Virus record (IMG/VR): IMGVR_UViG_3300032007_000014
DNA from: a virus
Lineage: Duplodnaviria > Caudoviricetes
Reading direction: 5' to 3' (one strand)
Length of the DNA: 64,000 nucleotides
The notes beneath the pieces are model-generated. The model had not been told where the DNA came from and did not search any database. It saw only the letters and a program-made list of their open reading frames with translations. The position numbers and the translations under genes are program-made. This document shows, in pieces, positions 1 to 64,000 of this stretch (position 1 is the stretch's first letter; each line of letters starts with the position of its first letter).

Positions 1-339
1 CTCGCGGATATTCGACCACAGTCCTTCGATTGCGGCATCCGCGGATGCGAGTGCGTTCGCATGTTCAGCATCCAATTTTTCGATGAGATTCTTCTTGAAG
101 ATATGGAGATCATACGATCCCATATTTTTCCAATCAACAGGTTCACCAATCAGACTTTCAAGTCCGTGGTTACTCCCATCGAGGGATTCAAGCAGAACCT
201 TATCACAACCGAGCTCGCTGAGTGCCTTCTTTGCAGCAAGCAAATTCCCATCGATCACTCTGGAATGTTCCAAGCTCTCGATATGTCCTTGCCAGGCTGT
301 CTCACAAGCATCGCATCTGTTGATGAAAAGATCGATCAT
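1..339 (-). CDS. 5' part of a probable virion head protein (runs off the window)
   Basis: Not in the ORF track. ATG at 339 follows an AGGAG RBS and the frame is open to base 1 (MIDLFINRCDACETAWQGHIESLEH...). It has several S/A/G-x-E motifs (GLE, AIE) typical of protease-processed phiKZ head proteins. Confidence 0.6.
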   Translation of the reverse strand, partial: MIDLFINRCDACETAWQGHIESLEHSRVIDGNLLAAKKALSELGCDKVLLESLDGSNHGLESLIGEPVDWKNMGSYDLHIFKKNLIEKLDAEHANALASADAAIEGLWSNIRE

Positions 340-471
340 TGTGTTATCTCCTGATGTGGTTTCACAAAAAAATAATGGTTCAAATAATGTTCTCAGGAAT
401 CCGCTTTAATAGAACACAACGTTTCACTTGTGTAATGTATACACGAATTCCTGATGAACATTTGGAGATCA

Positions 472-2538
472 TTACGATCTCACTTCAACCGGAACACCAT
501 AGATAACACGATAAATGCCATCAACGTAGTTGAGGAATTCCATCAACACTGTTGTTCCGACTCGGTTGACAGAGGTATTCATTGCAAAATGCTCTGCATA
601 ACTGTTGACTGCAATCTGAGTTGTGATCTCATTTCCAGTCGCTATATCGCGGAGTATGAAATGCGATGGAGCGGGTGCTTGTGTCACTGCTTCTGCATCT
701 GAATTGAATGCAGGAGGTTCTCCATTCCTGTAGAAGTTCTCGATGAATGTCGCGACAGTTGGGAACGTTGTCACATCGATGTAATACGTACCGGTGTTAC
801 TTGCATAACGAATAATCGGTCTCGAATACGGTGCAGCATTGTTTCCATACACACGTCCAGCGTATGCACCACCTGAAACAGCAGTGAAGTTCGATGCTGA
901 ATCAGCGAGTAAGAATGGAACAGCGTTGTTTCGATCTCTCAGACGAATGGCAACTGTCTGATAATAGATCGATGTGTTTCCATTCTCATCGACAGGAACT
1001 GTTGTTGCAATCGTGAACGCCTGGAGTGCAGAGAAGTTCGTTCCATCGAAAGAGTTCTGATCGATACGAACATCTGTCAGAGGACCATCTGGTCTTGCTT
1101 GATAGATGTTGTAAGGATAGTACACAAGCTTGTACTTATTCTCCGTCGTATCCCAGATAGGAATAACGGAGATCTTCGCCATGGAGTTGATCTCTTGATC
1201 GATGATGCGGATAGTCTTCTCACGATAAAGATATCCAAGACGAGAAGTGTTGCTGTGTCTCGTCCAGTTGATGTTTCTGTTCTTGGCTGGGAAGTATTTG
1301 AACAGAACTCTGAACTCACGTCCAGCAATTGTACTGTCAATGTCTTCCAGTCCATACACGAAACAACACTGGTTGTCGATAGGAACTGCTTCCGTTGTTC
1401 CATCAGCATACACCAGCTTTGGTGTGATGGACAGAGTGGACGGAAGATATCCCTTTCTCAGAACCCAAATATCAGAGTCAAGGGGACTGTTGTTCAGATC
1501 GATGTCAAAATCAACAATCGCAGTTGCTGAGATATCCATGTCTTCAATGACATGAGATTTGTGAGCAATGAGTTCGATAGACAGAATCTTGTTGTGAACA
1601 TCTCTGTTGCTCAGATCAGTCACAGTTTCGAACACTTCCAGTTGGATAACTTCACCATCTGTAAGTGTCACATCAGGTGCTGCAAAACACAGATCTCCTT
1701 TCAAGACATAACGAATTGTCGTGTCTTCAGGGAGAACGTAGACAACATCTCCAACAGAGATGTTGTTTGCATCTGCAACAAATTCCAGACGTTCTGCAAT
1801 CACTTCGCCGTTCTCAACACGATTGGTGACGACTTGAACTGTCTTTCCAATGATGTTGCTCTTGTTCTCAGCAGTGACCACAAATTTCTCTGCAAGGACG
1901 GACACAATCGGGATAGCAGAACCTGTCTGTGCGGATCCACTGTTGACACGGCTGATAACCGTCCTGTTTCCTTCTGTATCAGTTCTTACGAGCTGATAAT
2001 ACGAAGGATGTTTTCCGTAGAAAACAAGTTTTCGATCAAGCTTCAGAAGTGTTTCGGTTGTGTTGGCGTCGATGTTCCTCACGTCGTAATACAACATGTA
2101 AACATCATTCCCGTATCCGACAATTCGGTTCGGTGCATCGTCATCGTTGTCAACCAATCTGATTGGTCGAAGAGTTGTCTTCAGTGTATCAGGATCAACA
2201 CTGTGAACAACGTAGAGGACGTAGACACCGTTACCGATAGTATCATCGACAACGAGAGAATTGACACCAGGAACAACCTTTCCTGATTGTTCAGATGGAC
2301 CATCACCTTCCACGTAGTAGGTATTCAGTGGGATTTGTGCTCCCACTGTAACCGTTGCTTCATGATAGGTGACAAGAACACCACTTCCCTCCCTTGTGTA
2401 ATAAGTCACACCAGGTTGGAAAGTGGTATCTGAAGTCAGGATGAAATCACTATCTGGGTCATAGATACTCGATCGTTTGTACACATCCGGAGCAAGATCT
2501 CCGAATAGTAACAAATCGTTTTTGAGATAATCACCCAT
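472..2538 (-). CDS. Virion structural/baseplate protein (phiKZ gp26-like by synteny)
   Basis: 688 aa, beta-rich; last of three overlapping genes divergent from the sheath/tube pair, as in phiKZ-like phages. Confidence 0.6.
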   Translation of the reverse strand: MGDYLKNDLLLFGDLAPDVYKRSSIYDPDSDFILTSDTTFQPGVTYYTREGSGVLVTYHEATVTVGAQIPLNTYYVEGDGPSEQSGKVVPGVNSLVVDDTIGNGVYVLYVVHSVDPDTLKTTLRPIRLVDNDDDAPNRIVGYGNDVYMLYYDVRNIDANTTETLLKLDRKLVFYGKHPSYYQLVRTDTEGNRTVISRVNSGSAQTGSAIPIVSVLAEKFVVTAENKSNIIGKTVQVVTNRVENGEVIAERLEFVADANNISVGDVVYVLPEDTTIRYVLKGDLCFAAPDVTLTDGEVIQLEVFETVTDLSNRDVHNKILSIELIAHKSHVIEDMDISATAIVDFDIDLNNSPLDSDIWVLRKGYLPSTLSITPKLVYADGTTEAVPIDNQCCFVYGLEDIDSTIAGREFRVLFKYFPAKNRNINWTRHSNTSRLGYLYREKTIRIIDQEINSMAKISVIPIWDTTENKYKLVYYPYNIYQARPDGPLTDVRIDQNSFDGTNFSALQAFTIATTVPVDENGNTSIYYQTVAIRLRDRNNAVPFLLADSASNFTAVSGGAYAGRVYGNNAAPYSRPIIRYASNTGTYYIDVTTFPTVATFIENFYRNGEPPAFNSDAEAVTQAPAPSHFILRDIATGNEITTQIAVNSYAEHFAMNTSVNRVGTTVLMEFLNYVDGIYRVIYGVPVEVRS

Positions 2539-5401
2539 TGATCACATCCTTGTGTTGAATTGAATCAGTTGGAAGAAGCATCTTGAACAGATACTTCAGT
2601 TTCTTGTACAAGAGTTTGTTCTTCGACCTGAACCTATGATACATCGGATAAATATCCAAGTATCTGAGATCTTGTCTCATGTAAGCAGCGTCGATCTCTT
2701 TGAGCCAAGCATATGCTCTGAATTGATATTCGAAGACTTCAGGATCTTCGTACATCTCAAAATCAAAGCTGTTGTTTGGATCCACTGTATCTCTCACAAT
2801 ACTGTTCAGGTATGTTGAGAAGATGGCGTGCGAATATGGGATCACGATACGTTGTTTCGGATCCTCATTTGCTCCAACAAAATAGGCTCTCAGTCGAGTC
2901 AACCTGTCAAGATCATTGTCATTCCTGTATTTCTCAATGATATCGATCGCTGTGCTTGGAATGATAGAACGCTGTAAATAGCATGCTCCATTCCTGTGAC
3001 CAATCGATCGAATAAAGAGTTGTCCAAAGAATGACTCGAAATCACTGATGGTTTTTCCATCAACAACCAACAGGCTGAGGTTGTCGAACCAGAACGGACT
3101 TTCACCAGCACTTGCGACCTGGTTTCCAGATACGTATCCCTTCTGTATTCCTCTCGTGGTAGCTCTCACAGCATAGATCTCAATTCGATTTGTCTTCTCC
3201 AACCAAATCAGATTCTGGAGAACAACCTCTCGTTTGATGAGGTTTCCAGATGTTTTGGATTCGAATACAACAAAATCAAGATTCTCTGTGAGTTGTCTTC
3301 CATTCAAGAACACGAGTATTGTGCAATCCCCAAGAATCGGAAATTCATCCTCATCTTCTTCAAGAGATGCCATGATCGGACCAGAGGAGATGGCTCTCCA
3401 ACTATCCTCACTGACTTCCCAAGCATCATCGTAGAACACCTTGAAGATACCTCTGTTTTCAGTAAGCATCAAAGTTGATCCAATCAGACTCTCTGAAAGT
3501 GTAAGAACATTTGTGTTGGGATTCCATGTACCTGGATTGGAAAGGTATTTGTAACTATACAGATCGGTTGATTCAACACCGTTTGCATCTTTCGCTCTCG
3601 CGCCTGTGTTCCGTTTATAAACCATGTAGTTCTCATCAGTGAACTCAACATCACGATTGTGATAGGTGTAGTACACTGGATCACTTGGAATGGTTTCTCC
3701 AACAGTCACTATTGCGGGTTGATATGACACGTTACCGAATCTGTCAGTTGACGATGTAAAATAAGCTGTATCCTCTTCAAACACACCTGTTGCTTCTTGA
3801 TAACCGTGAATCTCTCTGATCTCTTGACAGATGATCGGTTTCTCAAATACTTCAATTGCAACGATATCACCTTCGTTCAACTTAACAGAATCATCAAGAA
3901 GAACAGAGAATGTCTTTGCATCTTTCAGTACGGACAGTTGTGCATACAGCTTGTTATCCCATTCTTTTCCAATGACAGTCTGAGTGATCTCGATGTTATC
4001 ACCTGAAGCTGACTCATTTGCGAGATTCGTGACAAGACTGTCATCCAACTTGATTCCATTCAGATACACAATTGGGAACATATCCGCAGCATTGTATTCT
4101 GCAAGTACAGTTGGAATGGGAACTGTGAAGGTGTGCAATTTCTTGGATCCAACCTTGTAGTGGATCACACGATGACAGATCAACTGAATGGTGTTGTAGT
4201 AACCGAGTACATCGACGTAATAACCGATGTCTCTGGATTCTCTGGTTCCAGTTGTATCCATCAATGCATGTGCATAGATGCTGTCTTCAAGATGATCGGC
4301 TTTCCAGAATTCGAACTGGACTGCGTGTGTTCCAGTTAGGAATTTCAGAATGGTTTCGTCATCATGCACATACAAGAGATCTGTGTAATTCACATCTCTC
4401 ACAAGACCAAGTTTCTTACCATGTGTTCTGATGAACACATGTATTTCGTAGGAATCACTTGGTATATCTGCAGCAACGTACCCTATCAGGGAATCATTGA
4501 CAGAAAAGTCATTGTGAGTGAGTTGGATGAATTGATCTTCTCTCAAACACTTGTGAACAAAGAGACCTGATCTTACTGGTTCCATAACGGATGTACCAGT
4601 GGATTTTGGAATCACAAAGATATCACAAGTATTGTGTGTGATCAGTGTGTTGTATGGGTTGTATTCACGTGGAACATGAATGATCGTTCTTGTAGTCGAG
4701 TTATCCGACGTGTACGTCAAGTCTCGTTTGTTTTGCATGTCGATCACAAGCTTGGAGACTACATTGTTGTCAACGATGGCTTCAACATAGTCATTCATCT
4801 GAAGATCGGATGCTTTTGCAACGACAGAGTACTTCCCATTGATGAACACCATGGTTGCGTTCTTACAGGAAGTATAAGCAAGAGCTCTTGTGTTAGGACT
4901 TGAAATCTTGACGTACGAACAAGTGACACTCTGTTCCATATCACTATCGTGATACTTGGTGAAGTAGACACTTGCTGGACTGTAGGACTTCCCACAGCAT
5001 TTCTTGAACATGTCACGACGCACTGCAATCAGCAGTGCGTTGTTGACAACACCAGCTCGCATGTAGATGCCTTCTCTCCAGAGCCAAATCCCTGAATGAG
5101 TATACATCTGAAAAGTCAACAGATTGTCTTTGTTGTAATCAGACAGTTTCACCCAATCAGTTACATTCAGTCTGAAAGGAGCAATCTCTTCCAACGCCAC
5201 AGAATACACGAAGTACAGATCAGATGGAGTTGGCATATCTATCTGCGCATATCGTGGAGTGTAAGTACCACAAACGGCTCTTGCTGTCAAGAGCCGTGGT
5301 GCTACGTTGGTGCGATACTCTTTGTAAGGTTCATTCCAAATTCTATCAAACAAGTGCTTTTCCAAGTAATCACAGACACGTTGTTCTGTGGCAATACTCA
5401 T
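2531..5401 (-). CDS. Virion structural/baseplate protein (phiKZ gp27-like)
   Basis: 956 aa, overlaps both neighbours; N-terminal IWNEP motif and position next to the sheath gene. Confidence 0.6.
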   Translation of the reverse strand: MSIATEQRVCDYLEKHLFDRIWNEPYKEYRTNVAPRLLTARAVCGTYTPRYAQIDMPTPSDLYFVYSVALEEIAPFRLNVTDWVKLSDYNKDNLLTFQMYTHSGIWLWREGIYMRAGVVNNALLIAVRRDMFKKCCGKSYSPASVYFTKYHDSDMEQSVTCSYVKISSPNTRALAYTSCKNATMVFINGKYSVVAKASDLQMNDYVEAIVDNNVVSKLVIDMQNKRDLTYTSDNSTTRTIIHVPREYNPYNTLITHNTCDIFVIPKSTGTSVMEPVRSGLFVHKCLREDQFIQLTHNDFSVNDSLIGYVAADIPSDSYEIHVFIRTHGKKLGLVRDVNYTDLLYVHDDETILKFLTGTHAVQFEFWKADHLEDSIYAHALMDTTGTRESRDIGYYVDVLGYYNTIQLICHRVIHYKVGSKKLHTFTVPIPTVLAEYNAADMFPIVYLNGIKLDDSLVTNLANESASGDNIEITQTVIGKEWDNKLYAQLSVLKDAKTFSVLLDDSVKLNEGDIVAIEVFEKPIICQEIREIHGYQEATGVFEEDTAYFTSSTDRFGNVSYQPAIVTVGETIPSDPVYYTYHNRDVEFTDENYMVYKRNTGARAKDANGVESTDLYSYKYLSNPGTWNPNTNVLTLSESLIGSTLMLTENRGIFKVFYDDAWEVSEDSWRAISSGPIMASLEEDEDEFPILGDCTILVFLNGRQLTENLDFVVFESKTSGNLIKREVVLQNLIWLEKTNRIEIYAVRATTRGIQKGYVSGNQVASAGESPFWFDNLSLLVVDGKTISDFESFFGQLFIRSIGHRNGACYLQRSIIPSTAIDIIEKYRNDNDLDRLTRLRAYFVGANEDPKQRIVIPYSHAIFSTYLNSIVRDTVDPNNSFDFEMYEDPEVFEYQFRAYAWLKEIDAAYMRQDLRYLDIYPMYHRFRSKNKLLYKKLKYLFKMLLPTDSIQHKDVING

Positions 5402-6432
5402 CTGCTGATCCTGTCAATGAAGAGTTTGGATGCAACAAGTTCATTGGCGAACATGATGATTTTCTTCTTCATGTCGGTGAACTTGATAAGATTGGAGATG
5501 TTTGGGTTCTTGGAACCCTGGCTATTTGCAAGCAACTGGTACACCCAGTACGGAGGATAATCCAGTGCGATCATCATCGCTTGACTGTCGATCGATCCTC
5601 TGCTCATCGTCACGTAGAGCTGTTTGCTTGTGAGAGTCTTCATACGAGAAGGACCACAAGTTGCAAGAAGTTTGCAAACGATATCCAGTGACAGAACCCA
5701 ACCATTGTTGAGTTTCAGACGTTCATCTTTGAAGATGTTCAGTCTCTCAACGATCTCCGATCCTGTACCAAGGAAGGTACAACGATACATGAGAGGAGGA
5801 ACTTCCAGTGGTTGATCTTCCTGTCCAAGTAGTTGCGCATAATACGCCGCGATGAGAGTATGAACAAGACGGAACTCATCATAACCCAGATTGAAGATGC
5901 TGCGAAGATGCACAGCGATCATCGTGGAATAGGATTCGATCACAAATGCACAGAGGTTTGGAGTGAGCCAACCATCCATGTCATTGTAACTTGCGCAAAG
6001 CATTCCTCGCGAAACAAGTGCGCAAAGTCTGGGAATATCCGTGATCTGCATAGAACTATTATATGCATCACGTTTGCCTAGAATAGGTGAAAGATTCACC
6101 CAAATATTCTGGTATTCCGCTGGAATGTTCTTGGAAATGTATTTTCCATCGACTGTGATGTCATTGAGTGTCAACAATTCAGGAACCGTATCACGTGATG
6201 CAGAGCAATCTGCAAACGTGAACATTCCCAATTTGTCCGCTTCAACGACACGCTGGTAGATGTCTGAAAAAGAGGTCTTGACATGAAGACGAATGTTCTT
6301 CAAAAAGTCGAGCTCCTGCTTTCCAAACACAACACCGGGGTTCTTCACGAAGTACGCTGCCGCGCCTATGGCACTGCCGCGTATATCAAGTGCTGCCCCG
6401 TATGGAGTATCGGCAATTGAGGGTTTCATCAT
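5398..6432 (-). CDS. Virion protein (phiKZ gp28-like)
   Basis: 344 aa with RBS, directly divergent from the tail sheath gene. Confidence 0.55.
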   Translation of the reverse strand: MMKPSIADTPYGAALDIRGSAIGAAAYFVKNPGVVFGKQELDFLKNIRLHVKTSFSDIYQRVVEADKLGMFTFADCSASRDTVPELLTLNDITVDGKYISKNIPAEYQNIWVNLSPILGKRDAYNSSMQITDIPRLCALVSRGMLCASYNDMDGWLTPNLCAFVIESYSTMIAVHLRSIFNLGYDEFRLVHTLIAAYYAQLLGQEDQPLEVPPLMYRCTFLGTGSEIVERLNIFKDERLKLNNGWVLSLDIVCKLLATCGPSRMKTLTSKQLYVTMSRGSIDSQAMMIALDYPPYWVYQLLANSQGSKNPNISNLIKFTDMKKKIIMFANELVASKLFIDRISR

Positions 6433-6521
6433 ATTAACCTTTCAGGGTAAAGAACTTTATTGCTCTATGGGTTAAAAGACCTATAGAATTGTCCGTTAAC
6501 AAACTTTTGGGAGATTTTGAC

Positions 6522-8729
6522 ATGTCAGGAATGGTTGCTCCTTATCCGCATGTAGAAATCGACGTTGAAGACAAGTCGATCTACATTCCGGTAAACGAAG
6601 ACATTCTCCCGCTTCATCGTCCCTTGTACATCATGCGTACTCAAAAGGGACCGGTTGGGGTTCCAGTTTGGTGCGAATCCTATACCAAAGCGAAGAAGGT
6701 CTTTGGCGCCGACACATTCAATCAGAGAAGCAAATACTTCTCTCCGTCTTCCTACTTCCTCCTTCAGCAGATGCAAGCCAACGGCGCGTTCATCATGCGT
6801 GCCGCTGACACCAACGCAGCGTCCGCCCGTCTGTTCGTTGAACTCGGACTCAAGAAAGTCACTTCTGTTCCGCAGTTCCAGCGCGACATGTACGGCAAAT
6901 TCGTCTATGATGACGAAGGCAAGAAGATTCCGCTGACCAGCGAAACCGCAATTCCTGGTTATCAGCTGATCTGGCGCGCCGTTGAGACGCCTGCTGGCAA
7001 CAACGACATCGATCCCGGCGCTTGGGAAGATCTCGCTCCGAAGCAAGATGCAACGGATTCGAATCTGACCTGGTATCCGATGTTCACATTCGTCGCCACG
7101 AACGGTGGTGAATGGGGTAACGCATTCGGATTCAAGCTCTGCTACAGCAACAAGGACAACAGCGGCGACTTCATCGTCCGCAACGGTTCCGTTGCTTATC
7201 AGATCGCTCCGGTCGAACTGGAAGCAGGAAACAGCACACCCACTGTCATTTATGACAAGTACAACAACCCCTCGGTCAACGGCGTTGTGAAACCCGACAC
7301 CATCGATTCCATCACCGAGACCGAAATCAGCTTCAACAAGAAGATCGCCGATGCTTACAGCGATGGTTACGAACTCCCGCTGCAGATCTACTACTACAGC
7401 GACAGCTTCAAGACCGTCGGCGAGAAACTGATGGAAGCTGAAATCGATGCCAAAGAAGCGATCAACACGCTGTATGGCAGCATTGTCGATATCGATGACG
7501 AAGCAGGTGCCGATGGCAACATCACCACATTCGTGGAAGACCTCTTCGGAACGATCCTGGCAGACGATGCATCCGCCGATGACATTGCCGCAATCAAGGC
7601 GATGATCACTGATACGGAAGCCGTACGTGGATTCATGGCCAACGTCATGACCTGCGTCGATCGCAACAAACGTGCATATTTCGCATCTGCGGTGGTGGCC
7701 ACCGATGAGACGACAGTCGAAGGTGCAATCGACATGGACAGTGATGCAACTCACTACATGCTCGGCGGTACCGATGGCAATTACACCGACAACTACATCG
7801 AAGAGTACACCCGCAAGTACCTGACCGCGGCCGCGAACAACAACCACGAGTACCTGATCGACTACTTCCGCATGCCCTTCAACTGTGTTATCGACACTGG
7901 CTGGAGTCTTGCCACGAAGAAAGCCTATCTGGAATTCATGGATGTCCGCGACGACCTCAAGGTCTATCTCGGAACCCAGCAGAGCTGGATGCAGGTTCAG
8001 GCCAATAAACTCATCATTCCGCCGGTCAACAGCCGTTACGAGGATGAGTCCATCGGCGCCTCTCTGCGTACCTATGCGTGGCTGATGCGTGAAAGCATCG
8101 CCAAGGGAACCGAGTGCTGCCGTTGCACGATCTTCCTGCATGCTGGCAAGACTGCCGATTACGATCGCTGGCTGCCTGGCACGCTGTGGATCGCCAAGAA
8201 ACTGGCAGAGTACTGCAACCGCGACTTCATGAACAAGGAACCCAAAGAACTGCCCAACAGCGCTGTCGAGTGCTGGAAGGAACTGAGCTGGGTTGCTTCT
8301 TCTGAAGACACCAAGTCCCGCAACTGGAATGCTGGTCTGAACTACGTTCAGTACTACAGCATGACCGGTCTCCATTACGCGTCAGTGCGTTCGGTCTACA
8401 AGTACGACACCAGCGTGCTCGTCGACGACATGTTCGTCAACGCCATCACCTGGATGAAGCACATTGTCCGTCGCAGCTGGGCACGCTTTGCAGGTGCCAC
8501 GCGTCCCGTTGCCGAACTGCAGCAGGCGATCACGGAAGACCTGACCTCCCGTCTGGCCTACATGATCAACGGCAAGTACGAATTCACCGTCGATGTCTAT
8601 CAGACGGATGAAGACAAGAAACTCGGATTCGTGCAGCATGTCGATATCACGGTCACCTCGCCGGCAACCAACCGCGTCTGGCTCGTGAACATCATCTGCA
8701 AGCGCGAAGGCTTCGAGCCCGAAGAATAA
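6522..8729 (+). CDS. Contractile tail sheath protein (phiKZ gp29-like)
   Basis: ATG at 6522 after GGGAG. Motifs QKGPVG, FGADTF...SKYF, LGGTDG, DTGWSLATK; C-ending codon bias of a highly expressed gene; followed by the tube gene. Confidence 0.88.
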   Translation: MSGMVAPYPHVEIDVEDKSIYIPVNEDILPLHRPLYIMRTQKGPVGVPVWCESYTKAKKVFGADTFNQRSKYFSPSSYFLLQQMQANGAFIMRAADTNAASARLFVELGLKKVTSVPQFQRDMYGKFVYDDEGKKIPLTSETAIPGYQLIWRAVETPAGNNDIDPGAWEDLAPKQDATDSNLTWYPMFTFVATNGGEWGNAFGFKLCYSNKDNSGDFIVRNGSVAYQIAPVELEAGNSTPTVIYDKYNNPSVNGVVKPDTIDSITETEISFNKKIADAYSDGYELPLQIYYYSDSFKTVGEKLMEAEIDAKEAINTLYGSIVDIDDEAGADGNITTFVEDLFGTILADDASADDIAAIKAMITDTEAVRGFMANVMTCVDRNKRAYFASAVVATDETTVEGAIDMDSDATHYMLGGTDGNYTDNYIEEYTRKYLTAAANNNHEYLIDYFRMPFNCVIDTGWSLATKKAYLEFMDVRDDLKVYLGTQQSWMQVQANKLIIPPVNSRYEDESIGASLRTYAWLMRESIAKGTECCRCTIFLHAGKTADYDRWLPGTLWIAKKLAEYCNRDFMNKEPKELPNSAVECWKELSWVASSEDTKSRNWNAGLNYVQYYSMTGLHYASVRSVYKYDTSVLVDDMFVNAITWMKHIVRRSWARFAGATRPVAELQQAITEDLTSRLAYMINGKYEFTVDVYQTDEDKKLGFVQHVDITVTSPATNRVWLVNIICKREGFEPEE

Positions 8730-8742
8730 GGAGTAAGTCACA

Positions 8743-9624
8743 ATGGCTAACGAAAATTTTCTTCGTAACAAGTCCGAATTCGGTGCCGGTGAAGGTACCG
8801 TTGCGAACCTGCTTCAGGGCGCACAGCTCGGACTCGGCTTCAAGGCCGGTGCATTTGATGCTGCAACTCCTCTTGCGTTCCCGCCTGCTGTCATCGTGGT
8901 GATGCAGACTCCTTCTATGTACAAGGACCTGCCTGTGCTGGCTCAGACCATCAAGGCCATGTTCGAGTGCCATGCGAAGAGCGTCACCGGTATCGACGTC
9001 AGCTACACTGTCGAATCCTCCGGTCAGCCGGTTGGACACGACGGTCAGGAACTCGTCGTCCCCACCAAGACCAAACGTACTGCACCTTCTCCCACCTTTG
9101 TGTGGCCTGAAGTTCTCGGCAACCTGGTCTGGAACATCATCAAGCGCTGGTGCTGGGATATGAACGATCCCGACACGAACGCCGGCATGGAATTCCTGGA
9201 CAATCCGGATCCGTACACTCTGTCGAGCTATGCTCTGTCCTTCATGAGCATTCAGTTTGACCAGACCATGATTCCGGATCGCATCATCGATGGTGCCTTC
9301 TTCACCAACGTGTTCCCGCAAGGAACCAACGAATTGGGTATGAAGCGTGAAATCGGTCAGACTGCTGTTCAGGAGCGTTCGATCACCTTCAACGCGTATC
9401 AGATCCACAACAACAAGACCCGCGAGATTGCGATTGCGCTGGCCACTGAAATGAGCCTCCGCAACAACAATTACATCAGCGCTGCTCCGAAAGCGAGCAA
9501 GGTTGATGGCCTGATCAAGGACAACGGTCTGATTGAAGATCTGAAGAACCTGCAGGCTGATTCGGCCATCGCCGCATCTGATGACACTGGAGCCAACTGG
9601 AGCAAGACTGCACCGACGGCATAA
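8743..9624 (+). CDS. Tail tube protein (phiKZ gp30-like)
   Basis: 293 aa right after the sheath gene, AAGGAG RBS, same codon bias; ECHAKSVTGID and WPEVLGNLVW segments. Confidence 0.82.
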   Translation: MANENFLRNKSEFGAGEGTVANLLQGAQLGLGFKAGAFDAATPLAFPPAVIVVMQTPSMYKDLPVLAQTIKAMFECHAKSVTGIDVSYTVESSGQPVGHDGQELVVPTKTKRTAPSPTFVWPEVLGNLVWNIIKRWCWDMNDPDTNAGMEFLDNPDPYTLSSYALSFMSIQFDQTMIPDRIIDGAFFTNVFPQGTNELGMKREIGQTAVQERSITFNAYQIHNNKTREIAIALATEMSLRNNNYISAAPKASKVDGLIKDNGLIEDLKNLQADSAIAASDDTGANWSKTAPTA

Positions 9625-9656
9625 GTCGAATCGGAATATATCGAACAAAAGGAATA

Positions 9657-9690
9657 CATCACCATCCAGGAGTACTCCTGGATGGTGATG
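9657..9690. terminator. Bidirectional terminator (perfect 34-bp palindrome)
   Basis: catcaccatccaggagt|actcctggatggtgatg between convergent genes, with A-rich left and T-rich right flanks. Confidence 0.8.
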
Positions 9691-9708
9691 ATCCTTATCT
9701 TTTGTTTA

Positions 9709-12207
9709 TCAGTACCCGTCACCACCACCGTCAGATGGAGGTTGGACTTCACCCTTATGCAACTTCGCCATATTCTCGATACGACGTTTTGCATTCAACA
9801 GGAATGTAACATTCTGGAGGATGTCATCCGTGAGTGCTTCATCCGTTGTTGGGATAGATGCAATCTCATGGAATCCGACCTTTCCAAGGAAATCTCTCAG
9901 AATGTTTCCAACAATGACAGCACGCAGTGATGCAAGATAACTACTCGCATCTGAATCACCTGCTGCAATATCATCCGGGAAGATCTTCTCAACGAGATTC
10001 TGCACGGAATCCATATAAGCATTGATTTCTTCATGCTGTGCCTTGGAAATAGCCACATTCGGAGTCGGAAGATTGACTTCGATAGCAGCGACCACTTCAG
10101 CCAACTTTGCATTGGTTGAATTGTTGGATTGGTCTGCTTCAGGCGGTGCATTGTCTTTGACAGACTTGTCAAGACCGGTGCCTTGATCACGCAAAATCTT
10201 CTTGATTTCTTCAAGCAAACCGTGGTGAGCGCACACATAATTGGTGGCAAATTTCTTATTGAACGGTTTGATAGTGTTCTGCCATTTCCTGACAGAATTT
10301 GAGAAGAACAAGTTCGATTGTGCGACAGATCTTGAATACTCGGTTTCACCGAGCTGGTTCAGTGCGGATGGAGGAACCAACAAACCAAGTCCTGCCATGT
10401 TGTTGAGTAACTCAAGCAACTCCGTATCCGGAGCGGAAGAATTACCATAACGAGAATCCACATTCACGGACAAATCATCCGTTGTTCCAGCAATAGCTTT
10501 CGGTGTGATTGTCACATGTTGATTGAGAATGGATTCTGCCGCGATGGAGGGATTGGTTGTGAATGATGGTGCGTATTTGGTGAGGAATGCACGACGAACA
10601 TTCTCAAGAGTTTCCAATGGATTCTTGTTCTGTTCATCGATATTGACTTCAATGGTACGATGCTTGGTTGCATTGTCGACAGCAGCCATAACCTTGGCAA
10701 TTGTCAACGTTGTACGCAGAGCAAGGATGAAATCAATATCCTCAAGGAAGGTCTTTCCTGTACCATCGTCACGATGATCAAAACGATAGTACACCATCAT
10801 GGGTTCTGGAACGAACACAAGACGAACTTTTGTCTTGGCGAGCAAGTTGAAGAAGATGCTCTTGCCCACCGCATTGTGAAGTTCCACATTCAGTCCGGTC
10901 AGACCTTCTTCTTTCAATTTCGATGAAAGAAGTTTGTTCACCGCGACTGCAAACACCTGAGATATGGCTTCAACAGTCTGTGCTTGATTCATACTGGACT
11001 TCATATCGAAAGTCTGCATGATTTGGTTGCCGTACATAGAACGTGCAGCATTATAAGCCATACGTTCCACACCACCACCAAGTCCTCCATTGAAAGCATA
11101 TTCTCCTTGAGCAGGCTGACCATTCTCATCAATGACCACCCAGTAACCAATGTGGTTGGTCACGTCTCTTGGAGTGCAAACAGGAATGACTGCATCAGAT
11201 GGAATCTCAAGAACAATAGGCATATCACCTTTATCAACATCAATGACATCGGAAATGGTGAACACACCAAGATTGCTCCGTCGTTCTTGCGAACCAGGAA
11301 CGAATCCATCGAATTGTTTGGCGGCTTCTTTCGCCAATTTGGTGATGCGTCTCTCTTGTGCTTCTTTTGCTTTGGTGAGGTACTTGAGATTCTTGGTGAC
11401 TGTAATGCACTGATTGCCAGTACTCAAGATGTCGAAGTTGTGTTTCACCAGATCATTGACCATCTTGGTTCTGTCCTGATCAGACATGGATTCAAAACCC
11501 ATGTGTTCAACCAAGGATTCAACTGCAGTTGTCACATCTTCACCGCAGATAAGATTCTTCAGTGATTCGTTCGACTCGTACAGAACCTCAACACTTGCAT
11601 CGGATTTGGAATCACCAAACAATTCAGCAGCGGTTGGATCGAATGTGTCAGCAACTTCATTGAGAACGTCAACTTGTTTCTTTGGAAGAACAATGATGGG
11701 TCTCGCGCCTTCTTCGAAACCAGTGATCTCCAACCATCTCGTAAGTTTTGGACCAAGATGGAATACATCATTGAAGTGATCGTTCAGCAATGCGGAAATC
11801 TTGGTATTGATGTCATCTGACAGCGTTGGAACATCAACGGATACCGACACAAGATCAGTCTGCATGTCAGTAGGACTGATGATCGAAGAGATGATGATCT
11901 GTTCCGCTTGTTTGATTTCAGGAGCAATGATCTTGATGTTTTTCAGATGTTCAATCGTCTGTCTCGTACTGGATGACACAGATTGAAGATAGGAGAGAAT
12001 GTTTTCTGGTTTCCACTGCGGATTGACTTGTTCTTGTTTGCTCAATCCAGGCATGTGGTGGAGTTCTTGAGTGGTGTACATTCCATAATGGATATTCTGT
12101 TTCGGAAGTCCATTTGGTTTGTTGGAAATCGCTCGAGAATTCGTGATACCGAAGAACTGCATAATGCGCCCAACGGTACGTTTTGTCAAATTATCGCCGT
12201 CTGCCAT
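9709..12207 (-). CDS. Portal protein (phiKZ gp129-like)
   Basis: 832 aa; APEIKQAEQIIISSIISPTD, IGYWVVIDENGQP and DGTGKTFLE segments; divergent from the gp128/gp127-like pair. Confidence 0.7.
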   Translation of the reverse strand: MADGDNLTKRTVGRIMQFFGITNSRAISNKPNGLPKQNIHYGMYTTQELHHMPGLSKQEQVNPQWKPENILSYLQSVSSSTRQTIEHLKNIKIIAPEIKQAEQIIISSIISPTDMQTDLVSVSVDVPTLSDDINTKISALLNDHFNDVFHLGPKLTRWLEITGFEEGARPIIVLPKKQVDVLNEVADTFDPTAAELFGDSKSDASVEVLYESNESLKNLICGEDVTTAVESLVEHMGFESMSDQDRTKMVNDLVKHNFDILSTGNQCITVTKNLKYLTKAKEAQERRITKLAKEAAKQFDGFVPGSQERRSNLGVFTISDVIDVDKGDMPIVLEIPSDAVIPVCTPRDVTNHIGYWVVIDENGQPAQGEYAFNGGLGGGVERMAYNAARSMYGNQIMQTFDMKSSMNQAQTVEAISQVFAVAVNKLLSSKLKEEGLTGLNVELHNAVGKSIFFNLLAKTKVRLVFVPEPMMVYYRFDHRDDGTGKTFLEDIDFILALRTTLTIAKVMAAVDNATKHRTIEVNIDEQNKNPLETLENVRRAFLTKYAPSFTTNPSIAAESILNQHVTITPKAIAGTTDDLSVNVDSRYGNSSAPDTELLELLNNMAGLGLLVPPSALNQLGETEYSRSVAQSNLFFSNSVRKWQNTIKPFNKKFATNYVCAHHGLLEEIKKILRDQGTGLDKSVKDNAPPEADQSNNSTNAKLAEVVAAIEVNLPTPNVAISKAQHEEINAYMDSVQNLVEKIFPDDIAAGDSDASSYLASLRAVIVGNILRDFLGKVGFHEIASIPTTDEALTDDILQNVTFLLNAKRRIENMAKLHKGEVQPPSDGGGDGY

Positions 12208-12254
12208 GATATGTTAATCCTTTAAGTTAAGTTAATTTCAAAAGGAACGTTCAC

Positions 12255-15200
12255 ATGCTTCTTAGTCGAATTGCCAATAAGGAGATCATAAACTTCCTAC
12301 AGACAGTGACGATCAAGAACAAATACTTTGCTCAGCAAATGCTTGAGCTCAAAGTAAAAGACAATGTTCAAGATTTCCTGCCGGAAGAATACAATCCTTA
12401 CTACCGCCATCTCAATGGTGAGTACATTCTCGACGAAAGAACGGCTGAACTTACACATTCTGTTGTCAATCCAACAACTGGGTTGGCAGAAACACAGACA
12501 ATCGCAGCGCATGTTAAGATCGGTGACGATGTTATCATGTGTAACAGTGAAGTGTACAAGCCGGATCATTTCGATGAGCTTATGTACATCACGTCTCTCG
12601 ATACGCAAACGACAATTCCGTTCACAAAGGAAAACCTTCATGCGGAATATGCGCTTGCAGCAGGGAGACCTGAGTCAAGCGTTCATAAGAAGACTCTCGC
12701 GAACTATAGACTTCCGAGCAGATATTACACTCTGCTCTGTGAGAAATATCCTTCGCAAGTCGATCTTATTAAGGCTATAGTATATCCAATCCCCAGTAAA
12801 TCGGCGGCTATTTCCGCCGATAATTACACTGCTTTGTCGTATGACGACACATTGCTGAATGACAATGAGAGAGTTTCTCTTGTCTCCAGAATGAAGGGAT
12901 TGCTCGATGTCATTAGATATCGATGGGATGTAAAGGAATATGCCTTCGAAGAGCATTACCCAATGGTTGTGTGGGGAATGATTTGGAATCTCCTGATCAC
13001 TCATTTGAGAGCACAGAGATTCATCAATATCCGCACACCGAACGCGCACCCACTTCATATTTGGGAGTATCTCAACTCTCATGGATTGGGTGAGTATCGT
13101 GGTTATCTCTCATCGACACAGGAGATGTTCCTCTACAGAAACCTCAGATATATTCTCGCCAATAGAGGAAAACAAAGCACTCTTAATATTCTCATTGATG
13201 AACTTCTCAATGAGAGTGGAATTGATCTGAAAGCAAAGACAATTGTTCTCGATACATCCAGAGTTCTGGATGGTGAGACAGTTGCTGGTAGCGCAGGATC
13301 TCAATGCGCAAATTGCTCACGACGTGTTGTCTGTAACAAGAAGATTACCTCTTATACTTGTCCGGACTACATCGGTCTTGACGATATGTGCAAACCTGTT
13401 CCTGTTGTACTCACAGAAGAATTTGCTGGAAGTAACAAACTTAAAATCTATGATATTCTTCAATCTGACTACGGATACTCCTACGATGAAGCTGTTGAGA
13501 AATACAACAGATCATTCCTGTGGAGAGACAAGGAAATTGAAGAGATCAAAGAACGTCTCGATAGAGATCAAGTTGTTGACGTATCTGCAGAAACAGAAAG
13601 TCTGGACAACTTGATTGCACGCGAACATCGAGAAGGTTTGGAACCTGAGTACAACAGCGATGTTGTTGAAGAACAATTCAATACACTTCGTCACATTCCT
13701 GCAACTTGGTTACCAACCAAGCTTCTTGAAATGCAGAAGATCTCATTCAATCCGAAGTATTTCGAATTGATGAATCAGTTTGTGACGCACACTCTGTTGC
13801 GTCTTGCATCAAAACGTAGGTGTAATATCACCTATCGTTTCAAAGTGACTGACGAATCCGCTGAATCTGTTCTCGGATTCAACGAAATGCTCGCATCTCT
13901 GTATCTCGGCACACTTCGTGCAAACAATGCAATCTTGATCAGAGATGATGTCAAACCACCTCTTGTCAATTGGAGCAACAGACAAAGCAACAACCTTTGT
14001 GCATTGTGTGAAAACAATTGTGCGATCGCAACTGTTGACTCTACTGGTGCAACCAATTACGAAGTGGCTATTCCAAACAAAGCGTTCGTCAACAGATCGT
14101 TCAAGTTTGGAAAACCTGTCACACAAGAAGCACTTGAGAAGAGTGTGATGTTTGAGATGTCTGAGGATGATCTTGCAACTCTCGATGAACTCGGATATCC
14201 GAACAAATATCTCTTCGAGTTCAACAACACTTTGTATATATCAGAGAAGGTTGAACGAACCGATGAAACCGATCAGTGTGCGACATGTTCTCGTAAGAAC
14301 TATTGTTCAAAACAACTGACAACACTCTGTGATGAATATAAGTCAACAGCTCGTGTTCTCACAAGTGTCGAGAAAGCAATCGGTACAGATGGAACTATCA
14401 ATTACGCTGTTATGAATGACGGTGATGAAATTGCTGTCATTCCAACGTACTTCAAGTGGCATAACAAACACCTGTATGCTGAGAATGCAACAAGTGATTC
14501 AATTCATGCTGTTGAGATACGTGAACGTCAAGTATACAGTTTGAATGATGGTTCAGAAGCTATCTTTGGATCGCTCTACATGTTCTACGACGATGCTCTG
14601 CAAGATGAAGGTCAAGTTTACAAGATCAGTTCATTTGTGGACGTCGACGAGATCATAGAGAAGTATACTCCGATCATAAGGACAATCACTTCTCAAGAGG
14701 ATCTGGGTGCATATCTGTACAACATGTTCGATCTGATCAGATCGATGCAACAATACGTTCTTGGTTCTGGTGATACATTGGTTCACCTTGCCATGAGAGA
14801 AGTGTTGATATCTCTGCTTTACGGTGGAAGAATCAACATGGATCTTGTAACAACTCCCAAGAACTCAGTCACAGCGGATGGGAGTATTGTTGCAACGTAC
14901 AGTGATTGGCTTGCATCAAACAAAGACTCATTGTTAGTCTTTAGATCTCTCGACAATATGGCTGATTCCAGAACAGCTTGGAATGAATACACCAATGTCA
15001 TTCTTGATGAATTGCTTGCTCAGAGCAACCTCCCATATACAGAGACAAGCAATGACAGTATCAAATACGCCAAGCTTAAGGAATTGGTTGTCAGACTGAG
15101 CAGTTACAACATCAACATCATTGACACGAACAATGATGCAACAGCGTGTGTTACGTTCGTTCCAGTTACGAACAATGACACTGATCGTGTTGTGACATTG

Positions 15201-15671
15201 ACACATCCTGTATTTGTCGATATTCCATGTCCTGAAGTCAAACGTCCGTATGCAGCACATGCTTCTATTACAGAAGCAGTGAACATCGATACCGACACTC
15301 CATATCAAGTATCCTATTTCAAAGGAAAATGGTACGAGAGAGCAGGTACATTGGAAGAGTACTACGAGACTCTCCCAGCATCGGAAGCTGATTACGATTC
15401 CATCACATATGACGAACACCGCAATGTCACATCCTACACAAAGAAAGTCCTCAAGACAAGAGTTGTGTGGGAGGATTGGACTGAACTCGTTCCTCAGACT
15501 GAAGAACAGGATGCCAATCTCAAAGAACGTGTTATTGGTTCGTACTATGAGATCGAAACTGGACATGACGAACATTTCTACGCCGTCGCACAGGAGAATG
15601 TTGGAAAGAACGAAATCATCCTGTTTGACAATGAAAACAAAATCATAGCAGAGGAAGATAACAATGAGTGA
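12255..15671 (+). CDS. Large virion/baseplate protein (phiKZ gp128-like) with Cys-rich insertions
   Basis: 1138 aa; YYRHLNGEY, MYITSLDT..IPFTKENL and FLYRNLRYILANRGKQST segments. Confidence 0.65.
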   Translation: MLLSRIANKEIINFLQTVTIKNKYFAQQMLELKVKDNVQDFLPEEYNPYYRHLNGEYILDERTAELTHSVVNPTTGLAETQTIAAHVKIGDDVIMCNSEVYKPDHFDELMYITSLDTQTTIPFTKENLHAEYALAAGRPESSVHKKTLANYRLPSRYYTLLCEKYPSQVDLIKAIVYPIPSKSAAISADNYTALSYDDTLLNDNERVSLVSRMKGLLDVIRYRWDVKEYAFEEHYPMVVWGMIWNLLITHLRAQRFINIRTPNAHPLHIWEYLNSHGLGEYRGYLSSTQEMFLYRNLRYILANRGKQSTLNILIDELLNESGIDLKAKTIVLDTSRVLDGETVAGSAGSQCANCSRRVVCNKKITSYTCPDYIGLDDMCKPVPVVLTEEFAGSNKLKIYDILQSDYGYSYDEAVEKYNRSFLWRDKEIEEIKERLDRDQVVDVSAETESLDNLIAREHREGLEPEYNSDVVEEQFNTLRHIPATWLPTKLLEMQKISFNPKYFELMNQFVTHTLLRLASKRRCNITYRFKVTDESAESVLGFNEMLASLYLGTLRANNAILIRDDVKPPLVNWSNRQSNNLCALCENNCAIATVDSTGATNYEVAIPNKAFVNRSFKFGKPVTQEALEKSVMFEMSEDDLATLDELGYPNKYLFEFNNTLYISEKVERTDETDQCATCSRKNYCSKQLTTLCDEYKSTARVLTSVEKAIGTDGTINYAVMNDGDEIAVIPTYFKWHNKHLYAENATSDSIHAVEIRERQVYSLNDGSEAIFGSLYMFYDDALQDEGQVYKISSFVDVDEIIEKYTPIIRTITSQEDLGAYLYNMFDLIRSMQQYVLGSGDTLVHLAMREVLISLLYGGRINMDLVTTPKNSVTADGSIVATYSDWLASNKDSLLVFRSLDNMADSRTAWNEYTNVILDELLAQSNLPYTETSNDSIKYAKLKELVVRLSSYNINIIDTNNDATACVTFVPVTNNDTDRVVTLTHPVFVDIPCPEVKRPYAAHASITEAVNIDTDTPYQVSYFKGKWYERAGTLEEYYETLPASEADYDSITYDEHRNVTSYTKKVLKTRVVWEDWTELVPQTEEQDANLKERVIGSYYEIETGHDEHFYAVAQENVGKNEIILFDNENKIIAEEDNNE

Positions 15672-16488
15672 CACTGCTTTTCGTACAAGTATCAGTGTCC
15701 CGACACTGCTTGGTGTTATCAATCAGTTCCACGGGATCATGAACTTGTCGTACACGTATCGCCCCGACACCACAATCAACAAGAAACGTGGTGTATTCGC
15801 GGGCATACAGCCAACAAGAATCCCTGTTTGCAAATATTTCGGAATTGGTATCCGTGGATTTGCAAACATCTCATCGCAGGACAACCTGGCGCAGCCGTAC
15901 TACCCGTCTCCTGAAAACCAGGACCTGTACGAACCAATTCCTTTCAGGTGTGTTCCTGAAAGACTGTCCTCTACTGAGGAAGCGAAATACCGCATCCGCA
16001 CGACAGCCACCATCAATGGTCAGACGTATTACCAGTACTGGCTGAAGTGTATCGAGTTCGAGGACAGTTCTGTCAGAACCACACAGATTGACGGAGAAGG
16101 TCGTGAGATTCCTTACGTCATCGACTCCAACAATCTGAATCCAGTTCCTTCTCTTGCCAACAGCAGTGATGTTCTCAATGGTACAACTTCACGTATCGTT
16201 GCATCAGTTGTCGGCATCTGCGAAGTCACTGGAAAGGAAGTGGTTGAAGTGATCAACGCCATGTATGGTGGCGATCTCCGCAAAGCACGCATCAGTGAAT
16301 TCGGTGTGTACTCTGGTGAGGATTATGGTGTCACTGCAGAGGCAGACCCTGACGGCATCCCTTACACGGAAGCAGTTTATGTCCAGCTTGCTTCTCACAG
16401 ATGCACACTCGGAACTGATCTGAGCAATGAGTCTACCGTTCTTCGTGAACGCAAAGTGTTCGAGAACGGTTCTTGTGTTGTTCTGTAA
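15664..16488 (+). CDS. Virion structural protein (phiKZ gp127-like)
   Basis: 274 aa overlapping the upstream gene; KYFGIG, LYEPIPF and ISEFGVYSGED segments. Confidence 0.6.
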   Translation: MSDTAFRTSISVPTLLGVINQFHGIMNLSYTYRPDTTINKKRGVFAGIQPTRIPVCKYFGIGIRGFANISSQDNLAQPYYPSPENQDLYEPIPFRCVPERLSSTEEAKYRIRTTATINGQTYYQYWLKCIEFEDSSVRTTQIDGEGREIPYVIDSNNLNPVPSLANSSDVLNGTTSRIVASVVGICEVTGKEVVEVINAMYGGDLRKARISEFGVYSGEDYGVTAEADPDGIPYTEAVYVQLASHRCTLGTDLSNESTVLRERKVFENGSCVVL

Positions 16489-16514
16489 GGAACAAACAAA
16501 AAATAAAGAAAGAT

Positions 16515-16547
16515 CCTAAGGTGGGGCTAGCCTTGCCCCACCTTAGG
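16515..16547. terminator. Bidirectional terminator
   Basis: cctaaggtgggg...ccccaccttagg stem with A-rich left and T-rich right flanks between convergent genes. Confidence 0.8.
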
Positions 16548-16559
16548 TTATTCTTTATT

Positions 16560-18251
16560 TTACCAGAACCGGCAATTGCCAGTCCAGATTCCTTGATCAG
16601 TTCCGATCCCGAAAAACACTTTGGTTGTGATCTCATCGTTCTCGAACAGCAGCGAATGCGTTGCACTCTGGAAGAACTTGTTGTCCATCTGCATGAAGAC
16701 ATGCATGGTTTCGAACAAGAAATACGAGAGGTCATTCATTGCCTTCTTGTAATACCGAGGATTCACTCTTCCTGCGTCGTCATAGAAGATAGCTTGTCCC
16801 GGATCAAGACTCGAGAATGTCACAACTTTCGGATGGAACATGACAGTGTATCTCGACACGAGTTCGCCGATGGCGACTTCATAGTCGGTCTTCGCCTGCT
16901 GTGCTCTCTTCGAGGGAGAGCCATTGACATGTTCTTTGGATGTCATGAACAGTTTGATGATATCAGGAACCGCGGCGTAGTTCACATCATCTTTCGTGAT
17001 GTATCTCGGACACATCTTGAAATAAGTTTCCAGATATTCGAGAGATACTTTCGGATCGATGATGTACTTCTTGAGATTCTCGATATACTGCGTGATGGCT
17101 TTCGCAACGATCACATTCAGATATTCATCGAACGAAGTGATTTCGTTGAAATCCTTCAATGTTGCGGCATCAAAGATGTTGGACCTTGCGGCCATATCTT
17201 CGATGATTCGGATGTTGTTGATATCCGCCATCGGAATCGTGTGCTTCTCATCACAGAGTTCGCCACAATTCATGTGTGAGTTGAACTCTTCGATCAAGAA
17301 CTTGAGGAACTCTCTGTTCAGTCCACTCGAATGTTTGTCGAGGATCTTGACAAGGGCACCGATGTTTCCGATACCTTTGCCTTTTCCAAGAATTCCTGTG
17401 GAGGTTCCGAGTTCTCTCGTGAACTCGTCCGCAAGATCTTGTACCTCTTTCATTCCGACTTCGAGCAGGACTGGTTCGAGATATCCAACACTGATCGTGT
17501 AGGAATCCACGTTCCTGAAGATACCAGGAATTGTCCGTATGGATTTCACAATCTCATCCGGATTCTGATACTTCAACGAAGACTCAACTGCGATCAGATG
17601 CAGATGGCGTTTGCCGTTCGAACGACGTGCATATTTTGCAGACACGTTCAATGTTCCGTTCTGAGAGAAGACTTTCTTCAAGTCATCGCTCTCCCATTCA
17701 GGCGGCGCCCAATCTTTGGATCCGACAGGTGCTTGTTTCTGAACGACAGGTTCCTGTTTCACTGCTGGTTGCTGTGGCTGGAACGCCGGTTGTGGTTGTC
17801 CGACAGGTTGCGGTGTCTGATTCAACATTGATGCATAGTCATTTCCAGTCCCGAGAAGAGTCTGGTTGTATCCACCTCCGTTGAATATGGATCCGCCACC
17901 ACCCATTGGCATCTGCGCACCATACATCCCCATGCCACCTCCGGTGAACATTGAAGATTGCATCATTGGATTCTGCATCATCATGGGCTGTTGCATATAC
18001 CCACCACTGCGGAGTCTCGAGATCTGTTTCGCAATGAAGTTGTTTTGCAGATCACTGATGATCTGTTGTTCAGTCAACTGCGGATACCGCAGAAGTGCTT
18101 GAACGTACACTTGCTTCAATTGCGGATAATTCGAAGTGACGATGTTGTACTCCTGCTGCGTTATCATCCCGCGCTGAAGCATGGATGTTATCACAGTAGG
18201 AAAGTTCCGTTCCACCGCTTGCATATACGGTGTGTTGTTGATGTCCACCAT
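16560..18251 (-). CDS. Hypothetical protein with a Q/M/G/P-rich low-complexity linker
   Basis: 563 aa, AGGAGG RBS; downstream of the nvRNAP beta gene. Confidence 0.75.
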   Translation of the reverse strand: MVDINNTPYMQAVERNFPTVITSMLQRGMITQQEYNIVTSNYPQLKQVYVQALLRYPQLTEQQIISDLQNNFIAKQISRLRSGGYMQQPMMMQNPMMQSSMFTGGGMGMYGAQMPMGGGGSIFNGGGYNQTLLGTGNDYASMLNQTPQPVGQPQPAFQPQQPAVKQEPVVQKQAPVGSKDWAPPEWESDDLKKVFSQNGTLNVSAKYARRSNGKRHLHLIAVESSLKYQNPDEIVKSIRTIPGIFRNVDSYTISVGYLEPVLLEVGMKEVQDLADEFTRELGTSTGILGKGKGIGNIGALVKILDKHSSGLNREFLKFLIEEFNSHMNCGELCDEKHTIPMADINNIRIIEDMAARSNIFDAATLKDFNEITSFDEYLNVIVAKAITQYIENLKKYIIDPKVSLEYLETYFKMCPRYITKDDVNYAAVPDIIKLFMTSKEHVNGSPSKRAQQAKTDYEVAIGELVSRYTVMFHPKVVTFSSLDPGQAIFYDDAGRVNPRYYKKAMNDLSYFLFETMHVFMQMDNKFFQSATHSLLFENDEITTKVFFGIGTDQGIWTGNCRFW

Positions 18252-18308
18252 GTATTGACCTCCTGTTTATCAATTATGGTTGTTCAATGATTCTGTGTGA
18301 AGGACGAG

Positions 18309-19865
18309 TTAGTCAAAAACGTCCTTGATTTCATCCGCGAAAGGCGGAGGAATAATGTTTCCATCTTCATCAATCTCGCAGAACGGATTCATGGAACCTG
18401 TTACAACGGGAGACGATGAAGGAATGTCAGTGATCGAAGTCACAATCAACTGACTTGGGTGTGCCTTGATGAGTCGTGCAGAAACCTTGGTAGATTTCTT
18501 TCCAGCTCTCACTGCTTCTGTTTCAATGGACTCCAGAGATATGAATCTCTTCAATCCAATTGCAAGAAGCCAATTGTCATTGTACAATGACGGGTTCGGA
18601 CGGAAGACTTGCGTCTTACCGATCCACGTGGCTTGTTGAGATGCGGATCGACAGAATGTCGATACTGCTTTCTGCGTCAACTTCTCCTGTTTCGAATTGA
18701 TGACGTTATACTGTCTGTGAGCAATGTCACGAACAATACTCGACATCAACTGATCAAGAGATCCGATCTTCTTGTTGTACAGATTAGTCGGATCGTACGT
18801 CACAATCAGATCGTCAATGTTGTAGAACATCCAGTACAACAGATCATAAATATCATTGACTGGAATGCCGATGTGTTCGAGTTGTTGCTTCGCAACCAGA
18901 TCGAGAAGAGGATCAGTCATTCTCAGATGCTTGTTTGCATTGTTGCAGAGCAACTTGTTCAAAGAATCCGCTGCACCGATATAACGTCCGAGTGTGGTCT
19001 TGTAATAATTCCCATCATCAGACATCACATCCGCTGGCGTAAACATTGTGTTCTCATTGAGGATCTTGATCATAGAAAGAACAACCCTGCGCTTATACAT
19101 GTCCTTCATGGACTCTTTGTTGATGCGCAAAAATGCTCCATTCTTTGTTTCAAAATACTCGTTCACCTGGTCAGCTGGATCATACTCATTCGTAATGATC
19201 AGCTCACCTGGTTCAAAATGATACCATGAAAGAGTTCCATGGAATCCTCTCTTACAGAAATGATACAGGATGAGCGGAATACGTTCGCTCTTCTTCCCTG
19301 CTCTCGAACCTTGATAGATCTTGGCTGTCACGATCAAATCCCAATAGAGTTGACCAGACATACCTTTCACTTTCATCTTGTCAGATTCACGACGACCGAA
19401 TGTCATCGGAACTCGCATGACTTTGACGATGACAGATCCATTATCGGTTCTGTTGATACCACCTTTTTCCACAATCGGAAATTGCGGGAAATACTCCGTG
19501 TCGTTATACACAACACGGTCGTGGTGGAGATAAGGAATATGAATGTGGATATAATGACTGACACCTTCGAAAGAGAATTCATATCTCATCAGTGTCACTT
19601 CCGACTTTCTGATCGGTATGCCGCCTTTCAGAATCGGATTGCTGATGATATACTCGATCCTTTCAAGAGGATCCAATTCTCGATACCCGATATACTGCAT
19701 CTGGTTATCGAAGAACTGCATGCTTTGACGAAAACACTTGTCCAGATAGGCAGGAATTTCCGCAATTTTTCTCTTCCTGAAATCGTAAATCAAATCGTCG
19801 TTGAATGGACGCATGTCCTCAGCGACTCCCTTCATTATTCTTTGCCACATGTCAACTCCTGTCAT
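18309..19865 (-). CDS. Non-virion RNA polymerase beta subunit, N-terminal part (phiKZ gp123-like)
   Basis: 518 aa; YLDKCFR...YIGYR, FSFEG...IHIPY and C-terminal HPSQL...PSSSP...GSMNPF..ID segments of split phage beta subunits. Confidence 0.75.
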   Translation of the reverse strand: MTGVDMWQRIMKGVAEDMRPFNDDLIYDFRKRKIAEIPAYLDKCFRQSMQFFDNQMQYIGYRELDPLERIEYIISNPILKGGIPIRKSEVTLMRYEFSFEGVSHYIHIHIPYLHHDRVVYNDTEYFPQFPIVEKGGINRTDNGSVIVKVMRVPMTFGRRESDKMKVKGMSGQLYWDLIVTAKIYQGSRAGKKSERIPLILYHFCKRGFHGTLSWYHFEPGELIITNEYDPADQVNEYFETKNGAFLRINKESMKDMYKRRVVLSMIKILNENTMFTPADVMSDDGNYYKTTLGRYIGAADSLNKLLCNNANKHLRMTDPLLDLVAKQQLEHIGIPVNDIYDLLYWMFYNIDDLIVTYDPTNLYNKKIGSLDQLMSSIVRDIAHRQYNVINSKQEKLTQKAVSTFCRSASQQATWIGKTQVFRPNPSLYNDNWLLAIGLKRFISLESIETEAVRAGKKSTKVSARLIKAHPSQLIVTSITDIPSSSPVVTGSMNPFCEIDEDGNIIPPPFADEIKDVFD

Positions 19866-21055
19866 TTCTTGGTGTTTTTGGTAAATGCTGCAATCGAGAA
19901 TGAGATCACACCTGCTGCTGCAGTCGCAACTATCTTCAGGATAGCCATATCCCTTTCGATGCGCTTCTGATCAGCCGCATATGTCTCATTTCTCGCTTCG
20001 TCAACTTTCTTCCTTGCTTCGGCTTCTTGTTTATCCGCCTGAACCCTTGCAGAGTGGATACTCTTCCACATCTCTACTTGTTGTTCGGCAGCTTCTTTAG
20101 CCATTCGATACGATTCTGCTTCATTCTTCAGTTTCTGCTCTTGAAGCTTGTGAGATTCTTCGAGAGTCTTCATCTCTTCAGTATGTTTCTTCTGTAGAGA
20201 CTCATATCTCTCATCAGCCATCTTCATAGCCTTCTCATACACTTCCTTTGATATGATCTTAGAAGTATTGAGCATGCCTCTGATTTTGTCAAAATCGCAT
20301 TCATGTCGTTCTTTGATCAAGTCCCGAAGTTTCGCCTCAGAAGAAGCGATCAACATTGCAGTTCCATCAACAGCTTCACAGGGTTTCGGTGTATCGATGT
20401 TATCCAACGGTATCCGAATAGTGGCATCTTCTATCTCATCAACACCTTGTCGGAATGTTAAGAATACACCAGAGATATCCTCAGGATTTACTTTCCTGAA
20501 TGGGGATTCCACGAATGTCGTGGCTTTCACTGGTACTTCTACAATTCTTCCGAATACATACACATACAGTTTCGAATATGTGAATGTTGGGTCATTTGCT
20601 GTGAAAGAAAATGTTGGTCTGTTCGAACACATCTCATATGCATCTGGAGTATCGACAATTTGTTCGATAAACTGATTCTGATGAGATGGATGGATGGCTA
20701 TTGTAGCCATCTCAACTGTGGAAAACACCAAATCCACTTCTTTGACATACACTGGTCCGACCTTGATATCGTTGAGTGGTATCTCAATCCGACCACCAGG
20801 TATTGCTTTGTCATATGAGGCTCGTATTCCTGGAGAACATCTTTCTCCAATTGTGAATCTCCACTCACATGCAACATACCCTGGATGCATGACATCCTGA
20901 TTTGTCAAAACTTGCTGAAGAACTTCTTGTTGTCCGTTTCTGTCTGTGGCTACTATCGGTAGGCGAGTCCAGTTTTGGACTTGCATCTCGAGATAATACG
21001 CGGGATAGTTGTTAGCCAACTTCTCGCTTACTATCTCTTTCGTCGAGTAAGCCAT
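19862..21055 (-). CDS. Hypothetical protein with C-terminal coiled coil and hydrophobic tail
   Basis: ATG at 21055 after AAGGAG; early promoter motif upstream; overlaps the RNAP gene. Confidence 0.7.
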   Translation of the reverse strand: MAYSTKEIVSEKLANNYPAYYLEMQVQNWTRLPIVATDRNGQQEVLQQVLTNQDVMHPGYVACEWRFTIGERCSPGIRASYDKAIPGGRIEIPLNDIKVGPVYVKEVDLVFSTVEMATIAIHPSHQNQFIEQIVDTPDAYEMCSNRPTFSFTANDPTFTYSKLYVYVFGRIVEVPVKATTFVESPFRKVNPEDISGVFLTFRQGVDEIEDATIRIPLDNIDTPKPCEAVDGTAMLIASSEAKLRDLIKERHECDFDKIRGMLNTSKIISKEVYEKAMKMADERYESLQKKHTEEMKTLEESHKLQEQKLKNEAESYRMAKEAAEQQVEMWKSIHSARVQADKQEAEARKKVDEARNETYAADQKRIERDMAILKIVATAAAGVISFSIAAFTKNTKK

Positions 21056-21100
21056 AATAACTCCTTTCTTAGAAATTGTAACACACATTTCTGCAAAGGA

Positions 21101-21109
21101 GTAATATAT
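21101..21109 (-). promoter_or_regulatory. phiKZ-type early promoter ATATATTAC (also at 25632, 32528, 37152, 41577, 46993, 47482, 48116, 58087)
   Basis: Nine exact intergenic copies, all on the minus strand and upstream of a transcription unit; matches the phiKZ early consensus TATATTAC. Confidence 0.8.
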
Positions 21110-21169
21110 TCATATAGATCAAATGAACCATTAAAGCCGTATATTGTGATTCGAAGATGTAATAAAATA

Positions 21170-21203
21170 GTTACTGCACTGGGATCACTCCCAGTGCAGT
21201 AAC
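21170..21203 (-). terminator. Hairpin terminator
   Basis: gttactgcactggga/tcccagtgcagtaac 15-bp stem just after the 21210 stop. Confidence 0.75.
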
Positions 21204-21209
21204 CATAAA

Positions 21210-22445
21210 TCAACTTCTTTCCGCATATGCTTTGTCAAGCATAGTTGAGATCTTACTGAAATGGCTGTCAGATGGAGCTTTTCCTCCACCATTCAGAACA
21301 CCAATCGCATATCCTTGTTTGATAGCTGTATTCTGATTCTTATTGACAGTTCCAACACCAGAACAAAGCTCTGTCACTGATGAAACTTTCATTCCATTGA
21401 AACCGGTCAGTTTCTTGGAACTCACAGAACCTTTCACCATATCAGTTATTGACTTGTCAGCATATCTGCTATCACGAAGTGCAGATGGAAGAGCAGCTTG
21501 AGAAATCTGTTTTGAATCGATTCCACAACTTGTCATTGCAGTTTTCATATTTGCAACGGTGGATCCATTCTCAACAACCTTTCCAGACATAGTTCCGAAC
21601 TCTCGTCTTGCGATGGCTTTCATGTCACCGCCAGATGCAATTTCAGATACTTTTCCGAAAAGCTTTGAGTTTCCAGATGCCGCGGTAGCTGTGATCGTTG
21701 TTACAGATGCTGACACTCCAGTGACGGTACCGAGAACTCCGTTTTCGGACATGAGTTCTCTTTTACGTCCAGGACAATCCAGCATCTGATCTGCTTGACC
21801 GGTGTTACCTTTGTTCACAGCCTTGATGTAATCATCAAGGAATCCGAATGATCCAGCTAACGCTTTCAACGTATAGTCTGTATCAATCTGAGACTTCGCC
21901 CATTGACAAGTCGAACATTCGAAATATGGCTTATTCGCACAATTATTCTTCTTGTAAGACTTGGCAGATGTATCCTGTGTCTTGATCACATCATTAAGAG
22001 AAGATTTCTTTATCTCTTCTCTTGTGGTCGGAACAGAAGATTTAACTTTGGCTTTTGCATCTTGAAACAGCTTGGAGAACTTCGCTGACATGCTGTTGTT
22101 CTCCGCACGTTCTGCTTCTTCTGCAGCTTTCTGTATCTCTTCTGCTTCAAGAGCGGCATCGTATGCTTCAGCACCATACATGCCTTCATCACACATGTCG
22201 TGAACTTCATCTGCCGATAGTTCGCCAGCAGCCACTGCTGCGGCGACATCATTTTCTGGAGAAGTGACAATCTTATCCAGCATCTTCCCTGACATACTTG
22301 TAACAGAGTTGGATGCTGGAGAGTCCGTACCTGCACCTATCGGTACAGTCTTCTGGACGTCATTGATATCCTCCAAAACTTCAGTTGTTGCAGATGGGGA
22401 TGCACCACCTTGAGTGACGCCTTCTGCTTGTCCAACATTGAACAT
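21210..22445 (-). CDS. Probable virion protein with acidic A-x-E-rich N-terminal propeptide
   Basis: 411 aa; GAEAYDAALEAEE region; CxxC in the middle. Confidence 0.6.
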   Translation of the reverse strand: MFNVGQAEGVTQGGASPSATTEVLEDINDVQKTVPIGAGTDSPASNSVTSMSGKMLDKIVTSPENDVAAAVAAGELSADEVHDMCDEGMYGAEAYDAALEAEEIQKAAEEAERAENNSMSAKFSKLFQDAKAKVKSSVPTTREEIKKSSLNDVIKTQDTSAKSYKKNNCANKPYFECSTCQWAKSQIDTDYTLKALAGSFGFLDDYIKAVNKGNTGQADQMLDCPGRKRELMSENGVLGTVTGVSASVTTITATAASGNSKLFGKVSEIASGGDMKAIARREFGTMSGKVVENGSTVANMKTAMTSCGIDSKQISQAALPSALRDSRYADKSITDMVKGSVSSKKLTGFNGMKVSSVTELCSGVGTVNKNQNTAIKQGYAIGVLNGGGKAPSDSHFSKISTMLDKAYAERS

Positions 22446-22457
22446 ATGTCATCCTCC

Positions 22458-23756
22458 TTACAAATTGTTGTCAAACAGAAGTGCGGTTAAGAGCACTTTT
22501 GCTATGACGGAGGACCTCGTTCTGGTACGTGGATCAAGTGCGTTGAGTTCAGCACCACCTGTTTCTTCAAGCTGTCTCTTGAAATCACCATATGCGTTGA
22601 TGTCACCACCACGAACACGCACGAGTTCATTCAACGTAGCTTCAAGTCCACGTGTGTTAAGTGATTGGATTTCCGGTGCGGACAAAGCACATGCTCTATC
22701 AGGTCCAGAGACTTGTCCAGTCAGTGCATCAATTCTCTGGTCTCTTGAAGGAACAGAAAGTTTCTTGTCAACTTCCTGTTGTGCTCGTCTGATAGGAAGT
22801 TGGAGAACGAGATATTTCTCGTTGGTGAGATACTTTCTTCCTGTCGTAACATCGGTAAGCCAAAGCTTGTGGTAAACGTTCAAATCAACAACCGACAATC
22901 CTCTGATAAGATCATGAATCTTAAGGGACTTCTTCATATTCGGCATGATGATGTTGATCGCAATTGCTCCTTTGGAGAGATCCGTCATAAAACGAATGAA
23001 ATCATTGTCAGACATCTTTCCAAGAAGATTCTGATAACGACGTCCGTTGTCTCCAGATGGATCAAGTGTATCCATCACTTTCACAATATGAGCAATGATA
23101 CGTTTACGTTTATCTTTTCCCTTTTCAGACAACACCTCAGTTGCGACATCTTCGAAAGAAATGTTGTCATCATCTTCGCGGAATCCTTCCACTACCATGT
23201 GACCATTCGAAATCTTTTTCGCGAAGTCAGCATCATAGTGTTTCTTCCACTTCACAGTCACCTTGCGTTTTTCAGCAATCGGTAACTGCTTGTAAGAGAC
23301 GAACAACCAGTTCTTCTTGTCATCGGGTGTTGCATAGTAGAGAGCATCTTTACAGTCCTCTTTCTTGACACAATAAACATATCCAGTTGTCTCTCCTTCA
23401 ACAGGAGACAAGGATTCGTCATTGTGAACAATCTCAACAAAGTTCACTTCTCTACTGAGAGAAGCTGCTTTATCAAGTTGAAGGATATGCTCCTGATAGT
23501 TCTTCATCTTGGACCCATGTCCGATCATGAAAGGAACGATATGTGCACATGCAATGCCATACAAACGATGCATATACACAACAGGAACTTCAATGTCTCT
23601 GTTTGCTCTGTTCTTGCAAACATGGATGCCAAGACTTGTGATATCAAGATCTCTCTTGGTTCCATGATAAAGGAATTCCCCACATTTCTTCCAATCAGAT
23701 GCACTGATCGGAGAACGCTCTTCATAGGGAGTATCCTTGGTTATTTTCTTTCCCAT
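22458..23756 (-). CDS. Virion RNA polymerase beta subunit C-terminal part (phiKZ gp149-like) with an N-terminal ADP-ribosyltransferase-like domain
   Basis: C-terminal ~225 aa carry LPIRRAQQ..DKK, IDALTGQVSG, LSAPEIQSL and ELVRVRGGD. N-terminal ~180 aa carry LYHGT...VVY...GYVYCV...WLFVS. Confidence 0.8.
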   Translation of the reverse strand: MGKKITKDTPYEERSPISASDWKKCGEFLYHGTKRDLDITSLGIHVCKNRANRDIEVPVVYMHRLYGIACAHIVPFMIGHGSKMKNYQEHILQLDKAASLSREVNFVEIVHNDESLSPVEGETTGYVYCVKKEDCKDALYYATPDDKKNWLFVSYKQLPIAEKRKVTVKWKKHYDADFAKKISNGHMVVEGFREDDDNISFEDVATEVLSEKGKDKRKRIIAHIVKVMDTLDPSGDNGRRYQNLLGKMSDNDFIRFMTDLSKGAIAINIIMPNMKKSLKIHDLIRGLSVVDLNVYHKLWLTDVTTGRKYLTNEKYLVLQLPIRRAQQEVDKKLSVPSRDQRIDALTGQVSGPDRACALSAPEIQSLNTRGLEATLNELVRVRGGDINAYGDFKRQLEETGGAELNALDPRTRTRSSVIAKVLLTALLFDNNL

Positions 23757-23823
23757 ATGGGTATTCTCCTTATATTCAACAATTCATAAGATGGCATTGA
23801 AACAAAAAATAAAGAAAAAGAGA

Positions 23824-23852
23824 GAACCTCCTGGGAATATCCCAGGAGGTTC
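23824..23852 (-). terminator. Hairpin terminator
   Basis: gaacctcctggga/tcccaggaggttc followed on the minus strand by a T-rich tract. Confidence 0.75.
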
Positions 23853-23871
23853 CTTCTATCATTGATTGAAA

Positions 23872-24207
23872 TCAGAAGTCATCACGATCCTGATCACCTG
23901 AATCATCGTCATCTTCTTCATTCAAGTCGTCATCTTCCCAAGGAGGATTGTTATCTCCATTGGGATCATAGTCGTCATCGATCTCGTCATCGTCAGGTCC
24001 GCTCAACGCGTCTTCCAAGTCAGACGGATCCATCTCATCTTCGAGATAGGAGACGGCGTCATTCTCAAAACGAGAACTGTCTTCCATCCGTTCCATCTCT
24101 TCATCGAGTTCCTGCTTGCAAGCAGGACAAAGATTTGGATTCATATCGGACACGTCACGATAATCTTCCAAATCAAATGCTGCATTACATTTCTTGCATG
24201 TTAGCAT
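23872..24207 (-). CDS. Small zinc-ribbon protein with very acidic tail
   Basis: Start at 24207 after AAGGAG; CKKC...CPAC followed by a D/E-rich C-terminus. Confidence 0.7.
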   Translation of the reverse strand: MLTCKKCNAAFDLEDYRDVSDMNPNLCPACKQELDEEMERMEDSSRFENDAVSYLEDEMDPSDLEDALSGPDDDEIDDDYDPNGDNNPPWEDDDLNEEDDDDSGDQDRDDF

Positions 24208-24569
24208 GTCTTCTCCTTGCAGTTGATTGTGTAGATAGACTCGTCTACATCGATAATACCCCATCTGATTTGCACGATGCAGGGATCTTCGTTCGCATCC
24301 TGGATGATCTCGGACTTGAAGATCATCCCAACTTCGCATTTGCATCCGCGCCACTGGGTACGGATGTAATCGCTGACATCTGCGAGATACTCATTGAGAC
24401 GAAGTGCCATTTCCTTCCATCCACGAGTGTTGACTCTCGAGATTTCGACAATGTTCTCAATGAGAGGCTCGAAACTTGCCAACTGATCTTCCGTCGTGGC
24501 TCCGTTCTTGAGAGCATAGAAGATCTTCCAGATGATTCTTGCGGTTTTGTCAACCTTGTTATTTCTCAT
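24201..24569 (-). CDS. Hypothetical protein
   Basis: 122 aa, overlaps both neighbours in an early operon. Confidence 0.65.
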   Translation of the reverse strand: MRNNKVDKTARIIWKIFYALKNGATTEDQLASFEPLIENIVEISRVNTRGWKEMALRLNEYLADVSDYIRTQWRGCKCEVGMIFKSEIIQDANEDPCIVQIRWGIIDVDESIYTINCKEKTC

Positions 24570-25564
24570 TTCATTATCCCACCGTTGTTTACGAGAAGCG
24601 TATCCATTCTCCCCAGGAGAAGTGGTTCGATGCTGGCATCGGAGAGACTGCGATATCCGATACGATACAGCATGTCTCCGAACAGGTACAGATCGCCATA
24701 CTTCATGTCACCGTACTTGAACATGAGTGTGGCGTAGTAATTGCGAAGAAGTGCGATCATCGATCCGAGACAGTACATCTCATTCATGGTGAATTCAGCA
24801 TCGACTTGTCGTTCTCTCATCAATGCAGAATCAAACACACTTCCGATGTATTTCCCATCGATGTACTTGTTGGTGATCTTGAACTTGTGGGTCCTGAACA
24901 CCTTCGGATCGATCTTGAGAGTGACGAAATTCCTTCCAAACGAAGGAGTCACCATGAGATCCCAGTACTCGAGTTTCGCAACGTACTTCCGAATCTGCGA
25001 GGACACGAAGTCATCGACACCTTCCATCTTGTATCCGAAATCATGGGACAGAAGAGTGAAGCATGCGGGGATGCTGGCTGGAAGTGACAGATGTCCGGCA
25101 TACATCAGATAATGTACCGGTGCTCTCTGTTTCTGCATGGGGTCATTTACCAGACGGACATGTCCCTTTTCATCCGTACAGAAATGTTTGCCCCACCACC
25201 TGGAGAACGATCCACACAGTTCTCGAAACGCATAGAGAATGATTTCGTAATGATGGTCTTTGACGGTTCTGGCGATGAGATCATCCGCAGGACTCTTGTC
25301 TTCGCGGTCCTTGTACATGTCATAAGCGAGTAACCTGATGTACGGCTGGATGTTTTCGCCGGACACCATGAAGACCTTGGCATCCTCGCGACAGTGCAGT
25401 TTTTCCGGATCATACCCGCATTCATCGATTCTTGCGCGTTCGACCAATGACCTGTTTTCTTCGTCGGACGAGTTCGCTATGGTGTAGCGAAGACTGGACA
25501 TGATCTCCGTGACGGACTGAAAATCCCTCACATTCATTTGATCATACGTGAGTTTCTTTCCCAT
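24566..25564 (-). CDS. Hypothetical early protein
   Basis: ATG at 25564 after CAGGAG; TATATTAC at 25632. Confidence 0.7.
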   Translation of the reverse strand: MGKKLTYDQMNVRDFQSVTEIMSSLRYTIANSSDEENRSLVERARIDECGYDPEKLHCREDAKVFMVSGENIQPYIRLLAYDMYKDREDKSPADDLIARTVKDHHYEIILYAFRELCGSFSRWWGKHFCTDEKGHVRLVNDPMQKQRAPVHYLMYAGHLSLPASIPACFTLLSHDFGYKMEGVDDFVSSQIRKYVAKLEYWDLMVTPSFGRNFVTLKIDPKVFRTHKFKITNKYIDGKYIGSVFDSALMRERQVDAEFTMNEMYCLGSMIALLRNYYATLMFKYGDMKYGDLYLFGDMLYRIGYRSLSDASIEPLLLGRMDTLLVNNGGIMK

Positions 25565-25703
25565 TCTATCTATCTCCTGTTTCAAATGGGTTAAGGTGTT
25601 CTATAGATCGTCTATAGTTTACACCACTGACGTAATATATTCGTTAAAAATAAATGAAAAAGGTAACAGTGTGGATTTCTCCACACTGTTACCTCATGAA
25701 TGT

Positions 25704-28700
25704 TTATGCAGAGTACTTCAGGATGGACTGAAGTCCATGTGTCACGCGATCGCGTTCTTCTGCTTTCTTGGCATTGTTGAAGCGATCGAGTGTTCCAACC
25801 AGATATCCGGTGATACGACGAAGACGTTCAAAATGAACGTTCTTGTCAAGTGCGTGACATTCCGGACACTCGTTATCGAGAAGTCCGACGAATCCACAAA
25901 CAGGACATCTGTCAGAAGACTTGTGATTGATGGAGTAGTATCCCATGTTCGCATCGTGCATCGCGCGGATCAATGCCTCGAATGCTTCGATGTTGTTGGT
26001 GGGACTTCCATCAAGCTCAATGTAACTTATATGCGATTGTCATTGCGTTTCCGCAAAGGATCGGACTATATCTTCTAAGTAGGGTGTTACGGAAAGTGTC
26101 AATCTCTTTCCTATCTAGCACGAAGCTAAGTTAGTCTCTACACACTTCATTCGTTATGAATGTTTGGCACGGTATTGGCTGCTATCCACATTGTGGACCG
26201 TAGCGTTTCTTAGTCAGTGTCTTCGTACGACTTACGTCAATGACAGCGTCTTATTCAACTGATACCGTTAGCACGTGATACTATCACGCACACCTCTTTG
26301 ACATGAGTTAACCCTATTTATCGCGAGCCATTAAGTTAACCCGCGTTACACAGCGCGTGGAACGGCGCTTCCAGCCGGATCTTGTCGTATGCCGAGATCT
26401 CGAACCCAACTGGAATATGGAAGCTGTTGGTGTAGTACTCTTTGTCAGTAACACCTTTGATGATTCCATACTTCTTCTTGTCCATGCGGACAAACTTTCC
26501 AGACAATCCTTCAGCTGGTGTGGCCAAAAGACTGTAGTTGAGTTTCATCTTCTCAGCTCTGCGATCCGTGAATTCACGCATGTGCTTGATGATCGCGTAT
26601 CCCTTCTTCCACACTTCTTCGGATTCACCATGGTGTTTACCATACAGCATGGTCAGCGCTTCTGCGAGGCCGATGAATCCGATGGAGAGGGATCCGTGTT
26701 TGATGATTTCCAAGATCTGATCATCAGGTTTGAGTTTGTCCGAGTCAATCCAGATACCCTGTTCCATGAGGAACGGGAAGTTCTTGACCAGACGTTTGCC
26801 CTGGATCAGAAGGCGATCGTAGAGTTGATCTGCAGCCATCTCAAGATACTTGTCGAGAATTGCATAGAATTTCTTCTCTGCAACTTCAGTCGAACTGGAA
26901 CTCTTGACAGCATCGATGGCGAATCTTGGAAGATTCAACGAAGTGAATGAACAATTGCCACGTCCAACGGAAATCTGTCGAGTAGGATCATACACGTTCG
27001 AAACCACTCGAGTACGACAACCCCATTGTCGTTAATAGGTAGACTATATCACGATCCCAGAGGGATCCCTGCCATTTCGAAATGATCTTGCGATCATCCC
27101 TACGCTACTCATTCCCTGATCTTTATTAGATCATTGTTTTCGCTAGTCGTTAGGCTTTTACAACACGATATGTTGATTTAGCACGGTAGGTTACATCGTC
27201 ATCACTGACGTGCTTTCCCCGTTTAAGCAGGTTTATTTAACGTATGTTGCCATACGTGACCACAGGTTGTGTTTATGGTCGCGGGTAATGTTTCCGGTGT
27301 ACCTTTGTAGTACATCTTGTTGAACGGAGCATCGATGTTCATGAAGTTCGGGAACAAACGCTTTGCAGATACCCTACAAGCGAGTTTCCAAAGATCGTAA
27401 TTCGGATCACCTGGATTGTAGTTCACTCCAGACAATTCACGGAATACGTGGATCGGGAAGATTGCGGTCTCTCCGTTTCCAAGTCCGGCATCTGTCGCAA
27501 GAAGAATGTTCTTGATCGCCATTCTTCCTTCAGGAGTTGTGTCAGTTCCGTAGTTGATGGAACTGAACGGAACCTGAGATCCAGCACGCGAATGCATGGA
27601 ACAAAGGTTGTGCACGAGTGCTTCCATCGCTTGATAAGTTTCCTTATCAATATCTCTGAAAGTACGTGCAACGACTTTGTCATACACTTTGCCGCTGATC
27701 CCGAAACCATGTTCGATCATCTTGGCATGAACACGACGTTTGAATTCATCTGTTGTAACAGATGACATCGTTGGTTCATATCCATCTGTTTCGAAGTCCT
27801 TGATGAATGCGTCCTTGTCGAATTCATTATCAAAGACATTGTCTTCTGCAAAATCAATTGCTTTCGAAAGATTGTTGTAGAAGATCTTACGGAATGACTT
27901 GGCAACACCTTCTGCCATCGCATAGTCGAAGTTATGTATCGATTGACCACCCAAGAATAGCAACTATTCCATCTCTGACTATATCATCATCTTCATTGTT
28001 CATAGTGAAGATGCCTCATTTTCCAACTGGTATCCAACTCCAGTTGTACACTACTTGATTCTCACGGATCCTTATGCGTCCGTTACTCTTTCGCTAGTCG
28101 ATTGACCTATCACAATGTGTGATGTGGCACAGGATTGTCTTAGTGTAAATCACTAATGTTTCCCCTGTTAGCAAATGCTTTAATTACCCAGTTACTGGTA
28201 AATAGAACACATGTTCTAGCATTCACACCCTGTGGATAACAGGTTAACGAGGTTGTTCGATGTAGCTCACGCTACAAAGGCACAGTTTGGATAATGCTGG
28301 TCGTTCTGACATGACTGAATTGCGATGCATGCGAGTGCTGCGTAACTCCTGATGGAACCAGGTTCACGAATATGTCCGTGACCAGTGGTGAATCCACCAT
28401 GGAACAATTTGAGCAGATCTGTCTGAACACAGGTGAGTGTCCACTGATAGAAATCGAAATCCTATTTGTTTCATCATTGCTGATGGTTCTGACTATATCA
28501 CGATCTCAGTGAGATCTGACGCACTTCCAACTGTGATCAATTCAGCTGTACTCCCGCATCCGGGATAGTCGATAGACTACAGATAAATCTATAGCACAGG
28601 ATTGACACACATGTACTTCTATCACATACATGAGGCTTTCCCTGTTAGCACACCAACTATCGATCATTTCCTATCGATCCAATTAAGTCTGATGTACACC

Positions 28701-29343
28701 GAGTGATCAACTCGTTCACGTCATTCTTCGATGTAGCTCACGCTACAAAGCCACAATTTCGTTTATGGATGTAAATGTACCCATTCAAGAATGCTTCCGC
28801 ATGCTCAGGCTTAAGCAAGTTCTTGAAGTTGTAATCCTTTGCCGCTTCCTGTCCATACATGAGCATGGAACCCATTGACGCCTGTCCGTTGACATTGGCA
28901 TTATCCCTTTTGATATCGGCATCGTCTGGATCCGAAATCTGTGCGAGAGTTTTGCTCAGGGTGGACTTGCTTTCGCGGATCTTTGTTCTGTGTGCCCGGT
29001 AATTCTCATACGAACCAGCAACTTTACCGTATCCACAGCCACGCAGTGTGTGAACAACGGCATCCTGAACCTGTTCGATTGTGAGAGTTTGACCAGGATT
29101 GTTCTTCAGGTAATCCTCCAAATGAAGGACAACCGCCCCAGTGATTCCATTCAGATTGACTTCTTTCCCATCGAGCGACTTGATCTCGTCGTTCAATGGC
29201 CACACCACGACTTCACCAGAATACTTACCCTTCAGGAACGCCTTGTTGATCGCGGACTTGATCTTGTTCGCATCAAACGGAACAACGCGACCGTCCCTTT
29301 TGATAACCTGACTGATGGTAGTGGACTGTGCTTCCAAGCTCAT
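25704..29343 (-). CDS. nrdD: Anaerobic (class III) ribonucleotide reductase, 5 exons: 29343-28765, 28461-28294, 27951-27275, 27023-26339, 26033-25704 (812 aa spliced)
   Basis: ATP cone (VIKRDG), YIH|DFDFY, NDQH|GGQS, ATM|GCRT, YYTNSFH, NAG|HISYIE, CPVCG...CPEC and the glycyl-radical RRITGYL loop. Exons join in frame. Confidence 0.95.
26034..26338 (-). ncRNA. Group I intron 4 of nrdD (305 nt, no ORF)
   Basis: P1 CGCGGGU/GCUCGCG; P10 UAACUUA/UAAGUUA; AGAGACUA and AAGAUAUAGUCC; terminal G. Confidence 0.92.
27024..27274 (-). ncRNA. Group I intron 3 of nrdD (251 nt, no ORF)
   Basis: P1 GACCAU/GUGGUC; P10 ACAACCU/GGGUUGU; AACGACUA and GAUAUAGUC; splits the Met codon of MGCRT (AT|G). Confidence 0.92.
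27952..28293 (-). ncRNA. Group I intron 2 of nrdD (342 nt, no ORF)
   Basis: P1 GCAU/GUGC with U.G pair; UGCUAACAGGGGAAA, AAUCCUGUGC, AAUCGACUA and GAUAUAGUC core motifs; terminal G. Confidence 0.92.
28462..28764 (-). ncRNA. Group I intron 1 of nrdD (303 nt, no ORF)
   Basis: 5' exon ends in U; P1 CCAU/GUGG with U.G pair; P10 CGAAAUU/GAUUUCG; P7 elements AUCGACUA and GAUAUAGUC; terminal G. Confidence 0.92.
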
Positions 29344-29558
29344 AATGATTCTCCTAACTTGGGTGTGTGAACGTTACTGCGCCTGACTTATTTCAATGCG
29401 CCAATATTATTGTGACCTATCGTTTCTAAATTCCCCAATAATTGACCTCGAAATTTACTAAAATATTGAGAAATTGATGACTATGTTGAACAAGAATTTT
29501 ATCATACAAGATCGTAATGTATTATACCAGATGTAAAAAATAACAAGGAGATGTTGTT

Positions 29559-30068
29559 ATGAAAGTCAAGGTTAAAGTACCAAGTGAAGAGAGTCTGATG
29601 TTCTTCAAAGAACGTTGGAACGGTCAACCGTTCTTCGGTGAATATGAACCACCCATGTACAATGGAAACGATAGTGAGTGGATCAACAGAATCCTCACAA
29701 CAGATCCAAAGAACATCAGTCACATGATCAACTCCATCGATTGGACATCTTTCGATCCAACAACAAGTACTGTTCTGATTGATGTGGATTTCGTAGGTCC
29801 TTATGGACAGATGGCAATCTCTGATTGGTTGAAAGGAAACATCAGATTTGCAGTCAGAACCATTCTTGTCAAAAACAAGAGACGTATGATCACATGGGAT
29901 ATCATCCACAAACCGATCGATATTGGAAGGGGCTCTCAACCAGAGAAGACCCAAGAACAGGTTGATCGTGAAGGAAGAACCAACGAACTCGTTGAGAAAT
30001 TGCAGAAAGAAATCATCGACAGCGATGACGGAACTGGAGGTATGAATGAAGATCCGTCTGTACGGTAA
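29559..30068 (+). CDS. Hypothetical protein
   Basis: 169 aa, AAGGAG RBS, overlaps nrdG. Confidence 0.7.
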   Translation: MKVKVKVPSEESLMFFKERWNGQPFFGEYEPPMYNGNDSEWINRILTTDPKNISHMINSIDWTSFDPTTSTVLIDVDFVGPYGQMAISDWLKGNIRFAVRTILVKNKRRMITWDIIHKPIDIGRGSQPEKTQEQVDREGRTNELVEKLQKEIIDSDDGTGGMNEDPSVR

Positions 30069-30558
30069 GGTTATCAACTCCATTGTTGATGGACCTGGAA
30101 TAAGGTATTCCATATACACACAAGGATGTGCACATCATTGCAAGAACTGTCACAATCCAAAGAGTTGGGATTTTAAAGGAGGCATCGAAGAAGATACTAC
30201 TGATATCATCAATGAGATCCTCAGAGACAAACTTGTTTCTGGTATCACATTCAGTGGTGGAGATCCCATCTATCAATACGAAGCATGTCTCAAATTGATC
30301 GAGGATTTGCGGGTAGTTTCAGACAAGCATTATGACGTGGCCGTGTGGACAGGATTCACTTTTGAGGAGCTATTGAGCGACCAAAAGTATAGGAAATTCC
30401 TTACCAAAATCGACGTAATTGTCGATGGTCCATACATGGATGATTTGAGAGATTTGAAGCTTAAGTGGAGAGGAAGTAGCAATCAACGTATTATCGATGT
30501 CAAGGAATCCTTGAAACAAGGTAAAGCTGTATTGACTTCCGATCCACGTTGGCTTTGA
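30046..30558 (+). CDS. nrdG: Anaerobic RNR activating protein (radical SAM)
   Basis: SIVDGPGIR, CAHHCKNCHN (CxxxCxxC), GITFSGGDP, DVIVDGPY, WRGSSNQRII. Confidence 0.95.
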   Translation: MKIRLYGKVINSIVDGPGIRYSIYTQGCAHHCKNCHNPKSWDFKGGIEEDTTDIINEILRDKLVSGITFSGGDPIYQYEACLKLIEDLRVVSDKHYDVAVWTGFTFEELLSDQKYRKFLTKIDVIVDGPYMDDLRDLKLKWRGSSNQRIIDVKESLKQGKAVLTSDPRWL

Positions 30559-30577
30559 CAAAAAAGAAAAGATAAGG

Positions 30578-30609
30578 AGATGAACAGGACCACACGGTCC
30601 TGTTCATCT
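30578..30609. terminator. Bidirectional terminator
   Basis: agatgaacaggacc/ggtcctgttcatct 14-bp stem between convergent genes. Confidence 0.75.
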
Positions 30610-30619
30610 TCCATTATCT

Positions 30620-31855
30620 TCAGAGTTTGGAGGTGATGAAGATCCGGTAGGTGTCACCATCAACCGACATCATCAGATTGACACAGACTCCGAAATCGCC
30701 AGATCTGAGCATACCAAGATATTCCTTGGACATTTCATACAGAGCTCTCACGTGATCAGATCCTTTGGCAGGATACATCCGTGCAAGATCCTGTCCCGAT
30801 ATGGAAATATCGTTGTCTCCTTCGAACAATCCGGCGACAGCTTTGATGATGACGTCATCCGGTTCATCCGGAGATACTCCGAGAATAGCGGCCAAGAACG
30901 TGACACATCTGAAGAACTTGCAGAATGTGACATACTCGTCATTCGAAGCCCAATCTTTCGTATACTCACTGTTGATGAAACTTTCTTTCAGTTCCTTCTC
31001 TTTGGAGTACGACATATTGGTTGCTTTGAAGATGGCGATTAGTTCACTGACACGTTCCTGATGCGAAGCGAATGCTCTTTCATCGGCTTCTTGTTCGGAT
31101 GCTTTGATGGCTTCCATGCGTGCCTTGAATTCGGCTTCCGCCTTCTGGTGGGCCGCTTCTTCTTCAGCACGGCGTTCTGCTTCTTCGCGTTCCCTGATCT
31201 CATCTTCCGTCAACCACATGTCATCATCGGAGATATTGAAGGATATCCCACTGACATCGATGAGATCAACGTAATCACGGAACCCGTACTCCTCATGGAT
31301 CATCGAAAGCTGTGGTTGATCATCCGTGTTGTCACCGATGAGTTCATTGAGGAAATCTCTGTAGATAAGACAGCTCAAGATATACTCGTCAACTGTCTCT
31401 CCGAGAAACTCAACAACTTTCGTAGTCTCAGGATAGACGAGATCCTGATCAAGTATGGCGACACATTCGACAGAGAGATCGAAGATGTCTTTCGCTCTGT
31501 CGATGAGCAATCTCGGATCCACCTTGCAGGACTGTGTGTCGAGATTCTTCTTACTGAAGCAGTTCATCATCTTGACATAAGCACGTGTTCTGTCGACGAT
31601 GTTCGATCCTGCATCACACTTCAGAAGACCCCATTTACGAACGGATTCAAATGCTTCGATGTACTTGGAGCTGTTCGTGAAGAACTTGGATTTGTTGGTT
31701 CTTGTCATAACCACCTTTCTGTGATCGATCCATCCGTGTTCTTCCAGGAATCTGGTCTTTGATTCGATCTCGCTGAACAATGCAAGGAATTGATCAATAT
31801 ATTTCGACCAATATTCTCCCACATTGATCATCTTTCCTTCTTTGAGTAACTCCAT
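30620..31855 (-). CDS. Hypothetical protein with central coiled coil
   Basis: 411 aa, AGGAGG RBS. Confidence 0.75.
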   Translation of the reverse strand: MELLKEGKMINVGEYWSKYIDQFLALFSEIESKTRFLEEHGWIDHRKVVMTRTNKSKFFTNSSKYIEAFESVRKWGLLKCDAGSNIVDRTRAYVKMMNCFSKKNLDTQSCKVDPRLLIDRAKDIFDLSVECVAILDQDLVYPETTKVVEFLGETVDEYILSCLIYRDFLNELIGDNTDDQPQLSMIHEEYGFRDYVDLIDVSGISFNISDDDMWLTEDEIREREEAERRAEEEAAHQKAEAEFKARMEAIKASEQEADERAFASHQERVSELIAIFKATNMSYSKEKELKESFINSEYTKDWASNDEYVTFCKFFRCVTFLAAILGVSPDEPDDVIIKAVAGLFEGDNDISISGQDLARMYPAKGSDHVRALYEMSKEYLGMLRSGDFGVCVNLMMSVDGDTYRIFITSKL

Positions 31856-31927
31856 GTTTACCTCCTAATGTGTTTAAAGGGTACTAGGTGGAATAATCCA
31901 CCTAGTACCTATGGGTTGTTTGTATGT

Positions 31928-32488
31928 TCAGTAACGAATTGCTTTCGGACCGATGTGATTGTCGACGAAAGAACCGTAGTCCTGAATCTCTTGAAGCAAT
32001 TCCACTCCGAAAGACACGTCGTGATCCTTGAAATATCGACACGCGCGATCGACGAAACGTCTCACTTGTTCCGCCGGAGATCTGAACGGGAACACGTATG
32101 CACGGATGATTGGCTTTCCGTTCAGCATGTATCCACGCGAGAACGTGTATTTCCCGGAACTCCACACACGTCCTTCAATGAGTTGTTTGATCATGGGAGT
32201 GTGACCGTTCTTCTGCATGTTGATATATTTGAGTGCAAGACCGATCCCACGATCCTGATCGTATGAATCCCTGGCGATGCACCAAGATCCATCCACATAG
32301 ATCTGCCCATCCTCACCGAGAGTCGCAACCATGTATCCAACACGGTGCCAACTGCAAGTTGAGAATTCGCGAGATCCACCAGTTGCGTAAACGCGACTCA
32401 CCTTGTGGATGAACCCGATGAGACCCTCATCCTCCACCACATTGGCGAAGATGGGTGACCCAATGAAGGGTCGTTTGACTTCTTTCAT
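31928..32488 (-). CDS. Hypothetical early protein
   Basis: 186 aa, AGGAGG RBS, TATATTAC at 32528. Confidence 0.7.
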   Translation of the reverse strand: MKEVKRPFIGSPIFANVVEDEGLIGFIHKVSRVYATGGSREFSTCSWHRVGYMVATLGEDGQIYVDGSWCIARDSYDQDRGIGLALKYINMQKNGHTPMIKQLIEGRVWSSGKYTFSRGYMLNGKPIIRAYVFPFRSPAEQVRRFVDRACRYFKDHDVSFGVELLQEIQDYGSFVDNHIGPKAIRY

Positions 32489-32545
32489 TTCGATATCCTC
32501 CTGTTAGTTGACTGGGTTATCAACTAAGTAATATATTGTCACTGA

Positions 32546-33244
32546 TCACTTGAACTTTGGAGGATCTGTTTTGTTGAACAGAGCCATGAATTGACCACCA
32601 AGAAGATTACCGACAATCACAAGGAACAAGAAGAAATACTTGTGACATTGGTGATCTCCGAATGTGCTCATGTCGATATAGAATGCGTCTGCAATGGAGT
32701 GCTCGAATCCACAAAGGATAAACGATGCTACACACATAATTGTGACAAGCCATCCACACACCTTGCTTTTCTTGTATCCATCGACAGCAATGTACATCAA
32801 GATACCGCACATGAATCCAAGTGCAATGTTTTTGAATATGTAGCTAGTCTGAAATACCTCAAGCAAACGAGCACCTCTTGATAAGAGTAGTTCATCTGCT
32901 TTAATAGTAAGTTCAGGGTTTGCGATACGAAGAACCCATCCCATTAATTGACATCCTGCGAGATTACCAATCAATGTGATGAACAGTGTTCGTTTTGAAG
33001 GAGTATAGTCTGTTACTCCAAGCAATGACATGAGCATGATTTCTGATGATCTTGTTGGACTGCTGAACCATCTGACATGTCCTGTCAATCCAGTGAACAA
33101 CAGTTTCTCAAAGATGAGAATGGAGAGAAGTCCAAGACTGAACACAAATGCTCCGAGTGTCTTGTCAGGGATGGAGAGATATGCTGCTCCACCTAGCGAG
33201 ATCATGATACCACCAGCAATTGACTTACGTAACATATCACACAT
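32546..33244 (-). CDS. Formate/nitrite transporter (FNT; FocA/NirC family) channel
   Basis: About 6 hydrophobic helices with FNT motifs AGGIMISLG, LFTG, GNLAG, FILCGFEHSIAD and GNLLGG. Confidence 0.9.
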   Translation of the reverse strand: MCDMLRKSIAGGIMISLGGAAYLSIPDKTLGAFVFSLGLLSILIFEKLLFTGLTGHVRWFSSPTRSSEIMLMSLLGVTDYTPSKRTLFITLIGNLAGCQLMGWVLRIANPELTIKADELLLSRGARLLEVFQTSYIFKNIALGFMCGILMYIAVDGYKKSKVCGWLVTIMCVASFILCGFEHSIADAFYIDMSTFGDHQCHKYFFLFLVIVGNLLGGQFMALFNKTDPPKFK

Positions 33245-33369
33245 AAGTGACTTCCTTTTTGTTTAAGGTTGATTTGGCTATATTGTATTATAAGTGTGTA
33301 AAATGATATTTGCCATTTTATGAACATTCACTCTCTTAAAACAAACAATTTACCTTGAGGAATCCATAA

Positions 33370-35358
33370 ATGAACGAGATTATCATGGGAACTGGTATGG
33401 AACCTCTCATCATTGAAGTAGGAGATTACCTAGCTTCATCTGAAGGATGGTTTGACCAGATCAATGACAAAGGAAAGTATGTAACCATAAGTGGTTTCCC
33501 TGCAATTTGGTTGCAGAGGAAACTCAAAAGAGAATATGGTACATCCAAGATTCAGAACTTCTTTGAAGTGGTCGGTATCAGGTGGTTTGGAAAGTCCACG
33601 ATTCAAGTTCACAAGTTCTTCCTTCCTGAACTGATCTATCTTCTTGCAAAATTTAGATCTCCTCTTGCTCTCAGAAATGAGATCATTAACAATACATGGA
33701 TCAGATCCATGTATGAAGACACCAAGAGTACAGAGATTGATTTCAAACGAATCGATAAAGACATGAATGTGAGATTACTTCCATTCCAAAGATCTTTCAT
33801 CGAGGAATATGGAATCAAGAAAACAAGATGTCATCTCAGAGGAATGATTCTTTCATTCGATTGCGGTCTTGGTAAAACCATTACATCTCTTTCTCTCATG
33901 AAAGCACTTGGATGTGACAAGGTTGTTATCTTTGCACCAAAGTCCACACTCTTCAACGTGTGGGTTGATCATCTCAACAGGTTCTTCAAGAAAGTTCCGA
34001 AGTATTGGGTTGTCAATCAAGATCACGATCCAAAAGATGCAGAATACTACATCTGCAACTATGAAAGCATGGACAAGATTTATGACATCGTCAACCACAT
34101 CAAGAAGGGATCAAAAGTTGGTATCATCACCGATGAAAGTCACAACTTCTTGAGACTTGGAAGTAAGAGAACTCAGAATTTGATTTCTCTTCGTGATGAT
34201 CTGGATTGTCACGATTGTCTACTTCAAAGCGGCACACCTGTCAAGGCGCTAGGCGTCGAGATCATGCCACTTCTTCGAGTCATTGATGGTTTCTTTGATG
34301 AGGAAGCACAAGTGACTTTTGCCAAAGCATTTGGTGTGAATACTTTGATCGCAACTGACATTCTCCATGCACGTATGGATATGATGATGGTTCGCAAGAC
34401 AAAGGAAGAGGTGATCACACTTCCTGAAAAACATGAGCAAGATCTTCTTGTGAAGATTCGTGGTGGTGAGAGATACACCATCACCAATGTGAAGAAACTT
34501 CTCAAAGTGTATGGTGCGGAACGTTCAGATTTCCACAACAAACACATGAAAGAATATCAGGAAGAGTGGAACACTTGTATCTCGTTCCTTGCAGGACACA
34601 AGACCATTGGTCCTTCCAATGAATTCCGGAGATATCTTGATACTGTGAACTATCTGATCAAACATGGCTACAACAGATATGATCCTCGTCTTGTTGAGGA
34701 TGTTGTCTGGATGAACAAGTATGAGAAAGATGTTCTCATGCCAGCCATGTCAGCAGACATGAAGAAGATGTTCAAGCATTGCAAATCAGCAATCAAGTAT
34801 CTTGACATGAAGATTCAAGGAGAAATCCTTGGATATCTCGGACATCTTCGTGGAGAGATGACAAGCGCATTGCTGGATGCAATCGATCTTGAAGAACTTA
34901 TCAACAGTGCCATCAAGAAAACAATCCTCTTCACGTCATTTGTTGATACGGTGGAGACTGCTGCTGAGAAACTGAAATCTCTTGGATTCAAGCCGTGTCT
35001 CGTATATGGTGAGACATCCAAAGAGGTTCCTCAGTTACTCAAGCAATTCAGAGAGGACAAATCAATCAATCCTCTTGTCGCAACCATGCAAACACTGGCA
35101 ACTGGCGTAACGCTTGTCGAAGCCAATCAAGTCATCTTCATCAACAGACCTTGGCGAGATGCGGACTACAAGCAAAGTTCGGACCGTGTCTGGCGCATAG
35201 GCCAAGATACCGAATGTTACATCTACACACTCACACTTGACACTGGAGAAGAGCCCAACTTGTCCACATCCATGAAAGACATCCTCGACTGGTCGAAGGA
35301 AATGTCTGAAGCAATCGTGGATGGAACACGTGGTTTTGCTTTCAGTGATTTCATGTGA
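33370..35358 (+). CDS. SNF2-family (SF2) helicase, probably virion-associated
   Basis: GLGKT, DESH, SGTP, ATGVTL and QSSDRVWRIGQ motifs; short acidic N-terminus ending in SSE. Confidence 0.88.
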   Translation: MNEIIMGTGMEPLIIEVGDYLASSEGWFDQINDKGKYVTISGFPAIWLQRKLKREYGTSKIQNFFEVVGIRWFGKSTIQVHKFFLPELIYLLAKFRSPLALRNEIINNTWIRSMYEDTKSTEIDFKRIDKDMNVRLLPFQRSFIEEYGIKKTRCHLRGMILSFDCGLGKTITSLSLMKALGCDKVVIFAPKSTLFNVWVDHLNRFFKKVPKYWVVNQDHDPKDAEYYICNYESMDKIYDIVNHIKKGSKVGIITDESHNFLRLGSKRTQNLISLRDDLDCHDCLLQSGTPVKALGVEIMPLLRVIDGFFDEEAQVTFAKAFGVNTLIATDILHARMDMMMVRKTKEEVITLPEKHEQDLLVKIRGGERYTITNVKKLLKVYGAERSDFHNKHMKEYQEEWNTCISFLAGHKTIGPSNEFRRYLDTVNYLIKHGYNRYDPRLVEDVVWMNKYEKDVLMPAMSADMKKMFKHCKSAIKYLDMKIQGEILGYLGHLRGEMTSALLDAIDLEELINSAIKKTILFTSFVDTVETAAEKLKSLGFKPCLVYGETSKEVPQLLKQFREDKSINPLVATMQTLATGVTLVEANQVIFINRPWRDADYKQSSDRVWRIGQDTECYIYTLTLDTGEEPNLSTSMKDILDWSKEMSEAIVDGTRGFAFSDFM

Positions 35359-35367
35359 CAATAACAA

Positions 35368-35402
35368 CACTAGAGCACACCTCAATGAGGTGTGCTCTAG
35401 TG
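35368..35402. terminator. Bidirectional terminator
   Basis: cactagagcacacctc/gaggtgtgctctagtg 16-bp stem between convergent genes. Confidence 0.75.
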
Positions 35403-35411
35403 CCTATTTGT

Positions 35412-36848
35412 TTACCAATCAATTGTGCAGTTATACTCTTCAAGAAGGAACTTCTTAAGAGTACTCGCACATCTGTTGATATTGATGTAGAAGGTCTGTT
35501 TGATCACACCCATCCGATTGGCAAGATATGTCTGTGACAGTCCATTGTCGATCAAGAACTTCTTGAATTCAACGGGATTGTGGAATGTCTTTCCATTCAA
35601 TACCTTATAATCATCAGGGTTGTCTGACTTGAGAGGATAATTCGGTGACTGTGCGCTTAGCACATCCTTACCAAGAGCTCTGTTGATCTTCATGATCGTG
35701 TCAATCCTTGGCATCTTGTTCCGATAAATGAAGTTCCTGAAAACTCCATTGAATCTGACAAGAGCAGAACCGTATCCATGCTTGATGACGAATTCACGTA
35801 TCTTGTCAATATCCTTCTCGCACTTCTCGAACATCGCAATGATCTGTTCTGCAGTGAATTCCAACTGCGTTCTTCCACTGGATGTGTCATCTTTCTTTTC
35901 AGAAACCTTACAGTTGACCACATCACATCCGCAGAACTCATTGACTCTTATGACAAAGAGATTTGTGAGTTTCTTGTACCTCTTGATGGCGCTAGCACAT
36001 CTCCCATCGTGACCCAATATATCAGCAAACATCTGAGAAAGCGGAAGCTTGTACTTGTCAAGTATTGACATCACTTTCTCATATGTGTCGACAGGAGCAC
36101 TGTTGATGAAATCCTGCTTGAGTGCATCGAGCATACTTTGTGTAAGTTCGATGTACTGTGAAGGAATCACTTTCTCCTTAACAGGTTCCTCAACAACTGG
36201 TTTCTCTTCAGGAGTAGGAGGTGTCTGTTGTTCTTGCGGTTCTTCCTTTGCAAATTCCTTGCGAAGAACAGAACGTTCCTTCATCTCTTTTGCAAAGTGA
36301 ATCCAGTGCCAATCTGCATCCACATTCTGAAAGTTCCTCTGGAACTGTGTTCTCAGATACGGGTAGATCTCTGAATCTGAACTTGTCAGTAACTTCTGAC
36401 AATCCTTGATGTTCAGTCTCATGGACCAAACAATGCTCTCAAACGGAACACCCGCATCAACAAGACATCCGCACTGATCTTTGATCGGTGCTCTCATCTT
36501 ACCTGCTTCAACGAGGATACGAGAGCATTCTTTCAAGAACTCGAATTTGCTTCTGGTGTAACGGAACGCTCCATTGAACGGAAGGATATAAGGATGGATA
36601 CGTCCATCGTTGTCGAACTCTTCTCCTTCATCATACACTTCGCCAGGATCAGGAACTTCTGTCTCATTGTTGTTCGAGACTTTGATTCGAAGTTGAAGAA
36701 CATCAATCTGTTCTTTCAGATCCTGTATCTTTTTGTCACGCACACCTATCTCATTTTCTATGAGATCCAGCACGTGCTTTGCTGATGATAGATGTTGTCC
36801 CAATGTTTGGACATACCTATCAGCATTGGTCAAATCATACTGTCCCAT
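35412..36848 (-). CDS. Hypothetical protein with N-terminal coiled coil and possible C-terminal HTH
   Basis: 478 aa; GLSQTYLANRMGVIKQTF resembles an XRE-type HTH. Confidence 0.65.
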   Translation of the reverse strand: MGQYDLTNADRYVQTLGQHLSSAKHVLDLIENEIGVRDKKIQDLKEQIDVLQLRIKVSNNNETEVPDPGEVYDEGEEFDNDGRIHPYILPFNGAFRYTRSKFEFLKECSRILVEAGKMRAPIKDQCGCLVDAGVPFESIVWSMRLNIKDCQKLLTSSDSEIYPYLRTQFQRNFQNVDADWHWIHFAKEMKERSVLRKEFAKEEPQEQQTPPTPEEKPVVEEPVKEKVIPSQYIELTQSMLDALKQDFINSAPVDTYEKVMSILDKYKLPLSQMFADILGHDGRCASAIKRYKKLTNLFVIRVNEFCGCDVVNCKVSEKKDDTSSGRTQLEFTAEQIIAMFEKCEKDIDKIREFVIKHGYGSALVRFNGVFRNFIYRNKMPRIDTIMKINRALGKDVLSAQSPNYPLKSDNPDDYKVLNGKTFHNPVEFKKFLIDNGLSQTYLANRMGVIKQTFYININRCASTLKKFLLEEYNCTIDW

Positions 36849-36879
36849 GGTTAACGCATCTCCAATTTAATGAATTTTA

Positions 36880-37150
36880 AGAAAAAAGAAAGGGTCCTCC
36901 GAAGAGGACCCGTGACAATCTCCACACTAGGCCAATGTGAAGATCATCTACTTGACAAATCTCTGCATATACATGTTCAGTTAATAAGATGCCAACTCAA
37001 GATGTCGGATGATCTATCAACTCTTCATGTAAAGGTGAGGAACTACGGGCATCCCACCAGTCCCAGATCATCAGTCCTATAATGAATCTGGAATACGCGA
37101 AAGCTTCATCAAGTGTTGTACTTTAGGAGGTACTGTTAGGACATCACGCG
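36880..37150 (-). ncRNA. Putative structured ncRNA (~270 nt)
   Basis: Lies between the early promoter at 37152 and its own terminator (36892-36911 plus U-tract); several hairpins; no ORF above 24 aa seen on this strand. Confidence 0.5.
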
Positions 37151-37167
37151 TGTAATATATACACAAA

Positions 37168-37704
37168 TCACTCTTGAAAGCTGAATTCTGGCTGATACAG
37201 ATCAATGGTGAAATCAGTTGACATCTCTGTCAAGACTTCCTTGTCCTGATCATACTCGTACAGTTCAATTCCAGCTTCATGCAGCATGTTGACAGAAGAA
37301 CTGATCTTGTCACGCCATTCGTATTCAGATGCGACACGTCTGACAGCAAGATCTTGTTTCTTGAACACAATGACTTTGATACCGGAATTGATCAAGAGTT
37401 TCGCACATTCTGTACACGGTACAAGTGTGACGAACAGAATCAATCCATCACAAGCGACACCATACTTCGCACATTGTGCGATGCAGTTGGCCTCCGCATG
37501 CACAACATACATGAGTTTGGTGCTTCTGTCTTCATACCGTTCTTTGGAATCATCCACACCACGAGCAAATCCATTGTATCCAGTCGCCATAACTCGACGA
37601 TCTTTCACAAGGACAGCGCCCACTTTGGTGGAAGGATCTTTGGACTGCAAGGCTGTACGTTCAGCAATGTCCATGAAGTAATGGATCCATCGTTTACTGT
37701 ACAT
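37168..37704 (-). CDS. dCMP deaminase
   Basis: SKDPSTKVGA, TGYNG, HAEAN and PCTEC zinc-binding motifs. Confidence 0.92.
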   Translation of the reverse strand: MYSKRWIHYFMDIAERTALQSKDPSTKVGAVLVKDRRVMATGYNGFARGVDDSKERYEDRSTKLMYVVHAEANCIAQCAKYGVACDGLILFVTLVPCTECAKLLINSGIKVIVFKKQDLAVRRVASEYEWRDKISSSVNMLHEAGIELYEYDQDKEVLTEMSTDFTIDLYQPEFSFQE

Positions 37705-38017
37705 CGAAGTCATCCCTCCCTCCATAGGTGTTCATTCCTTCCACATATCGACGATTCCTGCGATGTTTTCGTCCCGCACGATGTCTTCTCTTTCTGGGAG
37801 CTTCATTGTTCTGAACACTCTGTTCTTGACTGCTTGCCGTCTTCGCGAGCTCAGCAAGCAGACCAATATCGCATTTGATACGTTCGGCAGCACCAGCGAT
37901 GCGATAAAGATCGTGCGCGATCAAACGAAGATAACACGCAAATGACCAAATGAAAACGATGCACGCAAGTGCGATGACGGCGAGACAAGAGACAACTGCA
38001 ATTTGAAACCAATCCAT
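37694..38017 (-). CDS. Small membrane protein with basic tail
   Basis: N-terminal hydrophobic helix and R/K-rich C-terminus. Confidence 0.65.
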   Translation of the reverse strand: MDWFQIAVVSCLAVIALACIVFIWSFACYLRLIAHDLYRIAGAAERIKCDIGLLAELAKTASSQEQSVQNNEAPRKRRHRAGRKHRRNRRYVEGMNTYGGRDDFDVQ

Positions 38018-38577
38018 TATTCTTCTCCTTTGAGATTGAGGTTGAGTCCTTCTCCTTCAGCAGACATGTTTGAAGCATATGTTGCACGAACATGTTGGAT
38101 GTGCTCGCTGAAGTCGTGAATGAATTTTGTGACATGATCGTAATACGCTGGAAGTGACTTGCATTTGAGAGGATCTTCGATCACTTCTCCAGGATGATCT
38201 GCCTCGTACCAACGCATTGCTGTTTCGCAGATGATCATGTCAATGATGGCTTCCGGAAGTTCTTTGTTTCGACAGTACTTGTGGATGAAAGAAGCACCAA
38301 GAATGCATTCTTTCAAGGACTCAAGTTCTTCTTTGGAACGCTCGGATTTCACAACACCGAGCTTCTTTCCTTCTTCGAACCACGTCATCATCCAACTTGG
38401 AGCATTGTCTTCATCTTCAGTGACAACCCACTTTCCTTCTTTGAAAGTGTGCAGCACACCTGCGATAAATCCTTGTGTTCCTTCCTCAACCTCTCCGAGT
38501 TTCATGGCTTCTTCCATACTTGGGGCGGTGATAACTCGGACCCCTTCATCCGTCATAACGTCCAATACATCAGACAT
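38017..38577 (-). CDS. Hypothetical protein
   Basis: 186 aa, AAGGAG RBS, coupled to its neighbours. Confidence 0.7.
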   Translation of the reverse strand: MSDVLDVMTDEGVRVITAPSMEEAMKLGEVEEGTQGFIAGVLHTFKEGKWVVTEDEDNAPSWMMTWFEEGKKLGVVKSERSKEELESLKECILGASFIHKYCRNKELPEAIIDMIICETAMRWYEADHPGEVIEDPLKCKSLPAYYDHVTKFIHDFSEHIQHVRATYASNMSAEGEGLNLNLKGEE

Positions 38578-39121
38578 TGAAATTCTCCTTCCTTAAATCG
38601 TAACCGATTCTTTCGGCGTCGATTACACTGTTGACTGTGAGTGAGAACAATGATGGAACCTTCTGACAGAACTCTTTGTCAAATGCAGAAAACACCACAC
38701 GTACCACAGGACGTATGACTGTTATCTTACGAGTCGATGTGTTCCACTTTTGTGAATAGTACTCCACAAGAACTCCGCCGTAGATCGGCAGTCGTATCTT
38801 GTAGATGGCTCTAGGAAGACCTAACCTATCTTTCGACGTATCGACTGTCTTGATGGATCCACCACAGATGGATGTATTCCCGAGTCTTATCCTATCTCCA
38901 ACCATGGAGTAAAGATGGTTCTCAAGAACAAACCCAAATTGTGTGGCTTTATTTTCATAGTCGAACACATAGGCGTAATCTTTCGAGCACTCTGTTTGTT
39001 CTCCGAAATACCGGCAGGCTTCTTGAACGATGTCCGCCAGGCGTGCATGAATTTTGTCTTCTACGATAGTTCTCTCCGATTGTTTGGCCTTTCTCGAGAA
39101 TGGCCACCGCCACCCTAACAT
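38570..39121 (-). CDS. Hypothetical protein
   Basis: 183 aa, AGGAGG RBS. Confidence 0.7.
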   Translation of the reverse strand: MLGWRWPFSRKAKQSERTIVEDKIHARLADIVQEACRYFGEQTECSKDYAYVFDYENKATQFGFVLENHLYSMVGDRIRLGNTSICGGSIKTVDTSKDRLGLPRAIYKIRLPIYGGVLVEYYSQKWNTSTRKITVIRPVVRVVFSAFDKEFCQKVPSLFSLTVNSVIDAERIGYDLRKENFNV

Positions 39122-39207
39122 TGTCGTAACCTCCTAAATTTTAAATTGTGAGATGGCCTAGATGATAGATCTCCCTGCTTAACCTAGCAGGGAGATCCGG
39201 TTGAATG

Positions 39208-41481
39208 TTATTTCACAAGTTTGTAGATGCATCCACGTTTGGAGTAAAGCTGAAGACTTCCCTCATTCTTTCCAACAACCTTGCGATTGAGTTGAATGAT
39301 CACAGTACTATCAGGTTTCACCCATTTCGCGATGTTATCCACATACAGGTGTTTGATCGGACATCTGCTCCTGAATTCCTGAGGAACAGAAATCATGAAC
39401 GGACTGTCTACAAGATAAACTCCGAGAACTTTCCAGTTCCCAACAACAATCTTGGACAATCTACCAGAACCACTTCGTCTGTCAATTCTGACAACATTGG
39501 GTTCTTTGTCGTTCACATGTACGATCACAACATCCTGCATTGGATACTGCGACACAAACGAAACATCACGAAGAGATCCATCGACTGCGGTAGATTTCTT
39601 CGATTTTGCTTTTGCATCAATGTTGAGAAGATATCCTGTCTTTGTTACTCCAATGAAAGAATCACCAACAGGAACACATTTGTCATATCCGTTGACAGAA
39701 CCTACAATTCCCGAAAGAACGCAGATTCCTTTCTTGGACACAGCAACCGTATGCGTTGGTTTCTTGACAAGATACACTCCTGTTGACTTGAACTGCTTGG
39801 GGAGATCCCACACATCACTGTCAACCTTTCCACCCATTTGCAGAAGATGTCCACTTCCTTGGTAGAGATGGAATTCCAACTGCTCTGGATCGAAATGACA
39901 AGTTGGATCGTGTGTAAGAGCATCGAACTCGTCTATTGATTCGATCTGGATAAATCCAGTATCCTTATAACACGCGTATCCCTTATAACTGGGGATCTGT
40001 GTCTTGCGAGGATATTTCATCGAATACTTTTCATCGATCTTCTTCACAGCAGAGATAATCACATCAGGAACATGAGTGAATGTCTGCTGAAGATCGTTGA
40101 TGGATTTCTTGACCTTCTCAATGTCATCAAGAAGATCGGCTCTACCACGTGCCGTCATCTGAGCAAGTGTAAGACCTGCGATGAACTTGGCTTGGAAAGA
40201 GGTGAGTTTGAATCTCTTACAAAGAATCGGAACAGTCTGTTCTTTGGTCTCGGCATTCTTGAAGATCTTGTACACCTCATCAGCATGATCCGCAATGATT
40301 ACAAGTGCCGTCAATTCACGGAATCTTGCAATGAGTTTGTTCAATCTCTGTTTGAGTTCACCGAGAACAGAACGATGTCTCGCGATGTACCAAGCATCCA
40401 ACAATGTGAATGGAGTGTGCTCTTCCTTTTCTCCTTTTTCATTGACATAGAGACGAGATGGTTTCCATGCCATCGTGAACTGACAACGTTTCTTCAGTTC
40501 ATCAAGAAGATCGAAGGGATTCTCTCCACGTCTCACTTTGCAGACGTACTGACCACGCATGATACCTTGTTTCTTACCAGCATGGTCATCCAATTCCTGG
40601 AAGTGCTGATTGATCCAACTGTCTTTCACACGTGTTTGCATACCAGCATCCAACATAACTGGTCCGAAACTCTTCTTGTAAGGAATAGTCTCAAATACAA
40701 TGCGATCTGTTCCGATCTTCAGAACTCCATCTGTTGCGATCGGACAATCGAACACACCTGCTTTATAAGCAGAGATCAATTCGTCTCGATTACGGAGGAG
40801 TCCATATGTTGGAAAGTCAGGAATGAGATATTTTGCAAGACTGGACTGAAGTTTCTTCTCCCATTCAGGATCTGATGTTCTCAACTTCACGTATTCAATG
40901 GTCAACTGACACAGTTCATGAATGCACATCATGGGTGTGTCGGTCTTGAATCCAATTGCGATACCGAATGATCCAATCAAGAGTGTCGTTGGAATCACAG
41001 GTATGAAATTCTCAGGTTCCATACCTTCTTCAGATTCACACGGAACATATGTGAATGTGGATTCTGCAACATCCTTGAAGAAGATATCATTCGCTGCTTC
41101 GGATTCAGACACGTCCACGTACCTTGCAGCAGCGGCTGGTTCTCCAGAATACATACCGATATTGGAGTCTGAGAATACCAAAGGTATGATGTTGGAGAAT
41201 GGTTGTGCAAGATTGGATATCGTGTCATTGATGGAGTTGTCACCATGAGGATGCATCTTCATAACGATACCTGTAAGAGATGCTTCCTTCTGAGTCTTCG
41301 GATGTTCATGAAGTGCCCAGAGAATACGTCGATGAATCATCTTCAATCCATCGATATTATTCGGAAACTTCGATTTGTGAGTATCATTGCCGAAGATCCG
41401 AATATTGTCTTCAATGGCATTGTCTGCAGTCATCTCTGATTTATAATCAGTTGCTGCGAGATGTTCTTTGTCATCAGCCAT
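39208..41481 (-). CDS. gyrA: Type IIA topoisomerase / gyrase subunit A
   Basis: DGLKMIHRRILW, HPHGDNSI, AAARY (catalytic Tyr) and GIAIGF; long beta-rich C-terminal domain. Confidence 0.85.
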   Translation of the reverse strand: MADDKEHLAATDYKSEMTADNAIEDNIRIFGNDTHKSKFPNNIDGLKMIHRRILWALHEHPKTQKEASLTGIVMKMHPHGDNSINDTISNLAQPFSNIIPLVFSDSNIGMYSGEPAAAARYVDVSESEAANDIFFKDVAESTFTYVPCESEEGMEPENFIPVIPTTLLIGSFGIAIGFKTDTPMMCIHELCQLTIEYVKLRTSDPEWEKKLQSSLAKYLIPDFPTYGLLRNRDELISAYKAGVFDCPIATDGVLKIGTDRIVFETIPYKKSFGPVMLDAGMQTRVKDSWINQHFQELDDHAGKKQGIMRGQYVCKVRRGENPFDLLDELKKRCQFTMAWKPSRLYVNEKGEKEEHTPFTLLDAWYIARHRSVLGELKQRLNKLIARFRELTALVIIADHADEVYKIFKNAETKEQTVPILCKRFKLTSFQAKFIAGLTLAQMTARGRADLLDDIEKVKKSINDLQQTFTHVPDVIISAVKKIDEKYSMKYPRKTQIPSYKGYACYKDTGFIQIESIDEFDALTHDPTCHFDPEQLEFHLYQGSGHLLQMGGKVDSDVWDLPKQFKSTGVYLVKKPTHTVAVSKKGICVLSGIVGSVNGYDKCVPVGDSFIGVTKTGYLLNIDAKAKSKKSTAVDGSLRDVSFVSQYPMQDVVIVHVNDKEPNVVRIDRRSGSGRLSKIVVGNWKVLGVYLVDSPFMISVPQEFRSRCPIKHLYVDNIAKWVKPDSTVIIQLNRKVVGKNEGSLQLYSKRGCIYKLVK

Positions 41482-41644
41482 AATTTTCTCCTTGTATGAA
41501 TTTTTAAGTTACACATAAAGTGTTAAATTATTGTAATGTAATACAGATACATCACAATAACACGGATAACATTAGTGTAATATATTCACATTGTGTGAAT
41601 GAACAAAAAAATGAGGGACCACGGTGGGTCCCTCACTACGCGGA

Positions 41645-41767
41645 TTACTCCGCTGTCGTTGAATTGGCTTCGCGAATCGAATCGCGAACCAGATTCATTC
41701 CCCATCCGACTCCGATGAAGACGGCGGAGAACACGACACACTTCACGACAAATTTTACTGCATTCAT
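41645..41767 (-). CDS. Small membrane peptide (40 aa)
   Basis: GGAGG RBS; MNAVKFVVKCVVFSAVFIGVGW. Confidence 0.55.
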   Translation of the reverse strand: MNAVKFVVKCVVFSAVFIGVGWGMNLVRDSIREANSTTAE

Positions 41768-41868
41768 TTGTCTTTCCTCCGTAAGTGTTTGATGACTTCG
41801 AAAACCATCGCGATGATAAAGATCACCACCACGATGGCTTTCCCAACGATGATCGGAAACGTCCACAT
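41764..41868 (-). CDS. Small membrane peptide (34 aa)
   Basis: Not in the ORF track: MWTFPIIVGKAIVVVIFIIAMVFEVIKHLRRKDK, with an ATGA overlap to the next gene. Confidence 0.55.
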   Translation of the reverse strand: MWTFPIIVGKAIVVVIFIIAMVFEVIKHLRRKDK

Positions 41869-41869
41869 C

Positions 41870-42184
41870 TTAACGCATCTTTTCGGGAACGATCGCTTCG
41901 AGATGAGCGATGTGTTCTTTGAGATGCGCAATCTTCTCGTTCACCCAGTTGAGATGATCGACAAGATTGTAACGCTTGATGAAGTTGTACCAATGAAGAG
42001 CAGCAATCTTCTCGAGCGTTTCGATGCGGTTGCGTTCGAACAGCTGAAGTTCCTCTCTGTCTTTCTTCAAGTTTTTAGCATTGGTGGTATCCAAAGCATA
42101 CTTGATGAAATCCACGATGAGGGCTCCCGTCATTTCGCCGATCGCTTCGCCAATAGCACATTCCTTATTCATGATATCCTCCAT
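41870..42184 (-). CDS. Hypothetical protein
   Basis: About 100 aa, helical, first gene of a small operon. Confidence 0.65.
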   Translation of the reverse strand: MEDIMNKECAIGEAIGEMTGALIVDFIKYALDTTNAKNLKKDREELQLFERNRIETLEKIAALHWYNFIKRYNLVDHLNWVNEKIAHLKEHIAHLEAIVPEKMR

Positions 42185-42322
42185 TGTTTAAGGGTTTCGG
42201 TTTGGCTTTCTACCCTAATGATATAGATTTGAATGTATTCCAACTACAATAAAATACAAAAAAGAATAAACGATCCAGAGGGGTGGCCACCCCTCTGGAT
42301 CTTCAAGCGCGCGCTTCAGTCT

Positions 42323-42754
42323 TCATTTAGCGTATTTCTTATACGCGTCCTGTACGGTGAATGTTTTCACATTACCTTCAGGATCACGTATGGTCACAGA
42401 TTGATCAACAATGCTGTAATTCAAAACACGCAAGGCTTCATTGTAACGTTGGTTACTGATGTTGCCTGTTTTCAATGCTCGGATAAGATTACTCCCGGGT
42501 GTGTTGGCTTGTGATGGAAGAAGTCCTAGAACCTCTATCGCATATTTCCTACACTGCTGAGAGAACCACTCCTTGCTGATATTGAATTCCACGAAGATTG
42601 AGCGCAGAAGAATGTCGTCTTCGTGACGACTCTCGAGAACTTCTTCTCTCGAGAACAGAGGTGATCCAGCAGACATCTCGATCTGCAATGGAGTACACTT
42701 CGGTCCATTTAAGAATCGTTCCCGATACTCTTGACTGAGCTCAGGGATTTTCAT
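42323..42754 (-). CDS. Hypothetical protein
   Basis: 143 aa, AAGGA RBS; followed by a palindromic terminator at 42272-42301. Confidence 0.65.
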   Translation of the reverse strand: MKIPELSQEYRERFLNGPKCTPLQIEMSAGSPLFSREEVLESRHEDDILLRSIFVEFNISKEWFSQQCRKYAIEVLGLLPSQANTPGSNLIRALKTGNISNQRYNEALRVLNYSIVDQSVTIRDPEGNVKTFTVQDAYKKYAK

Positions 42755-42785
42755 GTTTGTTCCTTTTGGTAAGAGGATTTGAATG

Positions 42786-43649
42786 TTACTTCAAGTCTTT
42801 CTGCTCAACTCTCCTTCTGAATCTGTCGATGCAGAGATCCAACATGTGATCTGCCACATCATGTTCTGTTTCCATACGACAAGTTTTCACCAGTCCGAAG
42901 AACCACATCACAAATGCGACTTCTTTTCGCAATTGTTCATTGGTACGATCAAGTTCCCTTCTTTGGAAAAGAACTTGTATCGTGCGCTTGAGCCACATGA
43001 ATCCTTGAATGGTATCTATGCTGTATTCGGCTCTCACACTTCTTCTCTTGGTCAACGCTGACATGTAGTACAGATCAAGACAGTTGTCACATAACCTGAT
43101 GTCGTCAGGGAATGTTAGACTGTGATCGATCAAGTATCCACATGGAAGTAACGCAGTGAACTGCGGACAATTGTCTACCTTGATATCACTGGTTGATACA
43201 TCAGAGCACAACTGATAGAAGTACATATCTTCCAGAGGTTTGCTGAAGTCCATCAGTCCGTTGACAATGGATTTTCTGCAAGCTGGATGTGATACTTTCC
43301 TTGCAATCTGCTGTTCTTCTCCTTCTGTAGGAACACATGTGATGTTCACCTTTCCTTCACTGCGTAATATATACTCCAATAAGTTGTGGATAGATCGATG
43401 TGCATCTTGGATATGTCCTCCTGTTAACATATGGTAACCTTCCGCAACAATGACAGTGCAGAAGATCTCTTCCAATGTATCAGAAGGTGGTAACACTGTT
43501 GGGTTATTCAACCACTCCAGTGTACCACCTACCCAAGCTGCCACTTCTTTCCTCCACAAACTCTCTTTGATCTGAGCATTGGTTTTGATATCCTCTTTCA
43601 GATAATCAAACATTCTCAGAAGAATTGTGAATGGATTGAATTTTGCCAT
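42786..43649 (-). CDS. Hypothetical protein
   Basis: ATG at 43649 after AAGGAG, directly downstream of gyrB. Confidence 0.7.
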   Translation of the reverse strand: MAKFNPFTILLRMFDYLKEDIKTNAQIKESLWRKEVAAWVGGTLEWLNNPTVLPPSDTLEEIFCTVIVAEGYHMLTGGHIQDAHRSIHNLLEYILRSEGKVNITCVPTEGEEQQIARKVSHPACRKSIVNGLMDFSKPLEDMYFYQLCSDVSTSDIKVDNCPQFTALLPCGYLIDHSLTFPDDIRLCDNCLDLYYMSALTKRRSVRAEYSIDTIQGFMWLKRTIQVLFQRRELDRTNEQLRKEVAFVMWFFGLVKTCRMETEHDVADHMLDLCIDRFRRRVEQKDLK

Positions 43650-43659
43650 GCATGTCTCC

Positions 43660-46600
43660 TTACTCGATGTAGTTTGCATCCATGAGCTTCTTACGAGCTG
43701 TCGAGTCAACACCAAGCATATCGTAGATCTTCTTCACATCACCGACACCACGAACAACAGAGAAACATCTCGTCTGTGGATCAACGCATGTATAGAAGAT
43801 GGCTTGTTCGGACATTTCGCCGAGACCTTTGAACCTGCGAATACTGTAGCAAGTATCCAGTGTTTCAAAGATGCTGTACAGCATCGTGTAGGTGCATGGT
43901 GCGTGCATGTACAGATCACTGTATTTCGTGGTCACGTACATGTTGAAGTTTCTCCAGAATCCTCTTTCATATTCTGGAAGAACATATGCCTTCATCTCGT
44001 ACTGCAGTCTCTGCAAAGGAACCGGTATTTCAATACCAGAATCGATCAAGATAATGGAATCTGATTCCTTATTGTAAACCACATCATCGATACCAAGTAC
44101 AGACTTGATCTTCTTCACATCCGGATTACCAGAAGTGATATACTCCGAACAATGCAGAAGTTGTTCCAGTATCATGGGATCGATGTTCAAGACGTTAGCC
44201 ACTTTGATGACAGTCTTGCCAATGTGTTTCACAAGATAACAGAAACTCATGAACTGTTCATCATTCAACGTGTATTCACCTTGTTTCGTCTCGATGTAGA
44301 TATCGAGTAACGTACGATAAACACAGTTGATACGAGATTGTTCAAGAGCATCTTGATCTCTCAGATACACAGCTTGATTCTTCATGATGGTTGAGTATAG
44401 AGGAGGATTCGTGATGATCACTCGTCCTTGTTCCAGAATCAATGGATTGATCCTGTAGAATGTACCAACCAACAATGCCACGATGTGACACCCGTCAGCA
44501 TCAGCATCCGTCATGATCACGATCTTGTTAAAGTTCATGTTCGACAGATCTTTGTCGTTGGGTGTGACTCCAATCAACCGTACCATGTCCTGGTAGATCA
44601 GGTTCTGATTCAGTTTCTTGTTATCACCACGGATGGCATTGAATGGTTTGCCTCTTAATTTCAAGATGGCCTGGAACCTGTCATCACGAACTGCTTTCAC
44701 ACGACCACCTGCAGAATCACCTTCTGTGATGAAGAGTTCTGTCATGGATCTGTCTGTGGATGAACAGTTGTAGAACGAACCAATATGGTTCAAGGTATAT
44801 CCAATGCCTTTCAATGACTTGGAGATTTTGTAGGCTGTCTTGGAATACTTGGCATATTCCATCGAGAGATTCTCTTTGATGGCCTCGTAGAGAGTCTCCC
44901 ATTTCGAATCCGGCACCTTATTCAGATACCTTCTCAACATCGACCGATAGAAATCACCAAACCTGCGATTCTCAAACCTTGTTTTGTCCTGACCAATGAA
45001 GTCAACTCCATGAGAATATGTTGCAAGAATATGTCCTGACAATGGAAGCTGATACTTGCTTTCAAAATAAGCGGACAATTCTTCGCCCTCCACATAATCA
45101 AGAAGATGTGTCTTCATGACAGCTTGAAGGACGGCGATGTGAGAACTCTCTGGATGTGTGATCGGGGTTCCATTGATTGCCGCAACAAATCCATTGTGAC
45201 CCGAAGCACTTCCTTCATCCAAGAATACATCGATATCGAAACCGATCGGATCGGAATCGCCCGTAGATTCATGGATCATTCTTCCAAGTTCCCAGATTGG
45301 TTTCTTGAGACCGAATTTCTTCTGAACATATTTTCTGGGACTTACGGTGCTGTCTGTCTTGAACAACACCTTTCCAGAATCATCTCCAGTTATTCGATCG
45401 AATGTCATCCAAGTAGATTTTGGTTTATCCTCAATCACTTCTTTCGGAAGCATTCCATCAATCATCTTTATTCTGACAGTTGTGTTCGTTTTGAACACAG
45501 TGTAGAATTCAGAAAGATCAATGATTTCTTGAAGCCCACCTTCCTTGAAGAAACTCTTCGTGAAGCTGACAATGGACTTGTCCGGACGGAACATAACTAT
45601 AGTACCACATGTGTCAGCATTCTTGTCGAGGGGAGTCTGTGAGATATAGGTGTCCTTAACGTCACCGAATGCAAGTCTGATATATCCAAACCCATCCATT
45701 CGTTTTGACATCACGCAGCATTCTTCACTGAATGCTGCGATCGCCTTCATTGCAATTCCATTGGTTCCTACGGAATTGCCATACGCTGACCCTTCAAACT
45801 TACCAGACGTGAACACTTTGGTGACAGCGTCAATAAGTCTGTCGATAGGTATACCACGACCATGGTCTCGAACAATGACTTGGTAATCATCTTTGTCCTT
45901 GTTGAACAGGAATGTAATCTCAATGAGATAAGACTTATTCTTATCCAGAGATTCATCGATACTGTTATCAAGGATCTCCTTGACCATGAGGACATTGCCT
46001 CGGATATTGCTAAACTGGAAACCCCACATTCCAGGGCGTTTCTTCATATGTGCAAGACCGGATATCGTCTTGATTGACGAATCATTGTAGTCTTCTCTCA
46101 TGCTCTTCTCCTGCAATTGTTTCAATTCTTCTGTTATATCTGGTGTCAGATTCATGAGTTTCACAAATTCCACATCTTTATGTTTATGAAATCTGTGATA
46201 CATGTATTTATAATCAACACCATACATTCTACACCACTCTGCAAGTGTATGAGTCTCATTGTTGTATGTGATGTTTATATTGATCGACCTGTTGTTGGAC
46301 TGATCATATATATCCACCCATCTACAATTCTCTGGACAATAATTTCCATTTGAATTGATTCGATCGATGGATAAATCTTCACGATACCCATGAGTCTCTG
46401 CCCATTCGCGAAATGTTTCGAAATCGTGCCACTCGGGACACACTCGAATACCTCTACCACCGTAACGTTCATAACATGCACGCTGTGGCTGATAGCACCG
46501 TCTTTTCATATCGTACCAAATACGATACAATCTTCCGTCAGAATGTCCGTGTGATAGATTCCTTTCGAATAAGACATCCTTGGCCTTACAACCACACGAT

Positions 46601-46959
46601 TGAGTCTTGTGACTCTTAAGTGCCTTAACAGATACGGTACATATCATTCCACAGTCACATTTACATCGCCACATGACTCGTCTATCGGAATTAACTCCAA
46701 CTGGCTTCAATGCAGTTAATTTACCTGATCTGAGTCCAGTGATGTCATCAATTGGTTTGAATGGTGATTTGTAAGGTGGTACGTCACAACAACATGACGT
46801 GTACTTTCCACTTATGATGTCGCTTATTTGATAAGTGACTGTTTCTCCACATTCACAAAGTGCAATTACTTGTGAATGTTCTGTAAACTCACGACCCATC
46901 TTATCGATGATTGTCAGTTTACCATATTTCTTGTTCTTGAAGTCGTTGAAATTAATCAT
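43660..46959 (-). CDS. gyrB: HNH endonuclease (aa 1-286) fused in frame to type IIA topoisomerase / gyrase subunit B (internal ATG at 46101)
   Basis: GyrB motifs KKRPGMW, EILDNSIDE, DHGRGIP, EGDSAGG, LRGK, MTDADADG, FKGLGEM. N-terminus has GKLT...CKCDCG...SCGC, YGGRGIRVC and SIDRINSNGNYCPENCRW. Confidence 0.88.
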   Translation of the reverse strand: MINFNDFKNKKYGKLTIIDKMGREFTEHSQVIALCECGETVTYQISDIISGKYTSCCCDVPPYKSPFKPIDDITGLRSGKLTALKPVGVNSDRRVMWRCKCDCGMICTVSVKALKSHKTQSCGCKAKDVLFERNLSHGHSDGRLYRIWYDMKRRCYQPQRACYERYGGRGIRVCPEWHDFETFREWAETHGYREDLSIDRINSNGNYCPENCRWVDIYDQSNNRSININITYNNETHTLAEWCRMYGVDYKYMYHRFHKHKDVEFVKLMNLTPDITEELKQLQEKSMREDYNDSSIKTISGLAHMKKRPGMWGFQFSNIRGNVLMVKEILDNSIDESLDKNKSYLIEITFLFNKDKDDYQVIVRDHGRGIPIDRLIDAVTKVFTSGKFEGSAYGNSVGTNGIAMKAIAAFSEECCVMSKRMDGFGYIRLAFGDVKDTYISQTPLDKNADTCGTIVMFRPDKSIVSFTKSFFKEGGLQEIIDLSEFYTVFKTNTTVRIKMIDGMLPKEVIEDKPKSTWMTFDRITGDDSGKVLFKTDSTVSPRKYVQKKFGLKKPIWELGRMIHESTGDSDPIGFDIDVFLDEGSASGHNGFVAAINGTPITHPESSHIAVLQAVMKTHLLDYVEGEELSAYFESKYQLPLSGHILATYSHGVDFIGQDKTRFENRRFGDFYRSMLRRYLNKVPDSKWETLYEAIKENLSMEYAKYSKTAYKISKSLKGIGYTLNHIGSFYNCSSTDRSMTELFITEGDSAGGRVKAVRDDRFQAILKLRGKPFNAIRGDNKKLNQNLIYQDMVRLIGVTPNDKDLSNMNFNKIVIMTDADADGCHIVALLVGTFYRINPLILEQGRVIITNPPLYSTIMKNQAVYLRDQDALEQSRINCVYRTLLDIYIETKQGEYTLNDEQFMSFCYLVKHIGKTVIKVANVLNIDPMILEQLLHCSEYITSGNPDVKKIKSVLGIDDVVYNKESDSIILIDSGIEIPVPLQRLQYEMKAYVLPEYERGFWRNFNMYVTTKYSDLYMHAPCTYTMLYSIFETLDTCYSIRRFKGLGEMSEQAIFYTCVDPQTRCFSVVRGVGDVKKIYDMLGVDSTARKKLMDANYIE

Positions 46960-47116
46960 GCTTCACCTCCATTGATTTGATTTTACACATTTGTAATATA
47001 TGTGTAAGAAGCTCTTGAAGGTGTAAGAACACATATCAAGGATAATAAAAATGAAAAAATAAATAGAAGAAAAGAGGAACACCCTACACCAGAGATGGTG
47101 TAGGGTGTTCATTGAG

Positions 47117-47443
47117 TTAATCGAAAAGATCCGGTCTGGACTCACGATATTCGTTTGCACGATCATACTCTCTTCTTAGCTCATGAATGAATTCATCGAA
47201 AGCTTTTGACGCTTCCGACTTCTTCACCCAAGTGCGACGACCAGCGATCCTTTTCAATCTCTCATTGTAATGCGTAGCATGTATACTCGCCATCACACGC
47301 AAATGAGAATTGAACTCAGGGTCTTCGAACATCGGATCTTGTTCAGAAGTTCCCTCGCGAAGGGTCTCCAAACAAAGTTTCAACCCGATGAGAACTTGGT
47401 AGTGATTCATCGCATCAGCTCCGATACGAACATTGTCAGCCAT
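47117..47443 (-). CDS. Hypothetical early protein
   Basis: 108 aa, AAGGAGG RBS, own promoter (47482) and terminator (47076-47110). Confidence 0.7.
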   Translation of the reverse strand: MADNVRIGADAMNHYQVLIGLKLCLETLREGTSEQDPMFEDPEFNSHLRVMASIHATHYNERLKRIAGRRTWVKKSEASKAFDEFIHELRREYDRANEYRESRPDLFD

Positions 47444-47555
47444 GATAACCTCCTTTTGGTTTGCTGTTTATATTCACAGAGGTAATATATGCACAATTCA
47501 TCATGATAAACAAAAAAAATAAAAAGAGGGATCTCCGAAGAGATCCCTCAGTTAT

Positions 47556-48071
47556 TCACTTGTCCCAGAGCTGAGCCAGACGTGCTTGTCTGTTCACCAG
47601 TCCTGCGACAGTCACGTACGTGACTTTTCCATTGACAATCTTCTTCTGTTTAACCCAACGCATCAGCTGGGCTTTAACATTAGAAGAGTTACCGGAATTG
47701 ATCGCCTTGATCAGATCATTGGCATTGTGGATTGCTCCACTGCCAAAATGATAGATCATATCCGCCATAACAGCCTTCTGATTGTCAGTGAGTTTGACAT
47801 TCAGTTTAAGCTGTTCAACAGATCTGAGGCAACTGTCAACATACGTCATCAAGATCTTGTCCGCTTCCGCCTTGCTCATATACTTTTTGGAAGTGTAGAG
47901 CTTGGAAGTGAAACCATATCCGATGGTTTCCTTCCCGGCAGAGCAAAGATATACATTCGATCTGAACCCCTCATTGCGAGCGATGAGATCGAACGTAATC
48001 TTCTGAAGATCACTGGCGTTGACGTTGACGATGGTCACGAGAGTGACAAGTGCGATGATGATACTTTTCAT
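47556..48071 (-). CDS. GH24 (T4-like) lysozyme with N-terminal signal peptide
   Basis: EGFRSNVYLCSAGKETIGYG (E-8x-C-5x-T), LTDNQKA and GLVNR; hydrophobic leader ending in VNA. Confidence 0.88.
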   Translation of the reverse strand: MKSIIIALVTLVTIVNVNASDLQKITFDLIARNEGFRSNVYLCSAGKETIGYGFTSKLYTSKKYMSKAEADKILMTYVDSCLRSVEQLKLNVKLTDNQKAVMADMIYHFGSGAIHNANDLIKAINSGNSSNVKAQLMRWVKQKKIVNGKVTYVTVAGLVNRQARLAQLWDK

Positions 48072-48203
48072 GTTGAACCTCCTATATTGTTAAGGGTTAT
48101 CATTCATCTACCCGTGTAATATATAGATAAAATAAGACGGCATACAACAGTGCGCTGACTAGACGCACTGTTGCATACCTTCACAGGAGTTGAATGAAAA
48201 AAA

Positions 48204-48392
48204 GGTTGGCCGAGAGACAGGCAATCAAAGCCAGTCAACAGGAAACGGAGCCTAAGCACGGAAGTAATGCAAGTCCCCTCAGCAAATCCACTCCGCGTGG
48301 CTTCCGGAAAGGAGCCCAAGAGTATTGTGCGAATAACACTCACTGCGAAAAGACGGAATGTTCGCATATCGCCAATATCTCTCGGTCCAACC
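48204..48392 (-). ncRNA. Putative multibranched ncRNA (189 nt)
   Basis: 5' and 3' ends pair over ~22 bp with G.U pairs on the minus strand; followed by 7 U. Confidence 0.6.
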
Positions 48393-48403
48393 AAAATATA
48401 ATT

Positions 48404-48711
48404 AAGTCTTCCACACGAACAAACTTGTGCAACAACTGTTAGGTGCCGGGATCACCAACTTTCATTGCAAGAACACCAGATCTTCTACTGATCCATCAAC
48501 ATGCATTACTTGTTTGAATATTGTGTGTTTGAAGTAACCCTCGCAACATCTCTACTTTCAGCATGAGTGGTCTTGTATATGAATCTGATATTCTCATTTC
48601 GTTCGCATGTAGCGCGACGGATGATCAGATGTAGATCACAAAGTTTCCCTAACTACACCACACTTTATCAATGGCGCAATTGAATGCAGTGTGATATAGT
48701 GTGGAAGACTT
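48404..48711. ncRNA. Putative structured ncRNA (~310 nt)
   Basis: Perfect 13-bp terminal inverted repeat, nested and crossing internal stems, no ORF. Confidence 0.45.
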
Positions 48712-48839
48712 GAAATTCGTTTCTATAGCATAGACACGTATGTATCTTATTACAACGATGAAAAACACTAGGGTTTCCCACATAATATGTATAAGGTATA
48801 GGATTTGCCTATCATTTATAACATAAGGAGATATACACC

Positions 48840-49337
48840 ATGTCGATGTCACCGATTGATCAAGCCTTTCATAATTTTGAAGAGGCTATACAAGGGACTC
48901 GTTCCATCCGTCAGGGGTTGATCCATGATCTGAAGAACAAGATCAACATCGTTGAGATGGATCCCAATAATGAATCACCGAGAACTATCGAAGTGAAAGT
49001 TCAGTTGATCAACACACTTGCCGGACTTCTCAAAGATGAAGAATCTGTGATGGAGCGCAATGTGAAACTCAATCTTTCTCGCAAAGAGAGTGAAGATAAT
49101 ACACAGGTTGCTGCATCTATTGGTGCACTTCTCAAAGCCATCAATCTCAATGGGAACAATGGTGGTTCTGGAGAACCTGCTAACATGAGCGCAGCAGGTG
49201 CTGGTGTGGAAGAAGCATTCCAAAAATCCGGACAAGAAATCACAGAAGGTGAACTCCAGGAATGTCAGGGTGGTCCGACCACATCCGCTCCCGTTGATGA
49301 CAAGAAGATCCTCGAAGAACCAAAGAAAGAAGACTGA
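48840..49337 (+). CDS. Hypothetical protein
   Basis: 165 aa, AAGGAG RBS. Confidence 0.7.
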   Translation: MSMSPIDQAFHNFEEAIQGTRSIRQGLIHDLKNKINIVEMDPNNESPRTIEVKVQLINTLAGLLKDEESVMERNVKLNLSRKESEDNTQVAASIGALLKAINLNGNNGGSGEPANMSAAGAGVEEAFQKSGQEITEGELQECQGGPTTSAPVDDKKILEEPKKED

Positions 49338-49400
49338 TTTACAAATAGATCTATCTCCCTGGTGTTATCCAGGGAGATAGATCATTATTGCCGTTGGTGA

Positions 49401-50159
49401 TCAGTTGAAACGAGAACGAATGGAGCGGATAGCCGCCATCACTGACTCGTTCTTCAGCACATCACGAAGCACGTCCATGTTGAACGTGATCTTCGCACCA
49501 CGCAGTCTGGCGTTGACAAGCTGAAGCAGTGCACTGTAGAATGCTTCGAACTTGACCGCATCCTGCGGTGGCAGCGAGTAGGTGAGACGGAAGATGTAAC
49601 CATCGCTGAAGATGGTACCGGATCCTTCAACCATGCGGTTGAACAGAGTCTCAACCAGCTCGCGGGTGCTGTACTTGATGGACGTGGAGGAACTGCTCGG
49701 AGCAACGAGGCGAACGATGCTGAAAAGCACGCGCATGCGCTCACGCAGTTTGGCCGGATTCATGGTGCGGATTTTGCACATATCGCGATACATATCGAGC
49801 ATCTTGGTGAGCTCGATGAGTTCGCGGGATTTCGGCGCCGCGGGTTTCACAGTTGCTTTCTTGGGAGCCTCCGCTGGAGCAGCCGGTTCCTTCAGATCAG
49901 CAGGCGTTGAAAGATTGAGTTTCTCTTCTTTCTTGGGAGTCACATCGATCTCGAGCTCCTCTTCCTTCTCAGGTTCAGCCGGAGTTTCCGTCACAGGAGT
50001 ACTTTCCTGTTCAGCAGGTGCTGATTCCTGCACAGGTGCAGCCTGTTCAGTGGCGGGAGCCTGATTCACAGAAGCATCCGTCGTTTCGACTTCCGGTGCC
50101 ATCTGTTCTTCTGCAGGTTGTTCACTCTGCTGATACTGATGATTGCGTTTCTTTGCCAT
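49401..50159 (-). CDS. Hypothetical protein with acidic, Pro-rich N-terminus (probably highly expressed or virion)
   Basis: 252 aa, AGGAG RBS, C-ending codon bias; downstream of the vRNAP beta' gene. Confidence 0.7.
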   Translation of the reverse strand: MAKKRNHQYQQSEQPAEEQMAPEVETTDASVNQAPATEQAAPVQESAPAEQESTPVTETPAEPEKEEELEIDVTPKKEEKLNLSTPADLKEPAAPAEAPKKATVKPAAPKSRELIELTKMLDMYRDMCKIRTMNPAKLRERMRVLFSIVRLVAPSSSSTSIKYSTRELVETLFNRMVEGSGTIFSDGYIFRLTYSLPPQDAVKFEAFYSALLQLVNARLRGAKITFNMDVLRDVLKNESVMAAIRSIRSRFN

Positions 50160-50187
50160 TTTGCAAATCTCCTATTTGATTTTGCGA

Positions 50188-51567
50188 TTACAACAGGATG
50201 GATGCGAGATCAACATTGTTGACTTTCAGAACTGTACCATGCATGTTCTTCATAGCCAGGTTCATGAAGGTTGATGTGATCTTGACTGTTTGGATGCCGA
50301 TAAACTTTGCACCAAGTGCTTTCGCACGTTCACCACAACACTTGTAACAAAAGTCTCTCTTGGTTTCACAAGTGAGTGGCGAATACATGTGTTGAATCTG
50401 ATGATCGTACTGACCGATATTCTCCGGAGTGAGAACAACATCAACATCTCCAACACGCAGTGTTCTTCCAAGGAATTTCTTGATATCAATCTCATTGAAA
50501 TTGATTTCAATGGTTCTCTTGGTACCACAGTCATCGTTGGAGATAGCAAGGTCTTGGAACACTCGCATCACCAGCTTGGTTTCAGCACCACCTTTCGCAG
50601 TTTCCTTACCACGAGAATACGAACCTTTTCGAATCTCGTTACAGATTACAGGAAACGCTTCTTTCGTCCATCCTTCCATCAGTGAATTCGGGATGAAATC
50701 AAATTCACCTGCACTGTCAGAGAATGCATCGATACATCCAACCGTAAGGAAAAGTTTCTTACGATGGAGATCCCATGACTTACTCCCAAGTCCATTGAAG
50801 AACCTTGCAGATGGGTCATCTCCGATGTACTCTTTGTCCATTGCTTTGAGTTTGTCTTCCAGTTCTTTTGCAACCAAAGGATTGTTGAGTTCTCCTTTAT
50901 GTTGTTCGATGAACTCACGTTTCACCTTCTGGATATCAGGATGTGATGAAAGTGATTTCAAGGTAAGAGTTGGAACACAAAGTTCTGTCATGTGGTTGAT
51001 GAAGAATGCATTGTTCAATGCTTCTTCCAATTGCCACACTTCAATCTTCTTGTTGGTAGCCAAAGAAGAAAGAGTTCCCATGATGTCACTGTCTTTCAAG
51101 ACTTTGTTCATATATGGGAACTGATACATGGTTGGATAACCAAAGATGAGAGTATTCTCCAACAGTCTACCAACTGTTGTTAATTCAGGTTTCACCTGAA
51201 CATAAGGAACATTCCCAAAATACTGGCTATCCAGAGGACCAAAGTCAAAGGTATCCAATCGATGATACGGAGGAATCTTCAGATCATCATGGAAATGCTC
51301 AAAGACATAAGCAGTGTGATCTTCATTGTCTCCAGTCACCATAGCAAGACCATTCTTGATCTGAACGATATCACCAGGTGTAAACGTTCCTTTCACATCT
51401 GCTTTCAGCACATTGGCTGATGCACCAGGATCGATGCTGACGTCAAGTTGCTTATGAGTGTATTCACTGACAACTGTCATAGCTTCAAGAAGCCATGCTC
51501 TCTCAGTGAACTTCTTTCCAACAGCCGCAACCATAAGCAACCGTTTCTTGAAATTAGACAGTCTCAT
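50188..51567 (-). CDS. Virion RNA polymerase beta' subunit, C-terminal part (phiKZ gp80-like)
   Basis: RKGSYSRGKETAKGG (bridge helix), DDCGT, SPLTC...FCYKCCG zinc site and MKNMHG (trigger loop). Confidence 0.85.
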   Translation of the reverse strand: MRLSNFKKRLLMVAAVGKKFTERAWLLEAMTVVSEYTHKQLDVSIDPGASANVLKADVKGTFTPGDIVQIKNGLAMVTGDNEDHTAYVFEHFHDDLKIPPYHRLDTFDFGPLDSQYFGNVPYVQVKPELTTVGRLLENTLIFGYPTMYQFPYMNKVLKDSDIMGTLSSLATNKKIEVWQLEEALNNAFFINHMTELCVPTLTLKSLSSHPDIQKVKREFIEQHKGELNNPLVAKELEDKLKAMDKEYIGDDPSARFFNGLGSKSWDLHRKKLFLTVGCIDAFSDSAGEFDFIPNSLMEGWTKEAFPVICNEIRKGSYSRGKETAKGGAETKLVMRVFQDLAISNDDCGTKRTIEINFNEIDIKKFLGRTLRVGDVDVVLTPENIGQYDHQIQHMYSPLTCETKRDFCYKCCGERAKALGAKFIGIQTVKITSTFMNLAMKNMHGTVLKVNNVDLASILL

Positions 51568-52654
51568 TGGTTACGGTCTCCTCTGCTGGTATCACCATGC
51601 GATCCAAACAAGTCTGGAACTTACCGTGAAGTTCACTTCCTTCTGGATACTCATCGATGAAGTCATTCAATGTCTTCAGGAATGCTTGTCTCAGTTGACC
51701 ATTCGTCATACCAATCTGATAATGTGATGCGACAATCAATGCAATCATAGCATCTGTCATGATGGCTTTCAACTTGGTACCATCTTCTCTCCGACTGAAA
51801 TAACGAATGTCATGTTTCCACACATATTTGTACTTGTCACGAAGTTTGTTGAACTTAGCAACTTTCTGATCATCAGTCAGTTCCGTATCATGAAAAATGC
51901 GTACGCACTGAATGAGATCATCACCTCGTAAGAGTTGCTTCTCGTAACTTTCCATGTAGTGACGAATCATGTATTGTTTCTGACTGTCAGATGTAATCAC
52001 AGCAGTGGATTGTGGATCCTTGACAGTAACAGGAAAACATGAACATGCCATCTTCTCAATGATGGCATTACGTTTTTCAACATACTGCAGATAAGCAACC
52101 ATCTCTTCAGTTGTCATAGTTGACTCGTAAGATGGATCACCATAACTGTCGATTTTGTCGAAAATGGATTGCATGAACTCAACGAATGTATCATCTGAAC
52201 CAATCACAACTCCTCTGTTTGCAAGGTATTCCCAACCTTCATCCAAAGGAAATGTTTCATTCATGGTGCTGATAACAGCAGTGATACAATCAGTTCCTGA
52301 ACTTGCTTCTTTCAACAGCTCTACGAGCTGTTCGTTGTTGTGAATCAGTTCGAACAATTTGTCATTGTCAAACTTTGAACACAGGAAGAAGATAGCTTGA
52401 TGCATGATAACATCATCCAACAAGTCATCAGTTTCTCGATTGAAGAAGATTCCAATTTCATTGAGATCATCCAAAAGAATACGCAATACTCGATTACGAA
52501 TCCATAATGGTGATAATGCTTCTTCATCAACTTCAACAAGATAGCGTTCTTCTGTCAGATAGTTCTTCACTTCTTCAGACAGTTCAGATGCTTTTGTGAT
52601 AACTTCTTGAGAATAGCGATCTTCTATGGTAAGTTCTTGTTGAACGATACTCAT
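51554..52654 (-). CDS. Hypothetical protein
   Basis: 366 aa, GAGG RBS, overlaps the RNAP gene. Confidence 0.72.
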   Translation of the reverse strand: MSIVQQELTIEDRYSQEVITKASELSEEVKNYLTEERYLVEVDEEALSPLWIRNRVLRILLDDLNEIGIFFNRETDDLLDDVIMHQAIFFLCSKFDNDKLFELIHNNEQLVELLKEASSGTDCITAVISTMNETFPLDEGWEYLANRGVVIGSDDTFVEFMQSIFDKIDSYGDPSYESTMTTEEMVAYLQYVEKRNAIIEKMACSCFPVTVKDPQSTAVITSDSQKQYMIRHYMESYEKQLLRGDDLIQCVRIFHDTELTDDQKVAKFNKLRDKYKYVWKHDIRYFSRREDGTKLKAIMTDAMIALIVASHYQIGMTNGQLRQAFLKTLNDFIDEYPEGSELHGKFQTCLDRMVIPAEETVTNETV

Positions 52655-52659
52655 ATCAA

Positions 52660-53325
52660 AGACCTCTTGTGTAAAAAATAATTGAATCTAGGCTTATACA
52701 AAGTATGGTCTTTACGTGTGAAATCCTAGGTATTTCCTAACACATTACATATTTTACCCAACACATGTTGAGTCCAATTAACCTCAGAATATCATTGTTG
52801 ACTTAGTTTTGACTTATTGCTTTTATACTTATACTCTTTCTAAAAACCACCTTTTGAATATGGCTTAAAACCTAGAGTATGATAATTATTATCCCTGTTT
52901 TTCTTGGTATTTTGAGATGTGATATTTTCCGAATTAGTTCACATTTTCAGTTACAACCATTTTCAACTCATTCAATCCATCATTTCGATCAAGAGAAGAA
53001 GATACTCTCTTAAGAGAGTATCTTCTTCTCTTGCACCCCTATGGGGGAATAGGGGGTAAATCAGTACTTAAGAAAAAAGAAAATGTTATTTTTGTTATTT
53101 TGTTAAGAATAGATTTTGTTTAATATTCTTTTTTGTTAAGAAATGATTTTGTAATAATGTTTATTTGTTAAGAAATATAAAGTGTTTTGTTATAACAAAC
53201 GTTAAGTTTTATTATATATATTAAAAGTACCTTAGATTCTTAGGAAGGATTGTTAAGGAACCTTTCTTAAAATTTCGATGAGTGTGAAATTTTACATTCG
53301 AAGCAATCTTATGTGATTGCAATAT
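52660..53325. other. AT-rich non-coding region, candidate replication origin
   Basis: Perfect 42-bp palindrome at 52991-53032; phased GTTAAG repeats; lies between divergent transcription units. Confidence 0.45.
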
Positions 53326-53329
53326 CTTC

Positions 53330-53405
53330 GCCGAGTTAGCTGAGTCCGGTTTAGCAAATCCCTTGTAAGGATTAGACGTGGGTTCGAATCCCGCACTCGG
53401 CTCCA
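53330..53405 (+). tRNA. tRNA-Thr(UGU)
   Basis: Acceptor GCCGAGT/ACTCGGC, anticodon loop CTTGTAA, TTCGAAT T-loop, CCA. Confidence 0.88.
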
Positions 53406-53784
53406 ATTTTGAAATGAACGAACCATTGTTGTAAAAATTTACAACATGACTCGATCATATGTCTCAATGACAATTGATTCTTTCACACAACGTGACAGTG
53501 AGCACATTGAACCACGCATGGAACAATTCTACCAAATATGGGTTAGCGATAGGTGATCTTCCAATTGCTTTAACTATCGTTAACTTGTTGATGGAATATC
53601 AAATTCATTCGTTGCACTAACTCACAAGTGTGAAGCTTTTGAAATTGGGATCATACGTTGATGTTTGGTCTGATTGACAATCGATGACAGTGTTAGTTTG
53701 CTCCTTACATTGTCGGTTGCCAATTGGACCAGATGTCTTCCTTTTCTTTCGCTTTCAACCATCCAATAGGGAGATGACACTCAT

Positions 53785-54237
53785 ATGTCAATGCCAACTG
53801 TTCTACTGACAACGGATGGATCATTCAAAGCATCCGTGCAAGCTGGTGGATATGCTGGCGTGCTCCAAATGGGTGATCATTTTCTAGCAACGATAGGTAA
53901 CGACAGTCCAACAACCATCAACCGTATGGAATTATCTGCAGTGATTGCAAGCTTGAATCAGCTTACAGTTCCTTGTAGAGTCCATATTGTGAGTGATAGC
54001 CAGTATGTGGTTAAAGGTATCAACAGTTGGTTGACTGGTTGGGTAGCCAATGCTTGGATCACATCCACAAGACAACCTGTAGGGAATCAAGACCTTTGGG
54101 AACAAATGTGGAATCTCATGCAAGTGCATGTGATCACAGCTGAATGGGTGAAAGGTCATAGAGGTCATGCGACGAATGAGTTGTGTGATCAATTGGCTGG
54201 ATGGGCTGCGTTCTCGCAAGAGGATTACAACTTTTAA
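53785..54237 (+). CDS. rnhA: Ribonuclease HI
   Basis: TDGS, TINRMEL, SDSQYV, GW..N.W, NQDLW, WVKGH.G...NELCDQLA. Confidence 0.95.
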   Translation: MSMPTVLLTTDGSFKASVQAGGYAGVLQMGDHFLATIGNDSPTTINRMELSAVIASLNQLTVPCRVHIVSDSQYVVKGINSWLTGWVANAWITSTRQPVGNQDLWEQMWNLMQVHVITAEWVKGHRGHATNELCDQLAGWAAFSQEDYNF

Positions 54238-54252
54238 AACAGAGGGTCTCAA

Positions 54253-54351
54253 ATGACGAAAGATCAAAAGAAAGCATGGACCATGCTTATTGTTGGAGCG
54301 ATCGTTGGATCAGCTCTTACGATCTTCTGCCAGATCATGGGCTGGCTGTGA
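54253..54351 (+). CDS. Small membrane peptide (32 aa)
   Basis: GAGG RBS; MTKDQKKAWTMLIVGAIVGSALTIFCQIMGWL. Confidence 0.55.
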   Translation: MTKDQKKAWTMLIVGAIVGSALTIFCQIMGWL

Positions 54352-54363
54352 GATGAATAACTT

Positions 54364-54451
54364 GGAGAGATGGTCGAGTGGTTTAAGGCAGCGGTCTTGA
54401 AAACCGCAGACGGGAAACTGTCCGCGAGTCCGAATCTCGCTCTCTCCGCCA
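54364..54451 (+). tRNA. tRNA-Ser(UGA)
   Basis: GGAGAGA/TCTCTCC acceptor, anticodon loop CTTGAAA, long variable arm, CCA. Confidence 0.92.
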
Positions 54452-54457
54452 TTTCTA

Positions 54458-54534
54458 GGCCTCGTAGCACAATTGGTTAATGCCCCACCCTGTCACGGTG
54501 GTTATTGCCCGTTCAAATCGGGTCGAGGTCGCCA
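54458..54534 (+). tRNA. tRNA-Asp(GUC)
   Basis: Anticodon loop CTGTCAC, TTCAAAT T-loop, GCCA end. Confidence 0.92.
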
Positions 54535-54537
54535 TAT

Positions 54538-54612
54538 TCCAGCATAGCTCAGCGGTAGAGTAGGTGGCTGTTAACCACTTGGTCGCTGGTCCGAATCCAG
54601 CTGCTGGAGCCA
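54538..54612 (+). tRNA. tRNA-Asn(GUU)
   Basis: TCCAGCA/TGCTGGA acceptor, anticodon loop CTGTTAA, GCCA end. Confidence 0.92.
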
Positions 54613-54622
54613 TACATTTCAT

Positions 54623-54696
54623 GGGGTCTTAGCTCAGTTGGCTAGAGCACCTGCTTTGCAAGCAGGATGTCACGAGTTCGAATCTCGTAGGCTCCA
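54623..54696 (+). tRNA. tRNA-Ala(UGC), CCA not encoded
   Basis: GGGGTCT/AGGCTCC acceptor with G3.U70, anticodon loop TTTGCAA, TTCGAAT T-loop. Confidence 0.92.
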
Positions 54697-54877
54697 AATT
54701 CAGTGTACACCACGAATCCGGTGGAACTCCGTACATCACCGCTATCTCCATCAGTAGCGTGTTCCCACCTTTCAAAGATTCCGTTATAGTCGGATGATGG
54801 TTTTCAAAAAAAAGAACAAGGGGAACAGGTCCTTTGCAGGACCTGTTCCCTTATGTTCTTTATTGACGTTTGGTGGA

Positions 54878-55855
54878 TCAGTTGATACCACCGACGAAAG
54901 TACCTGGTATGCAGTTACCCCATCCAGCATTGCTGAAGAACGATCTCGTTCCGACGCACTGTGACACATCGGCGATGAACATCCAACGATTAGGTACATT
55001 GCGAGATGCAAGGAACGAAGGTTCTTCATCATCGTTGGTGACTTTGACCAAGATGCGATAGAACTGTCCTTCGTTCATTTTGATGATGGAGAAGGTATAG
55101 TCGTCAAACACGACCACATGTTCCACTGGAGTGGATCCAGTGAGATGAAAATTGCTCCCGGATGCCTGATCCCCGATGACGAAACGTTTGACATCGAGGT
55201 AGTTTGGGAACGGACATCCGATAAGCATCTGAAGATACTGATCCGGAGTGTGGGCGTTGATATCCGCGAGGACTTTCTTTTCAGATTCCGGTTCTTGTTC
55301 GAGTTTGGTCTCGATGTGGATGTCCGGAATGGTTGCTTTGCCGACCACCTCAGGAACATCGGATTCTTCCTGAACAACAGGCTGCTGTTCTTCATGAACT
55401 GGAGTTTCGTCTTTCACTTCGACTTCGGGTTTGACTTCCGTTTCATTGTTGGTTTCCATGAGTTCCTCCTGTATGGATTCTTGGGTTGTTTCTTCTGGTT
55501 GTTCGCTCTTGATGATCACACCATTTGCAGGATGTGGTCCGTTCTCAGGAACTTCGATGATTTCGATTTCAGCGAGTTCCTTGCTGTTCTCTGTGTACGT
55601 ACACAGATGACGAAAACGTTTTCTGTACTCCGCATCAACGATGAGTTTACCATCAACACGACTTACGATGTAGTGAATTCCATCGTACTCCGTGAAGTAG
55701 TTCTTCCCGTTGAAAGGTTCGTCGAGTTCTTTTTCATCGAACTCGTACTCTCTGCGGAGCGCATATAACGCATCTTTGCTGTTACAGGTCATTGCATCCA
55801 TCAGTAGATCCACGAGCACTGCTGATGGTGCAGTTTGGAACTGTTCTAAGTTCAT
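54878..55855 (-). CDS. Hypothetical protein with acidic linker
   Basis: 325 aa, AGGAGG RBS; terminator at 54821-54850. Confidence 0.72.
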   Translation of the reverse strand: MNLEQFQTAPSAVLVDLLMDAMTCNSKDALYALRREYEFDEKELDEPFNGKNYFTEYDGIHYIVSRVDGKLIVDAEYRKRFRHLCTYTENSKELAEIEIIEVPENGPHPANGVIIKSEQPEETTQESIQEELMETNNETEVKPEVEVKDETPVHEEQQPVVQEESDVPEVVGKATIPDIHIETKLEQEPESEKKVLADINAHTPDQYLQMLIGCPFPNYLDVKRFVIGDQASGSNFHLTGSTPVEHVVVFDDYTFSIIKMNEGQFYRILVKVTNDDEEPSFLASRNVPNRWMFIADVSQCVGTRSFFSNAGWGNCIPGTFVGGIN

Positions 55856-55927
55856 GTTACCTCCTGTTGTAATGGGTTAAGATAAACAACTGTGTGTGGT
55901 ATTATCCACACACAGTTGTCTACCAAG

Positions 55928-58009
55928 TTAAAATCGATACATTTCACCAAGCAATAACTCATCCTTACTGAACGGTATGGAGATACCGATCTGTGATAAG
56001 ATAAGGTATGCTGGTTTGATGTTGTGGTAGATGATGGCCCGTGTGTCAATGATCGGAACAAGTTCTTGAGGAACTCTTCCAGTCACTGGGTTGATCGCGA
56101 CATATGTGGAAAGTCTTCCATATCTTTCAATGAACTTAAGCATCCTGTTACAGATACCTTTGTTCTTTGAACCTAACCACTCGATATATTGAGGAGTTGG
56201 TTTGAAGATTGGAACAACTGGTGCTTTGGTTGGAAGCATCAGAGTACCGTACTTGTCAGCAAATATCTCTTCCCACGCCATGTAGTAGAAGTAATTGCTT
56301 GACGTTGGTACAGCATAGTAGTTCTTTGTTCTGATTGACAAGGATTTATACCATTCGGTACTTCCATCCTTAATCTCATCTTCCATCTTCTTCTCAAATG
56401 CAACAACTTCTTTGATCAAGTCAATAGCTGAGAATTTCCCTTCCATTGATTTCATCAGGATCTTATTGATGATGAAGTTCTCTGCGAATTTGGTTGCAGA
56501 TTTACAGATGTCAGAACCTTTGAACTGGACTCCTTTTATGTCTGGATCTGGTTTTGGGAGAACAACTCCTTCCTGAATTGTAACCACACCTGCATAATGT
56601 TTCTTGATATCTGCAAGAATCATGGTTGGGTACAGGAATTCATTCTTCATCGCCATGGTTGTCTCATATTCACCTCTCGCTCCATGTGCTCTGGAATACA
56701 GGAGTAATGAATGAGCTACTGCTTTGGTCAACCAATAGATTGCACAACTTGAAATCTGATATGTTGCATCAGAGATCTTGTATACATCATGGGTGTACCA
56801 GTCAATCCAATCTTTTACAGTGAAGATCACTGAATCTGTATCGGATATGACAGCAGTGTTTCGTTTCATGAACTTTCTGGTATCCACACACGGAGTGCAG
56901 AGTTTGGTGAAGATGAAACAATTGAAGATGTCTTGAATCTTCTTGAATTGATCAACGACGTGATTCGCGATTGTCACGAATTTCCTGGCGATATCAGGCG
57001 CTTTGTCAGGAAGATCGTAGACCTGCCAACTTGGATCAGGTGGTCTCAACACACTTGCAAATGATACATTCACAAGGTTGACGATATCACCTTCCAGTTT
57101 GAACAGATCTTGAGGATTGTCATTTGCGTCCATCTGAATCTTGGTTAGATCAAATGTGTCATTCGTCCATTTCCTGAAATACTCATCATTACCCCACATG
57201 ATGTGACGAAGGTTCTGAAAGTAATAGAAGAATTGAACTTCTTCAGGAGACAGACTGTCAACCAATTTCCGAACAAGATGTAGTTCAGCCTTCTTCTTGT
57301 ACAGTCTTACCTCTTTGAGATAGAACTGCATAAGAGTTTCTTTGTCGACAGTCTTCAGTCCGTGATTGATGATGACACGTTTGACTTCATCTTTGTCGAT
57401 GATGCCAGGAGTAAGGTGAATGGTGATATGATTGATCAGATCCTCTTCACTGAACCATGCAAAGTTTCCTCCAAGCACAGCTTCTGCTGTCGAATACGCA
57501 TATCCAATCAATGCTCTCGCGTTGGAAGTGATTGCGTTATACAGATCCTTTGCATAATTCAGATTATACGGAGATCCATAAGATCCTGGAAGAGAGTTGA
57601 TGTTGATCTTGATCAGAGTCTGTCCATAATAGCACTGAAGTGCCATATTCTCATCACCAACAGCTTTTGCTTTCAGCATGTTCTTCTTCAGAACTTTACG
57701 CTGAGCAAGCTTTTCTTTCACCATCTGTGCGGTGATACCAAGTTTGGTTTCATGTTGTTTGAACACACAACCATTTGCAGATATCACTTTATCAGCTTGT
57801 GATTCGAAGAATGTTGCAAGATCAGTGCCGACTATCTTTGGTTCCCCATAGAGCTGAGTGTCCAAAAGAACAGCAGTCTTTGGTTGATATCTCGCAACCA
57901 TGATCTCTCTCACGAGCTGTTCTGCTTGTGCATAAGGAATGTTGTTCACTCGACTTATGTAAGTCGCCATGTTTTCCTTATATGTTTTCAAAAGAGGTGG
58001 TCTACTCAT
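55928..58009 (-). CDS. Family B DNA polymerase, polymerase-domain subunit (phiKZ gp50-like)
   Basis: R...K...Q..IKININSLPGSYGS (motif B), ITSNAR, SDTDS (motif C), KKHY and IKGV. Confidence 0.88.
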   Translation of the reverse strand: MSRPPLLKTYKENMATYISRVNNIPYAQAEQLVREIMVARYQPKTAVLLDTQLYGEPKIVGTDLATFFESQADKVISANGCVFKQHETKLGITAQMVKEKLAQRKVLKKNMLKAKAVGDENMALQCYYGQTLIKININSLPGSYGSPYNLNYAKDLYNAITSNARALIGYAYSTAEAVLGGNFAWFSEEDLINHITIHLTPGIIDKDEVKRVIINHGLKTVDKETLMQFYLKEVRLYKKKAELHLVRKLVDSLSPEEVQFFYYFQNLRHIMWGNDEYFRKWTNDTFDLTKIQMDANDNPQDLFKLEGDIVNLVNVSFASVLRPPDPSWQVYDLPDKAPDIARKFVTIANHVVDQFKKIQDIFNCFIFTKLCTPCVDTRKFMKRNTAVISDTDSVIFTVKDWIDWYTHDVYKISDATYQISSCAIYWLTKAVAHSLLLYSRAHGARGEYETTMAMKNEFLYPTMILADIKKHYAGVVTIQEGVVLPKPDPDIKGVQFKGSDICKSATKFAENFIINKILMKSMEGKFSAIDLIKEVVAFEKKMEDEIKDGSTEWYKSLSIRTKNYYAVPTSSNYFYYMAWEEIFADKYGTLMLPTKAPVVPIFKPTPQYIEWLGSKNKGICNRMLKFIERYGRLSTYVAINPVTGRVPQELVPIIDTRAIIYHNIKPAYLILSQIGISIPFSKDELLLGEMYRF

Positions 58010-58197
58010 TGGAATTTCCTTATATGTTGTGATGTGACACATAAAGTGTCACACTGTTTTACTTTAGTAAATGCTTTCACATATTTGTAATATATGCATA
58101 ATTTAAACATGAGGAAAAACCTTTAAAGACTATCCTATGGTTGCACCCACGTTTGTATATTTCTACAAAAATCGAATTCAACTCAAGGAGAAGACCA

Positions 58198-58806
58198 ATG
58201 TTTCTGAAGGTTCGTAATAACCTTGGTGCTGAAGGCGTTACTCCCGGCGAAGGTATTCCTGCGCCTGAAGATATTGCAGGTCCCGTTGCTGAACAACCAG
58301 CTGCTATCAGTCCAGCTGCTCAGTCGTTCATCGCACGGCATGCTGCAATGACAGTCCTCGTCTCGTATGCAAAGTACCTGATGAAAACAGGTCGTGTGGA
58401 CGGGAAAGATGCAGTTGCTTCCGAAATCGGGAAGATTGCTTCAGCTGCCATGGATGCAGGCTACTGCACCGCAGATTGCTTGGAAAGACTTCTCGACAAG
58501 ATCAAATATTGTCGAGTGGATTCTCCGTCGGAACTTGGAAACAAGATCCGTTGCAAGATGCGTGAACACATTCTCGAAAACCTGCTTTGCAATGTCTCTT
58601 ATGACAAAGCAATCCTTGAAACACTGACCGATGAAGAACGTGAAGTGATCTCTGCTGGAATCGAAGCATGGGATAACTACATGAAGTGTCAGTGGAAGGT
58701 TGTCGAAAAATTCCAGCCGGCGATCGAAGAAGCCATTTGCAAGTTCATCGATACGTTCAAAGACAAATTCGATGAAGGCTTCGTTCAGATCATCTGTAAA
58801 AAATAA
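58198..58806 (+). CDS. Hypothetical protein
   Basis: ATG at 58198 after AAGGAG. Confidence 0.7.
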   Translation: MFLKVRNNLGAEGVTPGEGIPAPEDIAGPVAEQPAAISPAAQSFIARHAAMTVLVSYAKYLMKTGRVDGKDAVASEIGKIASAAMDAGYCTADCLERLLDKIKYCRVDSPSELGNKIRCKMREHILENLLCNVSYDKAILETLTDEEREVISAGIEAWDNYMKCQWKVVEKFQPAIEEAICKFIDTFKDKFDEGFVQIICKK

Positions 58807-59064
58807 CATCTCATCAACTTCATATGTGAGCCCCAAAATGGAAACAAAACCCGAGATTGCCAACCGTAATGTCAGCGGAATGAGCAAGATCGATGCCAAT
58901 TTGGATGCCGCGATGAGGATGACTGGAGAGATCGCTTCGACTCTCGTGAAGCTCGTGTGTCCGCAAGGACAACGACTTGGTAAGACACCAAGACCGAGAG
59001 TCTCGGTCATTCCTTCATACGACCACGTGTTACAAATGAAGTAAATGACTGAGGTTAACCAACT

Positions 59065-59844
59065 ATGCCTATAAAACTCAAAAGTCCTGAAGATGCGGTG
59101 AAGTTGTTCTTCTCTTCATTGTTCGCACGCAAGATGCCGTATTTGATACTCGGCAATGTCGAGCGAATCAATACTTGGTATATGACGAACATATCTCTTG
59201 ATGAGATAACGATCTATTCACCGAATGTGGATCAAGCGATTCACGAGATCGTGTTTGTTGACACTGAACCACTCACTATGATCACATCGAGATTTCCAGT
59301 TCTCACGAAAATGTGTGGATGTATCAATGTGGCTGATGTGTGTGGATCAATCAACAAGTACAAAGGTCATGAACCACTTCGTATGGAGGTGGATGAATCG
59401 ACCAAAACAGTCGTCATGACTGGAGAAGATTTTAGATGGACAGTTGGTGTTCTCTCCAGCCCAGAGATAGTAAGTTCTTATACTTACATTTTCGACAGGC
59501 ACGTTGATAGAGGCAAACCATCCGAGTCGCCAAGAGAACTCAAATTTCCAGTTGATTTGACATCGATCGATAAGAATGCGATCACAAAGGTTCGAGTGAA
59601 TTCTGATTTTTGTGATTCACTCAAAGCCATCTGGAGTGTAAACATTCCGTTGAAAGATGGATTCAACATGGTTTCGATTTATGAATATTGGAGAAAAGCG
59701 AAGCAGGAGAATGCACGTATGGATGTATGTGTTTGCCAGAATACTGGCAAGACAATCTGTACGTTGTGTCGTTATGTGGACGACTGGATAAAGGTCATCT
59801 CCATACAACCTGCTGCACTTTGGTTTCCAATGAAACATGAATGA
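59065..59844 (+). CDS. Hypothetical protein
   Basis: 259 aa, GAGG RBS. Confidence 0.7.
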   Translation: MPIKLKSPEDAVKLFFSSLFARKMPYLILGNVERINTWYMTNISLDEITIYSPNVDQAIHEIVFVDTEPLTMITSRFPVLTKMCGCINVADVCGSINKYKGHEPLRMEVDESTKTVVMTGEDFRWTVGVLSSPEIVSSYTYIFDRHVDRGKPSESPRELKFPVDLTSIDKNAITKVRVNSDFCDSLKAIWSVNIPLKDGFNMVSIYEYWRKAKQENARMDVCVCQNTGKTICTLCRYVDDWIKVISIQPAALWFPMKHE

Positions 59845-60019
59845 TGTTTAGCATTCCTTTGGTAAGAGGTATATGCTCGACTAGCATCCATCCACGGGAT
59901 GTCCCGTGGATGGATGTTTCTTTATTTGTTTATTTATATCAGGACACCATAACATAGAAGCTTATAAACAATATTCTTCATTGATCAACATCAAATTGTT
60001 AAACAAAGGAACTACCACA

Positions 60020-61807
60020 ATGAATGAGACCAATCTCAATCTTGGTTCCACTCCACTGAATCTTGGTGGAGAAAGCAAACCTGCTGAAACAGCGCAAACT
60101 GTTGTTGTTTCACAACCTGTCGAAGACAAGAAGGACGTTGCGATTCCGCAGACTCCGCAACCTGAACCAACTGTCGATCACACAGAAGATCCACAGGAAC
60201 ATGAAATGGAATCCATCGTGGACGATGATGCACCGGAGGCTCCGCTTCCTCCTGAGAAAGAAACACCTCCCACGGAGAACATCACGATCATTCCTGATCG
60301 TGAGCCTCAGCAAGTTTCTGCCAAAATACAGGTGGAAAAAGAAGCTCCGAAAAAAGAAGAACCTGTCAGTGAACCAGAAGAACAGGTCGATCCTTCTGAA
60401 GGAGAACTTCGTCGCGAATTCGCTGGTCTGTTCAACATCGAACGCCAGAAAGAAACGAAGACAAGTGAGGATGCTGGCATCGACACTATGCTAAACGCAG
60501 TGTCAACTGGAACAAAAGAGGACAATGACAAAGTCATGGATCAGTTCTCTTCGGATGCCGCTCTGCGTAAAGCAGTCGCTGTTCCAGGATCATTCATGCA
60601 GATCCTGTCTGAAGTGATCCAGTACGGGTGGGGAAGTTCCACCATTCAGGCGGATCTTCGTGAGATCCTTGAACACAGCGAGACCTACAAGAAACTAACA
60701 AAACAACCGGATCTCGTTCGTGACTTCTTCACACATGGTGCCAAGTACAACAGCGATGCTCCGACATCTCTGTCTGGAAAGAAGGCACGCATTGCTGTCA
60801 TGGCTCGTATGCGCGGACTTCAGAAAGTCAATTTCCTGAATTCCGGATTCTATGTGATTCTTCGTGCTCCTCAGATGGCGGAACTCCAGGAGTTTGCTTC
60901 TTCTGTCGAAATCGAAGCCACAGAGCTCGGTCACGAACTCGGCAATCATTTCGGTCTGGTGACAGATGTATTCATCAAAGAGAAGTTCATCGAACTCCTC
61001 CAGGATTACAATCTCATCGTGGATTCGAACTTCGCCGACATCAATAAGAAAGGAGCTCTTGCTGAGAACCTTTCGTACTTCGACTATGATGTCGCAATGT
61101 GGGCGTTGGTCAGTCTGATGTATCGCAAGGGTCTTCACACGAAGATTGCTTGCACGCATTGCAAGACTGTGTCGCCGGATGTGTTGATTGACGTTCTTTC
61201 CACCAAGTGGATCAACAATGATCTGTACACGGAAGAGATGATCAACTACTGGTCTCAGAAGACCGATGAGAATGGTCGTCCTGTCATGCGTCAGGTCAAG
61301 GATCTGCAGAACTACCGGAACAACATCGTGAACAGAACCAAGCGCATCATCCAGAAACAGGATGATTACACTCTGGCAATCACGCTCCGCGATCCCACAA
61401 TGGCGAAGTTCATTTCTGTCGGAACGAATCTCGTCAATGATCTGAACAAGACACTGCATGGTCCTTCCAGACTGCGTGAAGATCAGATCAAGATGAAGAG
61501 TATCATCCATCTGTTCCAGATGTACGCACCGTGGGTTGCGAAGATCGAGTTCCTGGATGACAACGGCAAGGTCATGTTCGAAACCGATGACACGCAGTCG
61601 ATCATGGATGCTCTGGATATCAGCAACCAGAAGTACCACGATCTGCTCACGAACATCAGTGAGTACATCTCTGAAGCCAAGATCAACCACATCGGAACCT
61701 TCACGATCGAATGTCCGAATTGCGGCGCCAAGCCCGAGACGAAGTTGGACAACTTCTATCCGCTTGATGTCGAGACAATTTTTTTCGCCCTGTCCTGCCG
61801 GCCATAG
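60020..61807 (+). CDS. Zn-binding protein, possibly for baseplate/tail assembly
   Basis: ATG at 60020 after AAGGA; disordered N-terminus, CTHC and CPNCG motifs. Function inferred only loosely from T4 gp26-like architecture. Confidence 0.55.
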   Translation: MNETNLNLGSTPLNLGGESKPAETAQTVVVSQPVEDKKDVAIPQTPQPEPTVDHTEDPQEHEMESIVDDDAPEAPLPPEKETPPTENITIIPDREPQQVSAKIQVEKEAPKKEEPVSEPEEQVDPSEGELRREFAGLFNIERQKETKTSEDAGIDTMLNAVSTGTKEDNDKVMDQFSSDAALRKAVAVPGSFMQILSEVIQYGWGSSTIQADLREILEHSETYKKLTKQPDLVRDFFTHGAKYNSDAPTSLSGKKARIAVMARMRGLQKVNFLNSGFYVILRAPQMAELQEFASSVEIEATELGHELGNHFGLVTDVFIKEKFIELLQDYNLIVDSNFADINKKGALAENLSYFDYDVAMWALVSLMYRKGLHTKIACTHCKTVSPDVLIDVLSTKWINNDLYTEEMINYWSQKTDENGRPVMRQVKDLQNYRNNIVNRTKRIIQKQDDYTLAITLRDPTMAKFISVGTNLVNDLNKTLHGPSRLREDQIKMKSIIHLFQMYAPWVAKIEFLDDNGKVMFETDDTQSIMDALDISNQKYHDLLTNISEYISEAKINHIGTFTIECPNCGAKPETKLDNFYPLDVETIFFALSCRP

Positions 61808-61818
61808 TTGGCAGGGCT

Positions 61819-62247
61819 GTGATAGACGAGCATTACGACGAGTACTATCGCAACGAGATGATTGTCAAGTTCGAGAAGAACTTCAAAGAGCTTGTTAAAG
61901 TCAAAGGTGTTATACGAGATTTCGTATTTCGAGTGTTGTCTAAACAACACTCCATCTGGTGGCAAGGAGATATGTCACCGTATAAGGTGAACCTATGGCA
62001 TTCTCCTGTTCCAGATGGTTATAATAAGCCAACTGCATACATGGATCGTGCATTGGATCTGTGCGAATACGAGATGACACATGACAATTATGGACTCACT
62101 TTCAAAGATCTGATGGAGTTGGATCTTACAACTTTTGAAGAGATTGAACAGCGAGTCCATGAACAAGCTAAAGCTCGTCAAGGAAAGATTGAACAACTCA
62201 CATCTTTTGAAGATGTAGAAAAGAAGTCGAAGAAACAACATGGATGA
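61819..62247 (+). CDS. Hypothetical protein
   Basis: Up to 142 aa, overlaps the chaperonin start; exact start uncertain. Confidence 0.6.
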   Translation: MIDEHYDEYYRNEMIVKFEKNFKELVKVKGVIRDFVFRVLSKQHSIWWQGDMSPYKVNLWHSPVPDGYNKPTAYMDRALDLCEYEMTHDNYGLTFKDLMELDLTTFEEIEQRVHEQAKARQGKIEQLTSFEDVEKKSKKQHG

Positions 62248-64000
62248 ATACAGGACCAAAGCTGTCATTGATGCTAACAAGGGAGTGACGAACGTTCTCG
62301 AATCAGAGACCATTCACACGGATCTTGCGAATGTCTATGACAAGATTTACAACACACTGAAGGCTCATTTTGGACCTTACAGTAAGTTCGCGGTTCTGAT
62401 TGACCCTTCTGACGTACTTGCTGATCCCGTCTTTACCAAAGACGGGATCAACATTGTCAGAGCTATTGAATTTGCTTCCCCTATGGAAGAGGAAGTGAAG
62501 AAAATGGTGGCATATATTGGGACGCGAATGGAAACCGCAGTTGGTGACGGTACAACTTCTGCGATGATGTTCACTTGTGCCGTACTCAAGAAACTCATGA
62601 CACACTTGTACTCTAATGAGTATGAGCATTTCTCTCTGAATGAACTCAGACGAGAATATGACAACATCGTTGCTCACATTGAGAGATACATTGATGATCA
62701 CAAGATCACTTGGCAATCTCTTATGGAAAGAGAACATCTTTCCAGACAGGATGCAGTGTATCGTCTCGTGTTTGCACAGGCTTATTCATCGTCACATGGT
62801 GATGTTGAGTTGGCGGATGCTGTTGCAAAGATCTTCTCTGGAACACCTCCTGAATCATGGAAGTGCATGACATTCCAGAGAAGAACATATGAGTCAGAGA
62901 ACAGATTCGATATTGAAGAATCTGAAGGACAATTCGAACTGAAGTGCGATCCAATCGTGAAATCTGTTTTCAATATGGAAATGGGAACGTGGTTGGAATA
63001 TGACGATGCAATTCTTTGCATTGTGAATGATTCTGTCAGATTTGAATCACCAGCGTATGATTCACTGAAGATGATCTATCAGTACGGATTGTCCAAATCT
63101 GATGATGCAAAACGTGACAAACCGATGGTTCTCATCTGTCACAACAGGATCGATGGAACGACATACAACGAACTGATTGAAATGGTGAAGGAATCTCACG
63201 ATACGAAATATCCTTTCACTGTATTCACAGCTGATGTGGAACATCCAACTTGCAATGAGATCACTGTTCTCAAAGCAGTTGCTGGGTTTGATCCATCGAT
63301 CGATAAGGAAGGTTTGTCCTTTGTTGACAACGTGTATGTCAAGTACAAAGGTGACAAACTTGTTCTCGACAGATTGTACGACGAACCAGTTTATGAAGAC
63401 GGTGAGTATGCCATGGAACATCCTTACATCAAGGATCCCAACTATGACTACTACACACATCTTCTGGAGATCTTTGATGAACTTCAATCTGGTTATGATC
63501 GGTTGAAGATGTCTCCAAAAGAGAAGAAAGATCAAGCGAACTATCGAAGACTGTACAACAAACTTCGTTATACGAAGCAGAAGTATCTTGTCATTGGTGG
63601 TTCTTCGTATGACAACCTCGCCATGTTTGACGTCGTTGATGATGTCATTACAGCATGCAGTATCGCATTACAAGAGGGAGTTGTTCCTGCTTGTAATCGT
63701 ATGATCTTCTTTGCTGTGGACAACATGCGAGAATCTTTCTCTGAAGGATTGAGTGAACGAAGATATCATATCTTCAATTCCATTGCCACTTCTGTGCAGA
63801 AAGCCATTATTGAAATGGCGAAAACATCCATTTCCTATGCACCGAAAGGTATATGTAAGATGGATAATCAAGACGGGTTGACTGAACACTACTGGATCAC
63901 GCACTGCGTTGACATCATTGATTTCGATGGAAAAGCAGTTGCGTTGAACGAGATGTTCAAGGGGGACGATAATATGTGTAAACTTATCGTACAACCCGCC
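62240..64000 (+). CDS. GroEL-like phage chaperonin (runs off the window)
   Basis: Not in the ORF track. ATG at 62240; HFGPYS, FTKDGINIV, VGDGTTSA and later IGG...DDVITACSIALQEGVVP motifs. Confidence 0.85.
   Translation, partial: MDEYRTKAVIDANKGVTNVLESETIHTDLANVYDKIYNTLKAHFGPYSKFAVLIDPSDVLADPVFTKDGINIVRAIEFASPMEEEVKKMVAYIGTRMETAVGDGTTSAMMFTCAVLKKLMTHLYSNEYEHFSLNELRREYDNIVAHIERYIDDHKITWQSLMEREHLSRQDAVYRLVFAQAYSSSHGDVELADAVAKIFSGTPPESWKCMTFQRRTYESENRFDIEESEGQFELKCDPIVKSVFNMEMGTWLEYDDAILCIVNDSVRFESPAYDSLKMIYQYGLSKSDDAKRDKPMVLICHNRIDGTTYNELIEMVKESHDTKYPFTVFTADVEHPTCNEITVLKAVAGFDPSIDKEGLSFVDNVYVKYKGDKLVLDRLYDEPVYEDGEYAMEHPYIKDPNYDYYTHLLEIFDELQSGYDRLKMSPKEKKDQANYRRLYNKLRYTKQKYLVIGGSSYDNLAMFDVVDDVITACSIALQEGVVPACNRMIFFAVDNMRESFSEGLSERRYHIFNSIATSVQKAIIEMAKTSISYAPKGICKMDNQDGLTEHYWITHCVDIIDFDGKAVALNEMFKGDDNMCKLIVQPA

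Follow-up and report, generated by a model that had tools for sequence, protein, structure and literature searches.

The gene considered here lies on the minus strand of a 64,000-nt window (the whole stretch of DNA that was analysed) from the genome of an uncultured, phiKZ-like rumen jumbo phage. It encodes a two-part protein, P0001, in which a domain with a predicted ADP-ribosyltransferase (ART) fold is joined through an acidic linker to a beta-C subunit module of the virion RNA polymerase (Table 1). The ATG start of the 432-aa reading frame is sound, given the AAGGAG ribosome-binding site in front of it, an in-frame upstream stop just nine codons away, and a terminator hairpin farther upstream. 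This hairpin, with its 14-bp stem and T-run, is a strong intrinsic terminator belonging to the upstream gene; the fusion gene opens a new transcription unit. The early-type TATATTAC motif is absent from it.

The identical 432-aa protein recurs in independent bovine/rumen metagenomes, on 22 contigs of which eight are at least 200 kb long, and every full-length population variant also has 432 aa. The fusion is therefore not an assembly artefact. These data confirm the view of the earlier note that two domains share a single open reading frame. A megablast comparison of the gene with GenBank phages gave no match. In a tblastn search of phage records, the C-terminal half alone was matched (293 records), and in none of these did the match cover at least 80% of the query.

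Table 1. The fusion gene, its parts and its flanking signals (positions in the window; aa, residues of P0001).
Feature	Position	Strand	Basis or remark
Whole fusion gene (P0001), 432 aa and stop codon	22458..23756	-	Open reading frame
Arr/Tpt1-like ART-fold domain, type A, aa 1-191 (core fold about aa 26-185)	23184..23756	-	AlphaFold model, structure matches, ESM Atlas features, family alignments
V189-V190-E191, end-of-domain motif (A-V-E↓S in most orthologues)	23184..23192	-	Family alignments
Acidic interdomain linker, aa 192-215, predicted disordered	23112..23183	-	pLDDT < 50 for aa 186-210 in the full-length model
S199-F200-E201, second S-x-E tripeptide of the linker	23154..23162	-	Not conserved in orthologues
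A205-T206-E207, candidate prohead-protease site	23136..23144	-	Conserved [S/A/T]-x-E↓[A/S/V] position, 5-12 aa ahead of the polymerase module
Virion RNA polymerase beta-C subunit module, aa 216-432 (phiKZ gp149 / phrog_3233 family)	22461..23111	-	Profile and sequence homology
Ribosome-binding site, AAGGAG	23766..23771	-	9 nt 5' of the ATG
Intrinsic terminator of the upstream gene	23823..23853	-	Hairpin with T-run

The identity of the C-terminal part as a gp149-type beta-C subunit, also claimed earlier, is borne out by full-length homology. The phrog_3233 profile covers aa 215-432 (E 9e-59; profile positions 3-222 of 225), residues 3-223 of phiKZ gp149 align with aa 216-432 (31% identity, E 2.5e-31), and in a tree the beta-C half of P0001 falls within the gp149/phrog_3233 family. 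A long helix (aa 211-231) is predicted to open the module. Stand-alone homologues are 219-259 aa long, as against the 432 aa of the fusion, and begin at the module itself, without an N-terminal domain. Two homologues are annotated as virion components (phiKZ gp149 as “structural head protein” and PhiPA3 gp172 as “virion structural protein”), and the same genome encodes homologues of the partner virion polymerase subunits gp178 and gp180 (E 3e-62 and 3e-61). By analogy with these relatives, the beta-C module of P0001 is probably present in the virion.

Residues 1-200 match nothing in Pfam (E up to 10), PHROGs or NCBIfam. Searches of the PDB with the N-terminal domain, as a single sequence and as two profiles, yielded no true match; the entries that did surface (an unrelated 134-aa protein, a GPCR fusion and a cobaltochelatase) are chance matches. 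The Pfam Arr-ms model had no match in the whole genome, translated in six frames. Orthologous copies of the domain align weakly with this model (PF12120), the matches beginning at the Y-H-G-T strand; the best reaches 16.4 bits (E 0.011; aa 28-86 of the copy on profile positions 1-58), and neither P0001 nor any orthologous copy attains the gathering threshold of 25 bits. Matches of family members to the Pfam models CARDS_D3 and HPIH (E 0.01-0.1) were taken as chance. A locus search with alignment A1 returned one IMG/VR locus. With the single domain as query, a word-indexed search among 5.8 billion proteins returned P0001 alone; its relatives were recovered by exhaustive phmmer search only. A scan for type-A patterns across Bacteria and Archaea (185,579 species genomes) found no relatives. 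The ART-like family is new and phage-only, and it comprises two paralogous types, A and B, of which P0001 carries the former.

Structural comparison points to the fold of the domain. The AlphaFold model (pLDDT 79, pTM 0.75) has the split beta-sheet of ARTs, and ARTs dominate the matches in a structure search with it; of the solved structures, Arr and Tpt1/KptA come closest, Arr supplying the top Foldseek matches in the PDB. The closest clusters in ESM Atlas language-model features are also Arr. The model, the structure matches and the language-model features together support the earlier proposal of an ART-like N-terminal domain that recalls Arr, and the motifs on which that proposal was built lie where they had been placed: F28-L-Y-H31-G-T-K-R-D-L, V59-V-Y61, T123-T-G-Y-V-Y-C-V, W150-L-F-V-S and L158-P.

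The sequence Y30-H31-G32-T33 closes a modelled strand (aa 28-33). It is invariant in the 12 type-A copies and mostly kept in type B, some copies of which are without the His. Y61 lies in a second modelled strand (aa 59-63), directly followed by a helix (aa 66-71), and is invariant in type A and Phe in type B. At 43-58% identity, the type-A copies show no variation at 56 alignment columns, many of which are polar; among the invariant residues are H31-G32-T33, K48, R50, N52, Y61, H72, H80, K83, E89, H90, E108, H111, N112, D113, D137, Y140, W170 and E190. Such a pattern is more in keeping with an enzyme than with a spacer. No acidic residue is invariant across both types; D137 is invariant in type A and retained in most type-B copies. 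The catalytic centre would be of the H-Y-D kind (H31, Y61 and the candidate D137), not H-Y-E. By motif order alone, that is, from its position after the G-Y-I-Y strand, D137 is a candidate equivalent of Arr D84. Because no conserved acidic residue is placed at the classical catalytic position, the domain might just bind NAD or ADP-ribose.

Arr-ms has an H-G-T motif (H19), a Tyr (Y49), a catalytic Asp within DPN[VL] and an SN[YF] loop (PMC6092378). With Arr (PF12120; PDB 2hw2, 9iba) the P0001 domain has in common the ART fold, an H-G-T that ends strand 1 and is followed, on the core strand after it, by a Tyr, a G-Y-I-Y-type strand and, apparently, the absence of a classical catalytic Glu. However, the type-A consensus has neither the catalytic/rifampin motif DPN[VL] nor the SN[YF] loop: its loop reads C-K-N-R-A-N, and L-D-D-L-Y-Y follows the G-Y-I-Y strand. 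Further, the domain is about 190 aa long, whereas Arr has about 140 aa; an insert of about 45 aa (aa 72-118) is rich in invariant His, Glu and Asn. Rifampicin protection was rejected as the main reading, since the drug-binding motifs of Arr are absent and fold kinship alone speaks for it. The alignment with the RNA 2'-phosphotransferase Tpt1/KptA is limited to the C-terminal ART/NAD lobe (chain residues ~84-181). Tpt1/KptA is two-lobed, whereas P0001 has just ~25 residues before strand 1, no N-terminal RNA-binding lobe and no Pfam match.

The earlier note had also placed prohead-protease-type sites, SFE and ATE, between the two domains; both lie in the acidic stretch V189...E207. The mere presence of these tripeptides was rejected as evidence: P0001 contains seven [SAGT]-x-E tripeptides, which is not above chance. 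Positional conservation alone counts. By this measure ATE207 stands and SFE201 falls. Linker sequences vary among orthologues save for the cleavage-type site, and an [S/A/T]-x-E aligns with ATE207 in 19 of 19 fused orthologues, where each would have one by chance with a probability of 0.11-0.20; the product over 12 divergent linkers, a naive estimate, is 3e-10. The site also lies in a predicted disordered segment of the full-length model, which was used for linker disorder alone because of its low global confidence (pTM 0.38). Related proteases of giant phages have A-x-E or S/A/G-x-E specificity (PMC10052503). At the end of the domain, the A-V-E↓S of most orthologues fits the logo of the SPN3US protease (A-x-E, with Ser at P1'; PMC10052503), whereas P0001 has V-V-E↓G, with a Val at P3 that is outside the known S/A/G set. 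A gp175-like prohead protease (genome positions 142824-143303, minus strand) and an adjoining gp176-like gene are encoded outside the window, together at genome positions 142824-144082; the similarity of the protease is weak (27% identity, E 1.4e-6). The conserved site suggests that a prohead protease may cleave P0001 in the linker.

Relatives of the ART-like domain occur solely within multidomain proteins of 888-2,608 aa from uncultured jumbo phages. These proteins also contain DUF5662, SNF2 helicase, GNAT, SET and HD domains, and nearly all finish with the beta-C module. P0001 is orthologous to proteins of 565-2,608 aa that have variable enzyme arrays at the same N-terminal position: their loci are syntenic, and 350-2,400 aa of shuffled enzyme domains precede beta-C. 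The largest have about seven domains (DUF5662, B, A, SNF2, GNAT, SET, HD, phrog_3921), as against two in P0001. The fused forms make up one clade in the tree with at least 15 architectures, and near-identical beta-C modules bear architectures of 888-2,141 aa. In P0027, an HD domain stands immediately ahead of the module. P0003, known from a single short contig, has a mosaic or chimeric C-terminus. Some polyvalent proteins that have no polymerase module (P0004, P0018, P0019, P0024-26) also contain the domain, which thus appears to be a mobile effector module, not a polymerase propeptide. The changing enzyme domains at one and the same spot lend strong comparative support to the cargo-loading idea of the earlier note; the subunit probably brings host-attacking enzymes into the capsid.

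T4 Alt is an ART of the R-S-E type with a short N-terminal capsid-targeting sequence. It is loaded into the head, undergoes processing by the prohead protease and enters the host along with the injected DNA (PMC5512222, PMC9503650). The P0001 domain differs in being of the H-Y type (Arr/Tpt1-like) and in residing on a polymerase subunit, with its anchor at the C-terminal side.

A wider precedent is provided by the polyvalent proteins of Iyer, Burroughs, Anand, de Souza and Aravind (2017), in which 2-15 functionally unrelated domains per polypeptide, in fast-shuffling architectures, are predicted to be packaged and injected (PMC5512222). These proteins are seen as injected effectors, and ARTs are their commonest macromolecule-modifying domains (PMC5512222, PMC9503650). 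The P0001 family has the same kind of multi-effector polypeptide (ART, SWI2/SNF2, GNAT and others), and its fusion to a subunit of the packaged polymerase suggests delivery here as well. The anchors, however, are different: MuF, a metallopeptidase or an N4-type polymerase in polyvalent proteins, and a subunit of the multisubunit virion RNA polymerase in this phiKZ-like phage. Polyvalent proteins have an internal peptidase, whereas processing here appears to proceed via the prohead protease at [S/A/T]-x-E. Jumbo or phiKZ-like phages are not mentioned in PMC5512222.

Two polymerase fusions are also comparable. In Roseovarius Plymouth podovirus 1, an ART is fused to an N4-like single-subunit virion RNA polymerase (PMC5512222), and so, as in P0001, shares one chain with a polymerase that is packaged and injected. 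That polymerase is of the T7-like single-subunit class and part of a protein of ~3,500 aa, whereas P0001 contains a small subunit of a beta/beta'-type enzyme; as the polymerase partners are unrelated, the two fusions are convergent. In the Bacillus jumbo phages AR9, PBS1 and vB_BpuM_BpSp, the beta-C fragment of the virion RNA polymerase bears a fused HD domain (PMC7598289; PMC7824862); both the subunit and the N-terminal point of fusion are as in P0001. The C-terminal part of phrog_23439 (“hydrolase”, 423 aa) matches the P0001 beta-C module. In contrast to the single, fixed HD domain of the one AR9-type phage group, the arrays described here are hypervariable, belong to a different, uncultured clade, include the ART-like domain and have a conserved cleavage-type site.

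We propose that P0001 is, quite probably, a minimal “polyvalent” virion protein, with a single effector on the beta-C N-terminus that is packaged, cut free and injected. The beta-C module would join the other virion polymerase subunits and enter the prohead, dragging the N-terminal cargo along; packaging of the domain is thus a likely consequence of the fusion. Cleavage by the prohead protease at ATE207↓V, perhaps with a second cut at VVE191↓G, would then release a mature beta-C that starts about 8 residues ahead of the point where stand-alone homologues naturally begin. The ART-like protein set free in this way, ~190-207 aa long, would remain in the capsid, to be ejected together with beta-C and the DNA. 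After entry into a new cell, the target that the domain modifies with NAD+ would be a macromolecule of the host, the end of a nucleic acid or a small molecule.

The domain might instead remain tethered to or associated with the virion polymerase and act on nucleic acid in cis while early genes are being transcribed. If, like Tpt1/KptA, it used NAD+ to modify the phosphate ends of RNA or DNA (e.g., by capping early transcripts or the injected genome end with ADP-ribose), it would not be a free, host-directed toxin. We consider this doubtful: the conserved cleavage-type site between cargo and module argues for separation, the Tpt1 likeness stops at the ART lobe, and the occurrence of the domain in proteins that have no polymerase module is difficult to reconcile with a role at the polymerase.

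Rather unlikely, in our judgment, is a role of the N-terminal region without catalysis, be it as propeptide, as assembly domain or as binder of NAD or ADP-ribose, in which it aids the folding, targeting or timing of beta-C and is then cut off and degraded or expelled, so that nothing is delivered. In giant phages, cleavage at A-x-E often removes an N-terminal propeptide of 111-254 aa from head proteins, and in SPN3US most such propeptides exit the capsid (PMC10052503); the released N-terminal piece of P0001 might therefore be lost, not delivered. The lack of an identified classical catalytic Glu, and of the His in some type-B copies, would also suit such a role. However, stand-alone gp149 homologues manage without a propeptide, and the relatives' cargo consists of recognisable enzymes (SNF2, GNAT, HD, SET) of up to 2,400 aa, which are implausible as disposable propeptides. 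The invariant columns, H-G-T and the Tyr among them, and the polyvalent proteins that have the domain but no polymerase module further weaken this reading.

An improbable alternative is that the fusion merely ensures co-expression, and that the domain, cut or uncut, acts late in the producer cell and is never packaged. The position of the gene behind a terminator and its lack of the early-type motif fit middle or late expression, but virion proteins likewise show late expression. Further, co-packaging is the default for one polypeptide that includes a packaged subunit, the polyvalent-protein precedent favours delivery (PMC5512222), and the conserved site is of the type cut by a protease that works within proheads. 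Finally, we give practically no credence to a fusion produced by frameshift, mis-assembly or the wrong joining of two genes, for which the C-terminus of P0003 is the sole hint, in view of the 22 independent contigs, the uniform length of the full-length variants and the more than 20 orthologues in which cargo and beta-C share one frame.

Packaging, release and injection of a single effector thus constitute the reading that we prefer. A bolder extension of it, which we offer as a long shot, is that beta-C serves a phiKZ-like clade of uncultured jumbo phages as a general loading dock, such that almost any array placed before S-x-E↓A would be packaged, freed and injected. The Arr/Tpt1-like domain would then be a new ART family for nucleic-acid ends (ADP-ribose capping of early transcripts or the incoming genome) or one that inactivates a small-molecule inhibitor at the polymerase.

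These observations bear on how jumbo phages select and load the dozens of proteins that are ejected with their DNA. They suggest a testable loading rule, namely, that cargo is placed on the beta-C N-terminus, upstream of an S/A-x-E site. The polyvalent-protein idea is thereby extended to jumbo phages of the nucleus-forming type, and the long-puzzling HD fusion of AR9-like phages becomes one case of a wider pattern. That near-identical anchors bear at least 15 architectures reads as the record of a fast arms race in the rumen and other microbiomes. If the loading-dock reading is true, the same site could be used for putting chosen proteins into jumbo-phage capsids.

The C-terminal half of P0001, the 432-aa product of the fusion gene, is a piece of vRNAP, the RNA polymerase carried in the virion. 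Residues 215-432 match the whole of the phrog_3233 profile ("RNA polymerase beta subunit", E 9e-59), and residues 216-432 align with residues 3-223 of phiKZ gp149, a 224-aa protein whose annotation is "structural head protein", at 31% identity, in keeping with the earlier note's assignment of the last ~225 aa. The beta cognate of vRNAP comprises three separate proteins, the C-terminal piece being the last (PMC7824862). Stand-alone gp149-type homologues in RTH11, EL and phiKZ have 221-225 aa, and none of the 293 GenBank phage records that match only the C-half of P0001 covers at least 80% of the query. The genome also has homologues of gp178, gp180, gp152, gp176 and, more weakly, the gp175 head protease (27% identity, E 1e-6). 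The phage is a phiKZ-like jumbo phage, far from every cultured one (best match 38% identity).

The domain at residues 1-191 is predicted with high confidence to adopt an ADP-ribosyltransferase (ART) fold of the His-Tyr clade. Residues 1-200 have no sequence match in Pfam, PHROG, NCBIfam or the PDB. An AlphaFold model for which 32 copies of the domain were used (pLDDT 79, pTM 0.75) had Arr-2 and Arr, rifampin ARTs, as its top Foldseek matches in the PDB, both weak (E 0.04-0.6). In a Foldseek-independent structure alignment against 48,161 chains, about 40 of the 50 listed rows were ART-superfamily members: Tpt1/KptA, HopF, Scabin, TreX, pertussis, cholera and heat-labile toxins, diphtheria-toxin homologues, Arr, PARPs, DarT and MbcT. 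Independent support came from the ESM Atlas, where Arr-ms clusters made up 63 of 100 named feature neighbours (score 0.93) and the Atlas's own model had Arr, DUF952, DUF6886 and RES among its structural neighbours. Further, three orthologous copies give weak matches to Pfam Arr-ms that run collinearly from the Y-H-G-T strand onward. None of these scores settles the matter by itself, but their agreement makes very likely the ART fold that had been proposed for the first ~180 aa.

Copies of the domain comprise a close group, here named type A, and a divergent paralogue, here named type B. Twelve type-A copies (43-58% identity to P0001) share 56 invariant columns, including H31-G32-T33, Y61, K48, R50, N52, H72, H80, K83, E89, H90, E108, H111, N112, D113, D137 and Y140. 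Arr is marked by an H-G-T ending strand 1, Tyr49, the catalytic Asp84 in DPN[VL] and an SN[YF] loop (PMC6092378). The H-G-T and Tyr recur in P0001 (H31-G32-T33, Y61), whereas DPN[VL] and SN[YF] are absent, and Arr has no equivalent of a 45-residue insert (72-118) in which many polar residues are invariant. These differences place the domain outside the Arr family; it is Arr/Tpt1-like yet belongs to neither family. D137, which follows the G-Y-I-Y strand and persists in the majority of type-B copies, would correspond to Arr D84 by motif order and is a candidate third active-site residue.

When 1.84 billion representatives were searched exhaustively with the N-terminal domain by phmmer, nine matches emerged (43-58% identity), eight of them internal segments of proteins of 888-2,435 aa and one a near-identical variant, P0003 (349 aa); a profile search added members, including divergent second copies. 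In local searches, nearly all proteins with the domain end in the beta-C module, and P0001 is, across its residues 5-432, 49% identical to the 888-aa P0012. The loci are syntenic, with genes of ~411-546, 375-408, 515-518 and 563-564 aa after the fusion gene. Among the cargo found upstream of the module are DUF5662, ART-like domains of types B and A, SNF2 helicase, GNAT, SET, HD, phrog_3921 and unassigned stretches. A survey of beta-C homologues in IMG/VR found 25 distinct loci: fused forms on five contigs (565, 1,225, 1,599, 1,717 and 2,608 aa, two without any ART-like domain) versus stand-alone forms of 219-259 aa at the remainder. The 1,599-aa fusion locus occurs twice on a 361-kb contig (IMGVR_UViG_3300045988_163688; L013 and L014), one copy close to each end and the two oppositely oriented; the contig has either a long terminal duplication in inverted form or a concatemer produced by assembly.

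In a maximum-likelihood module tree, 22 fused forms and one 236-aa form make up one group (support 90/89), sister to the group with phiKZ, EL and RTH11. Within it, modules at branch lengths under 0.02-0.1 bear architectures of 888 to 2,141 aa. Enzymatic cargo that shuffles fast on a conserved anchor is what characterises the polyvalent proteins, for which packaging and injection have been proposed (Iyer et al., PMC5512222, PMC9503650), and P0001 is the minimal member of this pattern. The stand-alone SNF2 protein of the window is 45-52% identical over ~650 aa to fused SNF2 cargo of relatives (P0007, L012); a helicase free here and fused there shows both fusion and fission of modules.

In each of the 19 fused proteins examined, whatever the upstream domain, an [S/A/T]-x-E tripeptide precedes A, S or V, and its Glu lies 5-12 residues ahead of the conserved K-[KR]-K with which the module begins. 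The chance of such a tripeptide in that 9-residue stretch, from each protein's own density, is 0.11-0.20; the naive product over 12 otherwise diverged, though not fully independent, linkers is 3e-10. Stand-alone homologues start exactly at the module, and L018, the sole unfused member of the fused clade, has a 16-residue leader with S-T-E. The prohead protease of the giant phage SPN3US cleaves after A-x-E, favouring Ser at P1'; apart from self-cleavage at its own C-terminus, every known cut that it makes removes an N-terminal propeptide, in most cases of 111-254 residues (PMC10052503). Type-A domains end in A-V-E then S in orthologues, a perfect match to that protease's logo, and in V-V-E then G in P0001. 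The acidic linker of P0001 does contain the SFE and ATE quoted in the earlier note as cleavage sites; the position of ATE207 is conserved in 19/19 fused proteins, but SFE201 is not. In the full-length model, pLDDT falls below 50 at residues 186-210 before a long helix from 211, so the candidate sites would all lie in an exposed linker.

We propose that the beta-C module, as part of the polymerase, would carry its cargo into the prohead, that the prohead protease would split the two, that both would be ejected, and that the ART-like domain would act with NAD+ on some target early in infection. Alternatively, the domain could remain with the polymerase and modify nucleic-acid ends, a reading favoured by the matches to Tpt1 and by the neighbouring HD and SNF2 domains; the conserved cleavage-type site argues against this, and we consider it unlikely. 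Slightly less credible is a discarded propeptide, given that homologues exist in stand-alone form and that the cargo in relatives is rich in enzymes. Indeed, P0004 (2,045 aa; L006:4001-10138; no Pfam domains) has one type-B-like and one type-A ART-like domain, lacks a polymerase module and ends at a true stop exactly at the V-V-E of the domain; such large proteins mark the domain as an independent effector module. The P0004 contig is 45 kb long, with a neighbouring gene of >3,000 aa. Activity confined to the producer cell seems improbable. Finally, an artefactual fusion is effectively excluded by 22 independent contigs.

Packaging and ejection as cargo remains our preferred reading, and the gene itself is sound. 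Its nearest upstream in-frame stop is only nine codons from the ATG, supporting the start, and the motifs and residue numbers reported earlier (H31, Y61, the T-G-Y-V-Y-C-V strand, W-L-F-V-S) are all correct. The IMG/VR record spans 238 kb (estimated completeness 90%). The identical protein occurs on those 22 contigs from independent samples, eight of at least 200 kb (several of the sample names are of bovine or rumen metagenomes), and every full-length variant in its 90% cluster has 432 aa. The fusion is therefore real, neither a frameshift nor a mis-join. The population variants of this cluster (P0028-P0039) differ at 11 positions, of which nine are in the ART-like domain (aa 40, 41, 53, 66, 98, 101, 122, 177, 187) and two in the polymerase module, with the linker unchanged; no variant touches an invariant residue of the domain. 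P0003 (ENA contig, 2,757 bp) matches P0001 at 99-100% identity between aa 84 and ~275, then at only ~35% to the end, a pattern of either a recombination breakpoint inside the polymerase module or chimeric metagenomic assembly.

Features of the fusion locus and related genes
Feature	Position	Strand	Remark
Fusion gene P0001, one ORF, 432 aa	22458-23756	minus	
Ribosome-binding site AAGGAG	9 nt before P0001 ATG		supports start
Candidate cleavage site, after ATE207 and before V	P0001		counterpart of conserved [S/A/T]-x-E
Terminator of upstream gene	23823-23853		strong, 14-bp stem
Small FmdB-like CxxC...CxxC zinc-ribbon gene, upstream	23872-24345	minus	weak TIGR02605 match; assigned to no family
Gene for 411-aa Ser/Thr/Ala-rich protein, downstream	21210-22445	minus	
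Next terminator after 411-aa gene	21167-21206		
Stand-alone SNF2-type helicase gene, 662 aa	33370-35358	plus	
TATATTAC, example sites	21101-21108, 25632-25639, 37152-37159	minus	
gp175-like head protease and gp176-like genes	G000:C1:142824-144082 (genome, outside window)		adjacent as in phiKZ

The zinc-ribbon protein, whose gene ends in the strong terminator, has an extremely acidic, Asp/Glu-rich C-terminal tail that looks like a nucleic-acid mimic. The 411-aa gene follows the fusion gene after 12 nt (one 13-nt step) and is probably co-transcribed with it. Its product, for which PHROG and NCBIfam give no match, is perhaps a further protein of the head or of ejection; relatives have a gene of 468-546 aa at this place, as compared by position. 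The window has 10 TATATTAC sites, every one of them on the minus strand, versus 0.57 expected by shuffling, a distribution that fits a promoter motif of the phage. The fusion gene has no such site directly upstream; if the motif marks early promoters, late expression, as for a virion protein, would fit.

Polyvalent injected proteins and head-packaged ARTs are already known (PMC5512222, PMC9503650), T4 Alt being a case of the latter. AR9-like phages carry an HD domain of unknown role on the same beta-C subunit (PMC7598289), and one podovirus has an ART on an N4-type virion polymerase, unrelated to the beta-C enzyme (PMC5512222). In the literature, including a 2021 jumbo-phage survey and a 2026 review, we found no description of a phiKZ-like clade anchoring hypervariable effector arrays on beta-C, of a conserved S-x-E release site followed by A, or of this ART-like family. 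The main interest of the beta-C fusions is a packaging rule that is open to test.

Follow-up and report, generated by a model that had tools for sequence, protein, structure and literature searches.

The window analysed here is a stretch of 64,000 nt from a 238,219-bp virus record of IMG/VR (IMGVR_UViG_3300032007_000014), of gut or rumen origin. The phage is assigned to the phiKZ-like group by a split RNA polymerase beta piece (phrog_3233, 9e-59) and a precomputed Peptidase_S80 match. The region from 25704 to 33244 carries nrdD and nrdG, the genes of a class III ribonucleotide reductase (RNR) and its activase, and an intact gene for a channel of the formate/nitrite (FNT) family. All three lie where the first-pass annotation had placed them, as confirmed by profile matches to PF13597, TIGR02491 and PF01226. 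The features of the region are as follows.

25704–26030, minus strand: nrdD exon 5, Zn ribbon (CPVCG...CPEC) and R-R-I-T-G-Y glycyl-radical motif (PF13597 490–562, 72.8 bits)
26031–26338, minus strand: group I intron 4, approximate boundaries (RF00028, 33.8 bits, E 4e-6)
26339–27023, minus strand: nrdD exon 4, (M)GCR thiyl-radical loop and G-R-G-N (PF13597 272–470, 219 bits)
27024–27274, minus strand: group I intron 3, 251 nt (RF00028, 31.6 bits, E 2e-5)
27275–27963, minus strand: nrdD exon 3, ending P-A-T-(AT of the Met codon) (PF13597 102–254)
27964–28293, minus strand: group I intron 2, edges placed to about 30 nt (RF00028, 23.4 bits, E 0.006)
28294–28461, minus strand: nrdD exon 2, 3′ end approximate (ORF 13899–14648 of phage L002 reads through)
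28462–28764, minus strand: group I intron 1, 303 nt (RF00028, 16 bits, E 0.98)
28765–29343, minus strand: nrdD exon 1, ATP-cone and N-terminus, ending Y-I-H (PF03477, 61 bits; PF13597 1–48)
29559–30068, plus strand: 169-aa ORF, sharing 23 nt with the start of nrdG
30046–30558, plus strand: nrdG, 170 aa, radical-SAM activase of class III RNR (TIGR02491)
30576–30611, both strands (terminator scan): perfect 16-bp hairpin between the convergent nrdG (plus) and 411-aa ORF (minus)
30620–31855, minus strand: 411-aa ORF, function unassigned, last gene of the minus-strand unit
31928–32488, minus strand: ORFan, 186 aa, directly downstream of the FNT gene and on the same strand
32546–33244, minus strand: FNT channel gene, 232 aa, intact ORF (PF01226)

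The coding sequence of nrdD (25704–29343, minus strand) is broken by four probable group I introns. Four open pieces match the ATP-cone and the PF13597 segments listed above, and a fifth, short exon (about 28294–28461) closes the gap in PF13597. All four RF00028 matches are below the gathering score of 50; they are full-length to the model and lie exactly between exons. Introns 1 and 3 are precisely missing in L002, a 97–98% identical phage, with the reading frame restored, and this intron-less allele sets the 3′ junction of exon 1. Both introns end in G and follow an exon that ends in T, and intron 3 interrupts the M-G-C-R finger loop within its Met codon (AT/G). Introns 2 and 4 are also found in L002, where intron 2 breaks the ORF as it does in the window; the exon edges at intron 4 were taken from an intact phage NrdD. 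None of the four introns holds an endonuclease ORF. The nrdD gene of T4 likewise contains a group I intron, but the window gene differs from those of T4, E. coli and P. copri in having four endonuclease-free introns, two of them polymorphic between near-identical phages.

Once spliced, NrdD shows the class III hallmarks: RxxGY, the finger-loop thiyl Cys, the bottom-face Cys (T-L-T-C-V-Q in exon 2, equivalent to E. coli C175) and a C-terminal Zn ribbon. The M-G-C of the finger loop corresponds to E. coli M382-G-C384, and an equivalent of G681 is also present. Both the M-G-C-R and the G-Y motifs claimed for the spliced protein are therefore there, the former with its Met codon split by intron 3. 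The third-Cys position is Asn, with GRGN aligning to ARGN of P. copri and GRNN of T4. In P. copri NrdD, Asn435 replaces the third Cys, and that enzyme requires formate (PMC11226230). P. copri NrdD is also the closest solved structure (3e-108), followed by that of T4. The system shares with those of T4, E. coli and P. copri the ATP-cone, the Cys/Met-Gly-Cys finger loop, the Asn, the Zn ribbon, RxxGY and the NrdG activase. By these motifs the window NrdD is a formate-type class III RNR (E. coli/T4/L. lactis/P. copri type), in agreement with the first-pass annotation.

The nrdG ORF scores 161.2 bits against TIGR02491 (cut-off 126.1) and carries the cluster motif CAHHCKNC (CxxxCxxC type). The 169-aa ORF that overlaps its start has a weak Peptidase_S80 (phiKZ-type) similarity, from a precomputed PF20034 match on an identical contig, and none in the NCBIfam scan. 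The 411-aa ORF is acidic and coiled-coil in its middle and has no significant family match in Pfam, PHROG or NCBIfam; its position is conserved in L002–L004. No match to the 186-aa ORF was found in the same three collections, and a search of 5.8 billion proteins gave only two homologues; each is 94% identical, and one lies on a near-identical 236.5-kb phage contig. The FNT gene lies 1988 bp from nrdG and 3203 bp from the start of nrdD, as the earlier estimates of about 2 and 3.2 kb had it. It is also outside the nrd operon, as had been recognised: it is convergent to nrdG, with the two ORFan genes and the hairpin, likely a bidirectional terminator, in between. Taken alone, the window shows a loose proximity of FNT and nrd genes, and the case for a link between them rests on comparison across contigs.

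The FNT protein matches PF01226 with 65.4 bits (GA 34.6) over profile positions 21–233 of 240, profile position 21 falling on residue 4 of the protein. Its AF2 model (pLDDT 90.8, pTM 0.88) begins directly with TM1 and recovers the six-TM fold with broken TM2 and TM5 (the aquaporin-like FNT pattern). The predicted helices are TM1 2–24, TM2a 28–44, TM2b 50–56, TM3 84–108, TM4 133–159, TM5a 161–177, TM5b 183–192 and TM6 199–223, with an omega-loop L49-F50-T51, an S-loop G179-F180-E181-H182, and a lineage-specific insert of 27 residues (57–83) after TM2b. Foldseek gave FNT channels only among the matches listed (TM 0.64–0.73), with FocA at the top. The pore residues, which in FocA numbering are F75, L79, L89, F90, T91, F202, H209, A212, N121 and N262 (PMC5525234), correspond in the same order to F35, L39, L49, F50, T51, F175, H182, A185, N94 and N213 in the phage protein. 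L89, T91, H209, N121 and N262 are near-invariant across the FNT family (PMC5525234 Table 2), and their equivalents L49, T51, H182, N94 and N213 are invariant or nearly so among 84 relatives. The basic vestibule residue is kept as well, R123 aligning with K148 of HSC. By predicted fold and pore residues, the 232-aa protein is a channel of the FNT family, TCDB class 1.A.16.

A phylogenetic tree of FNT proteins places the window channel in a separate clade of short (about 200 aa) FNTs, in which the central pore residues are kept and the N-terminal helix of FocA is absent. This clade is apart from the nitrite and sulfide channels, and the HSC subfamily was rejected on this placement. Against TIGR00790 the window channel scores 45 bits (cut-off 232). 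The phage protein and FocA (E. coli, Salmonella, V. cholerae; 3KCU, 3KLY, 3Q7K, 9G49) have a common fold, central constriction (F75, F202, H209, A212), omega-loop L-F-T and presumed substrate, formate, and F90, F202, A212, L79 and E208 match at their positions. FocA identity is nonetheless rejected by the profiles (TIGR04060, 41 bits against a cut-off of 290; NF008069, 17.7 against 440) and by the residues typical of the FocA subfamily, N172, S92, T/S93 and G86 (PMC5525234 Table 4), where the phage has G147, G52, L53 and E46; the acidic residue at 88 is also lost. The phage protein is about 50 residues shorter and has no N-terminal cytoplasmic helix, the part of FocA that contacts PflB (PMC5600444). 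Linkage likewise speaks against FocA: none of the 134 short-FNT loci has pflB nearby, and the phage has no PFL. NirC was rejected with 19.5 bits against NF008595 (cut-off 293), and neither nitrite nor sulfite reductase families are found among the recurrent viral FNT neighbour clusters. The signature of the YfdC groups (Gly at 172, no aromatic residue at 202, Val and Glu at 212 and 92) fits only at G147 (position 172) and not at F175, A185 or G52. The N172-to-Gly change is otherwise typical of uncharacterised YfdC groups, and in the tree no sequence stands further off than E. coli YfdC. Of the earlier description as a FocA-type formate channel, the FocA type does not stand, while the gene contexts of the clade point to formate.

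At about 30 of 54 viral FNT loci, nrdD, nrdG or both lie within 4 kb of the FNT gene and on the same strand. NrdD is the commonest neighbour within that distance (29 loci), NrdG is second (24 loci; median gap to FNT 18 nt; same strand in 24/25) and dUTPase third (17 loci). The linked loci show at least three gene orders (nrdD-nrdG-FNT, nrdD-FNT-nrdG and FNT-nrdD), and the nrd-linked phage FNTs are dispersed on the FNT tree, with the starred branches requiring at least nine label changes. Counted over FNT-bearing viral records, NrdD is present in 36 of 47 and absent from 11; among the 16 records with a completeness of 90% or more, 13 have it, so FNT presence appears not to be independent of nrdD. 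The MGCR finger loop (E. coli/T4-type) occurs in all 21 readable FNT-linked NrdDs, a count that discriminates little because most phage NrdDs are formate-type anyway. The FNTs of phage nrd operons (L012, L013, L021, L029, L032, L060) share the short clade and conserved residues with the window FNT, and their NrdDs are of the same MGCR type; they lie 0–50 nt from nrdG/nrdD on the same strand, unlike the convergent FNT gene of the window at 2–3 kb, which belongs to a phiKZ-like jumbo phage and is about 30–36% identical to them. In one lineage (L039, L047, L053) the NrdD encoded 0.9 kb downstream of FNT is of the T. maritima type (4COI, 2e-150, CCRL loop), which was inactive with formate (PMC4493059). 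FNT is missing from two complete jumbo relatives, whose RNAP beta is 58% identical, and one of them does have NrdD, so that the channel is dispensable for a phage NrdD. No publication describing a phage FNT-nrdD/nrdG pairing was found.

Among 80 bacterial short-FNT homologues, 15 lie in purM-FNT-purN operons of Clostridia, and a ZMP/ZTP riboswitch heads eight of the nine operons tested; riboswitches of this class go with purine-synthesis genes and with genes for making 10-formyl-THF (PMC7266159). Formate-THF ligase (FTHFS) is near a short FNT in 11 loci. The clostridial proteins (P0075 in L008, Ruminococcus sp. CAG:488 in L069) are 38% identical to the window FNT and share its length class, motifs and a 93%-supported tree subgroup. 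Their context is likewise a formate-consuming nucleotide-synthesis pathway, but it is cellular and ZTP-riboswitch-regulated, and the partner is formate-THF ligase instead of an RNR. Judged from sequence context, the two settings of the clade, pur operons with formate-THF ligase and phage nrdD-nrdG, point to formate, and the partners of short FNTs being formate consumers, never pflB, suggests uptake.

One-carbon folate supply is a live, if unlikely, alternative role. Formate would then be imported mainly for the folate pool: host formate-THF ligase would turn it into 10-formyl-THF, which serves purine rings and, through FolD, yields methylene-THF for the phage ThyX, and any benefit to NrdD would be incidental. 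The clostridial operons, often with FTHFS, are consistent with this, as are the L007 locus, where FNT lies between thyA and DHFR, the frequent dUTPase neighbours, the coupling to a non-formate NrdD in the L039 lineage, and the ThyX and nearby dCMP deaminase of the window phage. However, no FTHFS, FolD-type or formyltransferase gene was found in the phage genome, nor any for ThyA, PFL or a class I or II RNR, and with no second RNR and no formate-folate enzyme, NrdD is the sole recognisable phage-encoded formate user. The tightest and commonest phage partners are nrdG and nrdD rather than folate enzymes, and in several phage loci FNT is inserted between the two.

An outward channel, exporting formate or lactate/acetate to sustain cytoplasmic pH and fermentation as FocA does in E. 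coli, is improbable. FNT channels are bidirectional, canonical FocA exports PflB-made formate (PMC5600444), and the phage protein has pore residues of FocA/HSC/NirC-beta type, but the missing pflB linkage, the formate-consuming partners and the absent PflB-contacting helix all argue against export. There is a similarly slim chance that the channel carries another anion (nitrite, hydrosulfide or bicarbonate-like) for detoxification or N/S supply, its nrd proximity reflecting a shared early/nucleotide-metabolism block. In profile searches of solved channels, HSC (7e-24), NirC (1e-21) and V. cholerae FocA (6e-24) obtain similar scores, and the chloroplast bicarbonate-related FNT LCIA (9v2a) also matches. 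Such a role has been proposed for the cyanophage focA-nirA pair, in which a viral FNT is likewise read as an auxiliary metabolic gene beside a substrate-using enzyme (Gazitua et al. 2021, PMC8115048). That FNT was taken for a nitrite transporter with nitrite reductase as partner; it differs in being 86% identical to a Prochlorococcus/Synechococcus protein, in its oxic or OMZ marine setting and in having no RNR link (PMC8115048). Against another anion stand the lack of nitrite and sulfite reductases in recurrent neighbour clusters and the behaviour of L061, L062 and L064: these three viral FNTs, placed by the tree with FocA or NirC of E. coli, are outside the short clade and not nrd-linked. A passenger gene from a Clostridia host, or a non-specific action such as membrane leak or superinfection exclusion, is very improbable. 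FNT is missing from the two nearest jumbo relatives and flanked by ORFan genes, but five or more contigs, each from another sample, encode a 100% identical protein, homologues of 49–66% identity hold the same position in related contigs, every pore-lining residue is conserved and the GC content of the gene is that of the phage genome.

The pairing of a formate channel with NrdD, as first proposed, is supported by the linkage across contigs and tempered by the lineage with a non-formate NrdD; we infer formate as substrate, the inward direction, and NrdD, not host formate-THF ligase, as main consumer. Because the same kind of channel is nrd-linked in about 30 other phage contigs, it is most likely a formate importer for DNA precursors. 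The short-branch FNT channel would be placed in the host membrane during infection and let outside formate into the infected cell, where phage NrdG would activate the class III NrdD and each nucleotide reduced would oxidise one formate. We give roughly even chances that a working channel admits external formate in this way as reductant for the phage's sole RNR. Since NrdD would use formate as reductant, the channel would secure reductant for anaerobic dNTP synthesis, a need that may arise when host formate production is too low for a replicating 238-kb genome.

The window corresponds to bases 146220–210219 of a 238,219 bp IMG/VR virus record, for which the CheckV completeness estimate is 90%. 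Two features of the phage are phiKZ-like, namely a piece of a split RNA polymerase beta (phrog_3233, 9e-59) and an ORF with weak similarity to Peptidase_S80, and contigs identical or near-identical to it are present in several metagenomes. A DNA megablast of window positions 25000–34000 against GenBank phages gave no match. All three genes that the first-pass annotation had joined into a formate-dependent dNTP module (nrdD, nrdG and a gene of the formate/nitrite transporter family, FNT) were found in the window, and the distances it gave, ~2 kb from FNT to nrdG and ~3.2 kb to nrdD, are exact to a few bases. The features of this region are as follows.

29343 down to 25704, minus strand: nrdD, with Pfam ATP-cone and NRDD positions 1–48, 102–254, 272–470 and 490–562 in separate open frames
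28462–28764, minus strand: nrdD intron 1, boundaries set by L002
27024–27274, minus strand: nrdD intron 3, boundaries set by L002
30046–30558, plus strand: nrdG (TIGR02491, 161 bits against a cut-off of 126; motif CAHHCKNC)
30576–30611: perfect 16 bp bidirectional hairpin at the meeting point of the convergent FNT and nrdG units
32546–33244, minus strand: FNT-family gene, 232 aa (PF01226, 65.4 bits against a GA of 34.6)
~37168–37704 and 39208–41481, minus strand: dCMP deaminase and type II topoisomerase subunit (precomputed Pfam matches, identical contig)

The three genes do not lie in one operon, as had been noted. FNT opens a minus-strand unit that continues with a 186-aa ORFan and a 411-aa ORF. 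This unit converges with a plus-strand one made up of the S80-like ORF and nrdG, and nrdD is divergent from the latter; the linkage of FNT to the nrd genes is loose in this phage. Relatives of the 186-aa protein are confined to this phage species, and as an ORFan it adds nothing to the formate module; its reading as a flavodoxin for NrdG was dropped, there being no Pfam match. The dCMP deaminase and topoisomerase genes are upstream of an SNF2 helicase gene and FNT, placing the channel at the margin of a nucleotide/DNA metabolism block, and the synteny of topoisomerase, dCMP deaminase, SNF2 and FNT is kept in a contig with a 49% identical FNT. Elsewhere in the window, five tRNA genes are clustered on the plus strand (53330–54696), GC is lowest at 52–54 kb (0.36), and it rises to 0.50–0.53 within 6001–10000, compared to ~0.43 elsewhere.

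The Rfam group I intron model matches nrdD four times, each match being full length and lying exactly between exons, with scores (33.8, 31.6, 23.4 and 16 bits) that are all below the gathering score of 50. Two of the inserts are precisely missing from L002, a 97–98% identical phage contig of 236.5 kb in which the reading frame is continuous (window 25704–29343 compared with L002:13899–17140); nrdD shows a presence/absence polymorphism of two introns inside one phage species. Introns 1 and 3 have T at the end of the upstream exon and G at the end of the intron, and none of the four carries an endonuclease ORF. Intron 3 falls within the Met codon (AT/G) of the catalytic finger loop, so that the spliced protein reads P-A-T-M-G-C-R. 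Breaks near the finger-loop site also occur in many other FNT-linked phage nrdD genes.

The spliced NrdD has the bottom-face Cys in TLTCVQ (E. coli C175), M-G-C-R equivalent to E. coli M382-G-C384-R, a Zn ribbon and RRITGY, and the residues described earlier at the thiyl Cys (M-G-C-R) and the glycyl radical (G-Y) are present, in PATMGCR and RRITGY. Its closest solved relatives are the NrdDs of P. copri (3e-108) and T4 (9e-51), and the T. maritima type is absent from the solved relatives found. At the third-Cys position of thioredoxin-type enzymes it carries Asn (GRGN versus ARGN and GRNN), as described for the formate-requiring NrdD of P. copri (PMC11226230). Since landmarks, solved relatives and Asn all agree, the enzyme is assigned to the formate type by every available sequence criterion, in line with the first-pass annotation. 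Formate-type class III ribonucleotide reductases (RNRs) oxidise one formate per nucleotide reduced, and class III enzymes are the commonest dNTP route in phages of anaerobes. The phage genome contains ThyX, and neither a class I nor a class II RNR was found in it. FTHFS, ThyA, PFL and formyltransferase were also not found there, leaving NrdD as the sole recognisable formate user encoded by the phage itself. The ThyX gene (G000:C1:235947–236984, outside the window) matches in two pieces (profile positions 5–60 and 58–185) that are ~480 nt apart within a single 475-aa open frame, and may carry an in-frame insertion, e.g., an intein.

Near-invariant FNT residues have been listed by Mukherjee et al. 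(PMC5525234), and in that numbering F35, L39, L49, F50 and T51 of the phage channel correspond to F75, L79, L89, F90 and T91, and N94, F175, H182, A185 and N213 to N121, F202, H209, A212 and N262. In an AlphaFold2 model built with 84 relatives (pLDDT 90.8, pTM 0.88), TM2 and TM5 are broken in the canonical way, and the matches listed by Foldseek are all FNT channels (FocA, HSC, NirC, PfFNT; TM 0.64–0.73). The protein is not a FocA-type channel: its NCBIfam score for FocA is 41 against a cut-off of 290, and when FocA, NirC and YfdC of E. coli are included in a tree, the short FNTs fall into a separate clade. The NirC score is likewise far below its cut-off (19.5 against 293), and a PDB search with the family profile returned V. 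cholerae FocA (6e-24), C. difficile HSC (7e-24) and NirC (1e-21) about equally, so that subfamily assignment by profile failed. The YfdC groups agree in the change of N172 to Gly but disagree at the F202, A212 and S92 positions. By these comparisons, the channel lies outside every characterised FNT subfamily. The N-terminal helix through which FocA contacts PflB (PMC5600444) is missing from it.

When 1.8 billion representatives were searched, the best 150 matches all measured 179–268 aa, mostly ~200 aa. The lineage of the window channel (with relatives P0002, P0004 and P0005; support 100) has an extra, poorly predicted insert of 27 residues after TM2b. Among GenBank phages, tblastn with the FNT found a single match, in an unannotated 4.6 kb faecal contig, and PHROGs contained no match for FNT or its neighbours. 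Three viral FNTs (L061, L062 and L064) cluster with NirC or FocA of E. coli, outside the short clade, and are away from nrd genes; viral contigs therefore hold more than one kind of FNT.

A scan of IMG/VR gave 54 viral FNT loci, and all neighbours within 4 kb were clustered. The top neighbour is NrdD (29 loci), followed by NrdG (24 loci; median gap 18 nt, same strand in 24/25) and dUTPase (17 loci). Gene orders include nrdD-nrdG-FNT, nrdD-FNT-nrdG (L029, L030, L032, L033 and L060) and FNT-nrdD (L020). The nrd-linked FNTs are dispersed over the FNT tree, with at least nine changes of that label forced by well-supported branches, indicating that the linkage was gained or retained many times. Of the 47 records with an FNT, 36 contain NrdD, and among those with a completeness of 90% or more the count is 13 of 16; both counts cover FNT-bearing records, and the argument is built on adjacency instead. 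All 21 linked NrdDs with an alignable finger loop have MGCR, a weak discriminator because phage NrdDs are mostly of the formate type. One complete record with direct terminal repeats (L031 in G017; 63.8 kb, 100% complete) has nrdG 2 nt after FNT and no PF13597 (NrdD) match in the whole record, and would represent an activase and channel without a reductase.

The bacterial set comprised 80 contigs, for the most part gut and rumen MAGs of Clostridia and Bacilli. FNT lies between purM and purN in 15 of these and adjoins nrdG in only 2; in the other 63 no neighbour predominates, and families such as ABC exporter and SDR-aldolase occur in 5–9 loci each. Rfam scans, which replaced a 10-nt ZTP motif search as too crude, found a ZMP/ZTP riboswitch heading the operon in eight of nine pur-FNT loci scanned. 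Clostridial purE-purC-purF-purM-FNT-purN-...-purL(-fhs) operons headed by this riboswitch occur in L067, L069, L073, L081, L084, L085, L091 and L105. Riboswitches of this class are associated with purine synthesis genes and with genes for producing 10-formyl-THF (PMC7266159), and no description of a short FNT as a member of their regulon was found in the literature. Formate-THF ligase is near FNT in 11 loci, and PflB in none of 134. Canonical FocA is tied to PflB, a formate producer, whereas the partners of the short branch are formate consumers, which argues for formate as substrate and uptake as direction.

Some cases weigh against the pairing of channel and NrdD and bear on another possible role for these channels, in one-carbon supply. 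FNT is missing from two complete jumbo relatives (RNAP beta 58% identical), one of which has an intact NrdD; a single-protein search with RNAP beta yielded only these two, not enough to fill a 2x2 co-occurrence table. In one lineage (L039, L047, L053), an NrdD of the T. maritima type (4COI, 2e-150; CCRL loop) lies 0.9 kb downstream of FNT, and this type was inactive with formate (PMC4493059). These NrdDs, with a CC finger loop (L039:11474–13450, L047 and L053; phages of ~190–200 kb), are presumably thioredoxin-dependent, and the three records yielded no NrdD of the formate type. In L007, FNT sits between thyA and DHFR, 6 kb from nrdD-nrdG. The FNT-less jumbo relatives, the Thermotoga-type lineage, L007 and the bacterial pur context keep a one-carbon role plausible.

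The pairing of channel and NrdD through formate, as first proposed, is nevertheless supported by the comparative evidence of nrd adjacency and formate-consumer contexts. The channel gene is a predicted auxiliary metabolic gene for phage nucleotide synthesis and comes from a novel branch of an established channel family. Our broader reading, held with slightly less than even confidence, is that short FNTs may be an undescribed subfamily of formate uptake channels for nucleotide synthesis, ZTP-regulated in bacterial pur operons and independently recruited by many phage lineages as inlets for the co-substrate that their class III RNRs consume. Direct docking of the channel on NrdD, by analogy with FocA on the glycyl-radical enzyme PflB, would be a bolder and much less likely extension of this reading, and we consider it very improbable. 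A literature search on FNT, nrdD and phage found nothing relevant. The sole published virus-encoded FNT found, the cyanophage focA-nirA pair, was read as nitrite uptake (PMC8115048), with nirA as partner, in contrast to the formate reading and nrd partners of the present channel. The present analysis adds the association with ZTP riboswitches and FTHFS, the lack of pflB near short FNTs, the Thermotoga-type NrdD counter-example and the looser jumbo-phage arrangement.

If the broader reading is true, a function would be assigned to a widespread, unstudied FNT branch, and a virus-encoded channel feeding reductant to a viral enzyme would now extend to a phiKZ-like jumbo phage. External formate is a major cross-feeding metabolite, and in Clostridia the short-FNT branch would connect it to the synthesis of purines and deoxynucleotides. 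Should phages bring a formate inlet of their own, the supply of reductant, and not only that of enzyme, would limit how much viral DNA is made in gut and rumen.
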